A DNA stretch of 64,000 bases from an uncultured Acidobacteriota bacterium (lineage in GTDB: Bacteria; Acidobacteriota; Thermoanaerobaculia; UBA5066): assembly GCA_963779415.1 (NCBI GenBank), contig CAVZYA010000001.1, positions 1,312,001 through 1,376,000 of the forward strand. The letters are read 5' to 3'. The notes below the pieces were generated by a model, which saw only the letters and a program-made list of their open reading frames with translations, ran no database searches and was not told the DNA's origin. Position numbers and translations under genes: made by a program. Shown here piece after piece: positions 1 through 64,000 of this stretch. How positions within the stretch are numbered: the stretch's first letter is position 1; every line of letters begins with the position of its first letter.

Positions 1-658
1 GCCGCGAGACGTGCAGGGCGACGACGGCCCGGGTCCTCTCGGTCACGAGGCCGAAGAGCCCTTCCGCCGCGTCCTCGTTCGAAAGATGCCCCACGTCGGA
101 GAGGATGCGGCGCTTGAGGTGCGGCGGGTAGCCGCCGTCGCGCAGGAGGTCGACGTCGTGGTTCGCCTCGAGGCCGATCACCTCGCATCCCCGGAGCGCC
201 CCGGCGACATCCGCCGAGAGATGCCCGAGGTCCGTCGCGATGCCGATCCGGCGCCCGTGCCCGTCCGCGAAGACATAGCAGACCGACTCCGTGCCGTCGT
301 GAGGCGTCCGCGTCACGCGGACGAAGAGGTCGTGCCCAATCCGGATTTCGTCCCCGCCCCGGACGATCCGGATGTCGGCGAAGAGCGGCCCCGGGAGCCC
401 CGCCGCGTGCGCCGTCCCTTCGGTCACATAGACGGGGAGCGGACGCTTCTTCGCGAGATCGAGCGCGCCCCGGACATGGTCCGAGTGCTCGTGCGTCAGG
501 AGGACCGCCGCGACGTCGTCGAGCGAGAGCCCGCGCCCTTCGAGCCGCCGGACGGTCTGCCGGAGCGAGAGTCCGGCGTCGAGGAGGACGACCGTCCGCC
601 CCGCGCGGACGGCTGCACAGTTTCCCGAGGAGCCCGAGCCGAGAAAGGTGATCTCCAC
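1..658 (-). CDS. MBL-fold metallo-hydrolase (YycJ/WalJ-like), 3' end runs off window
   Basis: Not in the ORF track; hand translation from GTG at 658 gives MEITFLGSGSSGNC...LLTHEHSDH...TPHD...ATDLGH...EANHD...GHLSNED, the MBL HxHxDH and YycJ-type motifs. Confidence 0.85.
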   Translation of the reverse strand, partial: MEITFLGSGSSGNCAAVRAGRTVVLLDAGLSLRQTVRRLEGRGLSLDDVAAVLLTHEHSDHVRGALDLAKKRPLPVYVTEGTAHAAGLPGPLFADIRIVRGGDEIRIGHDLFVRVTRTPHDGTESVCYVFADGHGRRIGIATDLGHLSADVAGALRGCEVIGLEANHDVDLLRDGGYPPHLKRRILSDVGHLSNEDAAEGLFGLVTERTRAVVALHVSR

Positions 659-663
659 GCCCG

Positions 664-1116
664 TCAGCTCCCCGTGCTCCCGAAGCCGCCCGTCCCCCGC
701 GTCGAGACCCGAAGCTCCCCGGCCTCCTCGAAGAGGGCGCGCGAAACCGGCGCGACGACGAGCTGCGCGATCCGCTCGCCGCGGGCGATCGTCACGGCGT
801 CCCCCCCGAGGTTGACGACAATTACCCCCACTTCGCCGCGGTAGTCGGCGTCGATCGTTCCGACGCCGTTCGCGAGGGCGAGCCCTTTCTTCAGCGCGAG
901 GCCGGAGCGGGCGCGCACCTGCCCCTCGAAGCCTGCCGGAATCTCGAGGACGAGGCCGGTCGGGACGACCGCGCGAGCGCCGGGCGCGATCGTCATCGGC
1001 CCGTCGAGCGCCGCGCGGAGGTCGGCGCCCGCGGCCCCTTCCGACGCGTAGACCGGCGGCGCGAGGTCGGCGAACCTCTCCGCGATGCGGTACCGGATGA
1101 CGGGGCGCTCCGTCAC
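664..1116 (-). CDS. dut: dUTP diphosphatase
   Basis: C-terminal part of ORF 664..2418: AGADL, RSGLA, GTIDADYRGE, GERIAQLV, RGTGGFGSTG; GTG start overlaps the upstream TGA. Confidence 0.95.
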   Translation of the reverse strand: MTERPVIRYRIAERFADLAPPVYASEGAAGADLRAALDGPMTIAPGARAVVPTGLVLEIPAGFEGQVRARSGLALKKGLALANGVGTIDADYRGEVGVIVVNLGGDAVTIARGERIAQLVVAPVSRALFEEAGELRVSTRGTGGFGSTGS

Positions 1117-2387
1117 GCGGCCAGTTCCTCCATCAGCCCTTCCGCCGAGAAGCCGGGCCCTGGCGGGCCGGCCACGCCGAGGCCGACGGGACCGAGCGCG
1201 CCGAAGAGGAGGCCGCAGGCTTCTTCCGCGTCTCGCCCGGTCACCGCGTCGATCTCGGCCAGAAACTCGTCCGCGGAGACGGGGCGCCCGCGGGTGAGCC
1301 ATGAGCGCGCCGCCGTCTCGCGGCGCGACGCCGTCGACTCGAGCGAGAGAGCGACCTCCGCCCGGATCTGGTCCTTCGCGCGCGAAAGCTCCGCACGGGA
1401 GAGTCCCGAAGCCGCGAGCGCCCTGAGGAGCCGGCCCGTCGTCCGGGCGAGCTTCTGGAGATTCTTCGGGTGCGTCGCCGCTTCGACGAGGGCGAGGCCC
1501 GCCTCCCGGTGGAGCGAGAGCCCCGCGCCGACGTTGTACGCGAGGCCCTTCCGCTCGCGGATGTCGCGCCAGAGGCGGGAGGAGACGCCACCCCCGAGAA
1601 CGGTCACGGCGATCGAGACCGCCGCGCGGAGAGGATGGTCGAACGGAATCGTCGGTGCGCCGACGAGGAGATGCGCCTGGGCGAGATCGGCGCGCCGCAC
1701 CTCCACGGCACAGCGCCGCGCGCGCGGACGCCCCGCGGGGCGCCGCGTGACCGCGGAGACGGAGGGGACGGGACGCCGCCGCTTCTCGAGACGCCGGACG
1801 ATCGTTTCCGGATCGAAGGCGCCTGCGGCCACGACGAGGATCCGCTCCGGCCGGAAGATCTCCCGAAAGCGCGCGGCGAGCCGCGTGCGGTTGAGGCTCC
1901 GGACGCTCTCGCCGCTTCCGAAAATAGGCGCTCCGAGGGGATGCGAGGGCCAGAGGCGCCGGAGGAACGTGTCGTGGAGGACGTCCTCCGGAACGTCGTT
2001 CGCCTCGGCCATCTCCTCGAGGATCACCTCCCGCTCCACCTCGACGTCCTCCGCCGTGAAGGAGGGGGCTTCCGTCAGGTCGAGGAGGAGGTCCATCGCC
2101 TCTCCCGCCCGGTCGGCCGTCGTCCGGGCGTGGAACGCCACCGAATCCTTCGTCGTGTAGGCGTCGCACTCGCCGCCGAGCCTGTCGGTGAGGCGGGCGA
2201 TGGCCGCGCCGGAGCGACGGCGGCTCCGCCTGAAGAGGAGGTGCTCGAGAAAATGCGTGGCGCCCCGCTCGGCCGGGGACTCGTCCGCCGAGCCCGAGGC
2301 GACGTAGATGCCGATCGCCACGCTCCTGACGTCCCGCATCGGATCGAGCCAGACTTGCGTCCCGTCCGAGAGTCGGCGCGTGAGCAC
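1113..2387 (-). CDS. M16 family zinc peptidase
   Basis: Inverted zinc motif HFLEH; SSRLWRDIRERKGLAY C-terminal motif. Confidence 0.92.
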   Translation of the reverse strand: MLTRRLSDGTQVWLDPMRDVRSVAIGIYVASGSADESPAERGATHFLEHLLFRRSRRRSGAAIARLTDRLGGECDAYTTKDSVAFHARTTADRAGEAMDLLLDLTEAPSFTAEDVEVEREVILEEMAEANDVPEDVLHDTFLRRLWPSHPLGAPIFGSGESVRSLNRTRLAARFREIFRPERILVVAAGAFDPETIVRRLEKRRRPVPSVSAVTRRPAGRPRARRCAVEVRRADLAQAHLLVGAPTIPFDHPLRAAVSIAVTVLGGGVSSRLWRDIRERKGLAYNVGAGLSLHREAGLALVEAATHPKNLQKLARTTGRLLRALAASGLSRAELSRAKDQIRAEVALSLESTASRRETAARSWLTRGRPVSADEFLAEIDAVTGRDAEEACGLLFGALGPVGLGVAGPPGPGFSAEGLMEELAA

Positions 2388-2423
2388 GCCCGATTCTACC
2401 GGGGGAGGCGCAATGCACCCCGC

Positions 2424-3074
2424 TCAGTTCGGCTTCGGGACGGGCGGGAGGCCGGGGCCGGGAACTCCTCCGGGATTGTTCCCCGGCGTGGTCGCCCCGA
2501 CGCCCGTGAGGAGCGATACGGTGAAGCGCCAGTCGGAGTAGGTGTCGTGTCCCTGAAAGACCTTGTACGCCTTCTTCTTCGACTTCGAGTAGACGCCCAT
2601 GATCGGCCCGATCGGAGTGCCGGCGGGCGTGCCGAAAGCACCGGAAGAGCCGAACGGGGAGTTGGCGCCCGTCGACGGCGTCGGGGTCGGGGTCGGCTGG
2701 GGCGTCAGGCCGGTCCCTCCCGGGGGCATCGCGCCCGGACCTGCCACCGGCAGTCCCTGCATGGGGGCTCCCGCCGTCGCCGTGATGAGTCCCCAGTCGT
2801 CCGAATTCGTGATCGGGTCCTTCCAGAGTTTCCGGAGCGTCCGCGGGCGGACGGTGAACATCTCCTTCAGGGAGTTCGGATAGCGCCCGTACCGGATCTG
2901 GAAGGTCCGGATTCCCTCGGCGTACTGGAGCCCGCGGAAGATCAGCTCGTCCTCCCGGCTCCGCTGCATCTCGGCCGAGGCGAGCGGCAGGACGGCGGCG
3001 ATCAGGACCGACATCACCGTCATCCCCACGAGGAGGATCACCAGCGTGTAGCCCTTTTCTCTTCTCGCTACCAT
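2424..3074 (-). CDS. Pseudopilin lacking Glu+5 (GspK/PilX-like), Pro/Thr-rich
   Basis: MVARREKG|YTLVILLVG class III signal peptide; E..ELIFRG and L.K.WKDPIT..DW motifs. Confidence 0.8.
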   Translation of the reverse strand: MVARREKGYTLVILLVGMTVMSVLIAAVLPLASAEMQRSREDELIFRGLQYAEGIRTFQIRYGRYPNSLKEMFTVRPRTLRKLWKDPITNSDDWGLITATAGAPMQGLPVAGPGAMPPGGTGLTPQPTPTPTPSTGANSPFGSSGAFGTPAGTPIGPIMGVYSKSKKKAYKVFQGHDTYSDWRFTVSLLTGVGATTPGNNPGGVPGPGLPPVPKPN

Positions 3075-3466
3075 GTGTTCACAGGCGTCCCGTCGAGCCC
3101 CATTTCCTTCGAGCCCGACTTCACGTCCACGATTCCCGGAGGGTGGTCGGGCGCGGTGTCGGAGGAATCGGGCTCCTCCATCGTCACCTCCCACGTGTCG
3201 GCCGACTTCGTGAAGGGGTCGACGGGGACCTTCCGGATGTACCGCTCCGACACGAGGACCTGCAACGATTCGGGATATTTCCCCTTGTCCGCGAAGTACT
3301 GGTCGATGCAGGTGCGGAAGGTGTAGAGGTCCTGCTTCAGCGCCGCTTCGCGCGCGCGCTTCGGCGTCTTGGAGAGATTCGGAAGCGCCACCGCCGTCAG
3401 GATGCCGATGATGGCCATGACGACGAGAAGCTCGATGAGCGTGAATCCCCTCCGTCGTGGTCTCAT
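3068..3466 (-). CDS. Pseudopilin, GspG-like
   Basis: RRG|FTLIELLVV methylation motif; IDQYFADKGKYPESL..LV..YIRKVPVDP. Confidence 0.9.
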   Translation of the reverse strand: MRPRRRGFTLIELLVVMAIIGILTAVALPNLSKTPKRAREAALKQDLYTFRTCIDQYFADKGKYPESLQVLVSERYIRKVPVDPFTKSADTWEVTMEEPDSSDTAPDHPPGIVDVKSGSKEMGLDGTPVNTW

Positions 3467-3467
3467 C

Positions 3468-3929
3468 TCACCAGTCCTTGTACTTCGTCTTGTCGAGCGC
3501 GGTCCCGTCCGAGAGGGAGTAGACGTCGTAGACGTTCTGGCGCCCCCACGAAGTCGAGTCGGGCTCGTCCTGGTAGCTGCGCAGCCCCCACTCGGCTTTC
3601 TGCGTCATCGGGTCGATCGGGATCTTCCGGAGGAAGCGGCGCTTCTTCTTCACCTGCCCGACGAGGTCCACCCCTTCGACGAGCGCTTCGAGGCTCTTCG
3701 GATACCCTTCCGTCCCGAGGTCGACCGGAATCAGCCCCTGGTCGCAGAGCCGCTTGTAGTCGTCGATCGCGGACCGCATCGTCCGGAGCGCTTCCTTGAG
3801 TTCGAGCTCCCTCTGGCGCTGGACGTTGAAGCGGGTCACCGGAACGATGGCGGCGGTCAGGATCATGATGCACGCGACCACCATCACGAGCTCCGTGAGC
3901 GAGTAGCCGGAAGAGCGGCGACGGCGCAC
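3468..3929 (-). CDS. Pseudopilin, GspG-like
   Basis: Tail of ORF 3468..6932: SG|YSLTELVMV...AIDDYK...GYPKSLEAL...FLRKIPIDPMT; GTG start at 3929. Confidence 0.88.
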   Translation of the reverse strand: MRRRRSSGYSLTELVMVVACIMILTAAIVPVTRFNVQRQRELELKEALRTMRSAIDDYKRLCDQGLIPVDLGTEGYPKSLEALVEGVDLVGQVKKKRRFLRKIPIDPMTQKAEWGLRSYQDEPDSTSWGRQNVYDVYSLSDGTALDKTKYKDW

Positions 3930-3937
3930 GGGAGCCC

Positions 3938-6433
3938 TCAGCTCCCCGCCGAGACGGTCACGGCCGCCGGGTTGACGACGGGAGGAATGCTCCCCCGCTT
4001 CGTCACCACGTTTCCCGCCGAGGCCCGGAAGAAGGCCGTTCCGCCCGAAGCTCCGCGGATCGAGAAGATCGCGAGAGGACCCGACGGGATCCCCCAGTCG
4101 CCGTCCCGGCGGAGCATCTGGATCCGCGCTCGTCCGGCGACGCGGTCCGCATCGAAGCGGATCAGATTCGCCCCGACGCCGTCGCTCCACGGTCCCGGAG
4201 CGATCCCCGTCACCTCGGTCACCTCCGGATTCCACTCGACGTTCACCTCGAGAAGACGGGCGTCGGAAAGGCCGCTCTCGCCGACGAGGGAGACCTTTGC
4301 GGCCTCGCCCGGCGCGAGGGTCGTCGAGGAGGGGAGGAGGCTGAATTCCGGAGAGCCTGGCAACACGGCCGCCTTCGCGGCGGAGACGGCGGTCGTCGAC
4401 GACACCGGCGCGGACGCGGCCGCAGCCATTACGGAAGCCGTCTTTTCTGACTCCGGAGAGGTCTTGAGCGACGAGTTGCCCGGCGGTGGCGTCGGGAGGA
4501 CGGGAATGCCGGGCGCTCCCAGAGGAATCGAAGGCGCCGGGGTCGGAGAGGCCGCCGGCGACTGCGGCGTCGACTGGCGGAACAGGTCGGTCGGGGCCGA
4601 GCCGCCGAACGCGGGCACGGGCGCCTGCGAGCGCGGGGGCTGGGCCGGGACCGCCCGGGCCCCGCCGTCGAACGGCGAGCCGGCGGCGGACGGGGACTCG
4701 AGCCGCGTCCCCTGCCCCGAGAAGGAGACGTTGTTCTCCGTCCCGACCCAGATCGGCAGAAGGTCCTCCTCGGTGATCTGCGGGGCGCGGATGATGTGGG
4801 GCGTCAGCGTCATGAAAATGTCGGTCGTCTGGTCGCTGTTCTTGTAGTGCGTGAAGAGCGTTCCGAGGAGCGGAATGTCGGAGAGGAACGGGATCTTGTC
4901 CTTCGTCTGCGTCTGGTCGCGCCGGACGAGCCCTGCGAGGAAATTCGTCTCGCCGTCCTTCAGCCGGATCGTCGTGTTGATCGTCCGCGTGCCGATCTGG
5001 GGCATGCTGGGCCCGCCCGGCTGCGTCACGTAGCCGTTGATGTTCGAGATCTCGAGGAGGAGCTTCATCGAGACCTCCTTGTTGTGGTGAACCCGCGGCT
5101 CGATCTCCACCTTGATCCCGACGTCCTGATACTGGAACGACGTGATCGGGACGACGCCGATCTGGCCGACCGACTGCGTCGTGTTGTACGTCGAGACGGG
5201 GATCGGCACGCGGTCGCCGATGACGAGCTGCGCCTTCTCCCCTTCGGCGATCCGGAGCTGGGGCTTCGCGAGGACCTGCGCGTCGGTGTTCTGCTTGAGG
5301 AAGTTGAACGTGACGGTCGGGAGAGTGAAGCTGATGTCGTTGATCCCGAGGTTCTTGATCTGGTTCCATGTCATCGAGCCGACCGCCGCTCCGGCCGCGT
5401 CGATGACGGTCGCCGTGGTCGAGTACTGCGACAGGAGCATTCCGAGGTCGAGCAGGTTGTTCCTCCCGATCAGGAGGAGCTCCACGTCGACGATGACCTC
5501 GGCCTTCGCCTTGTCGGTCTCCTCGATGAGCCTCTCGGCGACGGCCACCTTGTCGGCCGTGTCGCGGATGACGATGGCGTTCAGCTGCGGGACCGGCTGG
5601 AGACGCCGCATGTCGAGGACGGCCCGAACCATCCCCGAGACGTCCTTCACGTCCCCGTTCGAGAGGAAGAAGGTCCGGATGACGAGGTCTTCGTACTCGC
5701 GGCGGTTCTGCTGCGTGTCCTGCGCGATGATGATCGTCCGCTCGTCGAGAACCTTGTAGAAGTGTCCGGCCTGGCGCATCGCGACCTCGAGCGCCCGCTG
5801 GAAGGTCATCCCCCGGAGGTCCAGCGTGAACTTGTCGTCCTTGAGCTGCGGGTCGAAGATGACGTTGATTCCGGCCGACGCGCAGAGGGCGTTGTAGATC
5901 TTCTTGATGTTCGTGTCGGGAGGGAAGGAGACGTCGATCAGCTTGTCGGAGCTGGGGCTGAGCATCGGCGGCGCCGCCCGACGCCCTCGGGCCTTCGCCT
6001 TCGCGATCTCGGTCGGGGTCCCGCCGGCGGACTCGCGGTCCCGGAGCTCGACGTCGGCCCTGGCCCGCTTCAGCTCCATTTGCGCCGCATCGTTCGAGGG
6101 ATCGAGGGAGACCGCCTGCTCGAGTTCGAGGACCGAGAGGTCGATCTCTCCCGACTGCCGGTAGATCTTCCCCCGCTCGAAGTGGATCCGGGAGGCCTTC
6201 ATGCGGACCCGGTTGTAAGCCGCCTTCGCCTCGATGTTCGTCGGATCCGTCTCGAAAGCCTTCTGGTACGCGAGGAGGGCGAGGTCCCAGTGCTCGCGCG
6301 CTTCGGCGTCCGCGCCGTCGCGCATCGCCCTGTTCGTGGCGCACCCCGCCGTCAGGGCGACGAGGAGACCGACGGCCAGTGCGCGCCGGGCGAGGAATCG
6401 AAGGGGGCGGAAGGACGGTGTTTTCATCGGCAA
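3938..6433 (-). CDS. gspD: Secretin (GspD-like) lipoprotein with N-terminal TPR and C-terminal Pro-rich linker plus cohesin-like domain
   Basis: Lipobox TAGC; secretin core IGDRVPI, YQDVGIK, IRLKDGET, KIPFLSDIPLLGTLF, LTPHII. Confidence 0.9.
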   Translation of the reverse strand: MPMKTPSFRPLRFLARRALAVGLLVALTAGCATNRAMRDGADAEAREHWDLALLAYQKAFETDPTNIEAKAAYNRVRMKASRIHFERGKIYRQSGEIDLSVLELEQAVSLDPSNDAAQMELKRARADVELRDRESAGGTPTEIAKAKARGRRAAPPMLSPSSDKLIDVSFPPDTNIKKIYNALCASAGINVIFDPQLKDDKFTLDLRGMTFQRALEVAMRQAGHFYKVLDERTIIIAQDTQQNRREYEDLVIRTFFLSNGDVKDVSGMVRAVLDMRRLQPVPQLNAIVIRDTADKVAVAERLIEETDKAKAEVIVDVELLLIGRNNLLDLGMLLSQYSTTATVIDAAGAAVGSMTWNQIKNLGINDISFTLPTVTFNFLKQNTDAQVLAKPQLRIAEGEKAQLVIGDRVPIPVSTYNTTQSVGQIGVVPITSFQYQDVGIKVEIEPRVHHNKEVSMKLLLEISNINGYVTQPGGPSMPQIGTRTINTTIRLKDGETNFLAGLVRRDQTQTKDKIPFLSDIPLLGTLFTHYKNSDQTTDIFMTLTPHIIRAPQITEEDLLPIWVGTENNVSFSGQGTRLESPSAAGSPFDGGARAVPAQPPRSQAPVPAFGGSAPTDLFRQSTPQSPAASPTPAPSIPLGAPGIPVLPTPPPGNSSLKTSPESEKTASVMAAAASAPVSSTTAVSAAKAAVLPGSPEFSLLPSSTTLAPGEAAKVSLVGESGLSDARLLEVNVEWNPEVTEVTGIAPGPWSDGVGANLIRFDADRVAGRARIQMLRRDGDWGIPSGPLAIFSIRGASGGTAFFRASAGNVVTKRGSIPPVVNPAAVTVSAGS

Positions 6434-6448
6434 AGACCTCGTCGGACC

Positions 6449-7047
6449 TCAGGGATATGCGATCGGAATCGGGAGACGGCGGGTGATCTCGGGCGGAAGC
6501 CCGACGAACCCGAAGTCGACCGATTCCCGGTTGATCTTCCGGACGATGAAGCGGTTGTCGACGACATCCCCTTCGCGGGCATTGATCAGACGCGCGCCCT
6601 CCTCGAGCGCCACGATCGGCCCGTCTCTCGGCCCGAACTTCCCGATCGCCTTGAACGGTAAGGTCGGCGGGACGATCGGCGTCGGCGTCGGGACGGGCGT
6701 CGGAAAGTCCGGGAGGAGGTAGTAGACCGCCGGCGTCGGCGTCGGCGGGACCGCCGTCGGGGTCGGCGTCGGCGAGCTGTAGAAGCGGAAGACGTCGCGT
6801 CCCACCTCGTCCTTCATGGCGCCCCGCCCCGCCGCGAGACGAAGCTCCGGCACCGATTCGGGGTCGAGGGCGCCGCCGCGCACCGCCGGCGGCCGGCCCC
6901 CCCCTTGAGCGGCGAGATCGTCTCCGGCGCATTGGACGGCCAGAGGGAGAGAGCGGCGATCCCGGCGGCTCCGGCGAGCAGGATGAGAAGCAGGCGCAGA
7001 TTGCTCTTCGCCGGCGCGCCGGCCGCGGCGGGCGCGGACCTCTTCAT
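6449..7047 (-). CDS. PilP/GspC-position protein (TM, Pro/Thr repeat, beta domain), split by one frameshift
   Basis: N-terminus MKRSAP...LLLILLAGAAGIAALSLW is in one frame and C-terminus (6449..6883) in another; the switch lies in the C8 run at 6897-6904 and one extra base rejoins them. Confidence 0.7.
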
Positions 7048-7729
7048 TCGGGCACCATTGCCGCCGCCGCGGGGGCGGAAGCCGCCGCCGGGGACGGGCG
7101 AGCGACCGGGCGGGGCGCCCGCTTCACCGGGCGCGGCCCTTCCGGCCGGAAGTAATGCGAGACGGCGAGCGAGACACGGAGGACGTCCGGCACGTTTTCG
7201 TCGAGAGCCACTTGCACGCGCTCCGGGACGAGGAACTTCGGGCTCGTCTCGAACGTGTAGAGGAGCCTCTTGATGTCGGCGTAGCGCCCTTCGACACGGA
7301 AAGAGATCGTCATCCGGTCGGCTCCCGCCACCGCGTCCTCCGCGTAGCTGACGGTCGGGGGGAGAAGCCGGCCTGCCGCGTGATGGCGTCCACGTCCTCG
7401 AGGAGGCTCGCGAGCCGTTCCTTCCGCGTGCCGAGGACGTCGCCGTAGAAGGCATCGAGATCCTTCTTCAGCTCCACGAGCCGGCGCTCCGCCTCCCGCG
7501 CCTTTTCGAGCGCGAGCCGGGCCTGGTCGCGGCGCTGAACGAGGGACTGACGCGTCTCTTCGAGACCGGAGAGGCGGACGTTGTAGAAGACGCGGTAGAC
7601 GACGAGGATGGCGAGGTTCGCGAGGAGGAGGACCCCGAGCGCGATGAAGAGCGCCGCGCGGCTCCGCCAGAGCGAGCGCGAAACGGTCCGGGCGCCGTTC
7701 GCCGTGCCGCGCGGCGCGCCGGCCGTCAT
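7044..7729 (-). CDS. PilO/GspM-like protein, split by one frameshift
   Basis: TM and coiled coil from ATG 7729 to ...QAGFSP, then PTVSY...VEGRYADIKRLLYTFETSPKFL in another frame; the switch is at the G6 run 7357-7362. Confidence 0.75.
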
Positions 7730-8334
7730 GGCTTCTCCTCCACGTCGCGATAGAGGACGCCGAGGAGGATCCGCCGCCCGTCGGCGGCCCTCCGTTCTCC
7801 ACGCTCCTCCGACCGGGGCGTCGGGCGGTCGAACCAGGGCGAGCCGTAGAAGGTGCGGATCGCCCGCGGCAGTCCCCCCGGATCGCGCGAGACGAGCGTC
7901 AGCTCGACCCAGAAGAGCTCGTTCTTGCCGGTCCCCGTCTTCGCGTCGCTCTTGTCGGCGCTCACGAGGTTGATGGCGGCGATGCGCATGTCGGCCGGAA
8001 GGGTTTTCTCGAGGCGGTCCAGAAAGCGGGTCCACGCGAACGCCCGGCGGCGGGTGATCCGGTTCGCGTCCTCGGCGTCGGCGCGCATCTCGTCGACGTC
8101 GTAGCGCGACAAGCGCGCTTCCGCGGCGCGCCGCTCGGACTCGAGCCGCGCGCTCTCGTCGCGGAGCGCCGCGATCGCGTCGCGGGTCTTCCGCGATCCG
8201 TCGAAATAGCGGACGACGGTCCGGACGGAGACGAACGACAGGACGAGGACGGTCGCGGCGAGGACTCCCGCCGCCACATTCGCGGGGCGCGTGTCGATGA
8301 AGGGGCGGCGGGCGAGGTTGAGGCCGTGCGCCAT
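7726..8334 (-). CDS. PilN-like protein
   Basis: N-terminal LNLARRPF, TM, coiled coil, FAWTRFLDRLEKTLP motif. Confidence 0.8.
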   Translation of the reverse strand: MAHGLNLARRPFIDTRPANVAAGVLAATVLVLSFVSVRTVVRYFDGSRKTRDAIAALRDESARLESERRAAEARLSRYDVDEMRADAEDANRITRRRAFAWTRFLDRLEKTLPADMRIAAINLVSADKSDAKTGTGKNELFWVELTLVSRDPGGLPRAIRTFYGSPWFDRPTPRSEERGERRAADGRRILLGVLYRDVEEKP

Positions 8335-8337
8335 CGG

Positions 8338-9301
8338 TCAGTCCTTCCCTGCCATGGCGCCGAGGGCCGCGAGAAGATCCGCCGAATCGGTCCGCCCCGA
8401 GGCGATGCGCGTCCCGGGGAGGAGCGTCGCGACGGAGAGAGGGAGGACAGGGGCTCCTCCCGCCTCCTCGCGGAAGGCGATGAGCGCGGCGACGGCCGGC
8501 GCTCCCACGGGACCCGCCGCGCAGGGGATCCGGGCCGCCGGAATCTCGTCGCCAGCGCCATCGCCGGAGACGAAGGAGGCCGTGGCGCGAAGCTCCGCGA
8601 GGGCCGCCTCCGCTTCTTCGGTGCGGCGGACGCGGAGGAACCGGAGGTTTCCCTTCTCGAAATGGGCCGCCGACGAAGTCTCGCCGCGCGACCAGACCAC
8701 GAGGCCGTCGCCCGCGAGCGCCACGGCGCCGAGCGACGAAACGGCCAGCGTCTCGGTCTCGATGGCGCCGATCCGGATGCCGGCCCGCTCGAACGGCGCC
8801 TCCCACGAAGCCGCGGCCTCCTCGGGGACCGCGAGGGCGAGGACGCGCGTCGCCGGCGCGCCGGCGCCGGGGCCGGCGGGACGCCACGAAAGCCGGAGGG
8901 GCGGCACCGGCTCGCCGAACGTCCGGCCGAACTTCCAGGTCAGGATCTCTTCGACCTCCCGGGCGTGCTGCTCGGCGTCCTCGACGTCCACGACGAGGAC
9001 CCGGATGAAATTGTCCGGCACGACGAGGGAGGCCGCCGGCGTCTTCACCGCCGCCTCGGCGAGAAGGCGCGCGACGGCGCCCGCCCAGGAGGGTCCGGCG
9101 ACCGGCGCGCCCCCGGGTCCTTCGGCGAACGCGTCCGGCGGGAGCGGCGTGGAGACGGAACGGACCGCCGGGGGGGTGCCCGAAGCGGCGCGCCCCGGGT
9201 TCTCCGGCCCCACGTACGTCAGGCGCTCGCGGCCGAGGACGAACGCGTGTGACGGCCGTTTCGTCGAGAGCCACGGCGCTCTGCGGAAGAGCGTCTTCAG
9301 G

Positions 9302-9309
<8 letters not shown>
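8338..9309 (-). CDS. PilM/GspL-like cytoplasmic protein
   Basis: Lies between the ATPase and PilN; LVVPD..RV and WEAPFERAGI pattern. Confidence 0.65.
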
Positions 9310-10927
<1,618 letters not shown>

Positions 10928-10929
10928 GT

Positions 10930-12180
10930 TCAGCCCTTGATGTTGGAGAGGACGGAGAACATCGGAAGATAGATCGAGAGGAGGATCGTGGCGATCACGC
11001 CCCCCATCACGATCAGGATGACCGGCTCGACGAGATTGATGAGGCGCTGCAGCGAGGCCTCGATTGCCTCGTCATAGAAGTCCGAGACGTTCGTCAGCAT
11101 GTCCTCGAGCGCCCCCGTCGCCTCGCCCACCTTGATCATCTCGACCGCGAGCGAGGTGAACTGCGCCGATTCCTCGAGGCTGCGCCACAGCTCGGCCCCT
11201 TCGCGCACCTTCGGCACGACCGTGTGGACGGCGTCCGAGATCTTCCGGTTCGCGACGGCACCGGCCGCGATCTCGAGGGCCGGGACGAGCGGGGTCCCGG
11301 AGCCGACGAGCGTCGCGAGAGAGCGGGAAAACTGCGAGACGGCGAACTGGTGGAGGATTTTTCCCACCACCGGAATCCGGAGGAGGAACCCGTCGAACGT
11401 CCGCTGTCCGGCGTCCGTCCGCCGCCAGCGCGACCCGAGCCAGAGGAGCGCGACCACCCCCGCCGCGAGGAAGGGAAAGTTCGTCTTCGTGAAGGTCGCG
11501 ATCGCGATGACGACGCGCGTCAGGAGCGGAAGCTCGCTTCCGAATCCCGCGAAGAACTCCACGAACCTCGGGATGACGTAGGTCATCAGGATCGTGATCA
11601 GGCCGATCGAGAGGCCGACGAGGACGGTCGGGTAGACGAGGGCCGAGACGACCCGCCGCTTCACGGAGGCGAGGATCTTCTGGTAGGAGAGATACCGACG
11701 GAGGACCTTCTCGACCTCCCCCGAGCGCTCGCCCGCCTTCAGCGAAGTGCCGTAGAGGCGTGGGAAGACGTCGCCGTGCTCGAGGAACGCGTCCGAGAGC
11801 GCAACGCCCGAAACGAGCCGATCGTGGATCCCGGACATGATCTCCTTGAAGCGGGGATTCGCCTGCCGCTCCATCAGGATCTCGAAGCCGGCGACGACGG
11901 GGAGCCCCGCCTTCAGGAGGGCGACGAGCTCCTGGTTGAAGACGAGAAATTCCTCGGTCGAGACGGCGCGCCGGCGACGGAAGAGCTTGCCGAGCGAGAC
12001 CTTCCCCGGGAGCCGTACGGCGCGGGTACGGGCGGACGTCCCGTCGGCGCGGCGGATCGAGAAGAGGCGTCCCCCCTGGCGCGCCACCTCCGTACGGAGC
12101 GTCTCCTCGTCGGAGGCGTCGACCGTCCGCGTCGCGACGGCGCCGTCCGCCATCCCGATCCGGCAGACGAACGTCGCCAT
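10930..12180 (-). CDS. gspF: GspF/PilC family inner-membrane platform protein
   Basis: From ATG 12180: FNQEL..LLKAGLP, GE.SG, ALVYP, VGEATG.L, LVEP, YLPMF. Confidence 0.93.
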   Translation of the reverse strand: MATFVCRIGMADGAVATRTVDASDEETLRTEVARQGGRLFSIRRADGTSARTRAVRLPGKVSLGKLFRRRRAVSTEEFLVFNQELVALLKAGLPVVAGFEILMERQANPRFKEIMSGIHDRLVSGVALSDAFLEHGDVFPRLYGTSLKAGERSGEVEKVLRRYLSYQKILASVKRRVVSALVYPTVLVGLSIGLITILMTYVIPRFVEFFAGFGSELPLLTRVVIAIATFTKTNFPFLAAGVVALLWLGSRWRRTDAGQRTFDGFLLRIPVVGKILHQFAVSQFSRSLATLVGSGTPLVPALEIAAGAVANRKISDAVHTVVPKVREGAELWRSLEESAQFTSLAVEMIKVGEATGALEDMLTNVSDFYDEAIEASLQRLINLVEPVILIVMGGVIATILLSIYLPMFSVLSNIKG

Positions 12181-12917
12181 CAGTCCGGCCTGGTGACCCC
12201 GGGGCCCGGGATCTGCCAGGCGCCCCGGAAGACGAGAACGAGCGCTCCCGTCGCCGCCTCGTCCCGCCCCACCGCGAGGATGAAGGGAGGGCCGACGGGG
12301 ACGTTGAGCGTCGTCCGGATGATGTCTCCGCGCGGGACCGTGACGCCGGGCCCGGGAATCGGGCGGAGGCGCTCGAACATGAGCCCTTTCAGCCGGACCT
12401 GCCGGAGATCGTCCGAGCCCTCGATCTGGAATTCGAGCCGGTAGTCGCGGCCGAGGACGGAGGCCACCGTCTGTCCCTCGGATCCCTGCACGCGGACCGT
12501 ATCGAGCCGGGTATAGCTCGTGAACCGGAAGAGCTGGCGCAGCTTCTCGCCGATCCCCTTCAGCTCCTCCTCCGCGGGGTAGACCGGCGCGACTCCGGGC
12601 CCGGGGCGGCTCTCCATCGAGGCCCTGAGAAGCGTGACGCGCAGGTCGATCGAGCGCGGCGCCACGTCCCAGGCGGCGATCGTCCGGGCAGCACGCTCGA
12701 CGGCGGACGCGCTGTCCCGGACCGTCAGGACGTTTCCCTTCGGCTGGACGATGACCGAGCCCCCCTCCGTCAGAAGCGGCCGGACGACGGCCACGGCGTC
12801 TTCGGGAGCGTGGTATCGGAGCGCGAAGACCCGGACGACGACCTCCGTGGCCGACACCGCGGCAGGGCGCGGGGATCCGAGGAGGAGGGCGAGGACGAAG
12901 AGCGAAGCGCGGGTCAT
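12180..12917 (-). CDS. Secreted protein with a stand-alone secretin N (NolW-like) domain
   Basis: Signal peptide then VRVFALRY...VRPLL.EGGSV.....N.LTVRD....V......AWD..P; no secretin barrel. Confidence 0.65.
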   Translation of the reverse strand: MTRASLFVLALLLGSPRPAAVSATEVVVRVFALRYHAPEDAVAVVRPLLTEGGSVIVQPKGNVLTVRDSASAVERAARTIAAWDVAPRSIDLRVTLLRASMESRPGPGVAPVYPAEEELKGIGEKLRQLFRFTSYTRLDTVRVQGSEGQTVASVLGRDYRLEFQIEGSDDLRQVRLKGLMFERLRPIPGPGVTVPRGDIIRTTLNVPVGPPFILAVGRDEAATGALVLVFRGAWQIPGPGVTRPD

Positions 12918-12919
12918 GA

Positions 12920-13525
12920 TCAGAGGTCCGCCCCGGGGTTCGCGACGAAGACGACGGTCGGCTCCGTCGGCGTCGAGGCCGCGAACTGATAGACGCGCGC
13001 TCCCGGGTTCTCCAGACGCTCCACGATAGGACGCGTGTTCGCCATCGCCCCGGCCGCCACCGGCAACGGAACCGACGCCACAGGGAGAGTGGGCTGCCGG
13101 AGGTAGAGAACGGCGGCCAGGCCGGAGGCGAGGAGGACGACCGCCGCGGCCCGGACCCACGAGGGAAGGCCCGCCCACGGGTGACGGTTCCGGCCGCCCC
13201 CTTCGGTGTCGCGGACCCGGATCGCCGCGAGGACATCGGCAGCGAGGATCTCCGCCTCGGCCGCCTCGTCGTGCGTCCCGCGCGGGACGGGGTGCGCGCC
13301 GCGCGAGGCGTCCTCGTTCCTCCCGGCCGAGACCGAGAGGCGGACGAAGAGAAGCGTCGGGTCGACGGCGACCGCATCGGCGAAGCAGGCTGCGCAGGAC
13401 GAAACGTGGCGCGCGAGAAGCTCCTCCCCCGCCGCGTCGAGCGCCTCCCGGGAGCGGAGCGCCGCGAGCCGCGCGGTCGTCTCCCGCTCCGGACAGGGCG
13501 CCGCCGGATGGAGCGGCCCGCTCAT
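12920..13525 (-). CDS. Zinc-binding anti-sigma factor (zf-HC2 plus TM)
   Basis: HVSSCAAC motif, one TM, ATGA coupling to the sigma gene. Confidence 0.8.
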   Translation of the reverse strand: MSGPLHPAAPCPERETTARLAALRSREALDAAGEELLARHVSSCAACFADAVAVDPTLLFVRLSVSAGRNEDASRGAHPVPRGTHDEAAEAEILAADVLAAIRVRDTEGGGRNRHPWAGLPSWVRAAAVVLLASGLAAVLYLRQPTLPVASVPLPVAAGAMANTRPIVERLENPGARVYQFAASTPTEPTVVFVANPGADL

Positions 13526-14259
13526 GGCTTCTCTCCGAAGGACACACGGACGAACTCGGGGTAGCGGCTCCGGATCTCCTCCCGCAGGAGCTTCCGGGCC
13601 TGGAAGAGATGGTTTCGCACGGTCGACTCCCGGCAGTCGAGAATGGCGGCGACCTCCCGGCTCTCGCGCTCCTCGAACTCGCGAAGAACGAAGACGAGCC
13701 GCTGCTTCTCCGAGAGGACCGTGGAGCACTCTTCGAAGATCCGGCGGATCTCCTGCCGCTCGAGGCCGGAGGGCCCCTCGGGCTCGGCCGAAAGACCGCC
13801 CCGGACGAGACGGAAGCTCTCGACCTCGGTGCGTGCACGCGAGCGGCGCGCGCGCAGCGCGTCCACCGCGAGGTTGGATGCGATCCGGAAGAGCCAGGTC
13901 GAATAGGCCCACGCCGCGTCGTACCGATGCCGGTTCTCCCAGGCCCGTACGAACGTCAGCTGGGCCACATCCCGGGCGTCCTCGGCGTCGCCGAGGAGGC
14001 GCCGGAGAAAGGCGAGGAGGCCGGGTGACCGCCGCCGGACGATCTCGGCGAACGCCTCCGTGTCCCCCTCGCGAACCCTCTCCACGAGAAGGCTCTCGGG
14101 AAAGTCGGGACGGCCAGGGTCGGCGGTCGCCGGAGGGACCGGGCGTAGAAGATTCGGACGCATCTCGTCGACGCCTTCTACGTTTCCTGGCTCGTCTTCG
14201 TCTACCACGTCTCTCCATTCACCAAGGCGGCCCGGTCCTGCGAACTCCTCCCCGCGCAA
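13522..14259 (-). CDS. ECF sigma-70 factor (start may be downstream, about 14163)
   Basis: DAEDARDVAQLTF, STWLFRIASN..D, region 4 ESTVRNHLFQARK. Confidence 0.9.
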   Translation of the reverse strand: MRGEEFAGPGRLGEWRDVVDEDEPGNVEGVDEMRPNLLRPVPPATADPGRPDFPESLLVERVREGDTEAFAEIVRRRSPGLLAFLRRLLGDAEDARDVAQLTFVRAWENRHRYDAAWAYSTWLFRIASNLAVDALRARRSRARTEVESFRLVRGGLSAEPEGPSGLERQEIRRIFEECSTVLSEKQRLVFVLREFEERESREVAAILDCRESTVRNHLFQARKLLREEIRSRYPEFVRVSFGEKP

Positions 14260-14324
14260 GGCCGGGCGCCAGTATAATCCGACAAGGCTTGGAGAATCCC
14301 GCTAAGTCTCTGCCGCCATATAAC

Positions 14325-15560
14325 TTGCGGACGAAGGACGGCGAACGGCCGATTGCCGGTCCCGCAAAAGCCGGTGAGATCTCCCTCTGGTCCCTGGTCC
14401 GTGAGCGGCTGCTCCCCGATTCCGGCGGGGCCCGCGCGGAAATCTGGCTGCAGGCCGTCTCGGTAGGCGAGGTGGAGATCGCGGCCACGCTCGTCGCGGC
14501 AATCCGGGAAAAGGAGCCGGCGACCGCGCTCCTCGTCACCGCCACGACACCCGCGGGAGTCTCGCTTCTTCCGGTCCGTTTTGGGGGGATTCCCGGCGTG
14601 GCGCTGCGTCCGTTTCCACTCGATTTCGGCTTCTCGGTCCGCCGCTTCCTCGACGCCGTCCGGCCGTGGATCCTCGTCCTCGTCGAGACCGAGCTCTGGC
14701 CCGTCGCCCTCGCCGAGGCGGGGCGCCGGGGGGTCCCCGTCGTGATCGTGAACGGACGGCTTTCGGAGAAGTCGGAGCGCCGCCTCCGGCTCGCCGGACC
14801 GCTCTTTCGGTCGGCGCTTGACGCGGTCACCCGGGTCGCGGCCCGTACTCCCGAGGACGCGGCGCGCTTCGTCGAGGCCGGCATCGCGTCCGATCGGGTC
14901 TTCGTGGCGGGGGACCTGAAGCTCGATCGCGCCGAGGCGTTCGAACCTGATTTCGCCGCACGCGTCCGCACCCTCTCGGCAGGGCGTCCCGTCGTGGTGG
15001 CGGGCTCGCTCGCCGAGGAGGAGATCCCGACGGCGCTCGCGGCCCGGCGCCTCCTCGAATCGGAGGGGATTTCGACCCTCTTTCTCATCGCCCCGCGGCA
15101 GCCCTCCTCGTTCGACGCGGCCGCGCACCGGTGCGCCTCCGCGGGCCTCGCCGTCGTCCGCCGGAGCGAGCCGGAGAGAGCCGGCGAGCGCGCGGACGTC
15201 TTCCTCCTCGATACGATCGGCGAGCTCGCCTCGGCCTATCGGTGCGGCGTCGCCTCGATCCTCGGCGGGACCTTCGTGGAGAAGGGGGGGCATAACGTTC
15301 TGGAGCCGCTTCGGGCCGGGCTCCCCGTGGTGCATGGCGGATCCATCGAGAACATCCGCGCCCTTCTCGACGGGGCGGCGGGCGCCGCCTTTCCGGCGCG
15401 CGACGGCGAAGAAGCGGGACGGACGCTCGCCGCGCTCCTCCGCGACGAGGCGGCCCTCCGGCGCGCCGCGGAGGCCGCGGCTTCTCTCTTTTCCCGAAGC
15501 GCCGGCGCCACGTCGCGTGCCGTCGAGATGATCCTCGCCCTCCGGAGACGGCCGGCGTGA
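14325..15560 (+). CDS. waaA: Kdo transferase (start uncertain)
   Basis: IWLQAVSVGE, PLD, ETELWP, NGRLS..S, GDLKLD, DTIGEL, GGHNVLEP. Confidence 0.9.
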   Translation: MRTKDGERPIAGPAKAGEISLWSLVRERLLPDSGGARAEIWLQAVSVGEVEIAATLVAAIREKEPATALLVTATTPAGVSLLPVRFGGIPGVALRPFPLDFGFSVRRFLDAVRPWILVLVETELWPVALAEAGRRGVPVVIVNGRLSEKSERRLRLAGPLFRSALDAVTRVAARTPEDAARFVEAGIASDRVFVAGDLKLDRAEAFEPDFAARVRTLSAGRPVVVAGSLAEEEIPTALAARRLLESEGISTLFLIAPRQPSSFDAAAHRCASAGLAVVRRSEPERAGERADVFLLDTIGELASAYRCGVASILGGTFVEKGGHNVLEPLRAGLPVVHGGSIENIRALLDGAAGAAFPARDGEEAGRTLAALLRDEAALRRAAEAAASLFSRSAGATSRAVEMILALRRRPA

Positions 15561-16588
15561 GCGGCACCGGGCTCCTGGCGCCCCTCGCGGCGCTCTACGG
15601 CGCCGGCGTCGGCGCGCGCCTGGCCCTCTACCGCGCCGGCATTCTCCGCGTCCGCGAAGCGTCGCGGCCGGTGATCTCGGTCGGGAACGTGGCGGCAGGC
15701 GGCACCGGGAAGACCCCCTTCGTCCGCTGGCTCGCCGGAGAGCTTTTCGCGCGGGGGGAGCGTCCGGCAATTCTCACGCGAGGGTACGGACGGCGGAGCC
15801 GCGGCCTCGTCGTCGTCTCGGACGGGGCGGGGACGCTAGCGCCGGCGGACCTCTCCGGCGACGAGCCCGCCGTTCTCGCCCGTGCCCTTCCGCGCGTCCC
15901 GGTCGTCGCAGACCCCCGCCGGCTCCGCGCCGCGGAGCGTGCCCTCGCGATCGCGCCCGACGTCGCCCTATTCCTCCTCGACGACGGCTTCTCGCACGTC
16001 GCCCTCTCCCGAGACGTCGACGTCGTCCTCCTCGACGCGACGGCCCCGGACGCCGGCGGGGCGCTCCTGCCGGCCGGGCGTCTCCGAGAGCCCCTCGACT
16101 CGCTCGCCCGGGCCGATTTCATCGTCGTCACGAAGGCCGAGCAGGCGGATCCGGGCCCTGCGGTCGACCTCGCCGCCCGTCATGCGCCCGGTGTGCCGGT
16201 CTACCACGCCATCACCGAGGTGACGGGAATCCTCGACGGCCATGGAGCGTCGCTCCAACCGAAGGACGTGACCGCGCGGGAGGTGGTGGCGGTCTGCGGG
16301 CTCGCCCGTCCGGAGGCCTTCGCCGCGACGCTCGCAACGCTCGGCGTCCGTCCGGCGGCCTTCCTCGCGTTCCGGGACCACGTCCGTTACGGCGGCGCGG
16401 AGATCGGCCGGATCGAGCGGGCCGCCCTGGAGACGGGCGCCGGTGCGATCGTGACGACGGAAAAGGATGCCGTGAAGCTCGAGACGATCTGCGCGATCCC
16501 GCTCGTCGTGGTGGCCGTCCGGATGCGCGTCGTCGAGCCCGACTTCGTGAGCGCGCTTCTGGCGCACCTCTCGCGGAGGCCTTCCTGA
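15557..16588 (+). CDS. lpxK: Tetraacyldisaccharide 4'-kinase
   Basis: SVGN...GGTGKTP, RGYG, GDEP, LDDGF.H, LPAGRLRE, TTEKDAVK. Confidence 0.95.
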   Translation: MSGTGLLAPLAALYGAGVGARLALYRAGILRVREASRPVISVGNVAAGGTGKTPFVRWLAGELFARGERPAILTRGYGRRSRGLVVVSDGAGTLAPADLSGDEPAVLARALPRVPVVADPRRLRAAERALAIAPDVALFLLDDGFSHVALSRDVDVVLLDATAPDAGGALLPAGRLREPLDSLARADFIVVTKAEQADPGPAVDLAARHAPGVPVYHAITEVTGILDGHGASLQPKDVTAREVVAVCGLARPEAFAATLATLGVRPAAFLAFRDHVRYGGAEIGRIERAALETGAGAIVTTEKDAVKLETICAIPLVVVAVRMRVVEPDFVSALLAHLSRRPS

Positions 16589-16589
16589 C

Positions 16590-17483
16590 ATGCCGCGTCG
16601 CCGCTCGGACGTCCGCAACCGGATCGAGTCATTCGGCGTTGACCTCCTTCTGGCCGCGGCGCGCCGCGGCACGCCGGAGGGAGCCGAATCGGCCGGACGC
16701 CGCCTCGGCAGGCTCTACCGGGCGATCGACCGGAAACGGCGCGATCTCGCGGAAGAGAATCTTTCGCGCGCCTTCCCCGACAAGCGGCCGGAAGAGATCG
16801 AGGCACTCTCGATCGCCGTCTTCGAGCACTTCGGCGGCGTCGCGGCGGACGTCCTCCACACCTTCGGCAGCTCTCCGGAAGCGCTCGACGCGCGGGTCTC
16901 GGTCTCCGGCGAGGAGCGGATTCGCGCGGGGCTCGCCTCCGGGCGCGGACTCTTCCTCCTGACCGCCCATCTCGGGAACTGGGAGTACTCGGCCCTCGCG
17001 ACCGCCGCCGCCGGCTTTCCCTGCACGGTCATCGCGCGGCCGCTCGACAACCCGCTTCTCGAGCGGCTTCTGAAGAGCTTCCGGGAGCGAAGCGGGAACA
17101 GCGTCGTCTACAAGACGGACGCGGCGCGCGAGATGCTCCGGGTCCTGCGCCGCGGCGGCATCGTCGGAATCCTGGCGGACCAGCATGCGCGGACGTCCGA
17201 CGGCGTCGTGGTCCCGTTCTTCGGGCGCCCGGCCGCGACGACCTCGATCGTCGCCCGCCTCGCCGACCGGACGGAGGCGTTGATCGTTCCTGCCGTCTGC
17301 GCCCGGACGGCCCCGGCTCGCTACCACCTCTCCTTCGAGCCGGGGATCGACGTCCGATCTCTGTCGCCTGCGGAGCGCGAGCCCGAGCCGCTCACGGCCC
17401 GGCTGACTCTCGAGGTGGAGCGTCTCGTCCGCCGCACTCCCGAGCAGTGGCTCTGGCTCCACAACCGCTGGCGGCTCGACTGA
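16590..17483 (+). CDS. Lipid A late acyltransferase (LpxL/HtrB family)
   Basis: HLGNWE, LADQ, VPFFG, PEQWLWLHNRW. Confidence 0.92.
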   Translation: MPRRRSDVRNRIESFGVDLLLAAARRGTPEGAESAGRRLGRLYRAIDRKRRDLAEENLSRAFPDKRPEEIEALSIAVFEHFGGVAADVLHTFGSSPEALDARVSVSGEERIRAGLASGRGLFLLTAHLGNWEYSALATAAAGFPCTVIARPLDNPLLERLLKSFRERSGNSVVYKTDAAREMLRVLRRGGIVGILADQHARTSDGVVVPFFGRPAATTSIVARLADRTEALIVPAVCARTAPARYHLSFEPGIDVRSLSPAEREPEPLTARLTLEVERLVRRTPEQWLWLHNRWRLD

Positions 17484-17501
17484 GCTTTCGACACAAACGA
17501 A

Positions 17502-17525
17502 ACGCCCCGGCTTTCGCCGGGGCGT
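17502..17525 (-). terminator. Intrinsic terminator between convergent genes
   Basis: ACGCCCCGGC-TTTC-GCCGGGGCGT perfect 10-bp stem, followed by a T-rich tract on the minus strand. Confidence 0.8.
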
Positions 17526-17551
17526 CGTGAAGTTCGAGATGTCTTTCTGTC

Positions 17552-17956
17552 TTACTGCTTGGGCGCCGTGGCCGGCTTGGCGGCAGCCGGGGCGGTGGAC
17601 GGCTTGGTGGCCTCGGTGGCCGACTTGGCGGACTCGGTGGCCGACTTGGCGGACTCGGTGGCCGACTTGGCGGCGGCGGTGGACGACTTGGCGGACTCGG
17701 TAGCCGCAGCAGCCGACTCGGTGGAGGCCTTGGCGGCCTTCTGGGCCTTCTTGGTCTTGTGGGTGGTGTGCTTCTTCGTGGTCGCCGGCTTGGCCGCCGT
17801 GGTGGCGGGGGCGGCGGCGGCCGCGGCCGTGGCCGGGGCGGCGGCGACCGCAGTGGTGGCCGGCTTGGCGGGTTCAGCCTTCTTCGGCTCGTCGGCAAAC
17901 GCCGAACCGAGCGAAAGAACGGCAACCGCAACGAGCGTCGAAAGGGTCTTCTTCAT
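17552..17956 (-). CDS. Small secreted Ala/Lys/Thr-rich basic disordered protein (acid-shock Asr-like)
   Basis: Signal peptide MKKTLSTLVAVAVLSLGSAFA, KKHTTHKTKKAQKA segment, GGAGGA RBS. Confidence 0.75.
   Translation of the reverse strand: MKKTLSTLVAVAVLSLGSAFADEPKKAEPAKPATTAVAAAPATAAAAAAPATTAAKPATTKKHTTHKTKKAQKAAKASTESAAAATESAKSSTAAAKSATESAKSATESAKSATEATKPSTAPAAAKPATAPKQ
17612..17716. repeat. 21-bp coding tandem repeat, about 4-5 copies (ATESAKS)
   Basis: ctcggtggccgacttggcgga repeated, degenerating rightwards. Confidence 0.9.
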
Positions 17957-18021
17957 TTCGGTTCCTCCGTTATTTCCCCTTTGTCTGTGGCCGGCTCGGG
18001 GTTGACCGACACAACCCTCCA

Positions 18022-18038
18022 CGCAACCGCGCTGCCAG
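18022..18038 (-). promoter_or_regulatory. Sigma54 -24/-12 promoter for the Asr-like gene
   Basis: Minus strand CTGGCAGCGCGGTTGCG = TGGCA...TTGC with exact GG-N10-GC spacing, about 65 bp upstream of the ATG. Confidence 0.7.
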
Positions 18039-18217
18039 CCGCCACCGTCCGCGGGCGGCAAGGGTTCAAACCCTTCAAGAAGAGTATTTTACGGAGATCC
18101 AGAGGAGCTGGCGTGCCGAGTCGAGCCGCGCCGAGTACACCTTTACGTGCTGACCGAAAGACTGAAACCGTTCCGGAAGAAGACCGAACGGGCGGGGGCT
18201 GTTGCCCCCGAACCCCC

Positions 18218-18799
18218 TCACTTCAGCTCGACGTTCCAGTAGGCCATGTCGAGGAAGTTCTTCCACGTCGGGTGGATCCGCTGCGGCGAGAGGAGCCCGA
18301 GCGGCGTCGCTTTCGGCCGGATCGGAGCACGGCGAAGCCGCATCCCCGCCTCCTCCGGCACGCGGTTCCCCTTTCTCACGTTGCAGGGGAGGCAGGCACA
18401 GACCACGTTCTCCCAGTTCGTCGGCCCGCCCCTCGAGAGAGGGATGACGTGGTCGAGCGACAGCTCCGAGGTGGAGTGCCTCCGCCCGCAGTACTGGCAC
18501 CGGTTCCCGTCCCGGGTGTAGATGTTGTGGCGTGAGAACTTCACCTCCGGGCGTGGCGGCCGGTCGGAGGACAGAAGCTGGATGACGCGCGGGATCCGGA
18601 GGACGAGATTCGGCGTCGCGATCACGTCGTCCTCGGGCTGCGGCGGGATGTCGCACCACTCGTCCCACGCGTACGTCGTGTAGTCCGGAAGAACCGCGCA
18701 GACGTGCCCCTTGTAGAAGAGAGTGAAGCAGCGCTTGACGTCGGTGAGGGTCACCGCCGCGAACGAGCGGTTGAGGACCAGCACCGGCGACTCCAACAT
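18218..18799 (-). CDS. HNH endonuclease
   Basis: VLVLN, SRHNIYTRD...CQYCG, LDHVIP.SRGG...WENVV.AC..CN.RKG. Confidence 0.92.
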   Translation of the reverse strand: MLESPVLVLNRSFAAVTLTDVKRCFTLFYKGHVCAVLPDYTTYAWDEWCDIPPQPEDDVIATPNLVLRIPRVIQLLSSDRPPRPEVKFSRHNIYTRDGNRCQYCGRRHSTSELSLDHVIPLSRGGPTNWENVVCACLPCNVRKGNRVPEEAGMRLRRAPIRPKATPLGLLSPQRIHPTWKNFLDMAYWNVELK

Positions 18800-18830
18800 G
18801 GTCGAAGGATAGCGTAACGTCGGCCTGTCG

Positions 18831-19829
18831 ATGCGCGTCCTCTTCGTCCGGCTCTCGTCGTTCGGCGACGTCGTCTTCGCGCTCCCCGCGGCCCGGGCGA
18901 TCCGCCTCGCGCGGCCGGGGACGACGCTCGCCTGGGCGATCGAGCCGGCGCTCGCGCCGCTCGTACGCGGCGCCTCCTTCGTGGACGAGGTTCTCGAGGC
19001 GGACACGAGGGGATGGCGGCGGTCCATTGCGGCAAGGACGACGCACAGGGAGATCCGGGATTTTCTTAGAAAGGAAAGAGAATTTCCCCCGGATCTCGTG
19101 GTGGACGCGCAAGGACTCCTAAAAAGCGCGCTGGTCACCGCCTCGGTGAGCGCTCCCCGGAAGGTCGGCTTCGGATGGCGGACGGCGACGGAGCGGGTGA
19201 ACTGCCTCTTCACGCGGGAGCATGTCGAGGCCGCAGGGCGCCCCCACGTCCTCGACCGGATGCTCGCCCTCGCCGAGCACGTCACGGGAGAGAGCGGCTT
19301 CGACCGCGTCCCGGACGTGCGGCATCTCGTCGACAGAGAAGATCCCGTGGTCGACGAATGGCTGAAGCGATACGGGATGCGTCCGTTCGCGGTGTTGCAG
19401 CCGTTTTCTTCGAAGGTGGACAAGGAGTGGCGCGCGGCCGACGTCATTGCCTTTGCGGAACGGCTCCGGGGCGGAGGCACACAGCCCGTCGTGCGATGGG
19501 GCCCCGGCGAGGAGAGCCGGGCCCGGGAGCTTCAGGACCTTTCGAAGAATCTTCTTCTTCTGGCCCCTCCCACGACTCCGGCGTCCACCGCGCGCCTCGC
19601 CTCCCGCGCGAGACTCTTCATCGGCGTTGACAGCGGACCGACGCACCTCGCCGCCGCGGCCGGCACGCCCACGCTCGCCCTGTTCGGCCCGACCGACCCC
19701 GCCCGCTTCGGCTCCGTCGGACCGAGGGTCGAGATCCTCTGCGCGCGGCCGGGCGCTTACAATCCGGAGACGGGGATGGGGGTCCCGCCGGATGAGGTTC
19801 TTGCCGCGATCGATCGGCTCCTCCGCTGA
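18831..19829 (+). CDS. LPS heptosyltransferase (GT9, WaaC-like)
   Basis: RLSSFGDVV, DAQGLLKS, GVDSGPTHLAAA.GTP..ALFGPT. Confidence 0.9.
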   Translation: MRVLFVRLSSFGDVVFALPAARAIRLARPGTTLAWAIEPALAPLVRGASFVDEVLEADTRGWRRSIAARTTHREIRDFLRKEREFPPDLVVDAQGLLKSALVTASVSAPRKVGFGWRTATERVNCLFTREHVEAAGRPHVLDRMLALAEHVTGESGFDRVPDVRHLVDREDPVVDEWLKRYGMRPFAVLQPFSSKVDKEWRAADVIAFAERLRGGGTQPVVRWGPGEESRARELQDLSKNLLLLAPPTTPASTARLASRARLFIGVDSGPTHLAAAAGTPTLALFGPTDPARFGSVGPRVEILCARPGAYNPETGMGVPPDEVLAAIDRLLR

Positions 19830-20631
19830 GAAGCCGGGCGTCGCTCGCGGACGCCTCGCGGCCGCACTCCTCTTCGTCCTGCTCGCGGCCGGCCTCGGGG
19901 CGGCGCCCTCCGCTCTCCCGAACGCAAACCGCGAGAGCCTCCCGAAAGACCAGCTCTTCCCCGTTCCGTTCCTCCCGGGCGAGCGGCTCGTCTACACGAT
20001 CGCGTGGCTCAAGATCGAGGGGGGCGAGATGACGCTCTCCGCGGCCCGGGGGGCCTCCCCGGACGGCGTCCCGATCCACCACCTCCTTCTGACGGCCGTC
20101 TCGAACGACTATGTCTCGAAGTTCTATCCCGTGAACACGCGCTACGAGACGTGGGTGGACGCCCGGGACTTTCAGCCGCTCCGCTTCGAGAAGCGGGCCC
20201 GCGAAGGACGCTACAGCTCGGACGAGGTGGAGGAGTTCGACCTCGGCCGGCGGATCGCGTCCTGGCGGACGGACCGGACTCCCCTCCCCGAGCGGGTGGA
20301 GGACATCATCTCGTCCTTCTATTACATGCGCTCGCAGCCGCTCGTTCCCGGAAACGACATCCCTCTCGACATGTTCTCGCGGGGAAAGATCTACCGGCTC
20401 GTCGTCCACGTCCAGGAGAAGGAGACCGTCGAGACCGAGGCCGGCACGTTCGAGGCGATCCGCGTCCAGCCGGCCATGCTCGGACGGGACGGGGAGGACC
20501 GGAACCGGGGAAAGCTCTTTCTCTGGTTCTCGGACGACGAGCGGCGGCTCCCCGTGATGGCGCGCACGATCCTGCCGATCGGCTCGGTCTCGGCCCGGCT
20601 CAAGCGTGTCGAGCCGGGGGGCGGCGGCTGA
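19792..20631 (+). CDS. DUF3108-like exported protein (start uncertain)
   Basis: Hydrophobic leader, GERLVY, D..S.FYY.R, GTFEA, WFSDDERRLPV. Confidence 0.75.
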   Translation: MRFLPRSIGSSAEKPGVARGRLAAALLFVLLAAGLGAAPSALPNANRESLPKDQLFPVPFLPGERLVYTIAWLKIEGGEMTLSAARGASPDGVPIHHLLLTAVSNDYVSKFYPVNTRYETWVDARDFQPLRFEKRAREGRYSSDEVEEFDLGRRIASWRTDRTPLPERVEDIISSFYYMRSQPLVPGNDIPLDMFSRGKIYRLVVHVQEKETVETEAGTFEAIRVQPAMLGRDGEDRNRGKLFLWFSDDERRLPVMARTILPIGSVSARLKRVEPGGGG

Positions 20632-20650
20632 ACGGTCTAGAATCGCGGCG

Positions 20651-22378
20651 ATGGCACTGAAGCTCGGGGATCTCCTTCTCAAGGCGAAGCTCATCACGCA
20701 GGAACAGCTGGCCGAGGCGCTCAAGATCCAGCAGTCCTCCGGCCTGAAGCTCGGAGAAGCCCTCGTCAAGCTCGGCGCCGTCACCGAGGACGACATCACG
20801 GAGACGCTCTCGGCCCAGTTCGGAGTCCCGTCGATCAATCTCTCGCACTTCGAGATCGACCCGAGCGTCCTGAAGCTCGTCGCCGCGGACGTGGCGCGGA
20901 AGTACAACATCCTCCCGGTCAACAAGACGGGAGCCACGGTCACGATCGCGATGTCGGACCCGACGAACGTCTTCGCGCTCGACGACATCAAGTTCATGAC
21001 GGGCTACAACGTCGAGCCCGTCGTCGCCTCGGAGCAGAGCCTCCAGCTCGCCATCGACCGCCACTACGGGGCGACCCGCGCCCTCGAGCTGAAGAAGGTC
21101 ATGGAGGAGATGTCCGCGGTCGAGACGCAGGACACGAACCTCGAGGTCGTCGAGGAGGCCGAGGACGAGGCGATCGACCTCGAGCGGCTCGCCGAGGAAG
21201 GCGAGGAGGCGCCGGTCATCCGCCTCGTCAACATCATCCTGACGGACGCCATCAAGCGCGGCGCCTCGGACATCCACATCGAGCCGTACGAGAAGGAGTA
21301 CCGGGTCCGCTACCGGATCGACGGCATCCTCTACGAGGTCATGAACCCGCCGCCGAAGCTCCGGGAGGCGATCGCCTCCCGCGTGAAGATCCTCGCGAAG
21401 CTCGACATCGCCGAGAAGCGGCTCCCGCAGGACGGGCGGATCAAGATCAAGATGAAGCTGGCCGGGAAGACGAAGGAGCTGGACTACCGCGTCTCGACGC
21501 TCCCGACCCTCTTCGGCGAGAAGATCGTCTGTCGGCTTCTCGACAAGGACAACCTGATGCTCGACATGACGAGGCTCGGCTTCGAGCGCGAGAGCCTCAA
21601 CCGCTTCGAGAAGGCGATCCTCCGCCCGTGGGGGATGGTCCTCGTCACCGGGCCGACCGGCTCCGGCAAGACGAACACGCTCTATTCGGCCCTGTCGCGG
21701 ATCAATACACCCGAGACGAACATCATGACGGCCGAGGACCCGGTCGAGTTCAACCTGCCCGGCGTCAACCAGGTCCAGATGAAGGACGCCATCGGTCTGA
21801 ACTTCGCGGCCGCGCTCCGCTCGTTCCTCCGGCAGGACCCGAACATCATCCTCGTCGGCGAGATCCGCGACTTCGAGACGGCCGAGATCGCGGTGAAGGC
21901 CGCGCTCACGGGCCACCTCGTCCTCTCGACCCTCCACACGAACGACGCCCCTTCCACGATCAACCGGCTCATGAACATGGGGATCGAGCCGTACCTCGTC
22001 GCGACGTCGGTCATCCTCATCGCGGCGCAGCGTCTCATCCGCCGCGTCTGCACGAACTGCAAGGGCCCGACCGAGGTCGCACCGCAGGTCCTCGTCTCCC
22101 TCGGTTTCACGCCCGAGGAGGCGAAGTCCGTCCAGGTCATGAAGGGAAAAGGGTGCGACCGCTGCAACAACACGGGCTACAAGGGGCGCGTCGCGCTGAT
22201 CGAGGTCATCGAGGTCTCCGAGGAGATCCGGGAGATGATTCTCTCGGGCGCCTCTTCGATCGAGATCAAGCGCAAGGGGATCGAGGAAGGGATGATCTCG
22301 CTCCGCCGATCGGGCCTCGTCAAGATCAAGGAAGGGATCACGACGATCGAGGAGGTCGTCCGGGAGACGGTCCTCTAG
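20651..22378 (+). CDS. pilB: Type IV pilus assembly ATPase PilB
   Basis: KLGDLL MshEN-like N-terminus, ASDIHIEP, GPTGSGKT, RQDP..GEIRD, CxxC pairs. Confidence 0.96.
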   Translation: MALKLGDLLLKAKLITQEQLAEALKIQQSSGLKLGEALVKLGAVTEDDITETLSAQFGVPSINLSHFEIDPSVLKLVAADVARKYNILPVNKTGATVTIAMSDPTNVFALDDIKFMTGYNVEPVVASEQSLQLAIDRHYGATRALELKKVMEEMSAVETQDTNLEVVEEAEDEAIDLERLAEEGEEAPVIRLVNIILTDAIKRGASDIHIEPYEKEYRVRYRIDGILYEVMNPPPKLREAIASRVKILAKLDIAEKRLPQDGRIKIKMKLAGKTKELDYRVSTLPTLFGEKIVCRLLDKDNLMLDMTRLGFERESLNRFEKAILRPWGMVLVTGPTGSGKTNTLYSALSRINTPETNIMTAEDPVEFNLPGVNQVQMKDAIGLNFAAALRSFLRQDPNIILVGEIRDFETAEIAVKAALTGHLVLSTLHTNDAPSTINRLMNMGIEPYLVATSVILIAAQRLIRRVCTNCKGPTEVAPQVLVSLGFTPEEAKSVQVMKGKGCDRCNNTGYKGRVALIEVIEVSEEIREMILSGASSIEIKRKGIEEGMISLRRSGLVKIKEGITTIEEVVRETVL

Positions 22379-22424
22379 GCCGTCGCGTATCATTGGGGAT
22401 GCCTCGTCCGAGGGGAGGGACCTG

Positions 22425-23549
22425 ATGGGAGCGACGCTGCACCAGCTCCTGAAGACGCTCGTGGAGCGCGGGGGCTCGGATCTTCACCTCACGACGAACT
22501 CGCCGCCGATGATCCGGGTCGACGGAGACCTCGTCCCGCTCGACTTCCCGCCCCTCACCGTCCCCGAGACGAAGCAGCTCATCTACTCGATCCTGACCGA
22601 CGTCCAGAAGCACCGCTTCGAGGAGAGCCTCGAGCTGGACCTCTCCTTCGGGGTCAAGGGGCTCGCGCGCTTCCGCGGGAACGTCTTCCTGCAGCGCGGG
22701 GCGGTCTCGGGGGCCTTCCGGCAGATCCCCTACGAGATCCTCGGCTTCCGCGAGCTGGGGGTTCCGCCCGTCGTCGAGCCCCTCTGCAACAAGCCGCGCG
22801 GGCTCGTGCTCGTCACCGGACCGACGGGATCGGGGAAGTCGACGACGCTCGCGACCATGATCGACAAGATCAACCGCGAGCAGCCGCGCCACATCGTCAC
22901 GATCGAGGACCCGATCGAGTTTCTCCACTCGCACAAACGCTGCATCGTCAACCAGCGGGAGCTGCACGCGGACACCCATTCCTTCCCGAACGCGCTTCGC
23001 GCCGTCCTGCGCGAGGACCCGGACGTCGTCCTCGTCGGCGAGATGCGCGACCTCGAGACGATGGACTGCGCCCTCCGGATCGCCGAGACGGGCCACCTGA
23101 CGATGGCGACGCTCCACACGAACAGCGCCGTCCAGACGCTGAACCGGATCATCGACTCGTTCCCCGCCAACCAGCAGCCGCAGGTCCGCGCGCAGCTCTC
23201 CTTCGTCCTCGAAGGCGTTCTCTGCCAGACCCTCCTGCCTCGCGCCTCGGGCCGCGGGCGCTGCCTCGCGATGGAGATCCTGATCCCGACCCCCGCGATC
23301 CGGAACCTCATCCGCGAGGACAAGCTCCACCAGATCTACTCGATGATGCAGACCGGTCAGAACAAGTACGGGATGCAGACCTTCAACCAGTCCCTCGCGA
23401 CGCTCGTCCACCGCCGCGTGATCTCGCAGGAGCTCGCGGTCTCGGTCTCCTCGCTCCCCGACGAGCTGATCGAGATGATCCAGAGAGGGGCCGGAGCGAC
23501 GACGGCGCAGGGCACCGTCCAGCCCGTGCCCGCGGCCCGCCGGGGCTGA
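22425..23549 (+). CDS. pilT: Type IV pilus retraction ATPase PilT
   Basis: GPTGSGKSTT, AIRNLIRE, GMQT motifs. Confidence 0.97.
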   Translation: MGATLHQLLKTLVERGGSDLHLTTNSPPMIRVDGDLVPLDFPPLTVPETKQLIYSILTDVQKHRFEESLELDLSFGVKGLARFRGNVFLQRGAVSGAFRQIPYEILGFRELGVPPVVEPLCNKPRGLVLVTGPTGSGKSTTLATMIDKINREQPRHIVTIEDPIEFLHSHKRCIVNQRELHADTHSFPNALRAVLREDPDVVLVGEMRDLETMDCALRIAETGHLTMATLHTNSAVQTLNRIIDSFPANQQPQVRAQLSFVLEGVLCQTLLPRASGRGRCLAMEILIPTPAIRNLIREDKLHQIYSMMQTGQNKYGMQTFNQSLATLVHRRVISQELAVSVSSLPDELIEMIQRGAGATTAQGTVQPVPAARRG

Positions 23550-23570
23550 GGCGGAGGAGGAAGGAGCGCC

Positions 23571-24776
23571 ATGGCCCAGTTCGTCTGGAAAGGAAAGACG
23601 CGGCAGGGGGTCGTGACCGGCGGCGTCCTCGTCGCCGACTCGAAGGACATGGCGATCGCCGACCTCAGGCGGCGGCAGATCGACGTCTCGACCGTCAAGG
23701 AGAAAGGGAAGGAATTCGCGATCCCGAAGGTGGGGCCGGGGAAGGTCAACTCCAAGCGCCTCGCCATCTTCACGCGGCAGTTCTCCGTCATGATCGACGC
23801 GGGGCTTCCGCTGGTGCAGTGCCTCGAGATCCTCGGGGGACAGCAGGACAACCGCCTCTTCCAGAAGATCATCCTCGCGGTCCGTCAGGACGTGGAATCA
23901 GGCTCGTCGCTCGCCGAAGCGATGCGCAAGCACCCGAAGGCGTTCGACGACCTCTTCGTCAACATGGTCGCCGCCGGCGAGGCGGGCGGTATCCTCGACA
24001 CGATCCTCCGGCGCCTCTCGACCTACATCGAAAAGGCGGTCAAGCTGAAGGGGCAGGTGAAGACGGCGCTCATCTATCCCGTTTCGGTCCTCCTCGTCGC
24101 GTCCATCGTCGTCTTCATCATTCTCTGGAAGGTCATCCCGACTTTCGCCGCCCTTTTCGCCGCCCTCGGCGCGCAGCTCCCGCTCCCGACCCGGATGGTC
24201 ATCGCGGCCTCCAACTTCGTCGCGCGGTACATCATCTTCATCTTCATCGCCATCGGCGTGGCGGGATTCTTCCTTTCGCGCTATTACGCGACCTACCGCG
24301 GCCGGCGGGTGATCGACGGCATCGTCCTGAAGCTCCCCGTCCTCGGGGACATCATGCGCAAGATCGCCGTCGCCCGCTTCTGCCGAACCCTCGCGACGCT
24401 CACCTCTTCGGGCGTCCCGATCCTCGACGGCCTCGAGATCACGGCCCGGACGGCCGGAAACGCGATCATCGAGGACGCGATCCTCGGCGTGAGGAAGTCG
24501 GTCGAGGCCGGGCGCACGATCGCCGAACCCCTCGCCGAGACGAAGGTCTTCCCGTCGATGGTCGTCCAGATGATCAGCGTCGGCGAGCAGACCGGCGCCC
24601 TCGACGCGATGCTGACGAAAATCGCCGAGTTCTACGAGGATGAGGTCGACAACGCGGTCGAGGGGCTCATGAAGCTGATGGAGCCCATCATGATCGCGAT
24701 CCTCGGCACGGTCATCGGGACGATCATCGTCGCGATGTACATGCCGATGTTCGACCTCATCGGAAAGATCCAGTAG
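23571..24776 (+). CDS. pilC: Type IV pilus platform protein PilC
   Basis: FTRQFSVMIDAGLPL, AGEAGG.L, GEQTGALD.ML. Confidence 0.95.
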   Translation: MAQFVWKGKTRQGVVTGGVLVADSKDMAIADLRRRQIDVSTVKEKGKEFAIPKVGPGKVNSKRLAIFTRQFSVMIDAGLPLVQCLEILGGQQDNRLFQKIILAVRQDVESGSSLAEAMRKHPKAFDDLFVNMVAAGEAGGILDTILRRLSTYIEKAVKLKGQVKTALIYPVSVLLVASIVVFIILWKVIPTFAALFAALGAQLPLPTRMVIAASNFVARYIIFIFIAIGVAGFFLSRYYATYRGRRVIDGIVLKLPVLGDIMRKIAVARFCRTLATLTSSGVPILDGLEITARTAGNAIIEDAILGVRKSVEAGRTIAEPLAETKVFPSMVVQMISVGEQTGALDAMLTKIAEFYEDEVDNAVEGLMKLMEPIMIAILGTVIGTIIVAMYMPMFDLIGKIQ

Positions 24777-24823
24777 CCCCTCTCCGGCGCCTTTCCGCAC
24801 GGCGCGACGCTAGAATTCCCGGT

Positions 24824-26483
24824 GTGGGTCCCACGACGGACGACGCCGGCGACGCCCTGCGCCCGATGCTCCGCGCCTACGCGTCGCTTCGTCTCGTCGT
24901 CGTCTTCACCCTCATGTTCTCGGCGTTCCTCATCCAGATCACCTTCGACGTCTCGCTCCCGCTCGGCCTGGTCTACTACCTCGTCGCCTTCGCCTGCCTC
25001 CTGTCGGTCGGCTCGCTCCTCACTCTCGAACGGATCCCGGCCGAGGCGAACGCCGGCCTCCAGATTCTCGGAGACCTCTTCGTCGTCACCGGCCTCGTCT
25101 GGATCTCGGGAGGCCCCGACTCGTCGTTCACCTTCCTCTACCTCGCCGCGGTCGCGGCCGGCGCGATCCTCCTCGGCCGCCGCGGCGGCCTCAGCGCGGC
25201 GGGCCTCGCCGCGGTCTTCTATACCGTCCTTCTGGACCTGATGTACTTCGGGGTCCTCACCCCGGTCGACGGCCCGCGCTTCTGGCCGGCGGCGACCCTC
25301 GTCGGGAATGCGGCGCTGAACGTCGCCGCGTTCGTCGCGACGGCGTTTCTCGTAACGGCGAGCACCGAGAAGCTCGGCGAGGCGCGGCGCGACGTCGAGC
25401 GTCGCAAGGCGGAGATCGCGCGCCTCCAGGCCCTCCACGCCTCGGTCCTCTCCTCGATGTCCTCCGGCGTCCTGACGACGGACCTCGACGGCGTCGTCAC
25501 GTATGCGAACCCGGCGGCCGCCGAGCTTCTCGACCTGGCGCCGATCGACCTCATCGGGAAGCCCGTCCTCTCGCTGGGGCTCGCGGACGCCGCGACCTGG
25601 GAGCGGATCCGTGCCGCCGAACGGGAGATCCTCCGCTTCGACGCCATACGGCCGACGCGCGGGACCGAGGCGTTCTTCGGCGTCTCGGCGAGCTCGCTTC
25701 GGGACGCGGGCGGGCGGCCGACGGGGCGGATCCTGATCTTCCAGAACGTCACGCGGCTCCGGAAGCTGGAGGGCGAGGTCCGCCTGAAGGAGAAGCTGGC
25801 GGCCGTGGGCGAGCTCGCCGCCGGGATCGCCCACGAGATCCGCAACCCGCTCGCCTCGATCTCGGGCTCCGTCCAGGTCCTCAAGGGGATGGGGACCCCC
25901 GGCTCCGGGGAGCACCGCCTCATGGACATCGTCGTCACGGAGTCCCAGCGCCTCTCCCGGATCCTCGAGGACTTCCTCCGCTACGTCCGGCCGCGCGAGC
26001 GGTCCGTCGAGCCCGTCGACGCGCCCGCCGCGCTACGCGACGTCCTCACGCTCCTGCAGCACAGCGACGAGGTGTCGCCGCGGCATACGATCTCCTTCGA
26101 GCTCGATCCCCCCTCCGCCGTCCTCTCCGCCGATCCCGGCCAGCTCCGGCAGATCTTCTGGAACGTCTCCCGGAACGCCCTTTCGGCGATGCCCGCGGGG
26201 GGCTCCCTCACCGTAAGGACCCGCCTCGAGGGCGGCACGTGGACCGTCTCCTTCACCGACGACGGGCGCGGAATGACACCGGAGGAACGCAACCGTCTCT
26301 TCACGCCATTTGCTCACAGCTTCCGGGGAGGGACGGGGCTGGGCCTCGCGATCGTCTATCGGATCGTCGAGGAGCACGGCGGGCGGATCGACGTCGAGAC
26401 CGAGCCGCACCGCGGCACGACCGTCACGATCTCCCTGCCGGCGGCGCGCGTCCGAGTCCCGGCCGGCCCGGGAGGTCGCATGA
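24824..26483 (+). CDS. pilS: Sensor histidine kinase PilS (multi-TM, PAS, HisKA, HATPase); as assembled it reads through into pilR
   Basis: AHEIRNPL, N box, DDGRG, GTGLGL; GGAGGT-cgc-ATGA junction at 26471-26483. Confidence 0.85.
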
Positions 26484-27919
26484 CGGCACCGGCCGGGCCG
26501 GAGCTTCTGATCGTCGACGACGAGCCGGGGATCGTCGACATGCTGTCGATCGTCTTCCAGAACGAGGGCTACCGCGTCGCCTCCGCGCGCTCCTGCACCG
26601 AGGCTCTCGCGCGGCTCGACCGGGCCATGCCCGACCTCGTCCTCACGGACGTCCGGATGCCCGACGGGAGCGGCTTCGAGATCCTCAAGCGGAGCCGCGA
26701 GCTTTCGCCGTCGGTTCCGGTCGTGATGATCACGGCCTACACGACGACGAAGACCGCGATCGACGCGCTGAAGGCCGGCGCCTACGACTACATCTCGAAG
26801 CCCTTCGACGTCGACGAGATGAAGCACGTCGTCGAGCGGGCCCTCGAGCGCAAGCGCCTCGCGGAGGAGAACGTCGCGCTCCGCGAGCGGATCGACAAGT
26901 CGACGAGGGGGGTCGTCGGCGTCTCGCGCAAGATGCGCGCCCTGCTCGATCTCGTCGACCGGATCGGGAAGACCTCCTCGACGGTCCTCGTCTCGGGCGA
27001 GTCCGGAACCGGCAAGGAGCTGATCGCCCGTGCGATCCACGAGGCTTCGTCCCGCGCCGCGCAGCCGTTCATCTCCATCAACTGCGGGGCGATGCCCGAG
27101 ACCCTTCTCGAGTCGGAGCTGTTCGGTCACGAGAAGGGGGCCTTCACCGGGGCGATCCGGGAGAAGAAGGGGCTCTTCCAGGAAGCCGAAGGGGGGACGC
27201 TCTTCCTCGACGAGATCGGCGAGACCTCCGTCACGATGCAGGTCAAGCTCCTCCGCGCCCTTCAGGAGCGCGTCATCCGGCACGTGGGTGGGAACGCCGA
27301 GGAGCCCATCGACGTGAGGATCATCTGCGCCACGAACAAGGACCTCGGGAAGAAGGTCCGGGAAGGGTCCTTCCGCGAGGACCTCTTCTACCGGATCAAC
27401 GTGATCCCCCTTCCGATCCCTCCGCTCCGTGAGCGCCGCGAGGACATCCCGTACCTCGTCCGCCACTTTCTCCGGAAGGTGGCCCGCGAGCAGGGGATGT
27501 CGGAGAAGAAGATCTCGACCGAAGCGATGCGACTCCTTGAAGCGCACGCCTGGCCGGGGAACGTCCGCGAGCTGGAGAACCTGATCGAGCGGACCGTCGC
27601 CCTCGAGCCGTCGGAGGTGATCACGACGAGCTCGCTCCCGGAGGTCTTCCTCCATCCGGCCGGGCTCCCTTCCGCCTCCGGGGCCGACGGCATCGACCTG
27701 CCGACGGAAGGGATCGACCTCGAGCGCTATGTCGAGTGGCTCGGTAAGCGGCTGATGCAGCAGGCTCTCGAGCGGACGGGCGGCGTCCAGATCCGGGCCG
27801 CGGAGCTGCTCCGGATGTCGGAGCGCTCCTTCCGCTACTACGCGAAGAAGTACGGCATCCGGCGGGAGGGGGAGGAGGTCCCGGACGAAAGGGCCGAGCC
27901 TCCCGTCGACCGCCCGTGA
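26480..27919 (+). CDS. pilR: Sigma54-dependent response regulator PilR
   Basis: Receiver domain (VDDE, TDVRMP, KPF), GESGTGKE, GAFTGA, WPGNVREL, HTH; own RBS GGAGGT. Confidence 0.9.
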   Translation: MTAPAGPELLIVDDEPGIVDMLSIVFQNEGYRVASARSCTEALARLDRAMPDLVLTDVRMPDGSGFEILKRSRELSPSVPVVMITAYTTTKTAIDALKAGAYDYISKPFDVDEMKHVVERALERKRLAEENVALRERIDKSTRGVVGVSRKMRALLDLVDRIGKTSSTVLVSGESGTGKELIARAIHEASSRAAQPFISINCGAMPETLLESELFGHEKGAFTGAIREKKGLFQEAEGGTLFLDEIGETSVTMQVKLLRALQERVIRHVGGNAEEPIDVRIICATNKDLGKKVREGSFREDLFYRINVIPLPIPPLRERREDIPYLVRHFLRKVAREQGMSEKKISTEAMRLLEAHAWPGNVRELENLIERTVALEPSEVITTSSLPEVFLHPAGLPSASGADGIDLPTEGIDLERYVEWLGKRLMQQALERTGGVQIRAAELLRMSERSFRYYAKKYGIRREGEEVPDERAEPPVDRP

Positions 27920-28399
27920 CGTCGCGAGCCGCGTTCCCCGCAGCGCTCCTCGCCTTCGCGCTCGCCTCCTGCACGCGCCCGGGCCCGGCGGGCTCTCCCG
28001 CCGCGCCCGTGCCGGGAAAAGGTCCCCGGGTCGTCCTTCCGTCCGGCACCGTCGTTCTCGGTCGAGCTCGCCCTGACGGACGCGGAGCGCGCCCAGGGGC
28101 TGATGTACCGCGAGTCGCTCGCCGACGGAGCCGGGATGCTCTTTCTCTTCGACACTCTCGAGGCCCGTCCCTTCTGGATGAAGAGCTGCCACTTCCCGCT
28201 CGACATCGTCCACCTGACGAAGGACGGCACGGTCGTCGACGTCCTGGCGAACGTCCCTCCGTGCGCCGCGGACCCCTGCCCGACCTACCCGCCGGCGGCC
28301 CCGTCGGACACCGTCCTCGAGCTGAACGCGGCGGCCGCGTCGAAGAACGGGCTCGTCCGCGGGGCGAAGGTCGGGTTCGTCGAGGTCCCAGGCAGGTAA
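27916..28399 (+). CDS. DUF192 family lipoprotein, frameshifted near 28054
   Basis: Lipobox LASC in one frame; VELA.T..ERAQGLM.R, GMLF, FWMK..FPLD, VLELN in the next frame. Confidence 0.8.
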
Positions 28400-28454
28400 G
28401 ACAGACTTGATATCGATCATCTAATCGTAGGAGAATGACGCCGGGAGGCACGCC

Positions 28455-28664
28455 ATGTCTCGCACGGTCGTCTCGTCGAAGTTTCAGGTCGTGATTCCGA
28501 AGGACGTCCGGAATGAGAGCGGGCTGAAGAAAGGACAGAGATTTCAGGTCCTCAGCCGGGGCGGCGTCATCACCCTCGTTCCGGAAGAGCCCCTCTCGGC
28601 GCTCAAGGGCTTCGCGAAGCGGGTCCGGGCGAGTGGCTTCCGAGAGAAGAAGGAACGGCTCTGA
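28455..28664 (+). CDS. AbrB/MazE-fold antitoxin (VapB)
   Basis: VSSKFQVVIPKDVR; upstream TTGATA-N18-GAGAAT promoter-like sequence. Confidence 0.88.
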   Translation: MSRTVVSSKFQVVIPKDVRNESGLKKGQRFQVLSRGGVITLVPEEPLSALKGFAKRVRASGFREKKERL

Positions 28665-29041
28665 GGCTGATCGACTCGTCAGCCTGGCTGGAAGTCTTCC
28701 GCGACGGCCCTCATGCCGACCGCGTTCTTCGCCTCATCGGGGATCCGACGAATATCGTGACGCCGAGCGTCGTTCTCTACGAGGTCTACAAGGTCCTGAA
28801 GCGCGACGACTCCGAGGAAGACGCCCTCCGTGCCGCCGCGCAGATCCTGAAGACGAACATCGTGCCGCTGACGGAAACCCTCGCCCTCGAAGCGGCCGAC
28901 TTGAGCCTCGGTCACCACCTCGCCATGGCCGACGCGATCGTCTATGCGACCGGCCGGAGCCAAAGGGCCGAGATCGTCACGGCCGACGCCGATCTCGGCC
29001 GGCTGCCCGGGGTGGTCTTCTTCTCCAAGAAGAAATTCTGA
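28661..29041 (+). CDS. vapC: PIN-domain toxin VapC, apparent CTG start
   Basis: (M)RLIDSSAWLE...VLYEV...ADAIVYAT...TADAD; the first catalytic Asp lies upstream of the ORF-track start. Confidence 0.88.
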   Translation: MRLIDSSAWLEVFRDGPHADRVLRLIGDPTNIVTPSVVLYEVYKVLKRDDSEEDALRAAAQILKTNIVPLTETLALEAADLSLGHHLAMADAIVYATGRSQRAEIVTADADLGRLPGVVFFSKKKF

Positions 29042-29230
29042 TCGAAGCCAATCGAGTGGTCATGAGCGGTGGGTACTCCGGAGAAAAGGGCCTTCTACTG
29101 AATTTCGTACACGCAGAGACCTCGACCGGCATAGACGAAGCGGCAAGGTGCCCAGCCTTCGCTACGGATGGAAGAGGGAGAGGCGGCTCCTTTCGGGCCG
29201 ATCGTCGGGGAAAGCCATAGAGTGCCGGCT

Positions 29231-29250
29231 CTGCCAAATGGCAGTAGAAT
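29231..29250 (+). promoter_or_regulatory. Palindromic operator abutting the -10 box of the Xre-RES operon
   Basis: CTGCCA-AA-TGGCAG immediately followed by TAGAAT. Confidence 0.65.
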
Positions 29251-29274
29251 CGTGGCCAGATTGGGGGTTCCGCC

Positions 29275-29703
29275 ATGCTCTCCACGAAGCGGATGGTCGA
29301 AACGCTCGGAGGCCCGAAGATTCTGCGGGCCGGGAGTCTCGAGGATCTGAGGAACCGCGTCCGTTCCGGGCTCCCGTACGGGTCGCTCGAAGCCGTGACC
29401 TCGGCCTACGCGATCGACGCGAAAGAGCTGGCTTCGATCCTTCACGTCCCCCCGCGGACGCTCGCGAGGCGAAAGAAGTCCCGCCGTTTCACTGCGGACG
29501 AATCGGACCGGCTGTTCCGCGTCGGACGGATGGCTGCCCTCGCTGAGGACGTCCTTGGCGGACGGGACAAGGCGGCGAGTTGGCTTCAGAGGCCGAACCG
29601 GGCGCTCGGACTGAAATCGCCCCTTCAGTCGCTCGACAGCGATCTCGGCGCGGCGGAAGTCGAGTCCCTGCTGCGGCGAATCGAGCACGGGGTTTACAGC
29701 TAG
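29275..29703 (+). CDS. Xre/MbcA/ParS antitoxin
   Basis: GLP, RTLARRK, ESDRL.R, W...PNRALG...P, IEHGVYS. Confidence 0.92.
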   Translation: MLSTKRMVETLGGPKILRAGSLEDLRNRVRSGLPYGSLEAVTSAYAIDAKELASILHVPPRTLARRKKSRRFTADESDRLFRVGRMAALAEDVLGGRDKAASWLQRPNRALGLKSPLQSLDSDLGAAEVESLLRRIEHGVYS

Positions 29704-29711
29704 GGCTCGAC

Positions 29712-30173
29712 GTGAGGGTCTGGCGCCTCTGCCGTCGCCGGTATTCCGCCTTCGACGGAGAAGGCGCCCGGATCGCCGGAGGACGATGGAACCGGAGAGG
29801 GACGCCCGTCGTGTACACGTCGGAGACGCTCTCGCTGGCGGCGTTGGAGTACTTCGTGAACCTCGATGCCTCGGAAGCCCCCGACGACCTCGTCTCGATC
29901 TTCGCCGACATTCCCGAGGACATGCCCGTCGCGATCGTCAAAGAGCGCGACCTTCCGCAGGACTGGCGCCGATACCCTGCCCTGGAATCGCTTGTCGATC
30001 TCGGGGCCGAATGGGTGACGCGCGGTCGGGAAGCCGTTCTTTCCGTGCCGTCGGCCGTCGTGCCTTCGGAGCGCAATTACCTCCTGAGCCCCTCTCACTC
30101 CGCCTTCGAGAGGATTCGGATCGGTCCGCCTCAGCCCTTCTCGCTCGACCCGCGACTCTGGAACGTGCGCTGA
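29712..30173 (+). CDS. RES-domain toxin
   Basis: WRL, GEGA...GGRWN, YTS....LA.LE, VPS.VVP.E.N, DPRL. Confidence 0.92.
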   Translation: MRVWRLCRRRYSAFDGEGARIAGGRWNRRGTPVVYTSETLSLAALEYFVNLDASEAPDDLVSIFADIPEDMPVAIVKERDLPQDWRRYPALESLVDLGAEWVTRGREAVLSVPSAVVPSERNYLLSPSHSAFERIRIGPPQPFSLDPRLWNVR

Positions 30174-30174
30174 G

Positions 30175-31971
30175 CTACGACCCGCTCGGCACGAAGCGGA
30201 AGAGGCCGCGGCCGACCGTCGCGAGGAAGAGGCCGTGTGCCCGGCGCGGGTCGCCCGACCACCCCGCCACGCGAAGTCCCGGCTCCGGCAGCGGGAGGGC
30301 CACGGCGGCGCCCGAATCGTCGCGGAAGACGAGGATCCCGCGCGCGTCGTCCACCTCGAGGCCGACGGAGACCGGGGTCCGGACGACTCGCGGACGGCCG
30401 AAGCCGCCGGAGAGCGGGCCGGTGATTCCGGGCGCATCGAGCGGGAGCCAGCGGCCCTGGTCCCAGACCAGGGAGGTGCCGGCCGATTCCGCGACGAGGG
30501 CCGGCACGGACGTCAACGGAAGAAGGATCCGGCGGAGAGCATCGATGGGCGCCGCGAGGCTTCCGAGACGCGCCCACGTTCGTCCCGCGTCCCGGCTCTC
30601 GAAGACACCCTGATCCGTGGCCGCGGCGATGGCGCCCCGGTCCACGAGAAGGGCCCGCGAGACGTGCGTCAGCGTCCTCTCCCACGGCGAGCGTTCGCCC
30701 GGCGTCGCGAAGACGCCGTCCGGCGTCGCGGCGACGAGACGCCCGCCCATGGAGACGAGAGCGACGACCGTCGCGGGGGGCGACGAGGCCAGCCTCTCGG
30801 CTCCTCCGGAAGACGGATCGATGGACCAGAGGCCGCCGGAGAGGCCGTCGGCCGCGCGCGCCACGACGAGCCGTCCGTCGCGCCCCGGGGCGACTGCGGA
30901 GAGGCGCGCTTCGGCGAGCCCGCGCGAGCCGCTGGAGAAGCTCGCGCCCGAGTCCTCGGAAACGAGAACGCCGTCGGACTCGGTCCCCGCGAGAAGGCGC
31001 GAGGGGCGTCGCGGATCGAAAAGGAGGGCGTTCACGACCAGCTCCGTCGAGAGGCGGCGAAAGCTCTTCCCGGCATCCCGGCTCTCGTAGAGGCCGCCCG
31101 TCGTCCCGGCGACGATCCGTTCGGGGTTCCCGGGGTCGATCCGGACGACGAGCGTTCGCCTGTCGGCGAGGCCTTCCCGATAGCGCACCCAGTTCGTTCC
31201 CCCGTCCGTCGTCCGATAGACCCATCCGCACGTGGCCGCCCAGAAATCGTCCGGGTTTCCGGTAGCGAAATCGAGGCTGAAAACCTCCGTGTCCTCCACC
31301 ATTCCCGCCGCGATCCGGACCCAGCTCCGGCCGAGGTCGGACGACCGGAAAGGATGGCGGAACGTCCCGGCGAAGAGGGTCTGCGGCCGGAGCGGGTGGA
31401 AGGCGACGAACGAGACCCCGGCGCCCGGGTCGAGCGGCGGAACGGAGCGCCGCCACGACGCGCCGCCATCCTCCGAGATTTCGAGGCCTCCGTCCCCTCC
31501 GGCGACGACGACGCGCCGCCCGTCGAGTCGTGTGACGGCGAGGGCCCGGGCCCCCGCGCGATCCTCCCACCGGCGGATCTCGGCGAACGTGGCGCCTCCG
31601 TCCTCCGTCACGACGATCCGCCCGCCGCGGACGACGCCGGTGAGGCCGATCCAGAGAGTCGCCGGCCGCACGGGGTCCGGCGCCAGCGCCGTCACCGCGA
31701 AGCCGGGAAAGCGGGCGGCGGGAGACGGGGGCGCCCATGACCGGCCGCCGTCCGAGGAGCGATAGACCCCTCCTTGCGCAGTGCCGAGCCAGAAACCGTC
31801 CGGCGCGGACCGGTCCACGGCCAGGGCTTTCACCTCCGCGCCGGGCAGCGGATAGCGCAGCCAGCTTCCGTCTATCGCTTCCGGAGCGGGAGCGCCGGAA
31901 ACGAGAGGCGACGCAAGAAAGAGCGCGGCAAGCGCGAGAATCCGGTGGCGTCTCGCGCGACTCCCGATCAG
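30175..31971 (-). CDS. Secreted BNR/Asp-box beta-propeller protein, apparent CTG start
   Basis: Repeated S.DGG.SW Asp boxes after a signal peptide RHRILALAALFLA. Confidence 0.8.
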   Translation of the reverse strand: MIGSRARRHRILALAALFLASPLVSGAPAPEAIDGSWLRYPLPGAEVKALAVDRSAPDGFWLGTAQGGVYRSSDGGRSWAPPSPAARFPGFAVTALAPDPVRPATLWIGLTGVVRGGRIVVTEDGGATFAEIRRWEDRAGARALAVTRLDGRRVVVAGGDGGLEISEDGGASWRRSVPPLDPGAGVSFVAFHPLRPQTLFAGTFRHPFRSSDLGRSWVRIAAGMVEDTEVFSLDFATGNPDDFWAATCGWVYRTTDGGTNWVRYREGLADRRTLVVRIDPGNPERIVAGTTGGLYESRDAGKSFRRLSTELVVNALLFDPRRPSRLLAGTESDGVLVSEDSGASFSSGSRGLAEARLSAVAPGRDGRLVVARAADGLSGGLWSIDPSSGGAERLASSPPATVVALVSMGGRLVAATPDGVFATPGERSPWERTLTHVSRALLVDRGAIAAATDQGVFESRDAGRTWARLGSLAAPIDALRRILLPLTSVPALVAESAGTSLVWDQGRWLPLDAPGITGPLSGGFGRPRVVRTPVSVGLEVDDARGILVFRDDSGAAVALPLPEPGLRVAGWSGDPRRAHGLFLATVGRGLFRFVPSGS

Positions 31972-32348
31972 ACGTCCTTCCCCGAGGAGGGAGCCGAGGA
32001 GCCGCCTGCCGCGGCTCCTTCCTTGGACGCTCCCCCGTCCTTCTTCGAGCCTTCGTCCTTCTTCGAACCTTCGTCCTTCTTCGAACCTTCGTCCTTCTTC
32101 GAACCTTCGTCCTTCTTCGAACCCTCGTCCTTCTTCGAACCCTCCGCGGTCTTTCCGCTCTCCCCGCCCGGGCGGCCGTAGTCGCTCACGTACCAGCCGG
32201 TCCCTTTGAACTGGAAGGCAGGCGCAGAAAGGAGCTTCTTGAGCGGACCGCCACAGCGGTCGCACGTCGTGAGCGGCGCCTCGGAGTGGCTCTGAATGGC
32301 TTCGAACGTCCTTCCACACGACTCGCACAGATACTCGAATAAAGGCAT
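31968..32348 (-). CDS. FmdB family zinc-ribbon protein with repeat tail
   Basis: MPLFEYLCESCG..FE..Q, CDRCGG, FKGTGWY..DY. Confidence 0.92.
   Translation of the reverse strand: MPLFEYLCESCGRTFEAIQSHSEAPLTTCDRCGGPLKKLLSAPAFQFKGTGWYVSDYGRPGGESGKTAEGSKKDEGSKKDEGSKKDEGSKKDEGSKKDEGSKKDGGASKEGAAAGGSSAPSSGKDV
32037..32144. repeat. 18-bp tandem repeat, 6 copies (EGSKKD)
   Basis: gtccttcttcgaaccttc repeated six times with synonymous variation only. Confidence 0.95.
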
Positions 32349-32380
32349 CGTCTCATCCCCCGTCTCGAACCGTCCGGCCT

Positions 32381-33178
32381 TCAGCGCCCGTTGCGAACGG
32401 CGGGAGCGTCGCCCGATCCGGTCCGCCACTGGAGCTTCCTGATGCCGCTCGCCCGCTCGCGGCGCAGGATCAGCTTCAGGACCGAGAAAGCGTACAGGAT
32501 TCTCGCGTTCTGCGCGACATCCCCCGGGCCGAGGCCCACGAGATCCCGGAGCGAGCGAGCGCCGTCCGCCCGCGCGAGGAACTGCCGCTCCGCCGTCGAG
32601 AGAGTCAGCTCGAGGCGTTCGGGCGTCTCGGGACCCGGCTCGAAGACCGACCACGAGGGACCGAGGCGGGCGACACAGCGCTTCGGATTCGTGATCCTCT
32701 TGGCCCCGTCGAGGACGGCCTGCGGCGTCGGGATGTCGAGCTGGATCTCCTCGTCCGCGCGTGACGGTCCCGCCTCGAACGTGACGCACCCGGTCTCCCA
32801 GTCGAAAACCGACCAGAGGATCGCCTTCACCTGGCTCTCGACCGTCGCGCGAAGCTCCTCGTCGGAGAGAACGCCGTGCTCGACGAGGATCTCGCCGTAA
32901 CGGCGCCCTCCCCTGGATGCGAGAAGCTCCATTTCGCGAAGCCGGTGCTCGGCCGTCTGGATCCGGTGGATCCGTCTGAGGTAGCTCCCGAGCGAGTCCT
33001 CGCGATCCGAGGAGGTCGCGAAGACGACATGCCCGCCCTGGAGGAAGATCCGCTTCTCGACGTCGTCCTTCACCGCCGTCACGACGCCGGGGGCGCGGTA
33101 GCGGTAGACGGTCTGGAGGATCTCCGGGAGAGGCTGCTCCGCGAGGTCCCCGACGAACTGGAATCTCTTCGAGGACAT
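32381..33178 (-). CDS. DUF4388/PATAN-like protein
   Basis: GDL....LPEILQ, GHVVFATS, GEILVE.G, FDWETG.V.F. Confidence 0.75.
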   Translation of the reverse strand: MSSKRFQFVGDLAEQPLPEILQTVYRYRAPGVVTAVKDDVEKRIFLQGGHVVFATSSDREDSLGSYLRRIHRIQTAEHRLREMELLASRGGRRYGEILVEHGVLSDEELRATVESQVKAILWSVFDWETGCVTFEAGPSRADEEIQLDIPTPQAVLDGAKRITNPKRCVARLGPSWSVFEPGPETPERLELTLSTAERQFLARADGARSLRDLVGLGPGDVAQNARILYAFSVLKLILRRERASGIRKLQWRTGSGDAPAVRNGR

Positions 33179-33248
33179 GGGCGCGATTCTAATCACCCGG
33201 CGGCGGGACGGGGCTCCTTCATCGCCCTCCCCTTGCTACGATGCCCAC

Positions 33249-34472
33249 GTGATCTCCTTCGAGCAGGCGCTCGAGCGCGTGCTCGAGGCGGTAACGCCGG
33301 CCGGCTCCGTGCGCGTTCCCGTCGCGTCCGCCGCGGGGCGCGTCCTCGCCGAGCCGGTCGTGGCCGACCTCGACCTCCCGCCGTTTCCGACGACGGCGAT
33401 GGACGGCTGGGCCGTGCGCGCCGCCGAGGCGAGACCGGCGCCGGCGCGGCTCCGGATCTCCGGGGCCTTCGGCGCGGGCGTGGCCGCCGGACCCCTTCCG
33501 GCCTCGAGCGCGATGAAGGTGATGACGGGAGCCCCGATCCCGCCCGGCGCCGATGCCATCGTTCCGGTCGAGGAGGCCCAGGAGCACGCGGACGGCACCG
33601 TGTCGCTCCGGACGGCCCCCGACGCCGGGGATCACGTCCGCAGACAGGGAGAAGTCTTCGCGGCCGGCGCGACCCTCCTTACGCCGGGATGCCGTCTCTC
33701 CCCCGCCGACCTCGTCCTCGCGGCCGCCGCGGGGCGCGACGTGATCGCCGTGGCTCGTTCGCTGCGAGCCGGCGTCCTCGTCACGGGCTCGGAGGTCGTC
33801 GGCACCGGCACGCGCCCCGGTCCCGCCCAGATCCGGAACACGAACGGACCGCTGCTCCTTGGCGCGCTCGCGCGCGCCGGCGCCGAGCCGCAGGATCTCG
33901 GATCGGCTCCCGACGACCCGAGAGCCCTGCGCGTCGCGATCGGAAGAGCACTCACCTCCGGACTCGACCTTCTCCTGACGACCGGCGGTGTCTCGGAGGG
34001 GGACTTCGATCTCATTCCGGAGGTTCTTTCCGGACTCGGAGCAAAGACGATCTTCCACAAGGTCTCGATCAAGCCCGGGAAGCCGGTTCTCTTCGCCGTG
34101 GCGGGCCAGACGCTCGTCTTCGGTGTCCCGGGGAACCCGGTCTCGGCCGCCGTCGTCTTCGATCTCTTCGTCCGGCCGCTCCTCCGCTCGGCGGCGGGCC
34201 TCTCCCCCGCTCTTCCGCCGCCGGTCGAGGCGACGCTCACGGCCTCCGCCTCGAACGGCGGACCGCGGCTCGCCTTCGTTCCGACCCGCCTCACCCGGCG
34301 CCGGAGCGCGATCGAGGCGGCGCCCGTCCCCTCCCGGGGAAGCCACGACGTCCTCGCCCACGCCCGGGCCGACGGGCTTCTCGTCCTCCCGCCGAGAGCC
34401 CGGCTCGCGCGGGGGGATCGCGCGAGCGTCTACGTCGGCACGGACGAGACGACTCTCGGAGCTTTCGAGTGA
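33249..34472 (+). CDS. moeA: Molybdopterin molybdotransferase MoeA
   Basis: GRVLAE, AMDGWA, TGAPIP.GAD, TGSE, TGGVS.GD.D, KPGKP, PGNPVS. Confidence 0.95.
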   Translation: MISFEQALERVLEAVTPAGSVRVPVASAAGRVLAEPVVADLDLPPFPTTAMDGWAVRAAEARPAPARLRISGAFGAGVAAGPLPASSAMKVMTGAPIPPGADAIVPVEEAQEHADGTVSLRTAPDAGDHVRRQGEVFAAGATLLTPGCRLSPADLVLAAAAGRDVIAVARSLRAGVLVTGSEVVGTGTRPGPAQIRNTNGPLLLGALARAGAEPQDLGSAPDDPRALRVAIGRALTSGLDLLLTTGGVSEGDFDLIPEVLSGLGAKTIFHKVSIKPGKPVLFAVAGQTLVFGVPGNPVSAAVVFDLFVRPLLRSAAGLSPALPPPVEATLTASASNGGPRLAFVPTRLTRRRSAIEAAPVPSRGSHDVLAHARADGLLVLPPRARLARGDRASVYVGTDETTLGAFE

Positions 34473-35728
34473 CCCGCCGCCGGGTGGCGATCACGGGACT
34501 CGGCTGCCTCACACCGCTCGGAATCGGCCGCGAGGCTTTTGCGGAAGGCCTCTCGGCCGGCCGCTCCGGAGTCTCCCGGATCTCCCTCTTCGATCCCTCC
34601 GACCTCCCGGTCCCGATCGCGGCCGAGGTTCCTCTCTTCGATCCGTCGTCCGTCATGCCGCCTTCCGAGCTCCGGCACGTCGCCCGCGTGGTCCCCCTCT
34701 CGCTCGCCGCCGCCGCCGAGGCGCTGGCCGACGCGGGCCTCGAGCCCGGGAGCCTTTCTCTCGAGGAGCGGCGACGGATCGCCGTCGTCTTCGGCTCCGG
34801 GGGCGGACCGGTGGAGTTCTTCGAGCGGATGTACGGCCACTGGTACCGGGGAGACCTGAAGAAGGCCTCCGTCTACTCGATTCCGACGGGGACGATCGGG
34901 ACGCTCTCCTCGGAGATCTCGATGCGCTTCGGCCTGAAAGGGCCGTCGCACGTCGTCTCTACCGGCTGCACCTCCTCGGCGGACGCGATGGCGTACGCCG
35001 CGAAGGCGATCGCGTACGGCGAGCGGGACGTCGTCGTTTCCGGCGGCGCCGACGCCGTCATCACGCCCGGAATCATGACGGGCTTCGCCCTGATGAAGAT
35101 CCTCTCCACGGGGTTTCAGGACCGCCCCGTGAAGGCGAGCCGCCCGTTCGACGCCGGCCGCGACGGCTTCGTCCTCGGCGAAGGGGCGTGGATCTTCGTC
35201 CTCGAGGAGCTGGAGCGGGCCCGTGCCCGCGGCGCCCGGATCCGGGCCGAGGTGCTCGGCTACGGCGCCACCTGCGACGCGTTCCACCGCGTCCGGCTCG
35301 ACGAAACGGGGGAGGAGCCCGCCCGGGCGATGCGCGAGGCGCTCGAGGACGCCGGCCTCTCCGCCGCCGACGTCTCCTACGTCCAGTACCACGGCACCTC
35401 GACCGTTCTCAATGACCGGATCGAGACGCGTGCCACGAAGCTGGCGCTCGGCGAGCATGCCCGCCGCATCCCCGGATCGAGCGTGAAGAGCCAGATCGGG
35501 CACCCCCAGGGGGCTTCGGGCGCCGCGGGGATCGCGGCAACGCTCGTCGGGATGGAGGAGGGGTTTCTCCCCGCCACGATCAACCTCGAGACGCCCGACC
35601 CGGAGTGCGACCTCGACTACGTCCCGAACGCCGTCCGGAAGGGCGAGATCGAGATCGCTCTCTGCAACGGAATCGCCTTCGGGTCGAAGAACTCGGCCCT
35701 CGTCCTCCGGAACGGCCGCGCGCTCTAG
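34469..35728 (+). CDS. Beta-ketoacyl-ACP synthase II-like (FabF family)
   Basis: STGCTSS, SRPFD..RDGFVLGEG, HGTST, KSQIGH, AFG. Confidence 0.92.
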   Translation: MTRRRVAITGLGCLTPLGIGREAFAEGLSAGRSGVSRISLFDPSDLPVPIAAEVPLFDPSSVMPPSELRHVARVVPLSLAAAAEALADAGLEPGSLSLEERRRIAVVFGSGGGPVEFFERMYGHWYRGDLKKASVYSIPTGTIGTLSSEISMRFGLKGPSHVVSTGCTSSADAMAYAAKAIAYGERDVVVSGGADAVITPGIMTGFALMKILSTGFQDRPVKASRPFDAGRDGFVLGEGAWIFVLEELERARARGARIRAEVLGYGATCDAFHRVRLDETGEEPARAMREALEDAGLSAADVSYVQYHGTSTVLNDRIETRATKLALGEHARRIPGSSVKSQIGHPQGASGAAGIAATLVGMEEGFLPATINLETPDPECDLDYVPNAVRKGEIEIALCNGIAFGSKNSALVLRNGRAL

Positions 35729-35731
35729 ACG

Positions 35732-36424
35732 ATGAGCTTCTGGGTCCCCGGGCGCCATCGCGCCGACGAGATCCTCGACGGGAATCTCCCGGCGCACGAG
35801 GAGGAGGCGAGCCTCTCCGACATCGAGTGGGTCCACCGGAACCTCGGCGGGCGCGTCCTCCTCGCGCGCCGCCTCATCCCCCTGCTCGAAAGCCTCGCCG
35901 GCCCCGAGCGGCGCCCCCTCTCCCTCATCGACCTCGGCTGCGGCTCGGGGCACGTCGGACGCGACCTCGTGGACGCCTTCGCCCGGCGCGGCGGAGCGCT
36001 CACGGTCCTCGGCTGCGACCTGAAACTCTCCCATGCGCGCCTCGCGAAACGGAGGCGGAGCGCCGCCGGCGACGCGCTCCGTCTTCCCGTCGCCACGTCG
36101 AGCGTCGACATCGTCTTCTCGACGCTCCTCCTCCACCATTTCTCGGACGGGGAATGCCGCCGGATCCTCCTCGAGTCTCGCCGCGTCGCGCGGCGGGCCG
36201 TCATCGCCTTCGACCTCTCGCGCCACCGCGCCGCCTGGGCCCTCATCTCGGTGGTCGGGCCGCTGGCGTTCCGGACGCCCATCTCGACTCTCGACGGGAA
36301 GGCGAGCGTCCTCCAGGCTTGGACGCCCTCCGAGATCTCCGCCCTCGCCTCGGACGTCCTCCCCGGAGCGGCCGTCCGCCGGGCGGGGCCTTTCGTCTGG
36401 CAGCTCGTCTGGACGCGCCCGTGA
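35732..36424 (+). CDS. SAM-dependent methyltransferase
   Basis: E.LD, DLGCGSG, LLHHF, DL.R, DG..S. Confidence 0.85.
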   Translation: MSFWVPGRHRADEILDGNLPAHEEEASLSDIEWVHRNLGGRVLLARRLIPLLESLAGPERRPLSLIDLGCGSGHVGRDLVDAFARRGGALTVLGCDLKLSHARLAKRRRSAAGDALRLPVATSSVDIVFSTLLLHHFSDGECRRILLESRRVARRAVIAFDLSRHRAAWALISVVGPLAFRTPISTLDGKASVLQAWTPSEISALASDVLPGAAVRRAGPFVWQLVWTRP

Positions 36425-37560
36425 GAGACCTCGCCTGCGACATCGCCGTCATCGGGGGCAGCCTCGCCGGGAGCGCGGCCGCCGGGGCGCTCGCCCGCGG
36501 CGGCGCCTCGGTCGTCGTCCTCGAGAAATCGATCTTTCCACGATCGAAGATCTGCGGCGGGTTCCTCTCGCACGAGGCCCTGCCGGTTCTCGAGCGACTC
36601 GGCGCGCTCGAAGCCGTCCGCGCGGCCGGACCCGAGACGATCACGCGATTCGCGCTCGTTCGGCCGGACGGACGCCGTGTCGAGGCCGACCTTCCCGCGC
36701 CGGTCCTCTCGCTTTCGCGTTCTCGCCTCGATTCGATCGCTGCGGCAGCGGCCTCTCGTCAGGGCGCCCGGATGCGCTTCGGCCAAGCCGTCAATTCCTT
36801 CGAAGGAAATCTCCGGGAGGGATTCCGGGTCAAGACCAACGACGAGGAGCTACGGGTCCGCGTCCTCGTGGGCGCCTGGGGTCGCTACAGCCCGCTCGAC
36901 GGCCAGCTCGAGCGGCCCCGCTACCGGCAGAAGGCCTCTCTGATCGGGTTTGGAAAGCGGCTCGTCGGAGACGGCTCCTCGTTGGCGGGGCGTGCCGTTC
37001 TCCACCTCTTCGAAGGAGGGTATCTTGGGCTCTCCCGCGTGGAGGAGGGGAGCGTCAACCTCGCGGCGCTCGCGACGCCGAAGCTCGCCGGGGAGGCTCA
37101 CCACGATCTCGATGAGCTTCTCGCGCGTCTGAAGCGCGGGAGCCCTTCGCTCGCGACGCAGCTCGAGGGCCTCTCCCCCGTCCCCGGCCCGGTTCTGGTC
37201 TCGGAGCCGGTTCATCTCGGACCTCACGGCTGCATCGCCCGCGACGTCCTCCTCGCGGGAGACGCCGCCGGCGTCATCGACCCCTTCACCGGAACCGGGA
37301 TGGCGCTCGCGCTCCTCTCGGGCGAGGCCTCGGCGGAGCCGATCCTCCGGTTCCTCGCCGGCCGGCTCGACGCGGAAGGGCTGAAACGGGAACACGAAAA
37401 GGCCTATGGAAGAATCGCCGGCCACCGCTTCGCCTTCTCGCGATTCTTCCGCTCCGTCTTCTACGGCGGGATCGCCTCGCGCCTCGTCGGCCCGGCCACG
37501 GCCCCGATCGCCCGCCTCGCCATCCGCCTCACCCGCGGCCCTGCGGCGGGGGTTCCCTAG
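36421..37560 (+). CDS. FAD-dependent oxidoreductase/monooxygenase (geranylgeranyl reductase-like)
   Basis: GGSLAG, FPR.K.CG.F, GDAAG..DPFTG.GM. Confidence 0.88.
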   Translation: MRDLACDIAVIGGSLAGSAAAGALARGGASVVVLEKSIFPRSKICGGFLSHEALPVLERLGALEAVRAAGPETITRFALVRPDGRRVEADLPAPVLSLSRSRLDSIAAAAASRQGARMRFGQAVNSFEGNLREGFRVKTNDEELRVRVLVGAWGRYSPLDGQLERPRYRQKASLIGFGKRLVGDGSSLAGRAVLHLFEGGYLGLSRVEEGSVNLAALATPKLAGEAHHDLDELLARLKRGSPSLATQLEGLSPVPGPVLVSEPVHLGPHGCIARDVLLAGDAAGVIDPFTGTGMALALLSGEASAEPILRFLAGRLDAEGLKREHEKAYGRIAGHRFAFSRFFRSVFYGGIASRLVGPATAPIARLAIRLTRGPAAGVP

Positions 37561-37937
37561 TTCATCGAGAAGCCGCCGACCCTCCCGTCCTTCAGGGCCA
37601 TCGTGACGAGGACGTCGTCCTTTCCGTCCTTGAACGCGAGCTTCCAGTAGGAGACCGAGAAGCCCCCCTTGTTCAGCGTCCCGAGGTAGGACGTCGTGTA
37701 GCCGCTCTTCATCCGGACATAGATCTTGACCGTGCCGCTGTCGAACTGCGTCTTCGGGAGAGCGGCCTTGAAGGCGGGCTCGGAGTTCTCGATGAAGGAG
37801 TCGTAATCCCCTTTCTCGACGGCCGTGATCATCTTCGTGAGCTGCGCCTTGGCCTCCGGCGACTGCGCGTGGGCAGGAAGAGAGAAAAGGAGACCCCCTG
37901 CAAAAAGCGCGGCCGCGACGGATTTCATCCGAGCCAT
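37557..37937 (-). CDS. Small secreted hypothetical protein
   Basis: Signal peptide ending AHA; plausible composition. Confidence 0.7.
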   Translation of the reverse strand: MARMKSVAAALFAGGLLFSLPAHAQSPEAKAQLTKMITAVEKGDYDSFIENSEPAFKAALPKTQFDSGTVKIYVRMKSGYTTSYLGTLNKGGFSVSYWKLAFKDGKDDVLVTMALKDGRVGGFSMN

Positions 37938-37941
37938 GTCG

Positions 37942-38520
37942 TCATCCCTTTCTGGTCGGACGCCGCCGGGGCGCCTTCGCCTTCGCTCTCGTCTTTCCGG
38001 CCTTCGGGAAGAGCCCGGTCCGGATCGTCTCGATCTGGCGGATATGGTGCCGGTCGTGCCCGGCGTACATGAAGACGATCTTCCGGATCGACTCCTCGCC
38101 CCGCTCGGCATGGATGCCGACGCGGTCCCAGTCCGGCTCGGCGAGCCGGTCGAGGAGCCCGAGGTTCACGGCGCGGGCCATCGCGAAGTCGTCGATCAGG
38201 TCGGCCGTCTTCGCATTCCCGGCCCCGAGCCTCTCCACGAAGGCGTCCTGGTCGTAACCGAGGATCGGCGGCCGGTCGTGCGCCGCGATGAAGCGGTAGC
38301 GGCTGCCGAGGATCACTTCGCCGTCCGACAGGTGCGCGACGATCTCCTTGATCGACCACTTCCCCGGTGCCGGTTTTTTCGAAAGCTGTCTCTCCGAGAG
38401 CCCGCGGACGAGGCGGCGAAGCCTGTCGGGGCTTTCCGCCATCACCTCGACCGGGTCGTCCCCGCCGAGGGCCTGCGCGTACTTTTCGGGAATCACGACT
38501 CCGGGTCTTCCAGCCACCAT
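37942..38520 (-). CDS. DinB/YfiT family protein
   Basis: PGKWS.KE...HL.D.E, AGHD.HH..QI. Confidence 0.88.
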   Translation of the reverse strand: MVAGRPGVVIPEKYAQALGGDDPVEVMAESPDRLRRLVRGLSERQLSKKPAPGKWSIKEIVAHLSDGEVILGSRYRFIAAHDRPPILGYDQDAFVERLGAGNAKTADLIDDFAMARAVNLGLLDRLAEPDWDRVGIHAERGEESIRKIVFMYAGHDRHHIRQIETIRTGLFPKAGKTRAKAKAPRRRPTRKG

Positions 38521-38534
38521 GGCGTCTCCTTTCG

Positions 38535-39359
38535 TCACCGTTTCGCCGGGAGCCCCCGCGAGAGGGCACCGAGGAAACCGAGATTCGTCCCCGTCAGCCA
38601 GTGCCCGCCGTCCACGGGAAGGCAGGAACCGGTTATGTACGCCGCGCGCGTCTCGTCGGCGAGGAAGGCGATCGACTCGGCGACCTCCTCGGCCGTCGTG
38701 AAGCGGCGCATCGGGATGGAATCGCGGATCTCGGCCGCGAGCGTCTCGTCGAGCCAGAGGTTCTTGTCGGTCCCTTCGGAGCGGAACGGGCCGGGAGAGA
38801 CCGCGTTGGCCCGGATCCCGAACCGCGCCCATTCCACGGCCAGCGTCCGGGTCATCGCGAGGACACCCGCTTTCGCCGAGGCGGAGTGGATCACCCCGGG
38901 CCCCGCGCCCCAGGCATAGTCGGCGACCACGTTCACGAAGGAGCGGGGCTTCCCGTCCTTCGCGTGCGCGTCGATCATCCCGAGCCCGAAGGCGCGGGAG
39001 ACGAAGAAGCTGCCGTTCAGGACGATCTCGATCACGGCCCGCCATCCGTTCGGGGAGAGCTTCTCGGCGGGGCAGACGAAGTTCCCGGCCGCGTTGTTCA
39101 CGACGACGTCGAACGGGCCCCATTCCGCGTGAAGCGACGAGGCCATCTTCGCGACGTCTTCCTCGAAGCGGACGTCGCACGTCGCCGTCTTCACGTCTGC
39201 GGCCCCCGCGGCGCGCGCGCGGCTCGCGGTCTCCCCGAGCGCTCCTTCGCGCCTCCCGCAGACGGCGACGCGCGCCCCCTCCCGGGCGAAGCGGACAGCC
39301 GTCGCGCGGCCGAGGCCGCTTCCCCCTCCGGTGACGAGAACGTTCCGCGCCCCGCTCAA
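38535..39359 (-). CDS. SDR oxidoreductase, 2,4-dienoyl-CoA reductase-like
   Basis: TGGGSGLG, NNAAGNF, LSPNGW, HSASAKAG. Confidence 0.9.
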   Translation of the reverse strand: MSGARNVLVTGGGSGLGRATAVRFAREGARVAVCGRREGALGETASRARAAGAADVKTATCDVRFEEDVAKMASSLHAEWGPFDVVVNNAAGNFVCPAEKLSPNGWRAVIEIVLNGSFFVSRAFGLGMIDAHAKDGKPRSFVNVVADYAWGAGPGVIHSASAKAGVLAMTRTLAVEWARFGIRANAVSPGPFRSEGTDKNLWLDETLAAEIRDSIPMRRFTTAEEVAESIAFLADETRAAYITGSCLPVDGGHWLTGTNLGFLGALSRGLPAKR

Positions 39360-39982
39360 TCCTGGAGGCCCGCTTCCCGGGCGATCTCCCCTTCCGTCAG
39401 CGGCTCATGGCCCCGACGGAGGATCTTCCCCGACGGCTCGTGGACGATCCAACAGGGGAGGCGGGAGATTCCGAGCGCGTTCGTCAGCGTCCCGTCCGGA
39501 TCGAGGAGGACCGGGCGGCGGAAGAGACGGGCCACGTGCGCGCAGTCCTTCAGTGGGGCGCCCGTCACGACGAAGCTCGTCTCGATGCCGCGTTTCTCGA
39601 GTGACTGCGCCAGCTCCGTGGCCGACTCGATCGACCCCTGTCCCTGCTCCTCCGTTCCGACGATCACGAGGAGACAGCCGCGACTCCGGCAGTCGAGGGG
39701 CGAGCCCTGCTCGAGGTTCGCGTCGAACGTGATGTATTTCGGGAGGGAGACGACCGGGATCCGCTTCGGGATCCGGAAGACGAGGAACGCGACGATGAAG
39801 ACGAGCGCGATCGAGCCGAAGATCGTGCTCAGGCGCGGGCCGAGAGGCATTCGCCTTTCGGGGAGCTTGAGCGGGCGCGTCGGCGCCGTCGGCGGCCCGT
39901 CGGGGGAGACGGTCTCGGGATCCGGTGAGACGGTCTTCGGGACTTCCGGCTTCGGAACACCCGGTGTACTGAGAGAGCCCAC
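39356..39982 (-). CDS. Membrane-anchored hypothetical protein (possible thioredoxin-like fold)
   Basis: One TM; LLDPDG.L...LG....P. Confidence 0.55.
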   Translation of the reverse strand: MGSLSTPGVPKPEVPKTVSPDPETVSPDGPPTAPTRPLKLPERRMPLGPRLSTIFGSIALVFIVAFLVFRIPKRIPVVSLPKYITFDANLEQGSPLDCRSRGCLLVIVGTEEQGQGSIESATELAQSLEKRGIETSFVVTGAPLKDCAHVARLFRRPVLLDPDGTLTNALGISRLPCWIVHEPSGKILRRGHEPLTEGEIAREAGLQD

Positions 39983-40033
39983 GACCGATGATTATGGGGC
40001 GTCGCGGCCGGAGCGTGAAGGGGCGCCGTCCGG

Positions 40034-41932
40034 CTAAGGCGAAGGAGGGCCTTTCCTGATCCGGACGACGCCTGCCGTCGTCCGGACGGCGATCTTCGGC
40101 CCGCCCCCCCCGAGCTTCCCCTCGGCACGCTGAAGCGTCTCTCGCTTGACGACGGCCACCTCCGGGAACTGCGACACGATGTAGTCCTCGTCCGAGTCCA
40201 CGCCGGTAACCCGCACGTCCACGTCGCCCCGGTAGTTGGCCGGGAGGACGAGCGTCACGTCGCCTCCACCGGTCGTCACCTCGACGCCCGGCCGGACGGC
40301 GGAGACGATCTCGCAGAGGACCGATCCGCCGGAAGTCTGCGCCACCACGGGACCGCGGGTCTTTCGGAGCGTGATGTCTCCGGCCGTCGTCCGGGCAATG
40401 ACGGCGCCAGCGCACGACTTGACGACGACGTCGCCTCCCGACGTCTCGAGACGGGCGTCCCCGGAGACGTTTCCGGCTCGGACGTCTCCCGCGGCGGTCG
40501 TCGCCACGAGGTCCCCCGTGACGGCGTCCACTGTGATGTCGCCTCCGCCGGTCGAAAGCTCGGCCCCCTTGCCGGCCGAGACGACATGAATCTCTCCAAG
40601 GCTCGCGGAGACCCTGACCCTTCCGGCCACCCGCCCGAGCGAGACGCCACCTTCCAGGTCGGCCGCGACGAAATCGCCGGGGAGATCGCCGCGGACGAGC
40701 GTCCGGCCGAACTCCGGGGGCTCGGGCGGCACCGGGGCCCGAGCGAGGCGCGGCATCGGCGGAGGAGGAGACGCGGGAGGCGGCATCGGCGGAGGAGGGG
40801 ACACGGGACCAGGAGGTGCCGGCGGCGCGATCCCTTCCGCGATCCGCGGCGTCCGGAAGACGAGGAGGGGCCTGGCCTGCGCCTCCGTGCTCCCCTCGGA
40901 GAGAAGGACGATTCGCCCGCTCAGGTTGGACATCCGGATCACGGCCCCGCCCCCCCCGACCGTCCCTCCGACCGAGCGATGCAGGTTCATCGACACCTCG
41001 CGGGCGATCTCCGTGGAGAGCCGCGCCATTTCGTGGCTCATCTGGGCGATCTCCCGGTTCAGCTCCGAGAGATCCTCGTTCAGCGACTCGATCCGGATCG
41101 CCTCGCGCGCGTGCCGTTCGGCGGCCTCGGCGTGCTCCCGCTCGACGCGGGCGGCCTCCGCGCGCGGAGCCGGGGGTGCGGGGGTCGTCGCCGGGAACGG
41201 GAAGGTGGAGAGAATCTCCCCGCTCATCGTCCGCCCGTCGAACCGGAAACCGGCCGACGCGGGGAGGCGGAGGAGGAGGTTGCCGCTGACCGACTGAAGG
41301 CTCAGCCTCGCGTCCTTCGCGAGGTCGGCAGCCGACGCGTCGATGCTCCCGTTCACCGTCTCGAGCTTCAGGTTCCCGCGCGCGCCGGAGACCTCGATCT
41401 TTCCGTTCACCGTCGAGAGCTTCAGGTCCGCGGTGATTCCCTTCACGACGACGCGCCCCGAGACGGACGAGACGCTCACGGGAACCCCCGCGGGGAGCGT
41501 CACGACGTACCGGGCCTCGACGCGCCCTGGTTGCTCGTCCCGCACCCGGACCTTCCAGCCCCCTCCGGGAAGGTGCCGGGCCTTCGATCCCGCGGCTTCC
41601 GTCACGAGCGTGAGAGCCCCGTCCTCGTTCACGAGACGGCTCGTCGTCTCGTCGAGGATCCGGCGCGCTTCGCGCTCGCTCGGGGCGCGCGCCGCGAGAT
41701 CGACGGTCGCGTGGAAGGAAGGCCCCGCCGTGATCTCCACGCTCCCGAAGAGATTCTCGACCGCGAGAGAGCGGAGGGCGCCGGAGGCGTTGAACTCCTG
41801 CCGGCGCGTCGCGGTGGCGGACCCCTCGTCCGCGTCCGCCATGAGCGCCGCGGCGAACGACAGGAGAAGGAAGCCCGCGATCAGCGCCGCCCAGAGGAGG
41901 GAAAGGCGTGGGGCGATGTCGTGGCGTTTCAT
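40034..41932 (-). CDS. Secreted DUF4097 (adhesin-like beta-solenoid) protein, two repeat domains with coiled-coil/Pro linker
   Basis: Repeated T..G.I motifs (STVNG, TGGGD). Confidence 0.8.
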   Translation of the reverse strand: MKRHDIAPRLSLLWAALIAGFLLLSFAAALMADADEGSATATRRQEFNASGALRSLAVENLFGSVEITAGPSFHATVDLAARAPSEREARRILDETTSRLVNEDGALTLVTEAAGSKARHLPGGGWKVRVRDEQPGRVEARYVVTLPAGVPVSVSSVSGRVVVKGITADLKLSTVNGKIEVSGARGNLKLETVNGSIDASAADLAKDARLSLQSVSGNLLLRLPASAGFRFDGRTMSGEILSTFPFPATTPAPPAPRAEAARVEREHAEAAERHAREAIRIESLNEDLSELNREIAQMSHEMARLSTEIAREVSMNLHRSVGGTVGGGGAVIRMSNLSGRIVLLSEGSTEAQARPLLVFRTPRIAEGIAPPAPPGPVSPPPPMPPPASPPPPMPRLARAPVPPEPPEFGRTLVRGDLPGDFVAADLEGGVSLGRVAGRVRVSASLGEIHVVSAGKGAELSTGGGDITVDAVTGDLVATTAAGDVRAGNVSGDARLETSGGDVVVKSCAGAVIARTTAGDITLRKTRGPVVAQTSGGSVLCEIVSAVRPGVEVTTGGGDVTLVLPANYRGDVDVRVTGVDSDEDYIVSQFPEVAVVKRETLQRAEGKLGGGGPKIAVRTTAGVVRIRKGPPSP

Positions 41933-41941
41933 GTCCCTAGT

Positions 41942-41966
41942 GACGCGCCGGAGCGTGGAAGGTCAC
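41942..41966 (-). promoter_or_regulatory. ECF promoter GTGACC-N15-CGTC
   Basis: 9 nt upstream of the ATG at 41932; same architecture as 43568 and 44402. Confidence 0.7.
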
Positions 41967-41970
41967 GGCG

Positions 41971-42975
41971 CTACATCTCCATCTTCGAGAGAAACTTCGC
42001 GGCCTGGACTCGGACAAAGCCGTTCTCCCGCTCGTCGACGGCGCGGGCGCGCAGGGCGTCGAGCGCGGCCGGGTCCTTCAGCGCCGCCGCCGCCCGGGCC
42101 AGCCCCTCGACGGCCCGCATCCGGACGGCGGGGTTCTCGTCGGTCCGGAGGACGGCCACGAGCGCGTCGCGCGTCCCGGCGGTCGGCGGGAGCTGCGCGA
42201 GCGCCTCGACGGCCTTCTTCCGGACGCCCGGATTCCGGTCGTGCCGCGCCGACTCGGCGAGGGCCGCCACGATCTCCGGTGAGGGGGCCGCCGGCCCCTT
42301 CGAGACCTCGGAGACCATCTCGATCGCGCGCCCGCGCGCTCCCGCGGTATCGGACGCGCCCGACATCAGATAGACGAGGAGGTCGGCGATTCCCTTCTGA
42401 TCCGGGCGGCCGGTGACCGTGTAACGGGTCGTCACGTCGAACGCGACGCCCACCTTCCCGGCGGCGTCGGCGGGATGGAATGCGACATTCGCGAGGCGCG
42501 GCCGGTTCGAGAGATCGGGAACGGCCTGGGAGACGTCCACTGTCCGGTGCGACACGACGGGGATCGTTTCGGTGCCGGCACCCGCCGCCGGCAAGGCGGC
42601 CGGTCCGTAGCGGGCGAGAACCCATCCTCCCGCGGCCGCAAGAAGAAACGTCGCGGCCTGAAGCAGCGGGCGGACGCCGCGCGGGCGCGCCGGGCGGATC
42701 GGGACGACCGGAACGGGGGGCGGGGCCGAAGCGGCACGGCGTCTCACCTCGGCCTCGAGCAGGGCCTCGGTCCGTGCCCCGAACCAGGGCGAGGGCTCGG
42801 CGCCGGCGTCGGCTCCGAGCCGGTCCCACGTCGCCGAAAGCCGGCGCTCCTCCGCGTGACAGGCGGAGCAGGATGAGAGGTGGTCGGAGAGCCAGGCGGC
42901 CTCGGCCTCCGGCAGCTCGCCGGAGAGGCGGAGGATGGCGGCCTCACGGGTTCTTACGGCGTCGCGGCAGTCCAT
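41971..42975 (-). CDS. Anti-sigma factor (zf-HC2, TM, HEAT repeats)
   Basis: HLSSCSAC; D.NPGVR.KAVEAL and D.NPAVR..A HEAT repeats. Confidence 0.85.
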   Translation of the reverse strand: MDCRDAVRTREAAILRLSGELPEAEAAWLSDHLSSCSACHAEERRLSATWDRLGADAGAEPSPWFGARTEALLEAEVRRRAASAPPPVPVVPIRPARPRGVRPLLQAATFLLAAAGGWVLARYGPAALPAAGAGTETIPVVSHRTVDVSQAVPDLSNRPRLANVAFHPADAAGKVGVAFDVTTRYTVTGRPDQKGIADLLVYLMSGASDTAGARGRAIEMVSEVSKGPAAPSPEIVAALAESARHDRNPGVRKKAVEALAQLPPTAGTRDALVAVLRTDENPAVRMRAVEGLARAAAALKDPAALDALRARAVDERENGFVRVQAAKFLSKMEM

Positions 42976-43556
42976 GACGAGTCTCCCTCGGAAAAGACTT
43001 CCCTGAGCTTTTCCATAGCCCGGAAGATCCGGGTCTTCACCGCCCCTTCGCTGATCTCGAGGGTGCGGGCGATCTCGACGTAAGGCATCCCGTGAAAGCG
43101 GGCGAGGACGAGCGCCTCGCGCTGCTCGTCGGAAAGGGCGGCGAGGGCGCGCCGGACGAGAAGGCGCCGCTCGCTCTCGACGAGGACGCGGTCCGGGGTC
43201 GGACCGGGCGCCGCCGGCTCGGCCACCGATTCCAGAGGGACGGAGCTCCGGCGCCCGGCCCTTCGGAGGCGGTCGCGGCATGCGTTCGCCGCGATGGCGA
43301 AGAGCCACGAGGCGACGGGGGCCCGTCCGTCGTACTGCTCCACCCGGACTATCGCTTTCAGGAAGACCTCCTGCGTCACGTCCTCGGCTTCGGCCCGGCT
43401 CCCGAGAAGGCGGTCCGCGTAGCGGAGAATGGCTTCCGAGTAGCGGCGGAAAAGCTCCGTCGCCCCCTCCGGCTCTCCCCTCCGGACCCTCTCCAGCGAC
43501 GACCGGTCCTGGTCCGAGTCCAACCGCCCCTCCCTCGCCGGCCGGGCCGATGACAT
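42954..43556 (-). CDS. ECF sigma-70 factor (SigW-like)
   Basis: AEDVTQEVF, SWLFAIA.N, EIA..L..SEG.VKTRIFRA. Confidence 0.92.
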   Translation of the reverse strand: MSSARPAREGRLDSDQDRSSLERVRRGEPEGATELFRRYSEAILRYADRLLGSRAEAEDVTQEVFLKAIVRVEQYDGRAPVASWLFAIAANACRDRLRRAGRRSSVPLESVAEPAAPGPTPDRVLVESERRLLVRRALAALSDEQREALVLARFHGMPYVEIARTLEISEGAVKTRIFRAMEKLREVFSEGDSSWTAATP

Positions 43557-43567
43557 GGCTTCCGGGA

Positions 43568-43592
43568 GACGTCCTTCCGTTGAAAAGGTTAC
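43568..43592 (-). promoter_or_regulatory. ECF promoter GTAACC-N15-CGTC (likely autoregulatory)
   Basis: Directly upstream of the sigma ATG. Confidence 0.75.
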
Positions 43593-43600
43593 GCGCCTCC

Positions 43601-44392
43601 TCAGCGGGCCACGACCTTCAAAGTCCCCTTGTAGGTGGAGAGCGCGAGCTTCGGTCCCCCGCCATTCAGGGTGGCGCTCATCCGCCGGCCCGACCGCGTC
43701 TGAACGCCGAAGTCGGACCGGAAGTCACCCCGCCGGCCGGTGTCCGCGTCGATCTCGAACGCCGCCGTCCTGGGGAGTGAGACCTCGATCTCCCCCTTGT
43801 ACGTCTCGAATCGGCTGTCCGAGCGGAGCTTCGCGAGGGCGACCGATGCATCCCCCTTGTAGGTCTCGAGACGGATCGAGCCGTCGAGATCCCGGACGAT
43901 CATCGTTCCCTTGTAGGAGTTGATCCGGAGGTCACCGGAGAGGCCGGCTACCGTCACCTTCGACTTGTAGTCCTTCACCTCGAGGTCGGCCGCTTTCGGC
44001 ATCCGGATCCGGTAGTCGACGAACGGCCGGGCCGTGCAGGACCCGAAGAACCACGTGTGGAACGACGAGAGAGAGTCGTAGTCCGACTCGATCCGGACCG
44101 TCTTCCCGTGGGCCTCGATCCGGATCTGCGTCTCTTCGACCCATTCGGCCTGAGACTTCGAGTCGCCGCAGTCGGTGTCGGCGGTGACTCGCGCCTCGAC
44201 CAGGACGTCGGGTCTCTCCTCGGCCGTCACCTCGACCGAGCCCTTGTACGTTTCGATATCGACCCGCCCTCCGGCCGGGAACGGAAGCGTCTTTCGAACC
44301 TCCTTCGACGGCTCGGCGGCCGGCGCCGGGAACGTCAGGACGAGACCCGCGAGCAGAAGGAAGGGAAAGAGAAAGCGGCGGCTTCGGCTCAT
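43601..44392 (-). CDS. Secreted DUF4097 protein
   Basis: Signal peptide; TYKG/SYKG repeats. Confidence 0.8.
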   Translation of the reverse strand: MSRSRRFLFPFLLLAGLVLTFPAPAAEPSKEVRKTLPFPAGGRVDIETYKGSVEVTAEERPDVLVEARVTADTDCGDSKSQAEWVEETQIRIEAHGKTVRIESDYDSLSSFHTWFFGSCTARPFVDYRIRMPKAADLEVKDYKSKVTVAGLSGDLRINSYKGTMIVRDLDGSIRLETYKGDASVALAKLRSDSRFETYKGEIEVSLPRTAAFEIDADTGRRGDFRSDFGVQTRSGRRMSATLNGGGPKLALSTYKGTLKVVAR

Positions 44393-44401
44393 GCCAATGA
44401 G

Positions 44402-44426
44402 AACGAAGAAACGGCCCAAAGGTTTC
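44402..44426 (-). promoter_or_regulatory. ECF promoter GAAACC-N15-CGTT
   Basis: 9 nt upstream of the ATG at 44392. Confidence 0.7.
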
Positions 44427-45738
44427 AGCCCTGGAAGATGAACTTCCGCTCCCGGGCCGACGCGAGGAGCTCCGCGCGGAAATCGGGGTGGGCGATGTCG
44501 ATGAGGGCCATCGAGCGCTGCCGGATGTTCTTTCCCCAGAGGTCCGCCACGCCGTATTCCGTCACGACGTAGCGGATGTCTCCGCGGCTCGTCACGACGC
44601 CGGCCCCTTCCTCGAGGACCGCGCAGATCCGGCTCACCTTCCCGTCCTTGGCCGACGACGGGAGGGCGATGATGGGCCGCCCCCCGTTGCTCCGCGCCGT
44701 GCCGCGGATGAAGTCGACCTGCCCGCCGATCCCCGAGAAGAAGCGGCCGCCGATGGTGTCGGCCGCGACCTGACCGGTCAGGTCGACGGCGAGAGCCGAG
44801 TTGATGGCCACCATGTGGTCGTTCCGGGCGATCTGGAACGGGTCGTTCGTGAAGCTCGAAGGGCGCATCTCGAGGGCCGGATTGTCGTGGACCCACTCGT
44901 AGAGCTTCTCAGACCCCATCAGGAACGACGTGACCATCTTGCCCGGCAGAAGCGTCTTCTTCTTCCCCGTGATGACGCCCGCCTGCCACAGGCGCATGAC
45001 GCCGTCCGAGAGCATCTCGGTATGGATGCCGAGGTCCCGCCGGCTGCCGAGGCACGCGAGGACGGCGTCGGGAATCCGGCCGATCCCCATCTGCAGCGTC
45101 GCGCCGTCGCCGATGAGGCCCGCCACGTGGAGGCCGATCTGCCGGCAGACGTCGTCGATCGGCTCGACCGGGAGCTCCGGCAGCGCGTAGTCCACCGGGA
45201 CGAGGTGGGCGATCTTCTCGACGTGGATGAACGAGTCGCCGTGCGTCCGCGGCATCCGCGGGTTCACCTCGGCGAGGATCAGCCCCGCGGAGTCGACCGC
45301 GGCCCGGACGATGTCGACCGAGACCCCGAGGCTCACGAAACCGTGCCGGTCGGGCGGGCTGACCTGTATCAGGGCGACGTCCACGGCGACTCGCCCGCTC
45401 GAGATGACGAGCGGGATCTCCGAGAGGAAGACGGGCATGAAGTCCGCCCGCCCCTCCTGGACGGCCTGCCGGACGTTCGCCCCGATGAAGAACGCGGTGT
45501 GCCGGAAGCGCTCCTGGAGGCCGGGGGCGACGTAGGGCGCCGGCCCCAGCGTCAGGAGATGGACGATCTCGTTCCCGAAGAGGTGGGTGCCGTGCTCGAC
45601 CATCGCCTCGACGAGCCGGGCGGGCTCGGCCGCGCCGGAGCCGATCAGGATCCGCCGGCCGGGCGGAATGGCGCGGATCGCCTCTTCGGGCGTCGAGACC
45701 TTCCAGCTGTAACGGGTCTGCCAGTCGTTCTCGCTCAT
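44425..45738 (-). CDS. Acetyl-CoA hydrolase/transferase (4-hydroxybutyrate CoA-transferase-like)
   Basis: LQMGIG.IP, HTEM, DLTGQV, SGIGGQVDF.RG, VTEYG.A. Confidence 0.93.
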   Translation of the reverse strand: MSENDWQTRYSWKVSTPEEAIRAIPPGRRILIGSGAAEPARLVEAMVEHGTHLFGNEIVHLLTLGPAPYVAPGLQERFRHTAFFIGANVRQAVQEGRADFMPVFLSEIPLVISSGRVAVDVALIQVSPPDRHGFVSLGVSVDIVRAAVDSAGLILAEVNPRMPRTHGDSFIHVEKIAHLVPVDYALPELPVEPIDDVCRQIGLHVAGLIGDGATLQMGIGRIPDAVLACLGSRRDLGIHTEMLSDGVMRLWQAGVITGKKKTLLPGKMVTSFLMGSEKLYEWVHDNPALEMRPSSFTNDPFQIARNDHMVAINSALAVDLTGQVAADTIGGRFFSGIGGQVDFIRGTARSNGGRPIIALPSSAKDGKVSRICAVLEEGAGVVTSRGDIRYVVTEYGVADLWGKNIRQRSMALIDIAHPDFRAELLASARERKFIFQG

Positions 45739-45841
45739 AGCATTCCCATTATTGGACGTTGCAGAATTCCGCGCGATGGTTCCTTTGCATCCCTCCGCTT
45801 CCCGGAACCGTAAGATCCTTCCGACGAGGAGCTTCACGCCG

Positions 45842-46972
45842 ATGACGTCCTCCTTCCGCGTGGCCCGGGTCGCCGGCATCGAAATCCGGGTGCACGTCAC
45901 CTTCGGATTCATCCTCCTGATCGGCGCCCTCCAGTGGGGGATCCCGCACGGAGCGGCCGGCGCCCTCTTCGGCGCCCTCCTGATGATTCTTCTCTTCGGC
46001 TGCGTCGTCCTCCACGAGCTGGGCCATTCGCTCGTCGCCCGCGCCTTCGGGATCGGCGTCCACGACATCACGCTCTACCCGATCGGCGGCATCGCGCGGA
46101 TGGAGCGGAATCCCGACAAGCCGCTGGACGAGTTCCTCATCGCCGCGGCCGGCCCCCTCGTGAACCTCGTCCTCGCCCTCATCCTCTGGGGCGTCACGGG
46201 AGTCGCCTCCTCGCTCGGAAAGCTGGACGCGGCGGCCGCCCTGAAGAACCTCGCGCCGGGACCCGAAACGGCCCTCGTCTGGCTCCTCCTCTCGAACCTC
46301 TTCCTCGCCCTCTTCAATCTGATCCCGGCCTTCCCGATGGACGGTGGCCGGATGCTCCGCGCCGTTCTCACGAAGATCTACGGGTTCCAGGAGGCGACCC
46401 GCATGGCCGCGGGCATCGGCCAGTTCCTCGCGATGGGGCTCGGCCTCTTCGGCGTCCTCTCCGGGAACTTCCTCCTCGCCCTCGTCGCCCTCTTCATCTT
46501 CATGGGGGCGTCGCAGGAGCGGGCCGCGGAGCGGGCGCGGGTCGTCCTCGGGACTCTGAAGGTCGGGGACGCCTACAACAAGAACGCCATCACCCTCGCC
46601 CCCGGCACGTACGTGAGCCAGGTCGTGGACCACATCCTGACGAGCTACCAGCCCGACTTCGCCGTGATGCAGGGGTCGGCGCTCCTCGGCGTCGTCACCC
46701 GCGACGACATCCTGAAGAACCTCGCGACCGAGCTGGGCGACGCGTGGGTGACGGGGATCATGAAGCGCGACGTCCCGAAGGTCGACGCGGGGCTGACCCT
46801 CGAGGAGGTCCGCGAGCAGCTCGCGGAGGCCGGGCAGCGCGTCGCCGCCGTCTACCGCGGGGAGACGTACCTCGGTCTCGTCTCGGCAGAGGACATCGCC
46901 GAGGCGCTCCTCGTCGTCGGCTTCCGGGCCGCCCACGACGCCCGCCGCGCCGCCGCCGAGCGGACGGAGTGA
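45842..46972 (+). CDS. Site-2 protease (M50) with CBS domains
   Basis: HELGH, AGP.VN, NLIPAFPMDGGR. Confidence 0.93.
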   Translation: MTSSFRVARVAGIEIRVHVTFGFILLIGALQWGIPHGAAGALFGALLMILLFGCVVLHELGHSLVARAFGIGVHDITLYPIGGIARMERNPDKPLDEFLIAAAGPLVNLVLALILWGVTGVASSLGKLDAAAALKNLAPGPETALVWLLLSNLFLALFNLIPAFPMDGGRMLRAVLTKIYGFQEATRMAAGIGQFLAMGLGLFGVLSGNFLLALVALFIFMGASQERAAERARVVLGTLKVGDAYNKNAITLAPGTYVSQVVDHILTSYQPDFAVMQGSALLGVVTRDDILKNLATELGDAWVTGIMKRDVPKVDAGLTLEEVREQLAEAGQRVAAVYRGETYLGLVSAEDIAEALLVVGFRAAHDARRAAAERTE

Positions 46973-47297
46973 CTTCCCCGCCAAGCCTCCGCCGTCTCCG
47001 GAACCCGCGCGACCGCGACGAGGTCCGGCGCCGCTTTCGCGCGTGGCTCGCATCGAACGAGCTGAACGCCCAGCGGAACGGGACGGGTCCTTCCCCCCGG
47101 CCGAGATTGTCTGGCTTTCCCGGGTCCTCGCCGGCGGGACCCTTCGTCCCCTCTTCCGCGAGGTCGGCCCCGACTCGCCTCCCCTGCTCGGCAGCCCGGA
47201 GGCCCAGCCTCTCACCGACTACTGCTTCCGCCTGAACAGGACGAAGCCCGGAAACGACGCCTTCCTCGGCGACTGCGCCTGCGGCGCGGCCCGTTGA
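46969..47297 (+). CDS. Small hypothetical protein, probably frameshifted near 47087
   Basis: GTGA coupling to the protease; LRRLRNPRDRDEV...NGTG continues as SFPPAEIVW...CACG in the adjacent frame. Confidence 0.5.
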
Positions 47298-47497
47298 CGG
47301 CCCGGCCCGCCCTCCCTCCCCACGCGCTCGGACGGTCGTCTTCGATGACGAGGCCCTAGAGCTCCGGCTGAACGAGCGCATACGTCCACGACAGACGGCG
47401 AAAAAGTCCCTGCAAATAGATACCTTGAAGTCTCTACCTGCAGTAACTTCTGCTCCGTAGATCGAAAAAGCCTCTATTCGCAGTGACCTCCAACGCC

Positions 47498-47515
47498 GTC
47501 TAATATGGGTTAGGC
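47498..47515 (+). other. attI-like simple site (or collapsed attC)
   Basis: GTCTAAT-ATGG-GTTAGGC, resembling attI1 CCCTAAA-ACAAA-GTTRRRY, at the start of the first cassette. Confidence 0.5.
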
Positions 47516-47561
47516 CGCAGAAGAAACATTCCTCTCACCACCACCGCGAATAGGAGGTCAC

Positions 47562-47948
47562 ATGAAACGAGTCACTGGCATCGGCGGCATCTTCTTCAAG
47601 GCCAAAGACGCTCCATCACTGCAGGCTTGGTACAAGCGGCACCTGGGAATCGATGTCCAAGTCTGGGGCGGAGCTGCCTTCGATTGGACCGACGCCGAGG
47701 GCAAGCCGGTTGCAGGCACAACTGCCTGGTGCATCGATCCGCAAGGGAGTGATCACTTTGCTCCGACCTCTGCTCCCTTCATGGTCAACTACCGAGTGGA
47801 AGACCTCCACGCCTTGGTCAAGGTCTTGAAGGAAGAAGGCTGCAAAGTGCTCGAGAAGATTGACGAATCCGAGTATGGGAAGTTTGCCTGGGTCATTGAT
47901 CCAGAGGGAAACAAGGTCGAGCTATGGCAGCCGCCTCAAGGCCAATGA
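47562..47948 (+). CDS. VOC/glyoxalase family protein (cassette 1)
   Basis: RVTGIGGIFF, NYRV.DL, YGKF.W..DPEGN.VELW. Confidence 0.92.
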   Translation: MKRVTGIGGIFFKAKDAPSLQAWYKRHLGIDVQVWGGAAFDWTDAEGKPVAGTTAWCIDPQGSDHFAPTSAPFMVNYRVEDLHALVKVLKEEGCKVLEKIDESEYGKFAWVIDPEGNKVELWQPPQGQ

Positions 47949-47979
47949 GCAGGCCCGTTAGTCACGGCTGCGAACTGCG

Positions 47980-48058
47980 GCCCAACACCTTTTCAGCGGA
48001 CTCGGCATCCGTTGGCGGCGCTCCTTCCTTCTCTCCGCTGAACGCGATATCGCTAGCC
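47980..48058 (+). other. attC site 1
   Basis: GCCCAAC...TTCAGCGG...CCGCTGAA...GCTAGCC; CTGCGGCCCAAC matches the reverse complement of cassette start GTTAGGCCGCAG at 11/12. Confidence 0.88.
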
Positions 48059-48110
48059 GGCCAGATGCTGACAAGCCGCGGTTCCTCGGAGAAACCTAAA
48101 GGAGGCAACG

Positions 48111-48503
48111 ATGACCACCAGCCGGCTTCTGTTCGTTCCGGTCTTTGTCGCCTTGGTGGCGCCGGTATCGGCGCAGGCGCCGACGCAGACGAAAGGCTTC
48201 ACGGAGAAGCTACTTGCCACAGTCGACCTTGGACCCGAGATCGAAGGCATGGCGGGGCGGCAGCTTCGGATGCGCCTGATAACGATCGAACCTGGAGGCG
48301 CCACTGTGATTCACAGCCATAAGGACAGGCCCGACACAGTTTACATCCTGCAGGGCAAGATCACCGATCATCGGGATGACGTCGCCACGGAGTATGGTCC
48401 AGGGGTCGGCTGGCCCGAGGACAACGCCACCACGCACTGGATCCAGAACGCGGGAACGATGCCGGCCGTGGAGATCTCGGTCGACATATTCAAGAAGCCG
48501 TAG
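48111..48503 (+). CDS. Secreted cupin-domain protein (cassette)
   Basis: Signal peptide; EPGG....HSH.DRP...YIL.G, HW..N.G. Confidence 0.85.
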   Translation: MTTSRLLFVPVFVALVAPVSAQAPTQTKGFTEKLLATVDLGPEIEGMAGRQLRMRLITIEPGGATVIHSHKDRPDTVYILQGKITDHRDDVATEYGPGVGWPEDNATTHWIQNAGTMPAVEISVDIFKKP

Positions 48504-48523
48504 CCTGAGGACCCGATATTCCG

Positions 48524-48583
48524 CCGCAACCACGCGTTGCGGCGGACTCGCTACGCTCACCGCTGAACGCGATATCCTTAGGC
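48524..48583 (+). other. attC site 2
   Basis: CCGCAAC-cacgc-gttgcggcggactcgctacgctcaccgctgaacgcgatatc-CTTAGGC. Confidence 0.85.
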
Positions 48584-48602
48584 GGCTCAGAGTACTAATG
48601 CG

Positions 48603-49055
48603 ATGGCCGACCTCAGCCAGGCCGGCCCCGCGGTCCAAACTTTTGTTGACGGCTGCCCTAGCGGTGGAGTATTCATGAGTCTCTTCGCCATGACTCGAGT
48701 CGGTCGGGTGGCATTAGACGCCGCTAATCGAACCCTCTCGCCGCCCCCCAACGCGTCGTCTCAGGAGGTTCGGAAGAACGGCCTGTTCTGCCTAGCTATC
48801 GGTATCGCGTGCTTTGCGCTCGGGGCTCTAGGAATGACCCTGAATCGGGACTGGATTGCCCTCGCAGAAATCCCTGCAATAGCCGGATACGCGTTCTTGA
48901 TCGTCGGCGGATACCGTGCGGTGTTTGGGAGAAGCCCTCGAGCCTCTTCGCCAGGCGAACTGTCTCTTCACAGGGCCAAATTCGCAGTCGTCTTCATCGT
49001 GCTTACGGTCGGAGCCTTCGTGATCCTGATGCTCACTATCGATGGTGTCATCTGA
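48603..49055 (+). CDS. Hypothetical membrane protein (cassette; start may be 48675)
   Basis: Three hydrophobic segments. Confidence 0.6.
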   Translation: MADLSQAGPAVQTFVDGCPSGGVFMSLFAMTRVGRVALDAANRTLSPPPNASSQEVRKNGLFCLAIGIACFALGALGMTLNRDWIALAEIPAIAGYAFLIVGGYRAVFGRSPRASSPGELSLHRAKFAVVFIVLTVGAFVILMLTIDGVI

Positions 49056-49115
49056 CACCGTGGGGACGAGTCCCCGGGGCGGCGCTGGCTCGTCGGTAGA
49101 GAAAGGGGGGCCCTA

Positions 49116-49793
49116 ATGGGTGTCGAATACCGCCACTTTCTCGTAGCGGCCGAGCCAACCTGGCTTCCTCAGGCTGACACGCTTCCCAAGGTCGATGCGC
49201 TGCTCCGGAGATGGGCGCTCGTGACCAACGAGCCGCAGATCTATGACCTCACGGGCGGCAGAAAGAACCCGGTCGCCTCGTTTCCATCGACCGGTCCGGG
49301 TCCCGGTATCGCCGTCGTTTACCCAATGGTTCAGGGGCCAGTCGTGCCTACTCTCTTCGGCCCGTCCTATTACAAGGAAGACGTTGCTCCAGACGACCGG
49401 TATATTCAGGGACTCACGGTCGTCGTGGGTGCCGACTACCGTGTTCATTGGAGCAGCGAGGGCATCTGCTTCACCGTGGTCGAACCACCACGAGAGGCAG
49501 GCAGGGACGTCGAGCCCTACCATGCAGATCAACACCTCTACCTCTACTCTGAGTCGTACCCCGCAACGCCCGGTACCACGCCTCCCACGGTCAAGGTTGA
49601 AGTCGATCCCAGAGCGCACGGCAACGTAGCTTGGAAGACTACTCAGGGGTGTGGCGCGGCGCTATCGTTTTCGCCTGCGGCAAGGATATACCGGCCTCAT
49701 CGAGGGGCCTCATGCTCTCGCGTCCAGCTATTCGTAGCCGACGTCTGCCAAGCACTCGGCTCTCGTCTTCTCGAAGTCGGTGAAATATATTGA
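49116..49793 (+). CDS. Hypothetical protein (cassette), possibly with compensating frameshifts at about 49635-49725
   Basis: Globular composition; the alternative frame there reads DYSGVWRGAIVFACGKDIP. Confidence 0.65.
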   Translation: MGVEYRHFLVAAEPTWLPQADTLPKVDALLRRWALVTNEPQIYDLTGGRKNPVASFPSTGPGPGIAVVYPMVQGPVVPTLFGPSYYKEDVAPDDRYIQGLTVVVGADYRVHWSSEGICFTVVEPPREAGRDVEPYHADQHLYLYSESYPATPGTTPPTVKVEVDPRAHGNVAWKTTQGCGAALSFSPAARIYRPHRGASCSRVQLFVADVCQALGSRLLEVGEIY

Positions 49794-49812
49794 GCGGTCC
49801 GGGACCGGTGCC

Positions 49813-49873
49813 GTCTAACCCCGCGCTGCTGCGGACCCGCTTGCGCTCGCCGCTGAACGCGATATCGTCGGGC
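49813..49873 (+). other. attC site 3
   Basis: GTCTAAC-cccgc-gctgctgcggac...cgccgctgaacgcgatatc-GTCGGGC. Confidence 0.9.
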
Positions 49874-49904
49874 AACCGAAGGTCGAACGAGATGGAGGTA
49901 CCTC

Positions 49905-50345
49905 ATGGGATCGATTACGCCTCCTCCACCGCCTATTCCTGCCCGCGGCGTGGCGCCCGCATCGGCGCTCGCCTCCGCACCTTCTCGCGCGCGACAGGCG
50001 GCACGCGCCTCGTGATGGCTCCGCTCATACGACATCATCTTCAACTACACCATCAAGAACCTGGCCTTGGCGCTTACGGCCGCGGGCTGTCATTGCATCG
50101 TCAGTCTGATCCTCTATCTGGCCGGCCTAGTCCTCGCCGTCTACGCGCTCTCGCAGGTGCGGTCGGCTGGGCGCAAGGGGATTTTGGCGCCTGCAATCGT
50201 CGGGCTCGTTCTGAATGGCCTATTCCTCCTGCTTGTCGGTGGCGTGGCCGTATCCAGCTATCTCGACGCCAGAGCTCGGGCGTCTCAGCGTGAGTCGCTC
50301 GACCGGCCCCTTTCAGCCTCTTCCTTACATGCTGCCGTTGTCTGA
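49905..50345 (+). pseudogene. Disrupted Pro-rich/TM (DUF4190-like) cassette gene
   Basis: GGAGGT RBS, MGSITPPPPP..., in-frame TGA at 50013, TM segments downstream. Confidence 0.6.
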
Positions 50346-50399
50346 CCCCGCGTTGCGGCGGACTCGCTCCGCTCGTCGCGGAACGCGATATCGTTACGT
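50340..50399 (+). other. attC site 4
   Basis: GTCTGAC-cccgc-gttgcggcggactcgctccgctc...aacgcgatatc-GTTACGT. Confidence 0.85.
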
Positions 50400-50423
50400 G
50401 GAACGTCGCCATAGCCGCGTATC

Positions 50424-50685
50424 TGGAAACGTACAGCCTGTTGGTCCTAACCGCGGTGATCGCATCGCGGTGATGATTTGGCAGTGCAGCCGAATCAACT
50501 CCATTCTTGAATCCTGGGCGAAGGCGAACAATATCGAGATTATGTCTCGTAGTCTCGGGCTCTTTAGACCTTGGCCCGTTCTTCTTCACCCTCGGACACA
50601 GGTGGTACATTTCCTGACGGTGCTTGCCGCCGGCATCGAACGAGCCGCAGGGGGAAGGGCGGAGGGTCTCGACGGCACACAGTAG
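50424..50685 (+). pseudogene. Degraded small cassette gene
   Basis: Fragments in different frames (YSLLVLTAVI / SILESWAKANNIEI) between attC4 and attC5. Confidence 0.45.
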
Positions 50686-50752
50686 CGACACCGTCGAGAC
50701 AAGATGGGAGCCATGAGAGCACCTCGAAGCTCCTTTCGCGGGGTCCGGTGCC

Positions 50753-50812
50753 ATCTAACCCTGTGTTGCAGCTGGCTCGCCCCACTCGCCGCTGAACGCG
50801 ATATCGTCAGGC
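50753..50812 (+). other. attC site 5
   Basis: ATCTAAC-cctgt-gttgcagctgg...cgccgctgaacgcgatatc-GTCAGGC. Confidence 0.88.
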
Positions 50813-50822
50813 GGATGCACCA

Positions 50823-51638
50823 ATGTTGAGGCTCGACCGAGCCGGCATCCTCGTGTCTGCGGCATGCTTTGTCGCTATCCTCGTTGGCTATCTGTGTCAA
50901 GTCCTCTTGGAGCGGCCGTACGAGGGGCTCGCGTTGGAATTGCCCCTGGCCCTCCTTCCGGTCGTCGGCGCGATCTCCCAGCGCAGGAAATGGGCCTTAT
51001 GGTTACTGGCTCGCTCTCCGGGGATCGCACTAACTCTCCTCGGCCCTGCCCTCGCGCTCTTCACACCCGTTCATTCGGTGAACCCCATATTTCAGGTCGC
51101 TCTCTGCACCCTCTTATTTGGCGTTGGAGCCATCCTGCTTACGCCACCACTCCTGAAGCGTCCCCGATACATCCTGGCGGGGGCGGTTCTTCTTTCACAG
51201 GTGGTCCTTCAGACCGGCGCCGTACGCGCAGCCTATACCGGCTACCTTGACACTACTCTTATCGTTCGCAACGCTTCGGCGGAGCCCCTCCTCGACCTAT
51301 CGCTCTCCGGAGCAGGGTTTTCCGCCTCGTGGCCAGTTCTTCTGCCAGGCCAGGCCGTACGCAAGTCAATTCATGTCACCACCCAGCAGAACCTCACCGT
51401 TCAGTTTCACACCGCTCATCGGTCACGTCACGTGCCCACGGCCGCGATCTTTGAACGCCGCGACGTAATCTCCTTGACCATCAAACCAGACCTCCTCCTC
51501 GACGCGACGGTTTATCCCGGAACCATAGTCCCGCCGCGGCGGTCTTCGACTCTCTGCCCGAGGGTGGAGCCTGGCGTGAGCCCCGTTGCGGCGGACCGGC
51601 AGTTACCCGATGAAAGGGGACACTCGGGCCTAACCTGA
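50823..51638 (+). CDS. Hypothetical multi-TM protein with C-terminal beta domain (cassette)
   Basis: ATG 10 nt after attC5; about 5 hydrophobic segments; 3' end runs into attC remnants. Confidence 0.65.
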   Translation: MLRLDRAGILVSAACFVAILVGYLCQVLLERPYEGLALELPLALLPVVGAISQRRKWALWLLARSPGIALTLLGPALALFTPVHSVNPIFQVALCTLLFGVGAILLTPPLLKRPRYILAGAVLLSQVVLQTGAVRAAYTGYLDTTLIVRNASAEPLLDLSLSGAGFSASWPVLLPGQAVRKSIHVTTQQNLTVQFHTAHRSRHVPTAAIFERRDVISLTIKPDLLLDATVYPGTIVPPRRSSTLCPRVEPGVSPVAADRQLPDERGHSGLT

Positions 51639-51719
51639 GGGGGGATGGCCAGATTCAAGAGTTCCAGAAAGGCCCATGGGCACGGCGCGGCGTTCAAGCT
51701 GAAGGCGGTATGGTCAGGT
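51575..51719 (+). other. Split/degenerate attC remnants
   Basis: Left half cccc-gttgcggcggacc at about 51581; right half gctgaaggcggtatg-GTCAGGT at 51698-51719. Confidence 0.6.
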
Positions 51720-51779
51720 GGCGGCCAAGGCCGGTCGAGTGTGCCGGACACCCCGGCTCAATGGAAGAGGAGGTCTCCT

Positions 51780-52061
51780 GTGTCCGAAAGATTTCTTATC
51801 GAGGTTCCGCACGAAGCGACCGTGGCGGCGTGTGTTCAGGCGATCGAAGTCTTCCTCCAGGCCGGGTCTCATTTCCTGACCCATGCGGACTGGGGATGCA
51901 AGGACGGGGAGCACAAGGCATGGATCATCCTGGAGGTCGATAGCAAGGACGAGGCTCGATGCATCGTGCCACCTGCTTTTCGGTCGAAGGCGAAAATCGT
52001 ACAGCTCAACGCGTTCACGATGAAAGACATCGAGGGCACCTCTCACCGGCAAGAGCCCTAG
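51780..52061 (+). CDS. Small hypothetical protein (cassette)
   Basis: GAGGAGG RBS then GTG; FLIEVPH...C, WGC.DG.H.AW. Confidence 0.75.
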   Translation: MSERFLIEVPHEATVAACVQAIEVFLQAGSHFLTHADWGCKDGEHKAWIILEVDSKDEARCIVPPAFRSKAKIVQLNAFTMKDIEGTSHRQEP

Positions 52062-52097
52062 GTGCGCGCACGTCGCCGATACCCGGGGCCGACGTCC

Positions 52098-52153
52098 GCG
52101 AAACATTCGAGCGGACGCGCCACGCTCGCCGCTGAGACGCGGTATCATCAGGC
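52098..52153 (+). other. attC site, degenerate
   Basis: gagcggacgcgccacgctcgccgctgagacgcggtatc-ATCAGGC. Confidence 0.7.
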
Positions 52154-52184
52154 TCCTCAACCGTCATATCCGAAAGGAGCCGCA

Positions 52185-52607
52185 ATGGCGGAGAACAAGA
52201 CGAAGGCTACGAAAGCGAGCGTGGAGGGCTACCTCTCCCGCATCGAGGACGAGGCCAGGCGCAAAGACTGTGGAGCTTTGGCCAGGCTGATGACCAAGGC
52301 GACGAAACAGCGGCCGAAAATGTGGGGAACGAGCATCGTCGGGTTCGGCAGCTATCACTACAAGTACGAAAGCGGCCGCGAAGGCGACTCGTGCTTGACG
52401 GGCTTCTCCTCTCGGAAGGGCGCCATCAGCGTCTACCTCCTGGCGAGCTTCCCCGGACACGACGAACTCCTCGCCAGGCTCGGAAAGTACAAGATGGCGA
52501 AGGCCTGCCTCTACATCCACAAACTCAGCGACGTCGACCTCAAGACCCTGGAAGCGCTCGTCGCCGGTTCCGTCAAAGAAGTGAAGCGTCGCCATGGCGA
52601 AGGCTAA
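52185..52607 (+). CDS. DUF1801 (YdhG-like) protein
   Basis: MAENKT, MWG.SIVGFG.YHY.Y.SGREGD, LGK.K..K.CLY. Confidence 0.9.
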   Translation: MAENKTKATKASVEGYLSRIEDEARRKDCGALARLMTKATKQRPKMWGTSIVGFGSYHYKYESGREGDSCLTGFSSRKGAISVYLLASFPGHDELLARLGKYKMAKACLYIHKLSDVDLKTLEALVAGSVKEVKRRHGEG

Positions 52608-52618
52608 AGGAGATACAG

Positions 52619-53053
52619 ATGACGGATTCCTCGGTAATCAAAGTCGGTCAGCTCTCGATTCGGTATCTGTTGGACGGGGCGCGCACCGGTACGATGGGAA
52701 TGTTCGAGTTGTCCGTTCCGCCCGGATCAAACGTGCCTCCGCCTCATAGTCACTCCAACAACGAAGAATGTGTCTACGTCCTGGAGGGAATCTTGAGGTA
52801 CTCCGTAGGAGACGTGACGCGCGATCTCGGTCCCGGCGGGTCGATGTTCACGCCCAAAGGCACCGTCCACCAGTTCTCCAATCCGTTCTCCACGCCCGCC
52901 CGCGCCTTGATCGTCCTCTCCCCGGATATCGGGGCACAGTACTTCCTGGATGTCGGGAGTGTCGTCAACGCCGGGGCGCCGCCCGACAAGGCGGCTCTGA
53001 TCTCCGTGATGGCTCGTTATGGCCTGGTTCCGGCTCCCCCCAAAGGTATTTGA
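52619..53053 (+). CDS. Cupin-domain protein
   Basis: PPPHSH...EE..YVLEG, P.GTVH.F.N. Confidence 0.88.
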   Translation: MTDSSVIKVGQLSIRYLLDGARTGTMGMFELSVPPGSNVPPPHSHSNNEECVYVLEGILRYSVGDVTRDLGPGGSMFTPKGTVHQFSNPFSTPARALIVLSPDIGAQYFLDVGSVVNAGAPPDKAALISVMARYGLVPAPPKGI

Positions 53054-53124
53054 CCCGCGAATACACCAAACCGCCTTCGGCGGCCGGTGATCAGCAACGT
53101 GACAACCTCTCGGAAGGAGGCGAC

Positions 53125-53481
53125 GTGACTGTTCGGGAACTTCTGCGTTGGCAGTGGAGCGGCTATCCGAAGTATCACCGTTCCCGGGTGAACCTGCTCG
53201 TTCACATCGTCGCCGTGCCGCTTTTTCTCGCCGGCAACCTTGGACTTCTGGCCTCGCTCTTCGAGGGCTCCGCCGTCACGGGAGCCGTTTCGCTCGGCGT
53301 CATGGTGGTTTCTCTCGCCCTGCAGGGGCGTGGCCACCGCCGGGAAGAGGCTCCACCCGAGCCGTTCACCACCCCGATCAACGCGGTCTCGCGCATCTTT
53401 CTCGAGCAGTGGGTCACCTTTCCACGGTTCGTCGTCTCCGGAGGGTGGCTCCGTGCGCTGCGCCATCTCCCGCAGCCCTGA
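53125..53481 (+). CDS. DUF962/Mpo1-like small membrane protein
   Basis: Y..YH....N..H...VP, Q..GH..E. Confidence 0.75.
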   Translation: MTVRELLRWQWSGYPKYHRSRVNLLVHIVAVPLFLAGNLGLLASLFEGSAVTGAVSLGVMVVSLALQGRGHRREEAPPEPFTTPINAVSRIFLEQWVTFPRFVVSGGWLRALRHLPQP

Positions 53482-53626
53482 TCACGCGTTGCTTCCCCCA
53501 CCATGAGAACTGCTTCGCGACGAGGACTGAGCCGGACCGGTCTCCGCAACGTCCCGGAACCAGTTTCTCGGAATCTCATATCTGAGAGTAGGCGGGAGCA
53601 TCCAGAGAAACAGATAGGGGGAGACC

Positions 53627-53881
53627 ATGCGGCTTCGGAGTCTTGCGGCTTTGATTGCGGGCGCTCTGGCGGTGGCCGTCTCATCTGTTCACCCGGTGGA
53701 CGCCGAGCCGATGCCGGCGAGCGCCTTCATCCAGGATCTGACGTGGCTGCGCGACGTCTGGGCGGCGAAGGAGAAGAGTTTCTCGCCGGAGACCTTGGCG
53801 CGGAGCGCCGGCCTCCGCCGCTCGACCTTCTGCGACGTCTCACGCGATCCGCAGCTAAGATCTACGAGAGGTGCCGAATGA
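53627..53881 (+). pseudogene. Probably truncated secreted-protein gene
   Basis: RBS, signal peptide, about 30 plausible residues, then low-quality tail. Confidence 0.4.
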
Positions 53882-54369
53882 TGACGCGCAAAATCACGCG
53901 GTTTTTCGCGTGCGCTCTGCTGACGCTGGTGGTTTCGCCGCCCGATTTCGCCACCGCACAATCAGCCTCCTGGCAGCGTAACTGGAAGGACTTCGTCAAG
54001 GCGTTCAACACATGCATCACCCAGAAGTCGTGCGACCCCGCATCCCATTTCTACGGCAAGGTCGTGATCTGGGAGGGAACGGTCGAGAAGTCGGGGGACG
54101 TCGTCACTATCGACATGGGTCCACTTCGTCTGAAAGACCGAAAGGGAGTGGCCAGCGATTCCGTGACCGCCCTTCTCTTCCCGGTCAAGGGGAAAGGCAG
54201 CAGCTGGAGCCGAGCCACCCCCGGGAGCACGATCGCGTTCAAGGGAATGCTGCCAGCGAAGGGTTCGGAGTTGGCGGCCGTGGAGCTGAATTCCATGGGC
54301 AGCAAGAAGTTCGCGTTCGTGCAGCTCGTGGATGCCGAGCTCCTGACACGGCCGGTCCCAGCCAGGTAA
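53878..54369 (+). CDS. Secreted hypothetical protein (possible OB-fold)
   Basis: Signal peptide; GKVV.WEGTV and G..I.F.G.L pattern. Confidence 0.65.
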   Translation: MMTRKITRFFACALLTLVVSPPDFATAQSASWQRNWKDFVKAFNTCITQKSCDPASHFYGKVVIWEGTVEKSGDVVTIDMGPLRLKDRKGVASDSVTALLFPVKGKGSSWSRATPGSTIAFKGMLPAKGSELAAVELNSMGSKKFAFVQLVDAELLTRPVPAR

Positions 54370-54400
54370 TGCCACTGCAGGGTGCGACACATTCGGCTTC

Positions 54401-54418
54401 GTCTAACACGAGATGAAG
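54401..54418 (+). other. Left half of an attC (remnant)
   Basis: GTCTAAC-acgag-atgaag with no right half. Confidence 0.5.
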
Positions 54419-54428
54419 GGAAACGCGC

Positions 54429-55049
54429 ATGAGACACCTCTCCGAGAGTCTTCTTCTGATCCTCCCCCTCCTTCTTGGGGCGGTGGATCCCGCGAACGCT
54501 CCGAAGAACCGTGATCTCGTACTTGGCTTCGCGGATTGCGAGCCGGCCATCTTCACCATGCTGACCGCTCCTGTCACGGTTCGATTGACGAACATCACGT
54601 ATGCGCCGACCAGCCGTCTGGCTGGCTTCAAACAGGAAGTCGTCGGCGCTGCCGGTCAAGCCCAGGCGGTGACGGTCAGAATCGACGGCGAAAAGTGGAA
54701 CGGGCGGTGCGAAAGCCTCCTGTACGCGGCGGAACTCGCGGGCGGCCGGAAAAGCAGTCCCAGTTACCCGTCCTGGTCGGGAAAAGATGCCGAAGGCATG
54801 ATCGCCTTCAGTCCGGTGGAGCCGGGTGGCGTCGTCCTTGGTGGCAGCGGCACCCTCGAGGGGGGCGTGGAAACCCGGTTCAAGTATGACGAGTCAGGCC
54901 GCCGTCTTCTCGACACACAGTCCTTCGTGCTCCGCGGAACGTCGTATGTGATCAAGTACTCCGACTACCAGTACGGCGTCGTGCAAGTAGGACAGCACAA
55001 GATCAAGAAACTTCGCGGATACACGGCGTCACTAACCGTCAAACGCTGA
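54429..55049 (+). CDS. Secreted hypothetical protein
   Basis: Signal peptide; beta-rich. Confidence 0.65.
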   Translation: MRHLSESLLLILPLLLGAVDPANAPKNRDLVLGFADCEPAIFTMLTAPVTVRLTNITYAPTSRLAGFKQEVVGAAGQAQAVTVRIDGEKWNGRCESLLYAAELAGGRKSSPSYPSWSGKDAEGMIAFSPVEPGGVVLGGSGTLEGGVETRFKYDESGRRLLDTQSFVLRGTSYVIKYSDYQYGVVQVGQHKIKKLRGYTASLTVKR

Positions 55050-55083
55050 ATCAACTCCCCGTTCCGGTATAGGCTCCCGCGCC

Positions 55084-56127
55084 GTGAGAGCGAACTTCGG
55101 CCGTCCCCTCGCGGGGACTCGGATCGTCGACGCGACGTCGCTCCTGCCGGGCGGCTTCGCGACGCGCCTTCTGGCCGACCTCGGCGCCGAGGTCGTGAAG
55201 GTGGAGCCGCCGGGGGGCGAGTCGGGACGCCGCTTTCCGCCGCTCGACGGCGGCCTCAGCGTCTACTACCGCCTGACGGCGGCCGGAAAGAAGGTGCGCT
55301 TCCTCGACCTGAAGACGCCGAAGGGACAGGCCGCGCTGGAAGCTCTTCTTTCGCGCGCCGACGTCCTGATCCACTCGCTCCGGAGCGGCGCCGCCGCGAG
55401 GCTCTCGCTTTCGCAGGCCGACGTGGCCGCCCGCCATCCCCGCCTCGTCCAGGTGCGGATCGCGGGCTTTCGTCGTTCGGAGAAGGCCGCTCACGACCTG
55501 AACTTCCTCGCGGCGTCGGGCCTCCTCGACCTGAACCGTGACGCGCGCGGCCGGCCGGTGATCCCCGGGTTCCAGATCCCGGACGTTGCCGGCGGGGGGT
55601 GGCCCGCCGTGGCGGCCATCCTCACGGGGCTCCTCGAGCGGGAGCGGACGGGGCGGGCGCCCGCGACGACGGTCTCGGTTCACGAGGGGAGCCTCGCGCT
55701 CCTCTCGTTCGGCGCCGCGGAGTACCTCGCGACGGGCCGGGTGGTGAGCGACGGCGCCCTCGTGACGCACGAACTCCATCCCTGCTACGGCCTCTACCCG
55801 ACGAAGGACGGTCGCCTCCTCGCCGTCGCCTGCATCGAGTCGAAATTCTGGACGGGCTTCTGCGAAGCCGTCGGCCTTCCGGACCTCGTTCCGCTCCAAT
55901 ACGCCTCGGGCGCGGCGGGGCGAAAGGCACGGCGGCGCCTCTCGGCGGCGACGCGGCGGAGGACTTTCGCCGAATGGGCCCGGTTCCTCTCGGCGCTCGA
56001 CGTCTGCGTGACGCCCGTGGCGACGCTCGCCGAGGCCGTGAACGCGGAGCGCCGAGCCGAGAAGGGGCGCGGCGTCTTCCGCCGCGGCAGGGACGGAAGG
56101 TACGGGATCGTCCCGAGGATCCGCTGA
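55084..56127 (+). CDS. CaiB/BaiF family CoA transferase
   Basis: PLAG.R..D, LADLGAEV.KVE.P, HD.N. Confidence 0.9.
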   Translation: MRANFGRPLAGTRIVDATSLLPGGFATRLLADLGAEVVKVEPPGGESGRRFPPLDGGLSVYYRLTAAGKKVRFLDLKTPKGQAALEALLSRADVLIHSLRSGAAARLSLSQADVAARHPRLVQVRIAGFRRSEKAAHDLNFLAASGLLDLNRDARGRPVIPGFQIPDVAGGGWPAVAAILTGLLERERTGRAPATTVSVHEGSLALLSFGAAEYLATGRVVSDGALVTHELHPCYGLYPTKDGRLLAVACIESKFWTGFCEAVGLPDLVPLQYASGAAGRKARRRLSAATRRRTFAEWARFLSALDVCVTPVATLAEAVNAERRAEKGRGVFRRGRDGRYGIVPRIR

Positions 56128-56162
56128 ATGAACCCCCACGAAGCCCGCGGAAGGGAGCCTGA

Positions 56163-57782
56163 ATGCGCGGACGGATGCAGCACGACCCGCTGATCGTCAA
56201 CCGGATCTTCGAACGGGCCGTGACGCTCTTCCCGCAGCAGGAGATCGTCACCTGGACGAAGGAGGGCCTCCACCGCGAGACGTTCGCCGCGTTCGGAGAG
56301 CGGGTCGGGCGCCTCGCGTCCGCGCTCGCGGCGCTCGGCGTGGAGCCGGGGGACCGCGTCGCCACCTTCGCCTTCAACGCGTTCCGCCACCAGGAGCTCT
56401 ACTTCGCCGTGCCGTGCATGGGGGCCGTCCTCCACACGCTGAACATCCGGCTCCACGCCGATCAGATCGTCTGGATCGCGAACCACGCCGAGGACCGCGT
56501 CCTCTTCGTCGACGCGCCGCTCCTTCCGGTGCTGGCCCCGCTCGTGCCGCGCCTCGCGTCGGTGGAGGTCGTCGTCGTGATGGGAGAGGCCGACCGGAGC
56601 GCGCTCCCCACGAGCCGCGACTACGAGGAGCTCCTCGCGAAGGCCGCCCCGGACTTCCCGTGGCCCGAGCCCGACGAGGACGACGCGGCCGCGATGTGCT
56701 ACACGAGCGGCACGACGGGCCACCCGAAGGGGGTCGTCTATTCGCACCGGTCGACGGTGCTGCACGCGACGATGATGAATCTCGCGAGCACCGTAGGCCT
56801 GACGGACCGGGACGCCATCCTCCCGGTCGTCCCGATGTTCCATGCGAATGCGTGGGGGATCCCGTACGCCGCGCCGATGGCGGGCGCCAAGCTCGTCCTC
56901 GCCGGCGCCGCCAGCGCCGACCCTTCGGCCCTCGTCGGACTGATCCGGGGAGAGCGGGTGACGGTGACGGCCGGCGTCCCGAGCGTCTGGACCGCGCTTC
57001 TCCACCACCTCGAAGGGACACCGAGCGATCTGAAGTCCCTCCGGCTCGTCACCGTCGGCGGCGCCGCGACCTCCGTCTCGATGATCGAGCGGTTCAAGAG
57101 CCTCGCGGGCGTCGACGCCGTCCAGGGGTGGGGCATGACCGAGACCGGGCCGGTCGCTTCGCTCTCCTTCCCGACGGCCGGAATGGAGGCGCTTCCCGAG
57201 CCCGAGCGGGTCCGGGCGCGGGCCCGGCAGGGGCGGGTCGTGCCGGGTGTCCGGTTCCGGGTGGTCTCCCCCGACGGCCGCATCGCCCCGTGGGACGACC
57301 GGACGAAGGGAGAGCTCGAGGTCAAGGGAAACTGGGTCGCCGACTCGTACTACAACGATGAAAAGTCGTCGGAGCGGTTCGACGACGGCTGGCTTCGAAC
57401 CGGGGACATCGCCGTCGTCGACCTCCACGGGTCGATCCGGATCGTCGATCGCGCGAAGGACCTCGTGAAATCCGGGGGGGAGTGGATCTCGAGCGTCGAC
57501 CTCGAGCTGGAGCTGATGGGACATCCTTCCGTTCTCGAGGCGGCGGTGATCGGCGTACCCGACGAGAAGTGGGACGAGCGTCCGCTCGCCTGCGTCGTCG
57601 TGAAGCCGGGGAAGAGCGCGACGCCGGACGAGCTGCGGGCATTTCTGGCCCCGAGGGTGCCGAAATGGTGGTTGCCCGAAGAGATCGTCTTCCTGGCGGA
57701 GCTGCCGAAGACGAGCGTCGGCAAGCTCGACAAGAAGGTGCTGCGGCAGCGGTTCCGGGTGAAGCCGCCGCAGGAGGCGTGA
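56163..57782 (+). CDS. Fatty-acyl-CoA ligase (AlkK-like)
   Basis: YTSGTTGHPKG, WGMTET, RTGD, DR.KD..KSGGEWISS, KTSVGK. Confidence 0.95.
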   Translation: MRGRMQHDPLIVNRIFERAVTLFPQQEIVTWTKEGLHRETFAAFGERVGRLASALAALGVEPGDRVATFAFNAFRHQELYFAVPCMGAVLHTLNIRLHADQIVWIANHAEDRVLFVDAPLLPVLAPLVPRLASVEVVVVMGEADRSALPTSRDYEELLAKAAPDFPWPEPDEDDAAAMCYTSGTTGHPKGVVYSHRSTVLHATMMNLASTVGLTDRDAILPVVPMFHANAWGIPYAAPMAGAKLVLAGAASADPSALVGLIRGERVTVTAGVPSVWTALLHHLEGTPSDLKSLRLVTVGGAATSVSMIERFKSLAGVDAVQGWGMTETGPVASLSFPTAGMEALPEPERVRARARQGRVVPGVRFRVVSPDGRIAPWDDRTKGELEVKGNWVADSYYNDEKSSERFDDGWLRTGDIAVVDLHGSIRIVDRAKDLVKSGGEWISSVDLELELMGHPSVLEAAVIGVPDEKWDERPLACVVVKPGKSATPDELRAFLAPRVPKWWLPEEIVFLAELPKTSVGKLDKKVLRQRFRVKPPQEA

Positions 57783-57786
57783 CCCG

Positions 57787-59121
57787 ATGAGTGCGACTTC
57801 CGGGGCGTTCCCCTCCGAGGTGGACGCCGTCGTCTGCGGCGGCGGACCGGGGGGCTCGACGTTCGCGACGTTGATGGCCCTGAAGGGCTACCGGACCGTC
57901 GTCTTCGAGCGCGAGAGGTTTCCCCGCTTCCACATCGGCGAGTCACTCCTCCCCTGGAACGTGCCGCTCTTCGAGCGCATCGGGGTGCTTTCGAAGCTGA
58001 AGGAGGCGAAACCGCAGCTGAAGCTCGGGGCCCGCTTCTACCACCAGGGCTCGGACTTCACGCGCCCGGTGCTCTTCGCAAACGGCATCGACCGCGACCA
58101 CCCGAGCGCGTTCCAGGTGAAGCGGGCCGAGTTCGACGCCCTTCTCCTCGGCCACGCCCGGGAGTCGGGCGCGACCGTCATCGAAGGGGCGCGGGTGACG
58201 GAAGCGCTCTTCAGCGAGGACGGCGTGAGGGCACACGGCGTGAAGGTGCTCCTCGAGGGAGAGAGCGAGCCGCGCTCCGTGGAGGCGAAGGTGGTCGTGG
58301 ACGCCACCGGCCGCGACGCCCTCCTCTCCCGCCGCCTCGGCGGGCGGAGGCGCGATCCCCTTCTCGACCGCTCGGCCGCGTTCGCGCACTACGACACCTT
58401 CCGGCGTGCGGAGGGACCCACCGGCGGGGACATCGTCGTCATCACGACGCCGGACGGCTGGTGGTGGCTGATCCCCTTCTCCGACGGCTCCGTCTCGGTC
58501 GGCATCGTCATGCCGTCGCGGCGGTTCAAGGAGCGCCCCGGCACCGTGGAACGGCTCTTCGAGGAGTCGGTGGCGGGGACACCGGAGGTGCGAGACCTCC
58601 TTGCGGGCTCGAAGCGGACGATGGACGTGCAGGCCATCGCGGACTACTCGTACTCGACGCCCCGCATCTCCGGCGACGGCTTCTGTCTCGTGGGAGACGC
58701 GGCCTGCTTCCTCGATCCCGTCTTCTCGAGCGGCGTCCTCCTCGCGATGGAGTCGGCCGAGCTGGCGGCTTCCTCGGTCGACCGCGCTCTCCGCAGCAAG
58801 GGGCGCGTCGACGCGGCGGACTTCAGGGAATTCGAGAAGATCTACCGGCGCGCCGTCCGGCGATTTGCGGGCCTGGTCCACGGCTTCTACCAGCCTCATG
58901 TGCTCGAGACCTTCTACGCGCCCGCCCCGAATCCCTGGATCGAGCGCGGGGTCACGACGGTGCTCAGTGGCGGGGTGTTCTTCCCGGACTTCAAGGCCCG
59001 ACTTTCCATGGCCGCTTTCCATTTCTTCACGGCCGTGACGCGCATCGTCCAGGCGATCCGCGGCCGCGGCGCCTTCGAGCGGGCGACGGGACTGACGGAA
59101 GGTGGCCGGGATCGCCGATGA
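57787..59121 (+). CDS. Flavin-dependent halogenase-family protein
   Basis: GGGPGG, FPRFHIGESLLP, K79 in K.G, WWWLIP, GDAA.F.DPVFSSG. Confidence 0.8.
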   Translation: MSATSGAFPSEVDAVVCGGGPGGSTFATLMALKGYRTVVFERERFPRFHIGESLLPWNVPLFERIGVLSKLKEAKPQLKLGARFYHQGSDFTRPVLFANGIDRDHPSAFQVKRAEFDALLLGHARESGATVIEGARVTEALFSEDGVRAHGVKVLLEGESEPRSVEAKVVVDATGRDALLSRRLGGRRRDPLLDRSAAFAHYDTFRRAEGPTGGDIVVITTPDGWWWLIPFSDGSVSVGIVMPSRRFKERPGTVERLFEESVAGTPEVRDLLAGSKRTMDVQAIADYSYSTPRISGDGFCLVGDAACFLDPVFSSGVLLAMESAELAASSVDRALRSKGRVDAADFREFEKIYRRAVRRFAGLVHGFYQPHVLETFYAPAPNPWIERGVTTVLSGGVFFPDFKARLSMAAFHFFTAVTRIVQAIRGRGAFERATGLTEGGRDRR

Positions 59122-59191
59122 ATGAGCCGAAATAGGGCCGAGTTGAGGTAAAGTCGGGTTTCATTTCCATTTCTTCAAGAAAGGAAGATTC

Positions 59192-59632
59192 ATGAGACGT
59201 TTCCTCAATCTCACCCTCGCCGCGCTCTTCGTGGCCGCGGCCATTCCCGTTGCTGCCGCCAACCCGCCGAAGGGCGGAGAGGATGCGGCCAAGAGCCCGC
59301 AAGCGAAGGTCTACCTCGCCTGGGCCAAGGCCGTGAAGGCGGGGGACGTCGAGGCGTGGAAGAAGCTCGTTCCGACCGAGGCGTCAACGCAGATCGAAGC
59401 CCAGGCCAAGGAGATGAAGAAGACGCCCAAGGACGTGCTCGAGTTCCTCGGGGCGATGACCCCGGACGAGAACAAGTTCACGGGCCTCAAGGTCGACGGG
59501 AGCAAGGCCACGCTCTCGGTCACCGGGAAGACGAAGGGCGAGCCCAAGCCCTCCTACGGGAAAGTCGAGATGATCCTCGAGGGGGGCGCCTGGAAAGTCG
59601 GCAAGCAGAGCTGGAGCGACAAGCCGGAATAG
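59192..59632 (+). CDS. Secreted hypothetical protein
   Basis: Signal peptide; E.G.WK C-terminus. Confidence 0.75.
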   Translation: MRRFLNLTLAALFVAAAIPVAAANPPKGGEDAAKSPQAKVYLAWAKAVKAGDVEAWKKLVPTEASTQIEAQAKEMKKTPKDVLEFLGAMTPDENKFTGLKVDGSKATLSVTGKTKGEPKPSYGKVEMILEGGAWKVGKQSWSDKPE

Positions 59633-59666
59633 CCCGGATCGGAAGCGAGCCCGCCGGCTCTCCCTA

Positions 59667-61537
59667 TCAGACCAGGTTCTTCAGCACGAGCGTGACGTCG
59701 CGCTTCCCGTCGCCCGAATTCACGCTCAGATGGATCTTCGTGCCGGCCGGCTCGGCGCGAAACCGCTTGCGCAGGGCAACCAGGGTCGCGTCGTCCACGG
59801 GGACGCCCTCCACGGCGACGATCGAATCGCCGGCCCGCAGGCCCGCCGCCTCGGCCGCTCCGCCGACGGTGACGTCGACCACCTTCAGGGCCGCGCCGGC
59901 GCGGTTGATCCACATTCCCGAACGGTCGTAGACGTCGGGGAGCGCGTTCCCCGCGTTCGGCTCGAAGATGATCCGCTTTCCCGCGTAGTCGAAGACGAGG
60001 TTGAAGCGCTTGAGCACTCCCGCGCCGACGTTTCCCGCCACGTACGGGTCGGTGAATCCCCCCTTCTGCTGCAGGCTCAGCTCCGTCACCGGCGAAGAGA
60101 TCGAGACGTCGGCCAGGCGCAGCTCCCCCGCCCGGACGATCAGTCCGCGCGCCGGCCCGCCGACGCCCCAGCCCGTGACGGCTTCGTAACGCGCCCCGAG
60201 CTTCTTCTTCAAGTCGTTCTTCTCGGCGAAGGGCTTCAGGAGGGAGAGCGACGCGCGGCTTCCGGTGTCGATGTCGAACTTGCCGGGGATGCCGTCGATG
60301 CTCCCGTCGACCTGCGGGATCTGGTCGTTGAACCGGAAGGGGACGATGATGCCGTGACCCTGGTAGGCGAATGCCGACGGCACGGTCAGCGTGAGCTGGC
60401 CGTGCTCGTAGTCGATCCGAACCACGAAGCGCTTGAAGACCTCGTAGCCGATCAGCCCCGCCTGCGGGACTCCCTCGACGTCGGCGAAGCTCTCCAGCGG
60501 GAAGACGGCGAATAGCTGTTTCCTGAGCGTCACGTCGCCCACCGAGAGCGACTCGAGGTTCACCAGCCCCACGTCCTCGGATTTTTCCCCCACGCCGCGT
60601 CCCTGAAGCGCCCCTTCGGGCTTCACGCCCAGCCTGGCCGCCAGCGTCGGAGTGATGACGTTGGACCCGCCCGTGTCGCAGAGGAACGTGAAGGGTCCCT
60701 GGCCATTGAGCTTCACCTTCACGTAGATGTGATTGTTGATCAGGTCGAACGGCAGGGTCGTGGCGGTCTTCCCCCCGGCAAACGCGAAATCGGGGGGCGG
60801 AGGAACGGGCATCCGGAACTTCGATTCGTCCAGGGGGACGTCGAACTCGACGCTGTCGATGGCGAAGATCTGGTCGTACTTCGTCTCGCCGTTCGTGGAG
60901 CGCCAGGCGAACGCGATCTTCTTGCCGTCGATCGCCCGGTAGTCGGAAAAGAACGTGGTCCGGGTCTCGATCGCCTGCTTCTCGACGATGTGGTCCACCA
61001 GCCATGTGGCGGTGTCGATCCAGATCTCGAAGAGCCGGCCCCCCTTCGGCGTGATCTTCACGGCCTGGAAGCTGCGGCCGCCCACCTCGTGTGTGCCGCC
61101 GTCCTCGACCGCCGCGGGCCAGCGATCCGGATACCAGTAGGCGAGGCAGCGGCGGTACGCCTCGTCGACCGCTCCCTCGACCTCGTCGCCTCCCTCCATC
61201 CGCTTGGACTGGCCTGAGTTGTCCTGCGTCCATCCCGACTGGCCGTCCCACCCCTCAGCTCCGGTGATGGGACCCAGCTTCAAGGATTCGTAGTGGCGGC
61301 CGGTCAAGAGGTCGTTGAACCTTTCGTCGATCCCCTTGAGCCCCCCGTCTCGATCCGGACGCGGCTGTGGGCCGAGTGCACCCCGTCCCAGGCGGAGCCG
61401 CCCATGGCCTCCTTCGACTTTGCCAGTGCGGCCGCGGGCGTCACCCCGGCCACGGCCGGGGCAGCCGTCAGAGCGAGGGCGAGGACGGCCCCGGCCAGCT
61501 CCATCTTCTGCAGCAACGACACCTCGACGATCGACAT
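59667..61537 (-). CDS. Secreted twin aspartyl-protease plus PDZ protein, frameshifted at the C6 run 61341-61346
   Basis: DTGG and DTGS motifs; PDZ (AAEAAGLRAGD); signal peptide in ORF 61304..61588 joins if one G is added. Confidence 0.85.
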
Positions 61538-61683
61538 CGCACGCCCTCCCTCACGGACGGAACTCTTCCTCCAGATCAACTCACCCACCCGTACGGGTTT
61601 TTCGGCCCGTCGGTTCTCCGCTTCGCGGACGGACCCGCCGCTTCTTGAGAGGCCTGGCCCGCTTCGAAGTTGGCAAGCTCGTT

Positions 61684-61810
61684 TTATCCACGCCTGTAGA
61701 GGTCGGTGCTCTGGTACTTCAGACCGGAGTCGGCCATAAGTGTCACGACCGTGGCACCGGGCCCCAGTCGTTCCGCCACTCGAATCACGGCCTCTGCCAT
61801 CCGGACCTTG
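61684..61810 (-). pseudogene. C-terminal fragment of a cysteine synthase (PLP type II)
   Basis: RVAERLGPGATVVTLMADSGLKYQSTDLY; the rest of the gene is absent. Confidence 0.7.
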
Positions 61811-61852
61811 ACGCAGCCGGTTGAGTTCTCCTTCCCGGTCTTTCTCGTCTCC

Positions 61853-62656
61853 TCACCGGCCCAGGGTCGAACAGGCCTCTTCGGCGGCGGCCAGGAGGTC
61901 CTTGGCGGCGCCGGGGTCGATGCATCGGCGCGCGCAAATGGCAATGAGATCCCCCGCAAGCTCCACGCGAAGGAGCCCGCTCTGATGGGCTGCCTTCAGC
62001 ACCAGACGCAGAGCGGGTGTGTCGGCTCGGCGCTCGATCTCCCGGCACTGTCTCGCCAGCCGTACGAGTCCGGCACGCGCTTCCGCCGCCAATGACGTCA
62101 GGGCCGCGTCCAGACGGGGCCCTTCGGCTTGAAACGTCCGGTCGAAGTCAGCGTCCGACGGGTCCACGCTTCCGCTCCCCCGCGCCACTCCACCCTTCCG
62201 TTCCCAGAGACTCAGCCCTGGCCAATCGGCCCCGGGCACGCGGAGGACGGTCGCGGTCCGCATCAGCGTCTGCTTGCCGGACCGGCGGTTGAAGTCGGCC
62301 AGCCACACCTCTCTTCCGCCCGAGGAACCCTCGCAGCCCCAGAGCGTCTCGACGTCGGAGTTCGCGGGATCCGCAAAGACCGACAGGTGGGGAAAGAGGG
62401 CGGTCAGCGACGCGTTGTCGTCCAGGAGCGTGAACCCCGAAAGCTTCGCATACTGCTCCCACCGCGCCCTCCGGCCGAACCACCAGCGCAGGTAGACAAA
62501 CCCGAACAGCGCCGCCGGCGCAAGCAAGACCGCAATCCACAGCCATCCCGGCAGGGTGGAGACGAATTCGAATACGGGATCGACGATCTTCATCACCGCA
62601 CCGAAGAATCTCTCCACCCAGTCGATGAACCGCGCGAGCGCGTCAGGGAGTCTCAT
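61853..62656 (-). CDS. Hypothetical membrane protein
   Basis: One TM followed by a globular domain (FDRTF). Confidence 0.65.
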   Translation of the reverse strand: MRLPDALARFIDWVERFFGAVMKIVDPVFEFVSTLPGWLWIAVLLAPAALFGFVYLRWWFGRRARWEQYAKLSGFTLLDDNASLTALFPHLSVFADPANSDVETLWGCEGSSGGREVWLADFNRRSGKQTLMRTATVLRVPGADWPGLSLWERKGGVARGSGSVDPSDADFDRTFQAEGPRLDAALTSLAAEARAGLVRLARQCREIERRADTPALRLVLKAAHQSGLLRVELAGDLIAICARRCIDPGAAKDLLAAAEEACSTLGR

Positions 62657-62698
62657 TCGACTGAGGCCCGATTCTGACCCTTCTCGCCCTTCAGCGCG

Positions 62699-63055
62699 TC
62701 ACGCCTTCGGCTCGGGCTCGGGGGATTCCGTCCTGCCCCACCGGTTGTTCAGGGCCTTGACGAACGCTTCCCGCTCCTCGGGAGTCATCCTTCCCCAGCG
62801 CCGTCGCATGTCGTACCGCCACGAGCCGCGACCGGAGCCGTGTCCGCGCAATCCTCCGAAGAGAATCCAGCTCAGCGCCATCAGGCCGAGGGCCTGCCAG
62901 TAGCTGATCTCATGCAGCCCGAAGATGCTCGGCATCAGCCAGTTCCAGAGCCCGTAGACCGCCCAGACCAGCCCGGCGAACACCATCAGGAAAACCGGCA
63001 GCAGCGCCACAAGTTTCGCGACGCGATGCACTCTCCTCGTATCCATGGTCTTCAT
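62699..63055 (-). CDS. Small membrane protein coupled to the ECF sigma
   Basis: LWNWLMP.IFGL..I.YWQALGL..L..ILFG, MTPEERE. Confidence 0.8.
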   Translation of the reverse strand: MKTMDTRRVHRVAKLVALLPVFLMVFAGLVWAVYGLWNWLMPSIFGLHEISYWQALGLMALSWILFGGLRGHGSGRGSWRYDMRRRWGRMTPEEREAFVKALNNRWGRTESPEPEPKA

Positions 63056-63621
63056 CCTCCTTTCTCCTTGAACTCGTCGTAAATCCTCTGGAGCCTGCGG
63101 CGCAGATGAAGCACCGCGTAGTGCTTTCGCGAGAGAAGCGTGTTCACGCCGACGCCGGTCTCCGACGCCAGCTCGCGGAAGCTCTTCCCTTCGATCTCGT
63201 GCGCGACGAAGACGTGGCGCTGTTCCTCCGGAAGCTCCGCCAGGGCGGCTTCCAGCTCGTCCAGGAGCACCCCACGCGCATAGGCGGCCTCCGGCCCGGC
63301 GTCCGGCGAAGGGAGCAGCTCTTCGAGCGAACCGATCTCCTCCTCTTCGTCATCCGAAGTGACCCGCGCCAGGGTCGACGACTCCGGCCGCTTCCTGCGG
63401 AACCGGTCGATGATCCGGTTACGCGCCACCCGGAACAGCCAGGCACCGACCTCCTCGATCGGCTTCAACAGGCGGTACGCCTCCACGAGTTCGAAGAAGA
63501 CGTCCTGCAGCAGGTCCTCCACGTCCTCGCGGTCGGGCACGCGCCTGCGGATGAAGTTCCGCAGCCGGCCCTGCTCGCGTTCGATCGCTTCGGCGATTCG
63601 CCGGTCCTGCTCGCTCATCAC
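63052..63621 (-). CDS. ECF sigma-70 factor
   Basis: EDLLQDVF, AWLFRVARN...D, NTLLSRK.YA. Confidence 0.92.
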   Translation of the reverse strand: MMSEQDRRIAEAIEREQGRLRNFIRRRVPDREDVEDLLQDVFFELVEAYRLLKPIEEVGAWLFRVARNRIIDRFRRKRPESSTLARVTSDDEEEEIGSLEELLPSPDAGPEAAYARGVLLDELEAALAELPEEQRHVFVAHEIEGKSFRELASETGVGVNTLLSRKHYAVLHLRRRLQRIYDEFKEKGG

Positions 63622-63657
63622 CCGCTCGAGGATCAGATCTTCCTCCTCTCATCGATG

Positions 63658-63686
63658 TAGACGGATGAGAAGGCTGGATATTGTGA
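63658..63686 (-). promoter_or_regulatory. Putative ECF promoter TCACAAT-N16-CGTCTA
   Basis: Upstream of the ECF gene; CGTC -10 is typical of ECF promoters. Confidence 0.45.
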
Positions 63687-63790
63687 AAGGTGGCGCGCGG
63701 ACCACTCAGGGCGTCGCAAGAAGAATCGATGGGGTCCGACGCGGCCGCTGCCCGTGATCAGTCACCTGGCACCTGAATCGCAACTTATCA

Positions 63791-63851
63791 GACCTGACCC
63801 CATCTGCTTCACTATCTAACCTGCGCACCGCAATCTAGCGGACCTGACCCC
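63791..63851. repeat. Direct repeat GACCTGACCCC, 2 copies
   Basis: 63791-63801 and 63841-63851; an inverted GGGGTC lies at 63731. Confidence 0.7.
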
Positions 63852-63916
63852 ACACCTCGCCGCTTTGACCTCGGGGAGGCTGGTGTTAGATTTCACGCTC
63901 AAGGGGGGACTTCTTC

Positions 63917-64000
63917 ATGAAGCGGTTGCCGTTCGCCGTCGGAGTTTCGATACTCGTGTTCGCGATTCCTGCCGCTGCGCAGACGGCCCGGGATGCCGCG
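63917..64000 (+). CDS. Start of a secreted protein (runs off window)
   Basis: MKRLPFAVGVSILVFAIPAAAQ; upstream TTGACC-N16-TAGATT. Confidence 0.7.
   Translation, partial: MKRLPFAVGVSILVFAIPAAAQTARDAA

Follow-up and report, generated by a model that had tools for sequence, protein, structure and literature searches.

The region between 47.5 and 55.05 kb of the window (the whole 64,000-nt stretch of DNA analyzed) is very probably a chromosomal array of integron gene cassettes without a nearby integrase, i.e., a CALIN in the sense of Cury et al. (2016). This reading, proposed in the initial annotation, is supported because a family of sites with attC architecture, a crossover signature where cassettes meet, cassettes also found in arrays of other genomes and the lack of any tyrosine recombinase in the window occur together. 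The array is an ordinary case of a known element. It sits between a gene for an M50 protease and a CaiB-like gene, in the same direction as both. In cassettes 1-7 (47510-52147), one or two ORFs are followed by an attC site, giving six attC sites of a conserved type and one probable, degenerate site. Recognizable attC sites bound only ∼4.6 of the 7.5 kb (47509-52153); the array had been placed at 47498..55049, and this extent holds for the attC-bounded part but not for a 2.9-kb tail without attC. The features are listed below, with E-values from the family covariance model.

45752..46972, +, left flank: host M50 protease with CBS domains (Pfam)
47043-47297, +, flank: 84-aa ORF 3' of the M50 gene
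47298-47509: non-coding, lower-GC stretch, 212 nt, GC 0.585
47495..47516, +: head site S0; family-type left core GCCGTCTAA, 5 nt, right core GTTAGGC
47510..48052, +: cassette 1, glyoxalase-fold protein (ORF 47562-47948; Pfam Glyoxalase_6, Glyoxalase)
47980-48058: attC1, 79 nt, ends cassette 1 (E 1.1e-7)
48053..48577, +: cassette 2, secreted cupin (ORF 48111-48503; Pfam Cupin_2)
48524-48583: attC2, ends cassette 2 (E 1.6e-15)
48578..49867, +: cassette 3, ORFs 48675-49055 (membrane-like) and 49116-49793, neither with a Pfam or PADLOC match
49813-49873: attC3, ends cassette 3 (E 4.7e-17)
49868..50393, +: cassette 4, small membrane-like ORF (50067-50345)
50340-50399: attC4, ends cassette 4 (E 4.9e-16)
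50394..50806, +: cassette 5, sole ORF of 70 aa (50473-50685)
50753-50812: attC5, ends cassette 5 (E 1.0e-15)
50807..51713, +: cassette 6, 271-aa membrane-like ORF (50823-51638)
51714..52147, +: cassette 7, 93-aa ORF (51780-52061)
52087-52153: attC7, ends cassette 7 (E 5.1e-8)
52154..55049, +: tail, six co-oriented ORFs, composition like the cassettes, GC 0.614
52185-52607, +: tail ORF, DUF1801 (Pfam)
52619-53053, +: tail ORF, cupin (Pfam)
53125-53481, +: tail ORF, weak Mpo1-like match (Pfam)
53627-53881, 53878-54369 and 54429-55049, +: three tail ORFs, secreted or without known family
55084..56127, +, right flank: host CoA-transferase family III, CaiB-like (Pfam CoA_transf_3, E 2.6e-77)

The island is foreign in composition, by GC and by GC3. 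In 500-nt windows the GC content is 0.566-0.638 across 47500-54999 vs. 0.65-0.75 in 40000-47499 and 0.69-0.73 in 55000-58999, which bears out the lower GC noted at the outset; the two segments 47510-52153 and 52154-55049 are at 0.610 and 0.614, respectively. GC3 of the island ORFs is 0.66-0.78, compared with ∼0.9 in flanking genes. The count of about 14 short co-oriented ORFs is also correct (14 between 47.5 and 55.05 kb, all on the + strand). The CaiB-like gene begins 34 nt past the last island ORF, and the GC content is back to 0.69-0.73 there. The cassettes carry the usual kinds of genes (glyoxalase, cupins, DUF1801, and numerous ORFs without a family), and no resistance or defense gene was recognizable among them.

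attC Sites and Their Predicted Structure

Six related sites, which measure 60-79 bp here, had been reported as hairpins at 47980, 48524, 49813, 50340, 50753, and 52098. A covariance model of the family, run with filters off on both strands of the 64 kb (128 kb searched), recovered exactly these six, at 47975-48060, 48518-48585, 49808-49875, 50335-50401, 50748-50814, and 52089-52155, all on the - strand (bottom strand); their E-values range from 4.7e-17 to 1.1e-7, and the next best match in the 64 kb is at E = 0.025. A repeat finder gave site families spaced 525, 1290, 526, and 413 nt. The motif CGCTGAACGCGATATC occurs five times within the island with at most one mismatch, and a sixth match with three mismatches lies at 25615; six matches were reached in 0 of 100 shuffles. 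For four of the sites in the window, column identity averages 86%. The claim of additional half-sites proved real for a left-half copy at 51581-51596 (15 of 16 bases). A search of Rfam gave no match.

Read on the coding strand, downstream of an ORF and in one orientation, all six sites follow the core consensus (5' RYYYAAC, 3' GTTRRRY), with deviations in the right cores GCTAGCC, CTTAGGC, and ATCAGGC (GCT, CTT, and ATC for GTT) and in the left core GTCTGAC. These three right cores and the one left core (GAC) count against the attC reading. The inner part of the consensus is an imperfect inverted repeat in which, as in attC sites, the double-prime arm of the bottom strand carries unpaired bases: GTT:AAC comes first, then one bulge, four base pairs, a second bulge, and three more base pairs. 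In an alignment of 35 family members, itself fitted to the covariance model, 85.7% of pair cells are paired vs. 28-45% with the partners slid, both sides have changed in 9 of 17 pairs, and the covariation score was reached by 0 of 500 shuffles. The inner-repeat helices have 88.6 and 93.9% of their cells paired, and the second shows changes on both sides in five of its seven pairs.

Both bulges fall on this double-prime arm of the bottom strand; one is C in 27 of the 35 members and the other is C in 31. The extrahelical bases in well-studied attC sites are G and T, so that C and C differ from the model sites. The type is very conserved; its two C bulges are 4 bp apart (bottom strand), and its right spacer has an invariant GATATC. 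When the naked bottom strands were folded in silico, with no known attC as control, seven sites had z-scores of -2.55 to +1.66, one of them below -2. The inner-repeat helix (L box) had an ensemble probability of at most 8e-4 in all six sites of the window (family median 1e-4), likewise with no known-attC control. The canonical hairpin is possible but is not favored by the nearest-neighbor energies of the model. G:T pairs favor the bottom strand only mildly (62 vs. 35 cells), and strong alternative hairpins are possible within the left halves of attC2 and attC7.

Cassette Boundaries, Head Site, and Tail

A cassette that was once circular should begin, after G|TT, with bases complementary to the left core of its own attC, and four of the six scored cassettes do. 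The complementarities quoted earlier for four cassette starts were reproduced: over 12 bases, cassettes 1, 3, 4, and 5 scored 11.5, 9, 9, and 9 against their own attC left arms. The remaining two lack the signature, with 5 (cassette 2) and 7 of 12. The sum over own cassettes is 50.5 vs. 35.0 for adjacent cores, a value as good in 5 of 720 permutations; in cassette 4 the contrast is between 9 of 12 with its own attC and 3.5 with the adjacent right core.

The head site S0 consists of core sequences and lacks the entire inner part of an attC. Its crossover G is position 47509, and cassette 1 starts at 47510. The left core GCCGTCTAA is found at only two places in the whole window, S0 and attC3. 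Aligned to the full attC of locus L054, S0 misses ∼43 interior nt; the covariance model detected only its R boxes (E ∼0.05-0.1 when 701 nt were searched, 4.7 for the entire window). Two readings fit S0: a collapsed attC and a simple site resembling attI.

The 3' end of the cassette 6 ORF overlaps the left-half copy at 51581-51596, and a degenerate attC probably follows this ORF, up to a right core GTCAGGT (51713-51719). Positions 51700-51725 align with the 3' end of the attC at L005:2125-2192 and with the cassette start after that attC; covariance model support is absent (E > 5) and the predicted fold is poor (z +2.2). No family attC was found in 52156-55200 (no covariance model match with E < 0.6), so the cassette status of the last six ORFs is not established. 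Folding of the intergenic stretches of the tail gave no attC-like hairpin. With the published Acidobacteria attC model (see below), blocks A+B gave 20.0 bits for a left-half remnant at 54401-54420, whose right half is absent.

Integrase Search and Class Assignment

No Phage_integrase match was obtained among 178 stop-to-stop frames of at least 180 aa in the whole window, with 47 kb on the upstream and 9 kb on the downstream side of the array; the earlier statement that the window holds no tyrosine recombinase is therefore borne out at this frame length. Around the head (46950-47560) no integrase remnant was found in any frame of at least 25 aa, and no sigma-70-like promoter was found in 47000-55300. 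A CALIN is defined by at least two attC at most 4 kb apart with no intI nearby (Cury et al., 2016; PMC4889954). Here six attC are spaced 413-1341 nt and the window has no integrase. A complete integron would have intI, attI, and a promoter by the first cassette; no intI, remnant of it, or sigma-70-like promoter is present. Sedentary chromosomal integrons, as quoted in the same paper, have more than 19 attC or occur in all genomes of a species; in attC number the present array, with 6-7, falls outside this class.

The Same attC Type in Other Genomes

The attC type had been taken for the array's own family. It is not private to the array, because 29 further copies were found in at least nine other assemblies, seven of them Acidobacteriota. 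The type is common to Thermoanaerobaculia, Holophagae, and other Acidobacteriota, with single copies in a Polyangia bin and an Acidithiobacillales bin. In the other assemblies its neighbors are other small genes (DUF1801, DUF1697, L-PSP, and glyoxalase). Contig L005 carries a long array of the same type (11 model matches in 12.5 kb), and L054, L051, and L075 have clusters of 1-4 such attC at unrelated loci between housekeeping genes. L039 and L118 lie on the same 2.98-Mb contig, their attC clusters ∼450 kb apart; in L039 an attC has the 3' remnant of an integron integrase gene ∼60 nt away (TIGR02249, E 6.6e-25, covering positions 254-315 of the 315-position profile).

Two cassettes occur in other arrays, as expected of mobile cassettes. 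Cassette 1 is 91.5% identical to L054:10059-10458 over 400 nt and is preceded there by a full attC. The attC array of L005 holds a counterpart of cassette 7 at L005:2095-1829, with 81% identity across 267 nt, the preceding attC end included. The coding part of the cassette 2 cupin is 78% identical to L005:642-281, but the gene there is longer and without attC. Since assemblies from different Acidobacteriota groups share the attC type, it is usable as a marker for cassette flow among these soil and sediment bacteria.

Origin and Activity of the Array

The sites are presumably recombined by IntI, for which the integrase remnant close to an attC in L039 is indirect evidence. The single-stranded bottom strand would pair its core boxes (RYYYAAC/GTTRRRY) and inner repeats, leaving two single-base bulges on one arm; an IntI supplied from elsewhere would bind this fold and cut the right core between G and TT, and the cassette would be excised as a circle and then re-inserted by IntI. 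Without integrase the array would be static, and the cassettes would be expressed only via read-through from upstream co-oriented genes. We infer that the array is an ageing fragment, because S0 has no attC interior, one attC is degenerate, and the tail has a half-site only. It may be served in trans or orphaned, as suggested at the outset. Weighing against the CALIN reading are the in silico folding, the C and C bulges, the two cassettes that lack the crossover signature, the deviating cores, the low ranks of most sites in the scan with the published model, the tail without attC, and the mild strand asymmetry.

The hairpins might instead be repetitive extragenic palindromes or terminators in an ordinary horizontally acquired island. 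The sites are indeed intergenic, GC-rich, and imperfectly palindromic, their predicted folding is no better than that of shuffled sequence, and attC2 and attC7 have strong left-half hairpins. This explanation is nevertheless highly improbable: the sites keep one orientation relative to the ORFs and their ends fit the integron core consensus, a cassette start pairs with its own far end rather than with the adjacent arm, and the same sites flank different genes elsewhere, one of them adjoining the integron integrase remnant. The region has four terminator-like sites vs. 6.1 expected, none within any attC, and there are no T-runs.

Among explanations that accept the attC sites, the one with the greatest weight beside an ageing fragment, though still unlikely, is that no local platform existed: an integrase elsewhere would have inserted cassettes serially into a non-attI site (the attG or secondary-site route of Loot et al.), and the array would stay a target in trans. 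The 540 nt from the M50 gene to the head site hold no intI remnant, related genomes carry clusters of 1-4 attC at unrelated housekeeping loci (L054, L051, and L075; L039 and L118), and the crossover signature is still intact in four of six cassettes, all of which suit serial insertion; the route is also given as a source of CALINs in Cury et al. (2016; PMC4889954) and in the preprint of Loot et al. (10.1101/2022.09.11.507474). The DNA left of the first crossover argues the other way. It is the family left core GCCGTCTAA, seen otherwise at attC3 only, rather than arbitrary host DNA; the left arm of the full L054 attC can be aligned with it, so that a collapsed attC or attI fits better than a GWT site, and the 212 nt upstream are also foreign in composition. 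Less probable again is an origin of the array as the distal part of a complete and active sedentary chromosomal integron, split off by rearrangement or with its platform beyond the 64-kb window. Only 47 kb before the array and 9 kb after it lie within the window, the same attC type forms the long L005 array (11 matches in 12.5 kb), and the attC are homogeneous (86%, four sites), a property tied to larger integrons in Cury et al. (2016; PMC4889954). Against it stand the genes of host composition on both sides, the small number of attC (6-7), and the decayed look of head and tail; by the 4- and 10-kb clustering rules of that paper (PMC4889954) the array is a CALIN in any case.

A broader proposal, which we regard as doubtful, is that in Thermoanaerobaculia-like Acidobacteriota many small clusters without integrase, dispersed along the chromosome and built on this one attC type, are the normal state of the system in place of a single platform and are fed at core-only sites like S0, a minimal attI-like landing site derived from a collapsed attC. 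If true, this would be a lineage-specific integron variant with its own IntI recognition code. Read as a CALIN, the region is one more integrase-less cassette array from a little-cultivated phylum and leaves the understanding of integrons unchanged.

Comparison With Known Systems

Sedentary integrons of the Vibrio cholerae type have near-identical, lineage-typical attC, many more cassettes, and intI and attI alongside. The present array shares the homogeneity of attC with them, but its sites number 6-7 and the 64 kb contain no integrase. Like the SALIN/attG insertions described by Loot et al. (10.1101/2022.09.11.507474), it lies off-platform, between housekeeping genes and in the orientation of its neighbors; unlike those insertions, its left junction resembles an attC/attI core pair and not a bare GWT site.

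A taxon-specific covariance model for Acidobacteria attC was published by Ghaly et al. (2021; PMC8352920), with the consensus GCCUAAC ... GUU g AAGC ... cGCUUAAc UCGagC GUUAGGC. By eye, the family matches its high-information positions at both cores, at GTT/AAC, at the G left unpaired after GTT, and at seven of eight positions in the right inner repeat. Common to both are the 7-nt cores GCCTAAC/GTTAGGC, the 5-nt left spacer, GTT/AAC at the base of the inner stem, the top-strand unpaired G after GTT, and the right inner repeat cGCT(T/G)AAC. The family differs from the published consensus in the inner stem, CAGC/GCTG vs. AAGC/GCTT (both sides of one pair changed), in the spacers (right, 8 nt with a conserved GATATC; left, CCCGC), and in the loop, ∼12 nt vs. 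the long low-information loop of the 106-position model. In a crude four-block scan built from the emissions of the published model, attC5 was the top match at 33.2 bits vs. a background of ∼18 and the sole site clear of background; on the + strand attC3 ranked 4th and attC1 7th, with attC2, attC4, and attC7 outside the top 15.

CALINs are numerous, with 2961 reported in 21,105 complete genomes (preprint 10.1101/2022.09.11.507474). In Cury et al. (2016; PMC4889954), 83% of CALINs have fewer than six attC, and the present array is likewise small (6-7); 95% are without a recognizable intI pseudogene alongside, as is the case here. The cassettes, too, are of no known function like those of the CALINs in that work, and nothing essential differs from its account of them. 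What sets the present array apart from them is its core-only head site and its compositionally similar tail without attC.

Composition and gene content of the array region

The DNA between the M50 and CaiB-like genes is very probably an integrase-less integron cassette array, the reading that the initial annotation had proposed and that our analysis supports overall; it is a CALIN (a cassette array without an adjoining integrase) by the definition in an excerpt of Cury et al. (2016; PMC4889954). The GC content in 500-nt windows was 0.566-0.638 in 47500-54999, compared with 0.65-0.75 in 40000-47499 and 0.69-0.73 in 55000-58999, and the GC3 of ORFs in the array region was 0.66-0.78 vs ∼0.9 for neighbouring genes. 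Fourteen short ORFs, all on the + strand, lie in 47.5-55.05 kb, and both the GC windows and the ORF map thus bear out the annotated picture of about 14 co-oriented short ORFs in less GC-rich DNA. The flanking genes (Pfam) and the parts of the array are as follows:

45752-46972, + strand, host M50 protease with CBS domains (left flank)
47495-47516, head site S0
47510-52147, cassettes 1-7
52154-55049, tail
55084-56127, + strand, CaiB-like CoA-transferase (right flank)

The products that Pfam could identify in the region are a glyoxalase-fold protein, two cupins, a DUF1801 protein, and a weak Mpo1-like match; the other nine ORFs belong to no Pfam family. No defence gene was detected by PADLOC among the 13 region ORFs tested (0 matches in 13/13). 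Searches of the whole window gave no Rfam family at gathering thresholds and no tRNA.

The attC family of the array

Within the region, CGCTGAACGCGATATC occurs in five copies at ≤1 mismatch; six matches were counted in the window, a number reached in none of 100 shuffles, and a repeat finder grouped the motif copies at spacings of 525, 1290, 526, and 413 nt. Two bottom-strand covariance models were built, R1 from four copies and R2 from 35 family members. R2, run with filters off over the entire window and both strands, gave six matches, all on the - strand, with E-values of 4.7e-17 to 1.1e-7 (the best four matches are R2's own training sequences):

47975-48060, - strand, attC1
48518-48585, - strand, attC2
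49808-49875, - strand, attC3
50335-50401, - strand, attC4
50748-50814, - strand, attC5
52089-52155, - strand, attC7

The sites at 47975 and 52089, which are outside the R1 training set, were recovered by R1 at E 4.6e-4 and 1.1e-4, respectively. The matches fall at the same six positions at which related hairpins had been noticed by inspection. The next-best R2 match, at 34960-35022 (E 0.025), was read as chance because it lies within a ketoacyl-synthase gene.

On the coding strand, the order of a site is a GYCTAAC-type left core, 5 bases, GTTGCRGCGGAC, a short loop, CCGCTGAAC, GCGATATC, and a GTYRRRY-type right core, with attC lengths of 60-79 nt in the array. The bottom-strand consensus pairs core with core, then GTT with AAC, followed by 4 bp and 3 bp. 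Two single bases on the left-core arm of the bottom strand remain unpaired, and each is mostly C (27/35 and 31/35 family sequences), whereas the unpaired bases of model attC sites are G and T. In the 35-sequence alignment, which was fitted to the model and is therefore biased towards the structure, 85.7% of pair cells were paired vs 28-45% with the partners slid by 1-3 columns; both-sided changes were present in 9 of 17 pairs and the covariation score was matched by 0/500 shuffles. This covariation supports the canonical attC pairing. The preference of G:T pairs for the bottom over the top strand was only mild (62 vs 35 cells).

Against the reading, energy predictions for the naked bottom strands, run without a known-attC control, did not favour the canonical hairpin: z-scores against shuffles ranged from -2.55 to +1.66, with only one site below -2, and the inner helix had an ensemble probability of ≤8e-4 at all six array sites (family median 1e-4). 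The left core region and left inner repeat form a near-perfect hairpin of their own in attC2 (48521-48547, 11 bp) and in attC7 (52095-52117, 9 bp with one bulge). These predicted left-half hairpins can compete with the canonical fold.

Crossover signature

In integron recombination, the right core is cut behind its first G, so that the bases beyond the cut belong to the next cassette; in a circular cassette, the first bases pair with the left core at its own far end. We scored complementarity on 12-nt extensions for all start/attC combinations. The cassette start matched its own attC at 11.5, 9, 9, and 9 of 12 positions in four cassettes and at 5 and 7 in two. Such complementarity had been claimed for every cassette; the four pairs that were quoted are correct, and the claim does not extend to the latter two. 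Summed over the array, the own-attC complementarity was 50.5, compared with 35.0 for cores that are physical neighbours; the former value was reached by 5 of 720 permutations.

Array ends and degenerate sites

The head site S0 consists of GCCGTCTAA, 5 bases, and GTTAGGC. In another genome (locus L054), the homologue of cassette 1 is preceded by a full attC; S0 can be aligned to both arms of this site, with ∼43 interior bases absent, and GCCGTCTAA is found elsewhere in the window only at attC3. Judged by its sequence, S0 may be either an attC minus its interior or an attI-like core pair. The 212 nt upstream of S0 have a GC content of 0.585 and contain no promoter-like site. GCTGAACG occurs ten times on the + strand of the window, and two of these copies (47061 and 47367) lie in the 540-nt interval that separates the M50 gene from the array head. 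Older decayed attC sites at these two positions were considered and found unsupported, the best family-model E-value being 0.16-0.5 in a 701-nt search.

At the boundary of cassettes 6 and 7, the candidate attC (51626-51719) had no covariance-model match and was kept only because of its alignment to L005, a 12.5 kb contig of another assembly: the stretch 51700-51725 can be aligned to an L005 attC at its 3' end and, beyond that, to the start of the cassette after it. A copy of an attC left half is located at 51581-51596. We read the boundary as a putative degenerate attC.

The tail after attC7 (2.9 kb, six ORFs) has the composition of the cassettes. It contains no family attC (R2, best E 0.61), no attC-like hairpin by folding, and no two-sided match in a block scan with a published model. 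A left half (GTCTAAC, 5 bases, ATGAAGGG) lies between two tail ORFs at 54401-54420, with no right half after it; the left blocks of the published Acidobacteria model give it a score of 20.0 bits. The tail may represent decayed cassettes.

Relatives and shared cassettes

When the genome collection was scanned for a 17-nt pattern, at least 120 loci were returned, mostly chance single matches (the window's own contig is not among the matches listed). R1 was run on 119 of 120 loci, L006 being omitted as the same contig as L005. Clear family members were present in at least 12 of the 119 loci, from at least nine assemblies; those among the matches listed comprise four Thermoanaerobaculia, one Holophagae, two unclassified Acidobacteriota, one Polyangia, and one Acidithiobacillales. 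At least 29 family copies outside the window were found at E ≤ 0.001, with 11 on L005. The annotation of the attC family as the array's own is contradicted by these copies in at least nine other assemblies, and the attC type is therefore lineage-wide.

Cassettes are shared as well. Over 400 nt, cassette 1 and its L054 homologue are 91.5% identical; identity between cassette 7 and a cassette within the L005 array is 81% over 267 nt, a stretch that includes the end of the preceding attC. The L005 match to the cupin of cassette 2 is part of a longer gene without attC. The sites in relatives occur in clusters of 1-4 between housekeeping genes and adjoin small genes (DUF1801, DUF1697, L-PSP, and glyoxalase). 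Flank synteny with the fetched loci was not found; the only two matches were both to a conserved sigma-54 activator domain. The attC type, together with the near-identical cassette, suggests an acidobacterial host of the Thermoanaerobaculia/Holophagae kind.

Single family copies were also seen in a Polyangia bin (L096 292-360, 60.8 bits) and an Acidithiobacillales bin (L112 259-326, 58.4 bits), which reflect either transfer across phyla or mis-binned contigs. Four Afipia loci (L037, L047, L068, and L095) gave identical weak R1 matches (23.8 bits, E 0.004); these come from a conserved Afipia sequence in which the 17-nt pattern occurs and which is probably unrelated to attC. L045 carries a four-site attC array that is cut off by the contig start, with an IS110-family transposase gene (2195-3433, - strand) immediately after it.

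Absence of integrase and possible origin

Pfam detected no Phage_integrase domain in the window's stop-to-stop frames of ≥180 aa (178 frames, 43 + 135), in agreement with the initial annotation that the window holds no tyrosine recombinase; the search covered 47 kb upstream and 9 kb downstream of the array. Between the M50 gene and cassette 1, frames of ≥25 aa had no NCBIfam match at E ≤ 1. No integrase remnant was found at the array head: seven stop-to-stop frames of 46950-47560 were compared with NCBIfam (E ≤ 1) and two of these with Pfam (E ≤ 0.01), with 0 matches. In a relative (L039 10119-10310, + strand), an integron integrase gene is represented by its last 62 codons (TIGR02249, E 6.6e-25, stronger than XerC/XerD), the remainder of the gene being missing. 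A family attC at the head of a DUF1697 cassette lies ∼60 nt away from these codons.

We favour an origin by decay, in which the region would be what is left of an earlier array: the head site looks collapsed, one putative attC is degenerate, and the tail lacks attC sites. Insertion of cassettes in trans at a non-platform site is another candidate route, and an excerpt of a preprint by Loot et al. (10.1101/2022.09.11.507474) describes cassettes as insertable by integrases at GWT sites of the genome. The array could also have been separated from a platform located beyond the window.

Other features of the window

Two adjoining toxin-antitoxin pairs are located at 28455-30173:

28455-28664 and 28757-29041, MazE/AbrB-type antitoxin and PIN-domain protein
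29275-29703 and 29580-30173, Xre-like antitoxin and RES-domain toxin

Residues 328-382 of a 420-aa frame at 18218-19480 (- strand) form an HNH endonuclease domain. A heptosyltransferase gene on the opposite strand (18831-19829) overlaps the upstream part of this frame, and the actual HNH gene is therefore probably much shorter. Two secretion or pilus gene sets occupy 3068-13955 and 20606-27919; one encodes a pilin-like N-methyl protein, a secretin, a T2SSE ATPase, and a T2SSF protein, and the other two T2SSE ATPases, T2SSF, and a 1031-aa PilS-like kinase/receiver/sigma-54 activator fusion.

Comparison with published CALINs and attC models

In the excerpt of Loot et al., 2961 CALINs and 3400 single-site elements are reported in 21,105 complete genomes. 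Our literature search found no work devoted to integrons of Thermoanaerobaculia or Acidobacteriota. Taxon-specific attC covariance models are described in a portion of Ghaly et al. (2021; PMC8352920), including an Acidobacteria model from 120 sites with a sensitivity of 30%. A crude four-block scan of the + strand, based on the emission values of that model rather than the full covariance model, ranked attC5 first (33.2 bits vs a background of ∼18), attC3 fourth, and attC1 seventh; attC2, attC4, and attC7 were absent from the top 15. The consensus in the supplementary file starts with GCCUAAC, continues with GUU, an unpaired g, and AAGC, then cGCUUAAc and UCGagC, and ends with GUUAGGC. Compared by eye with this consensus, the family has the same cores, length of the left spacer (5 nt), GTT/AAC pairing, and unpaired G after GTT, and its right inner repeat agrees at 7 of 8 positions. 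It differs in one pair in which both bases are exchanged (A:U to C:G), in an 8-nt right spacer that holds GATATC, and in its short loop.
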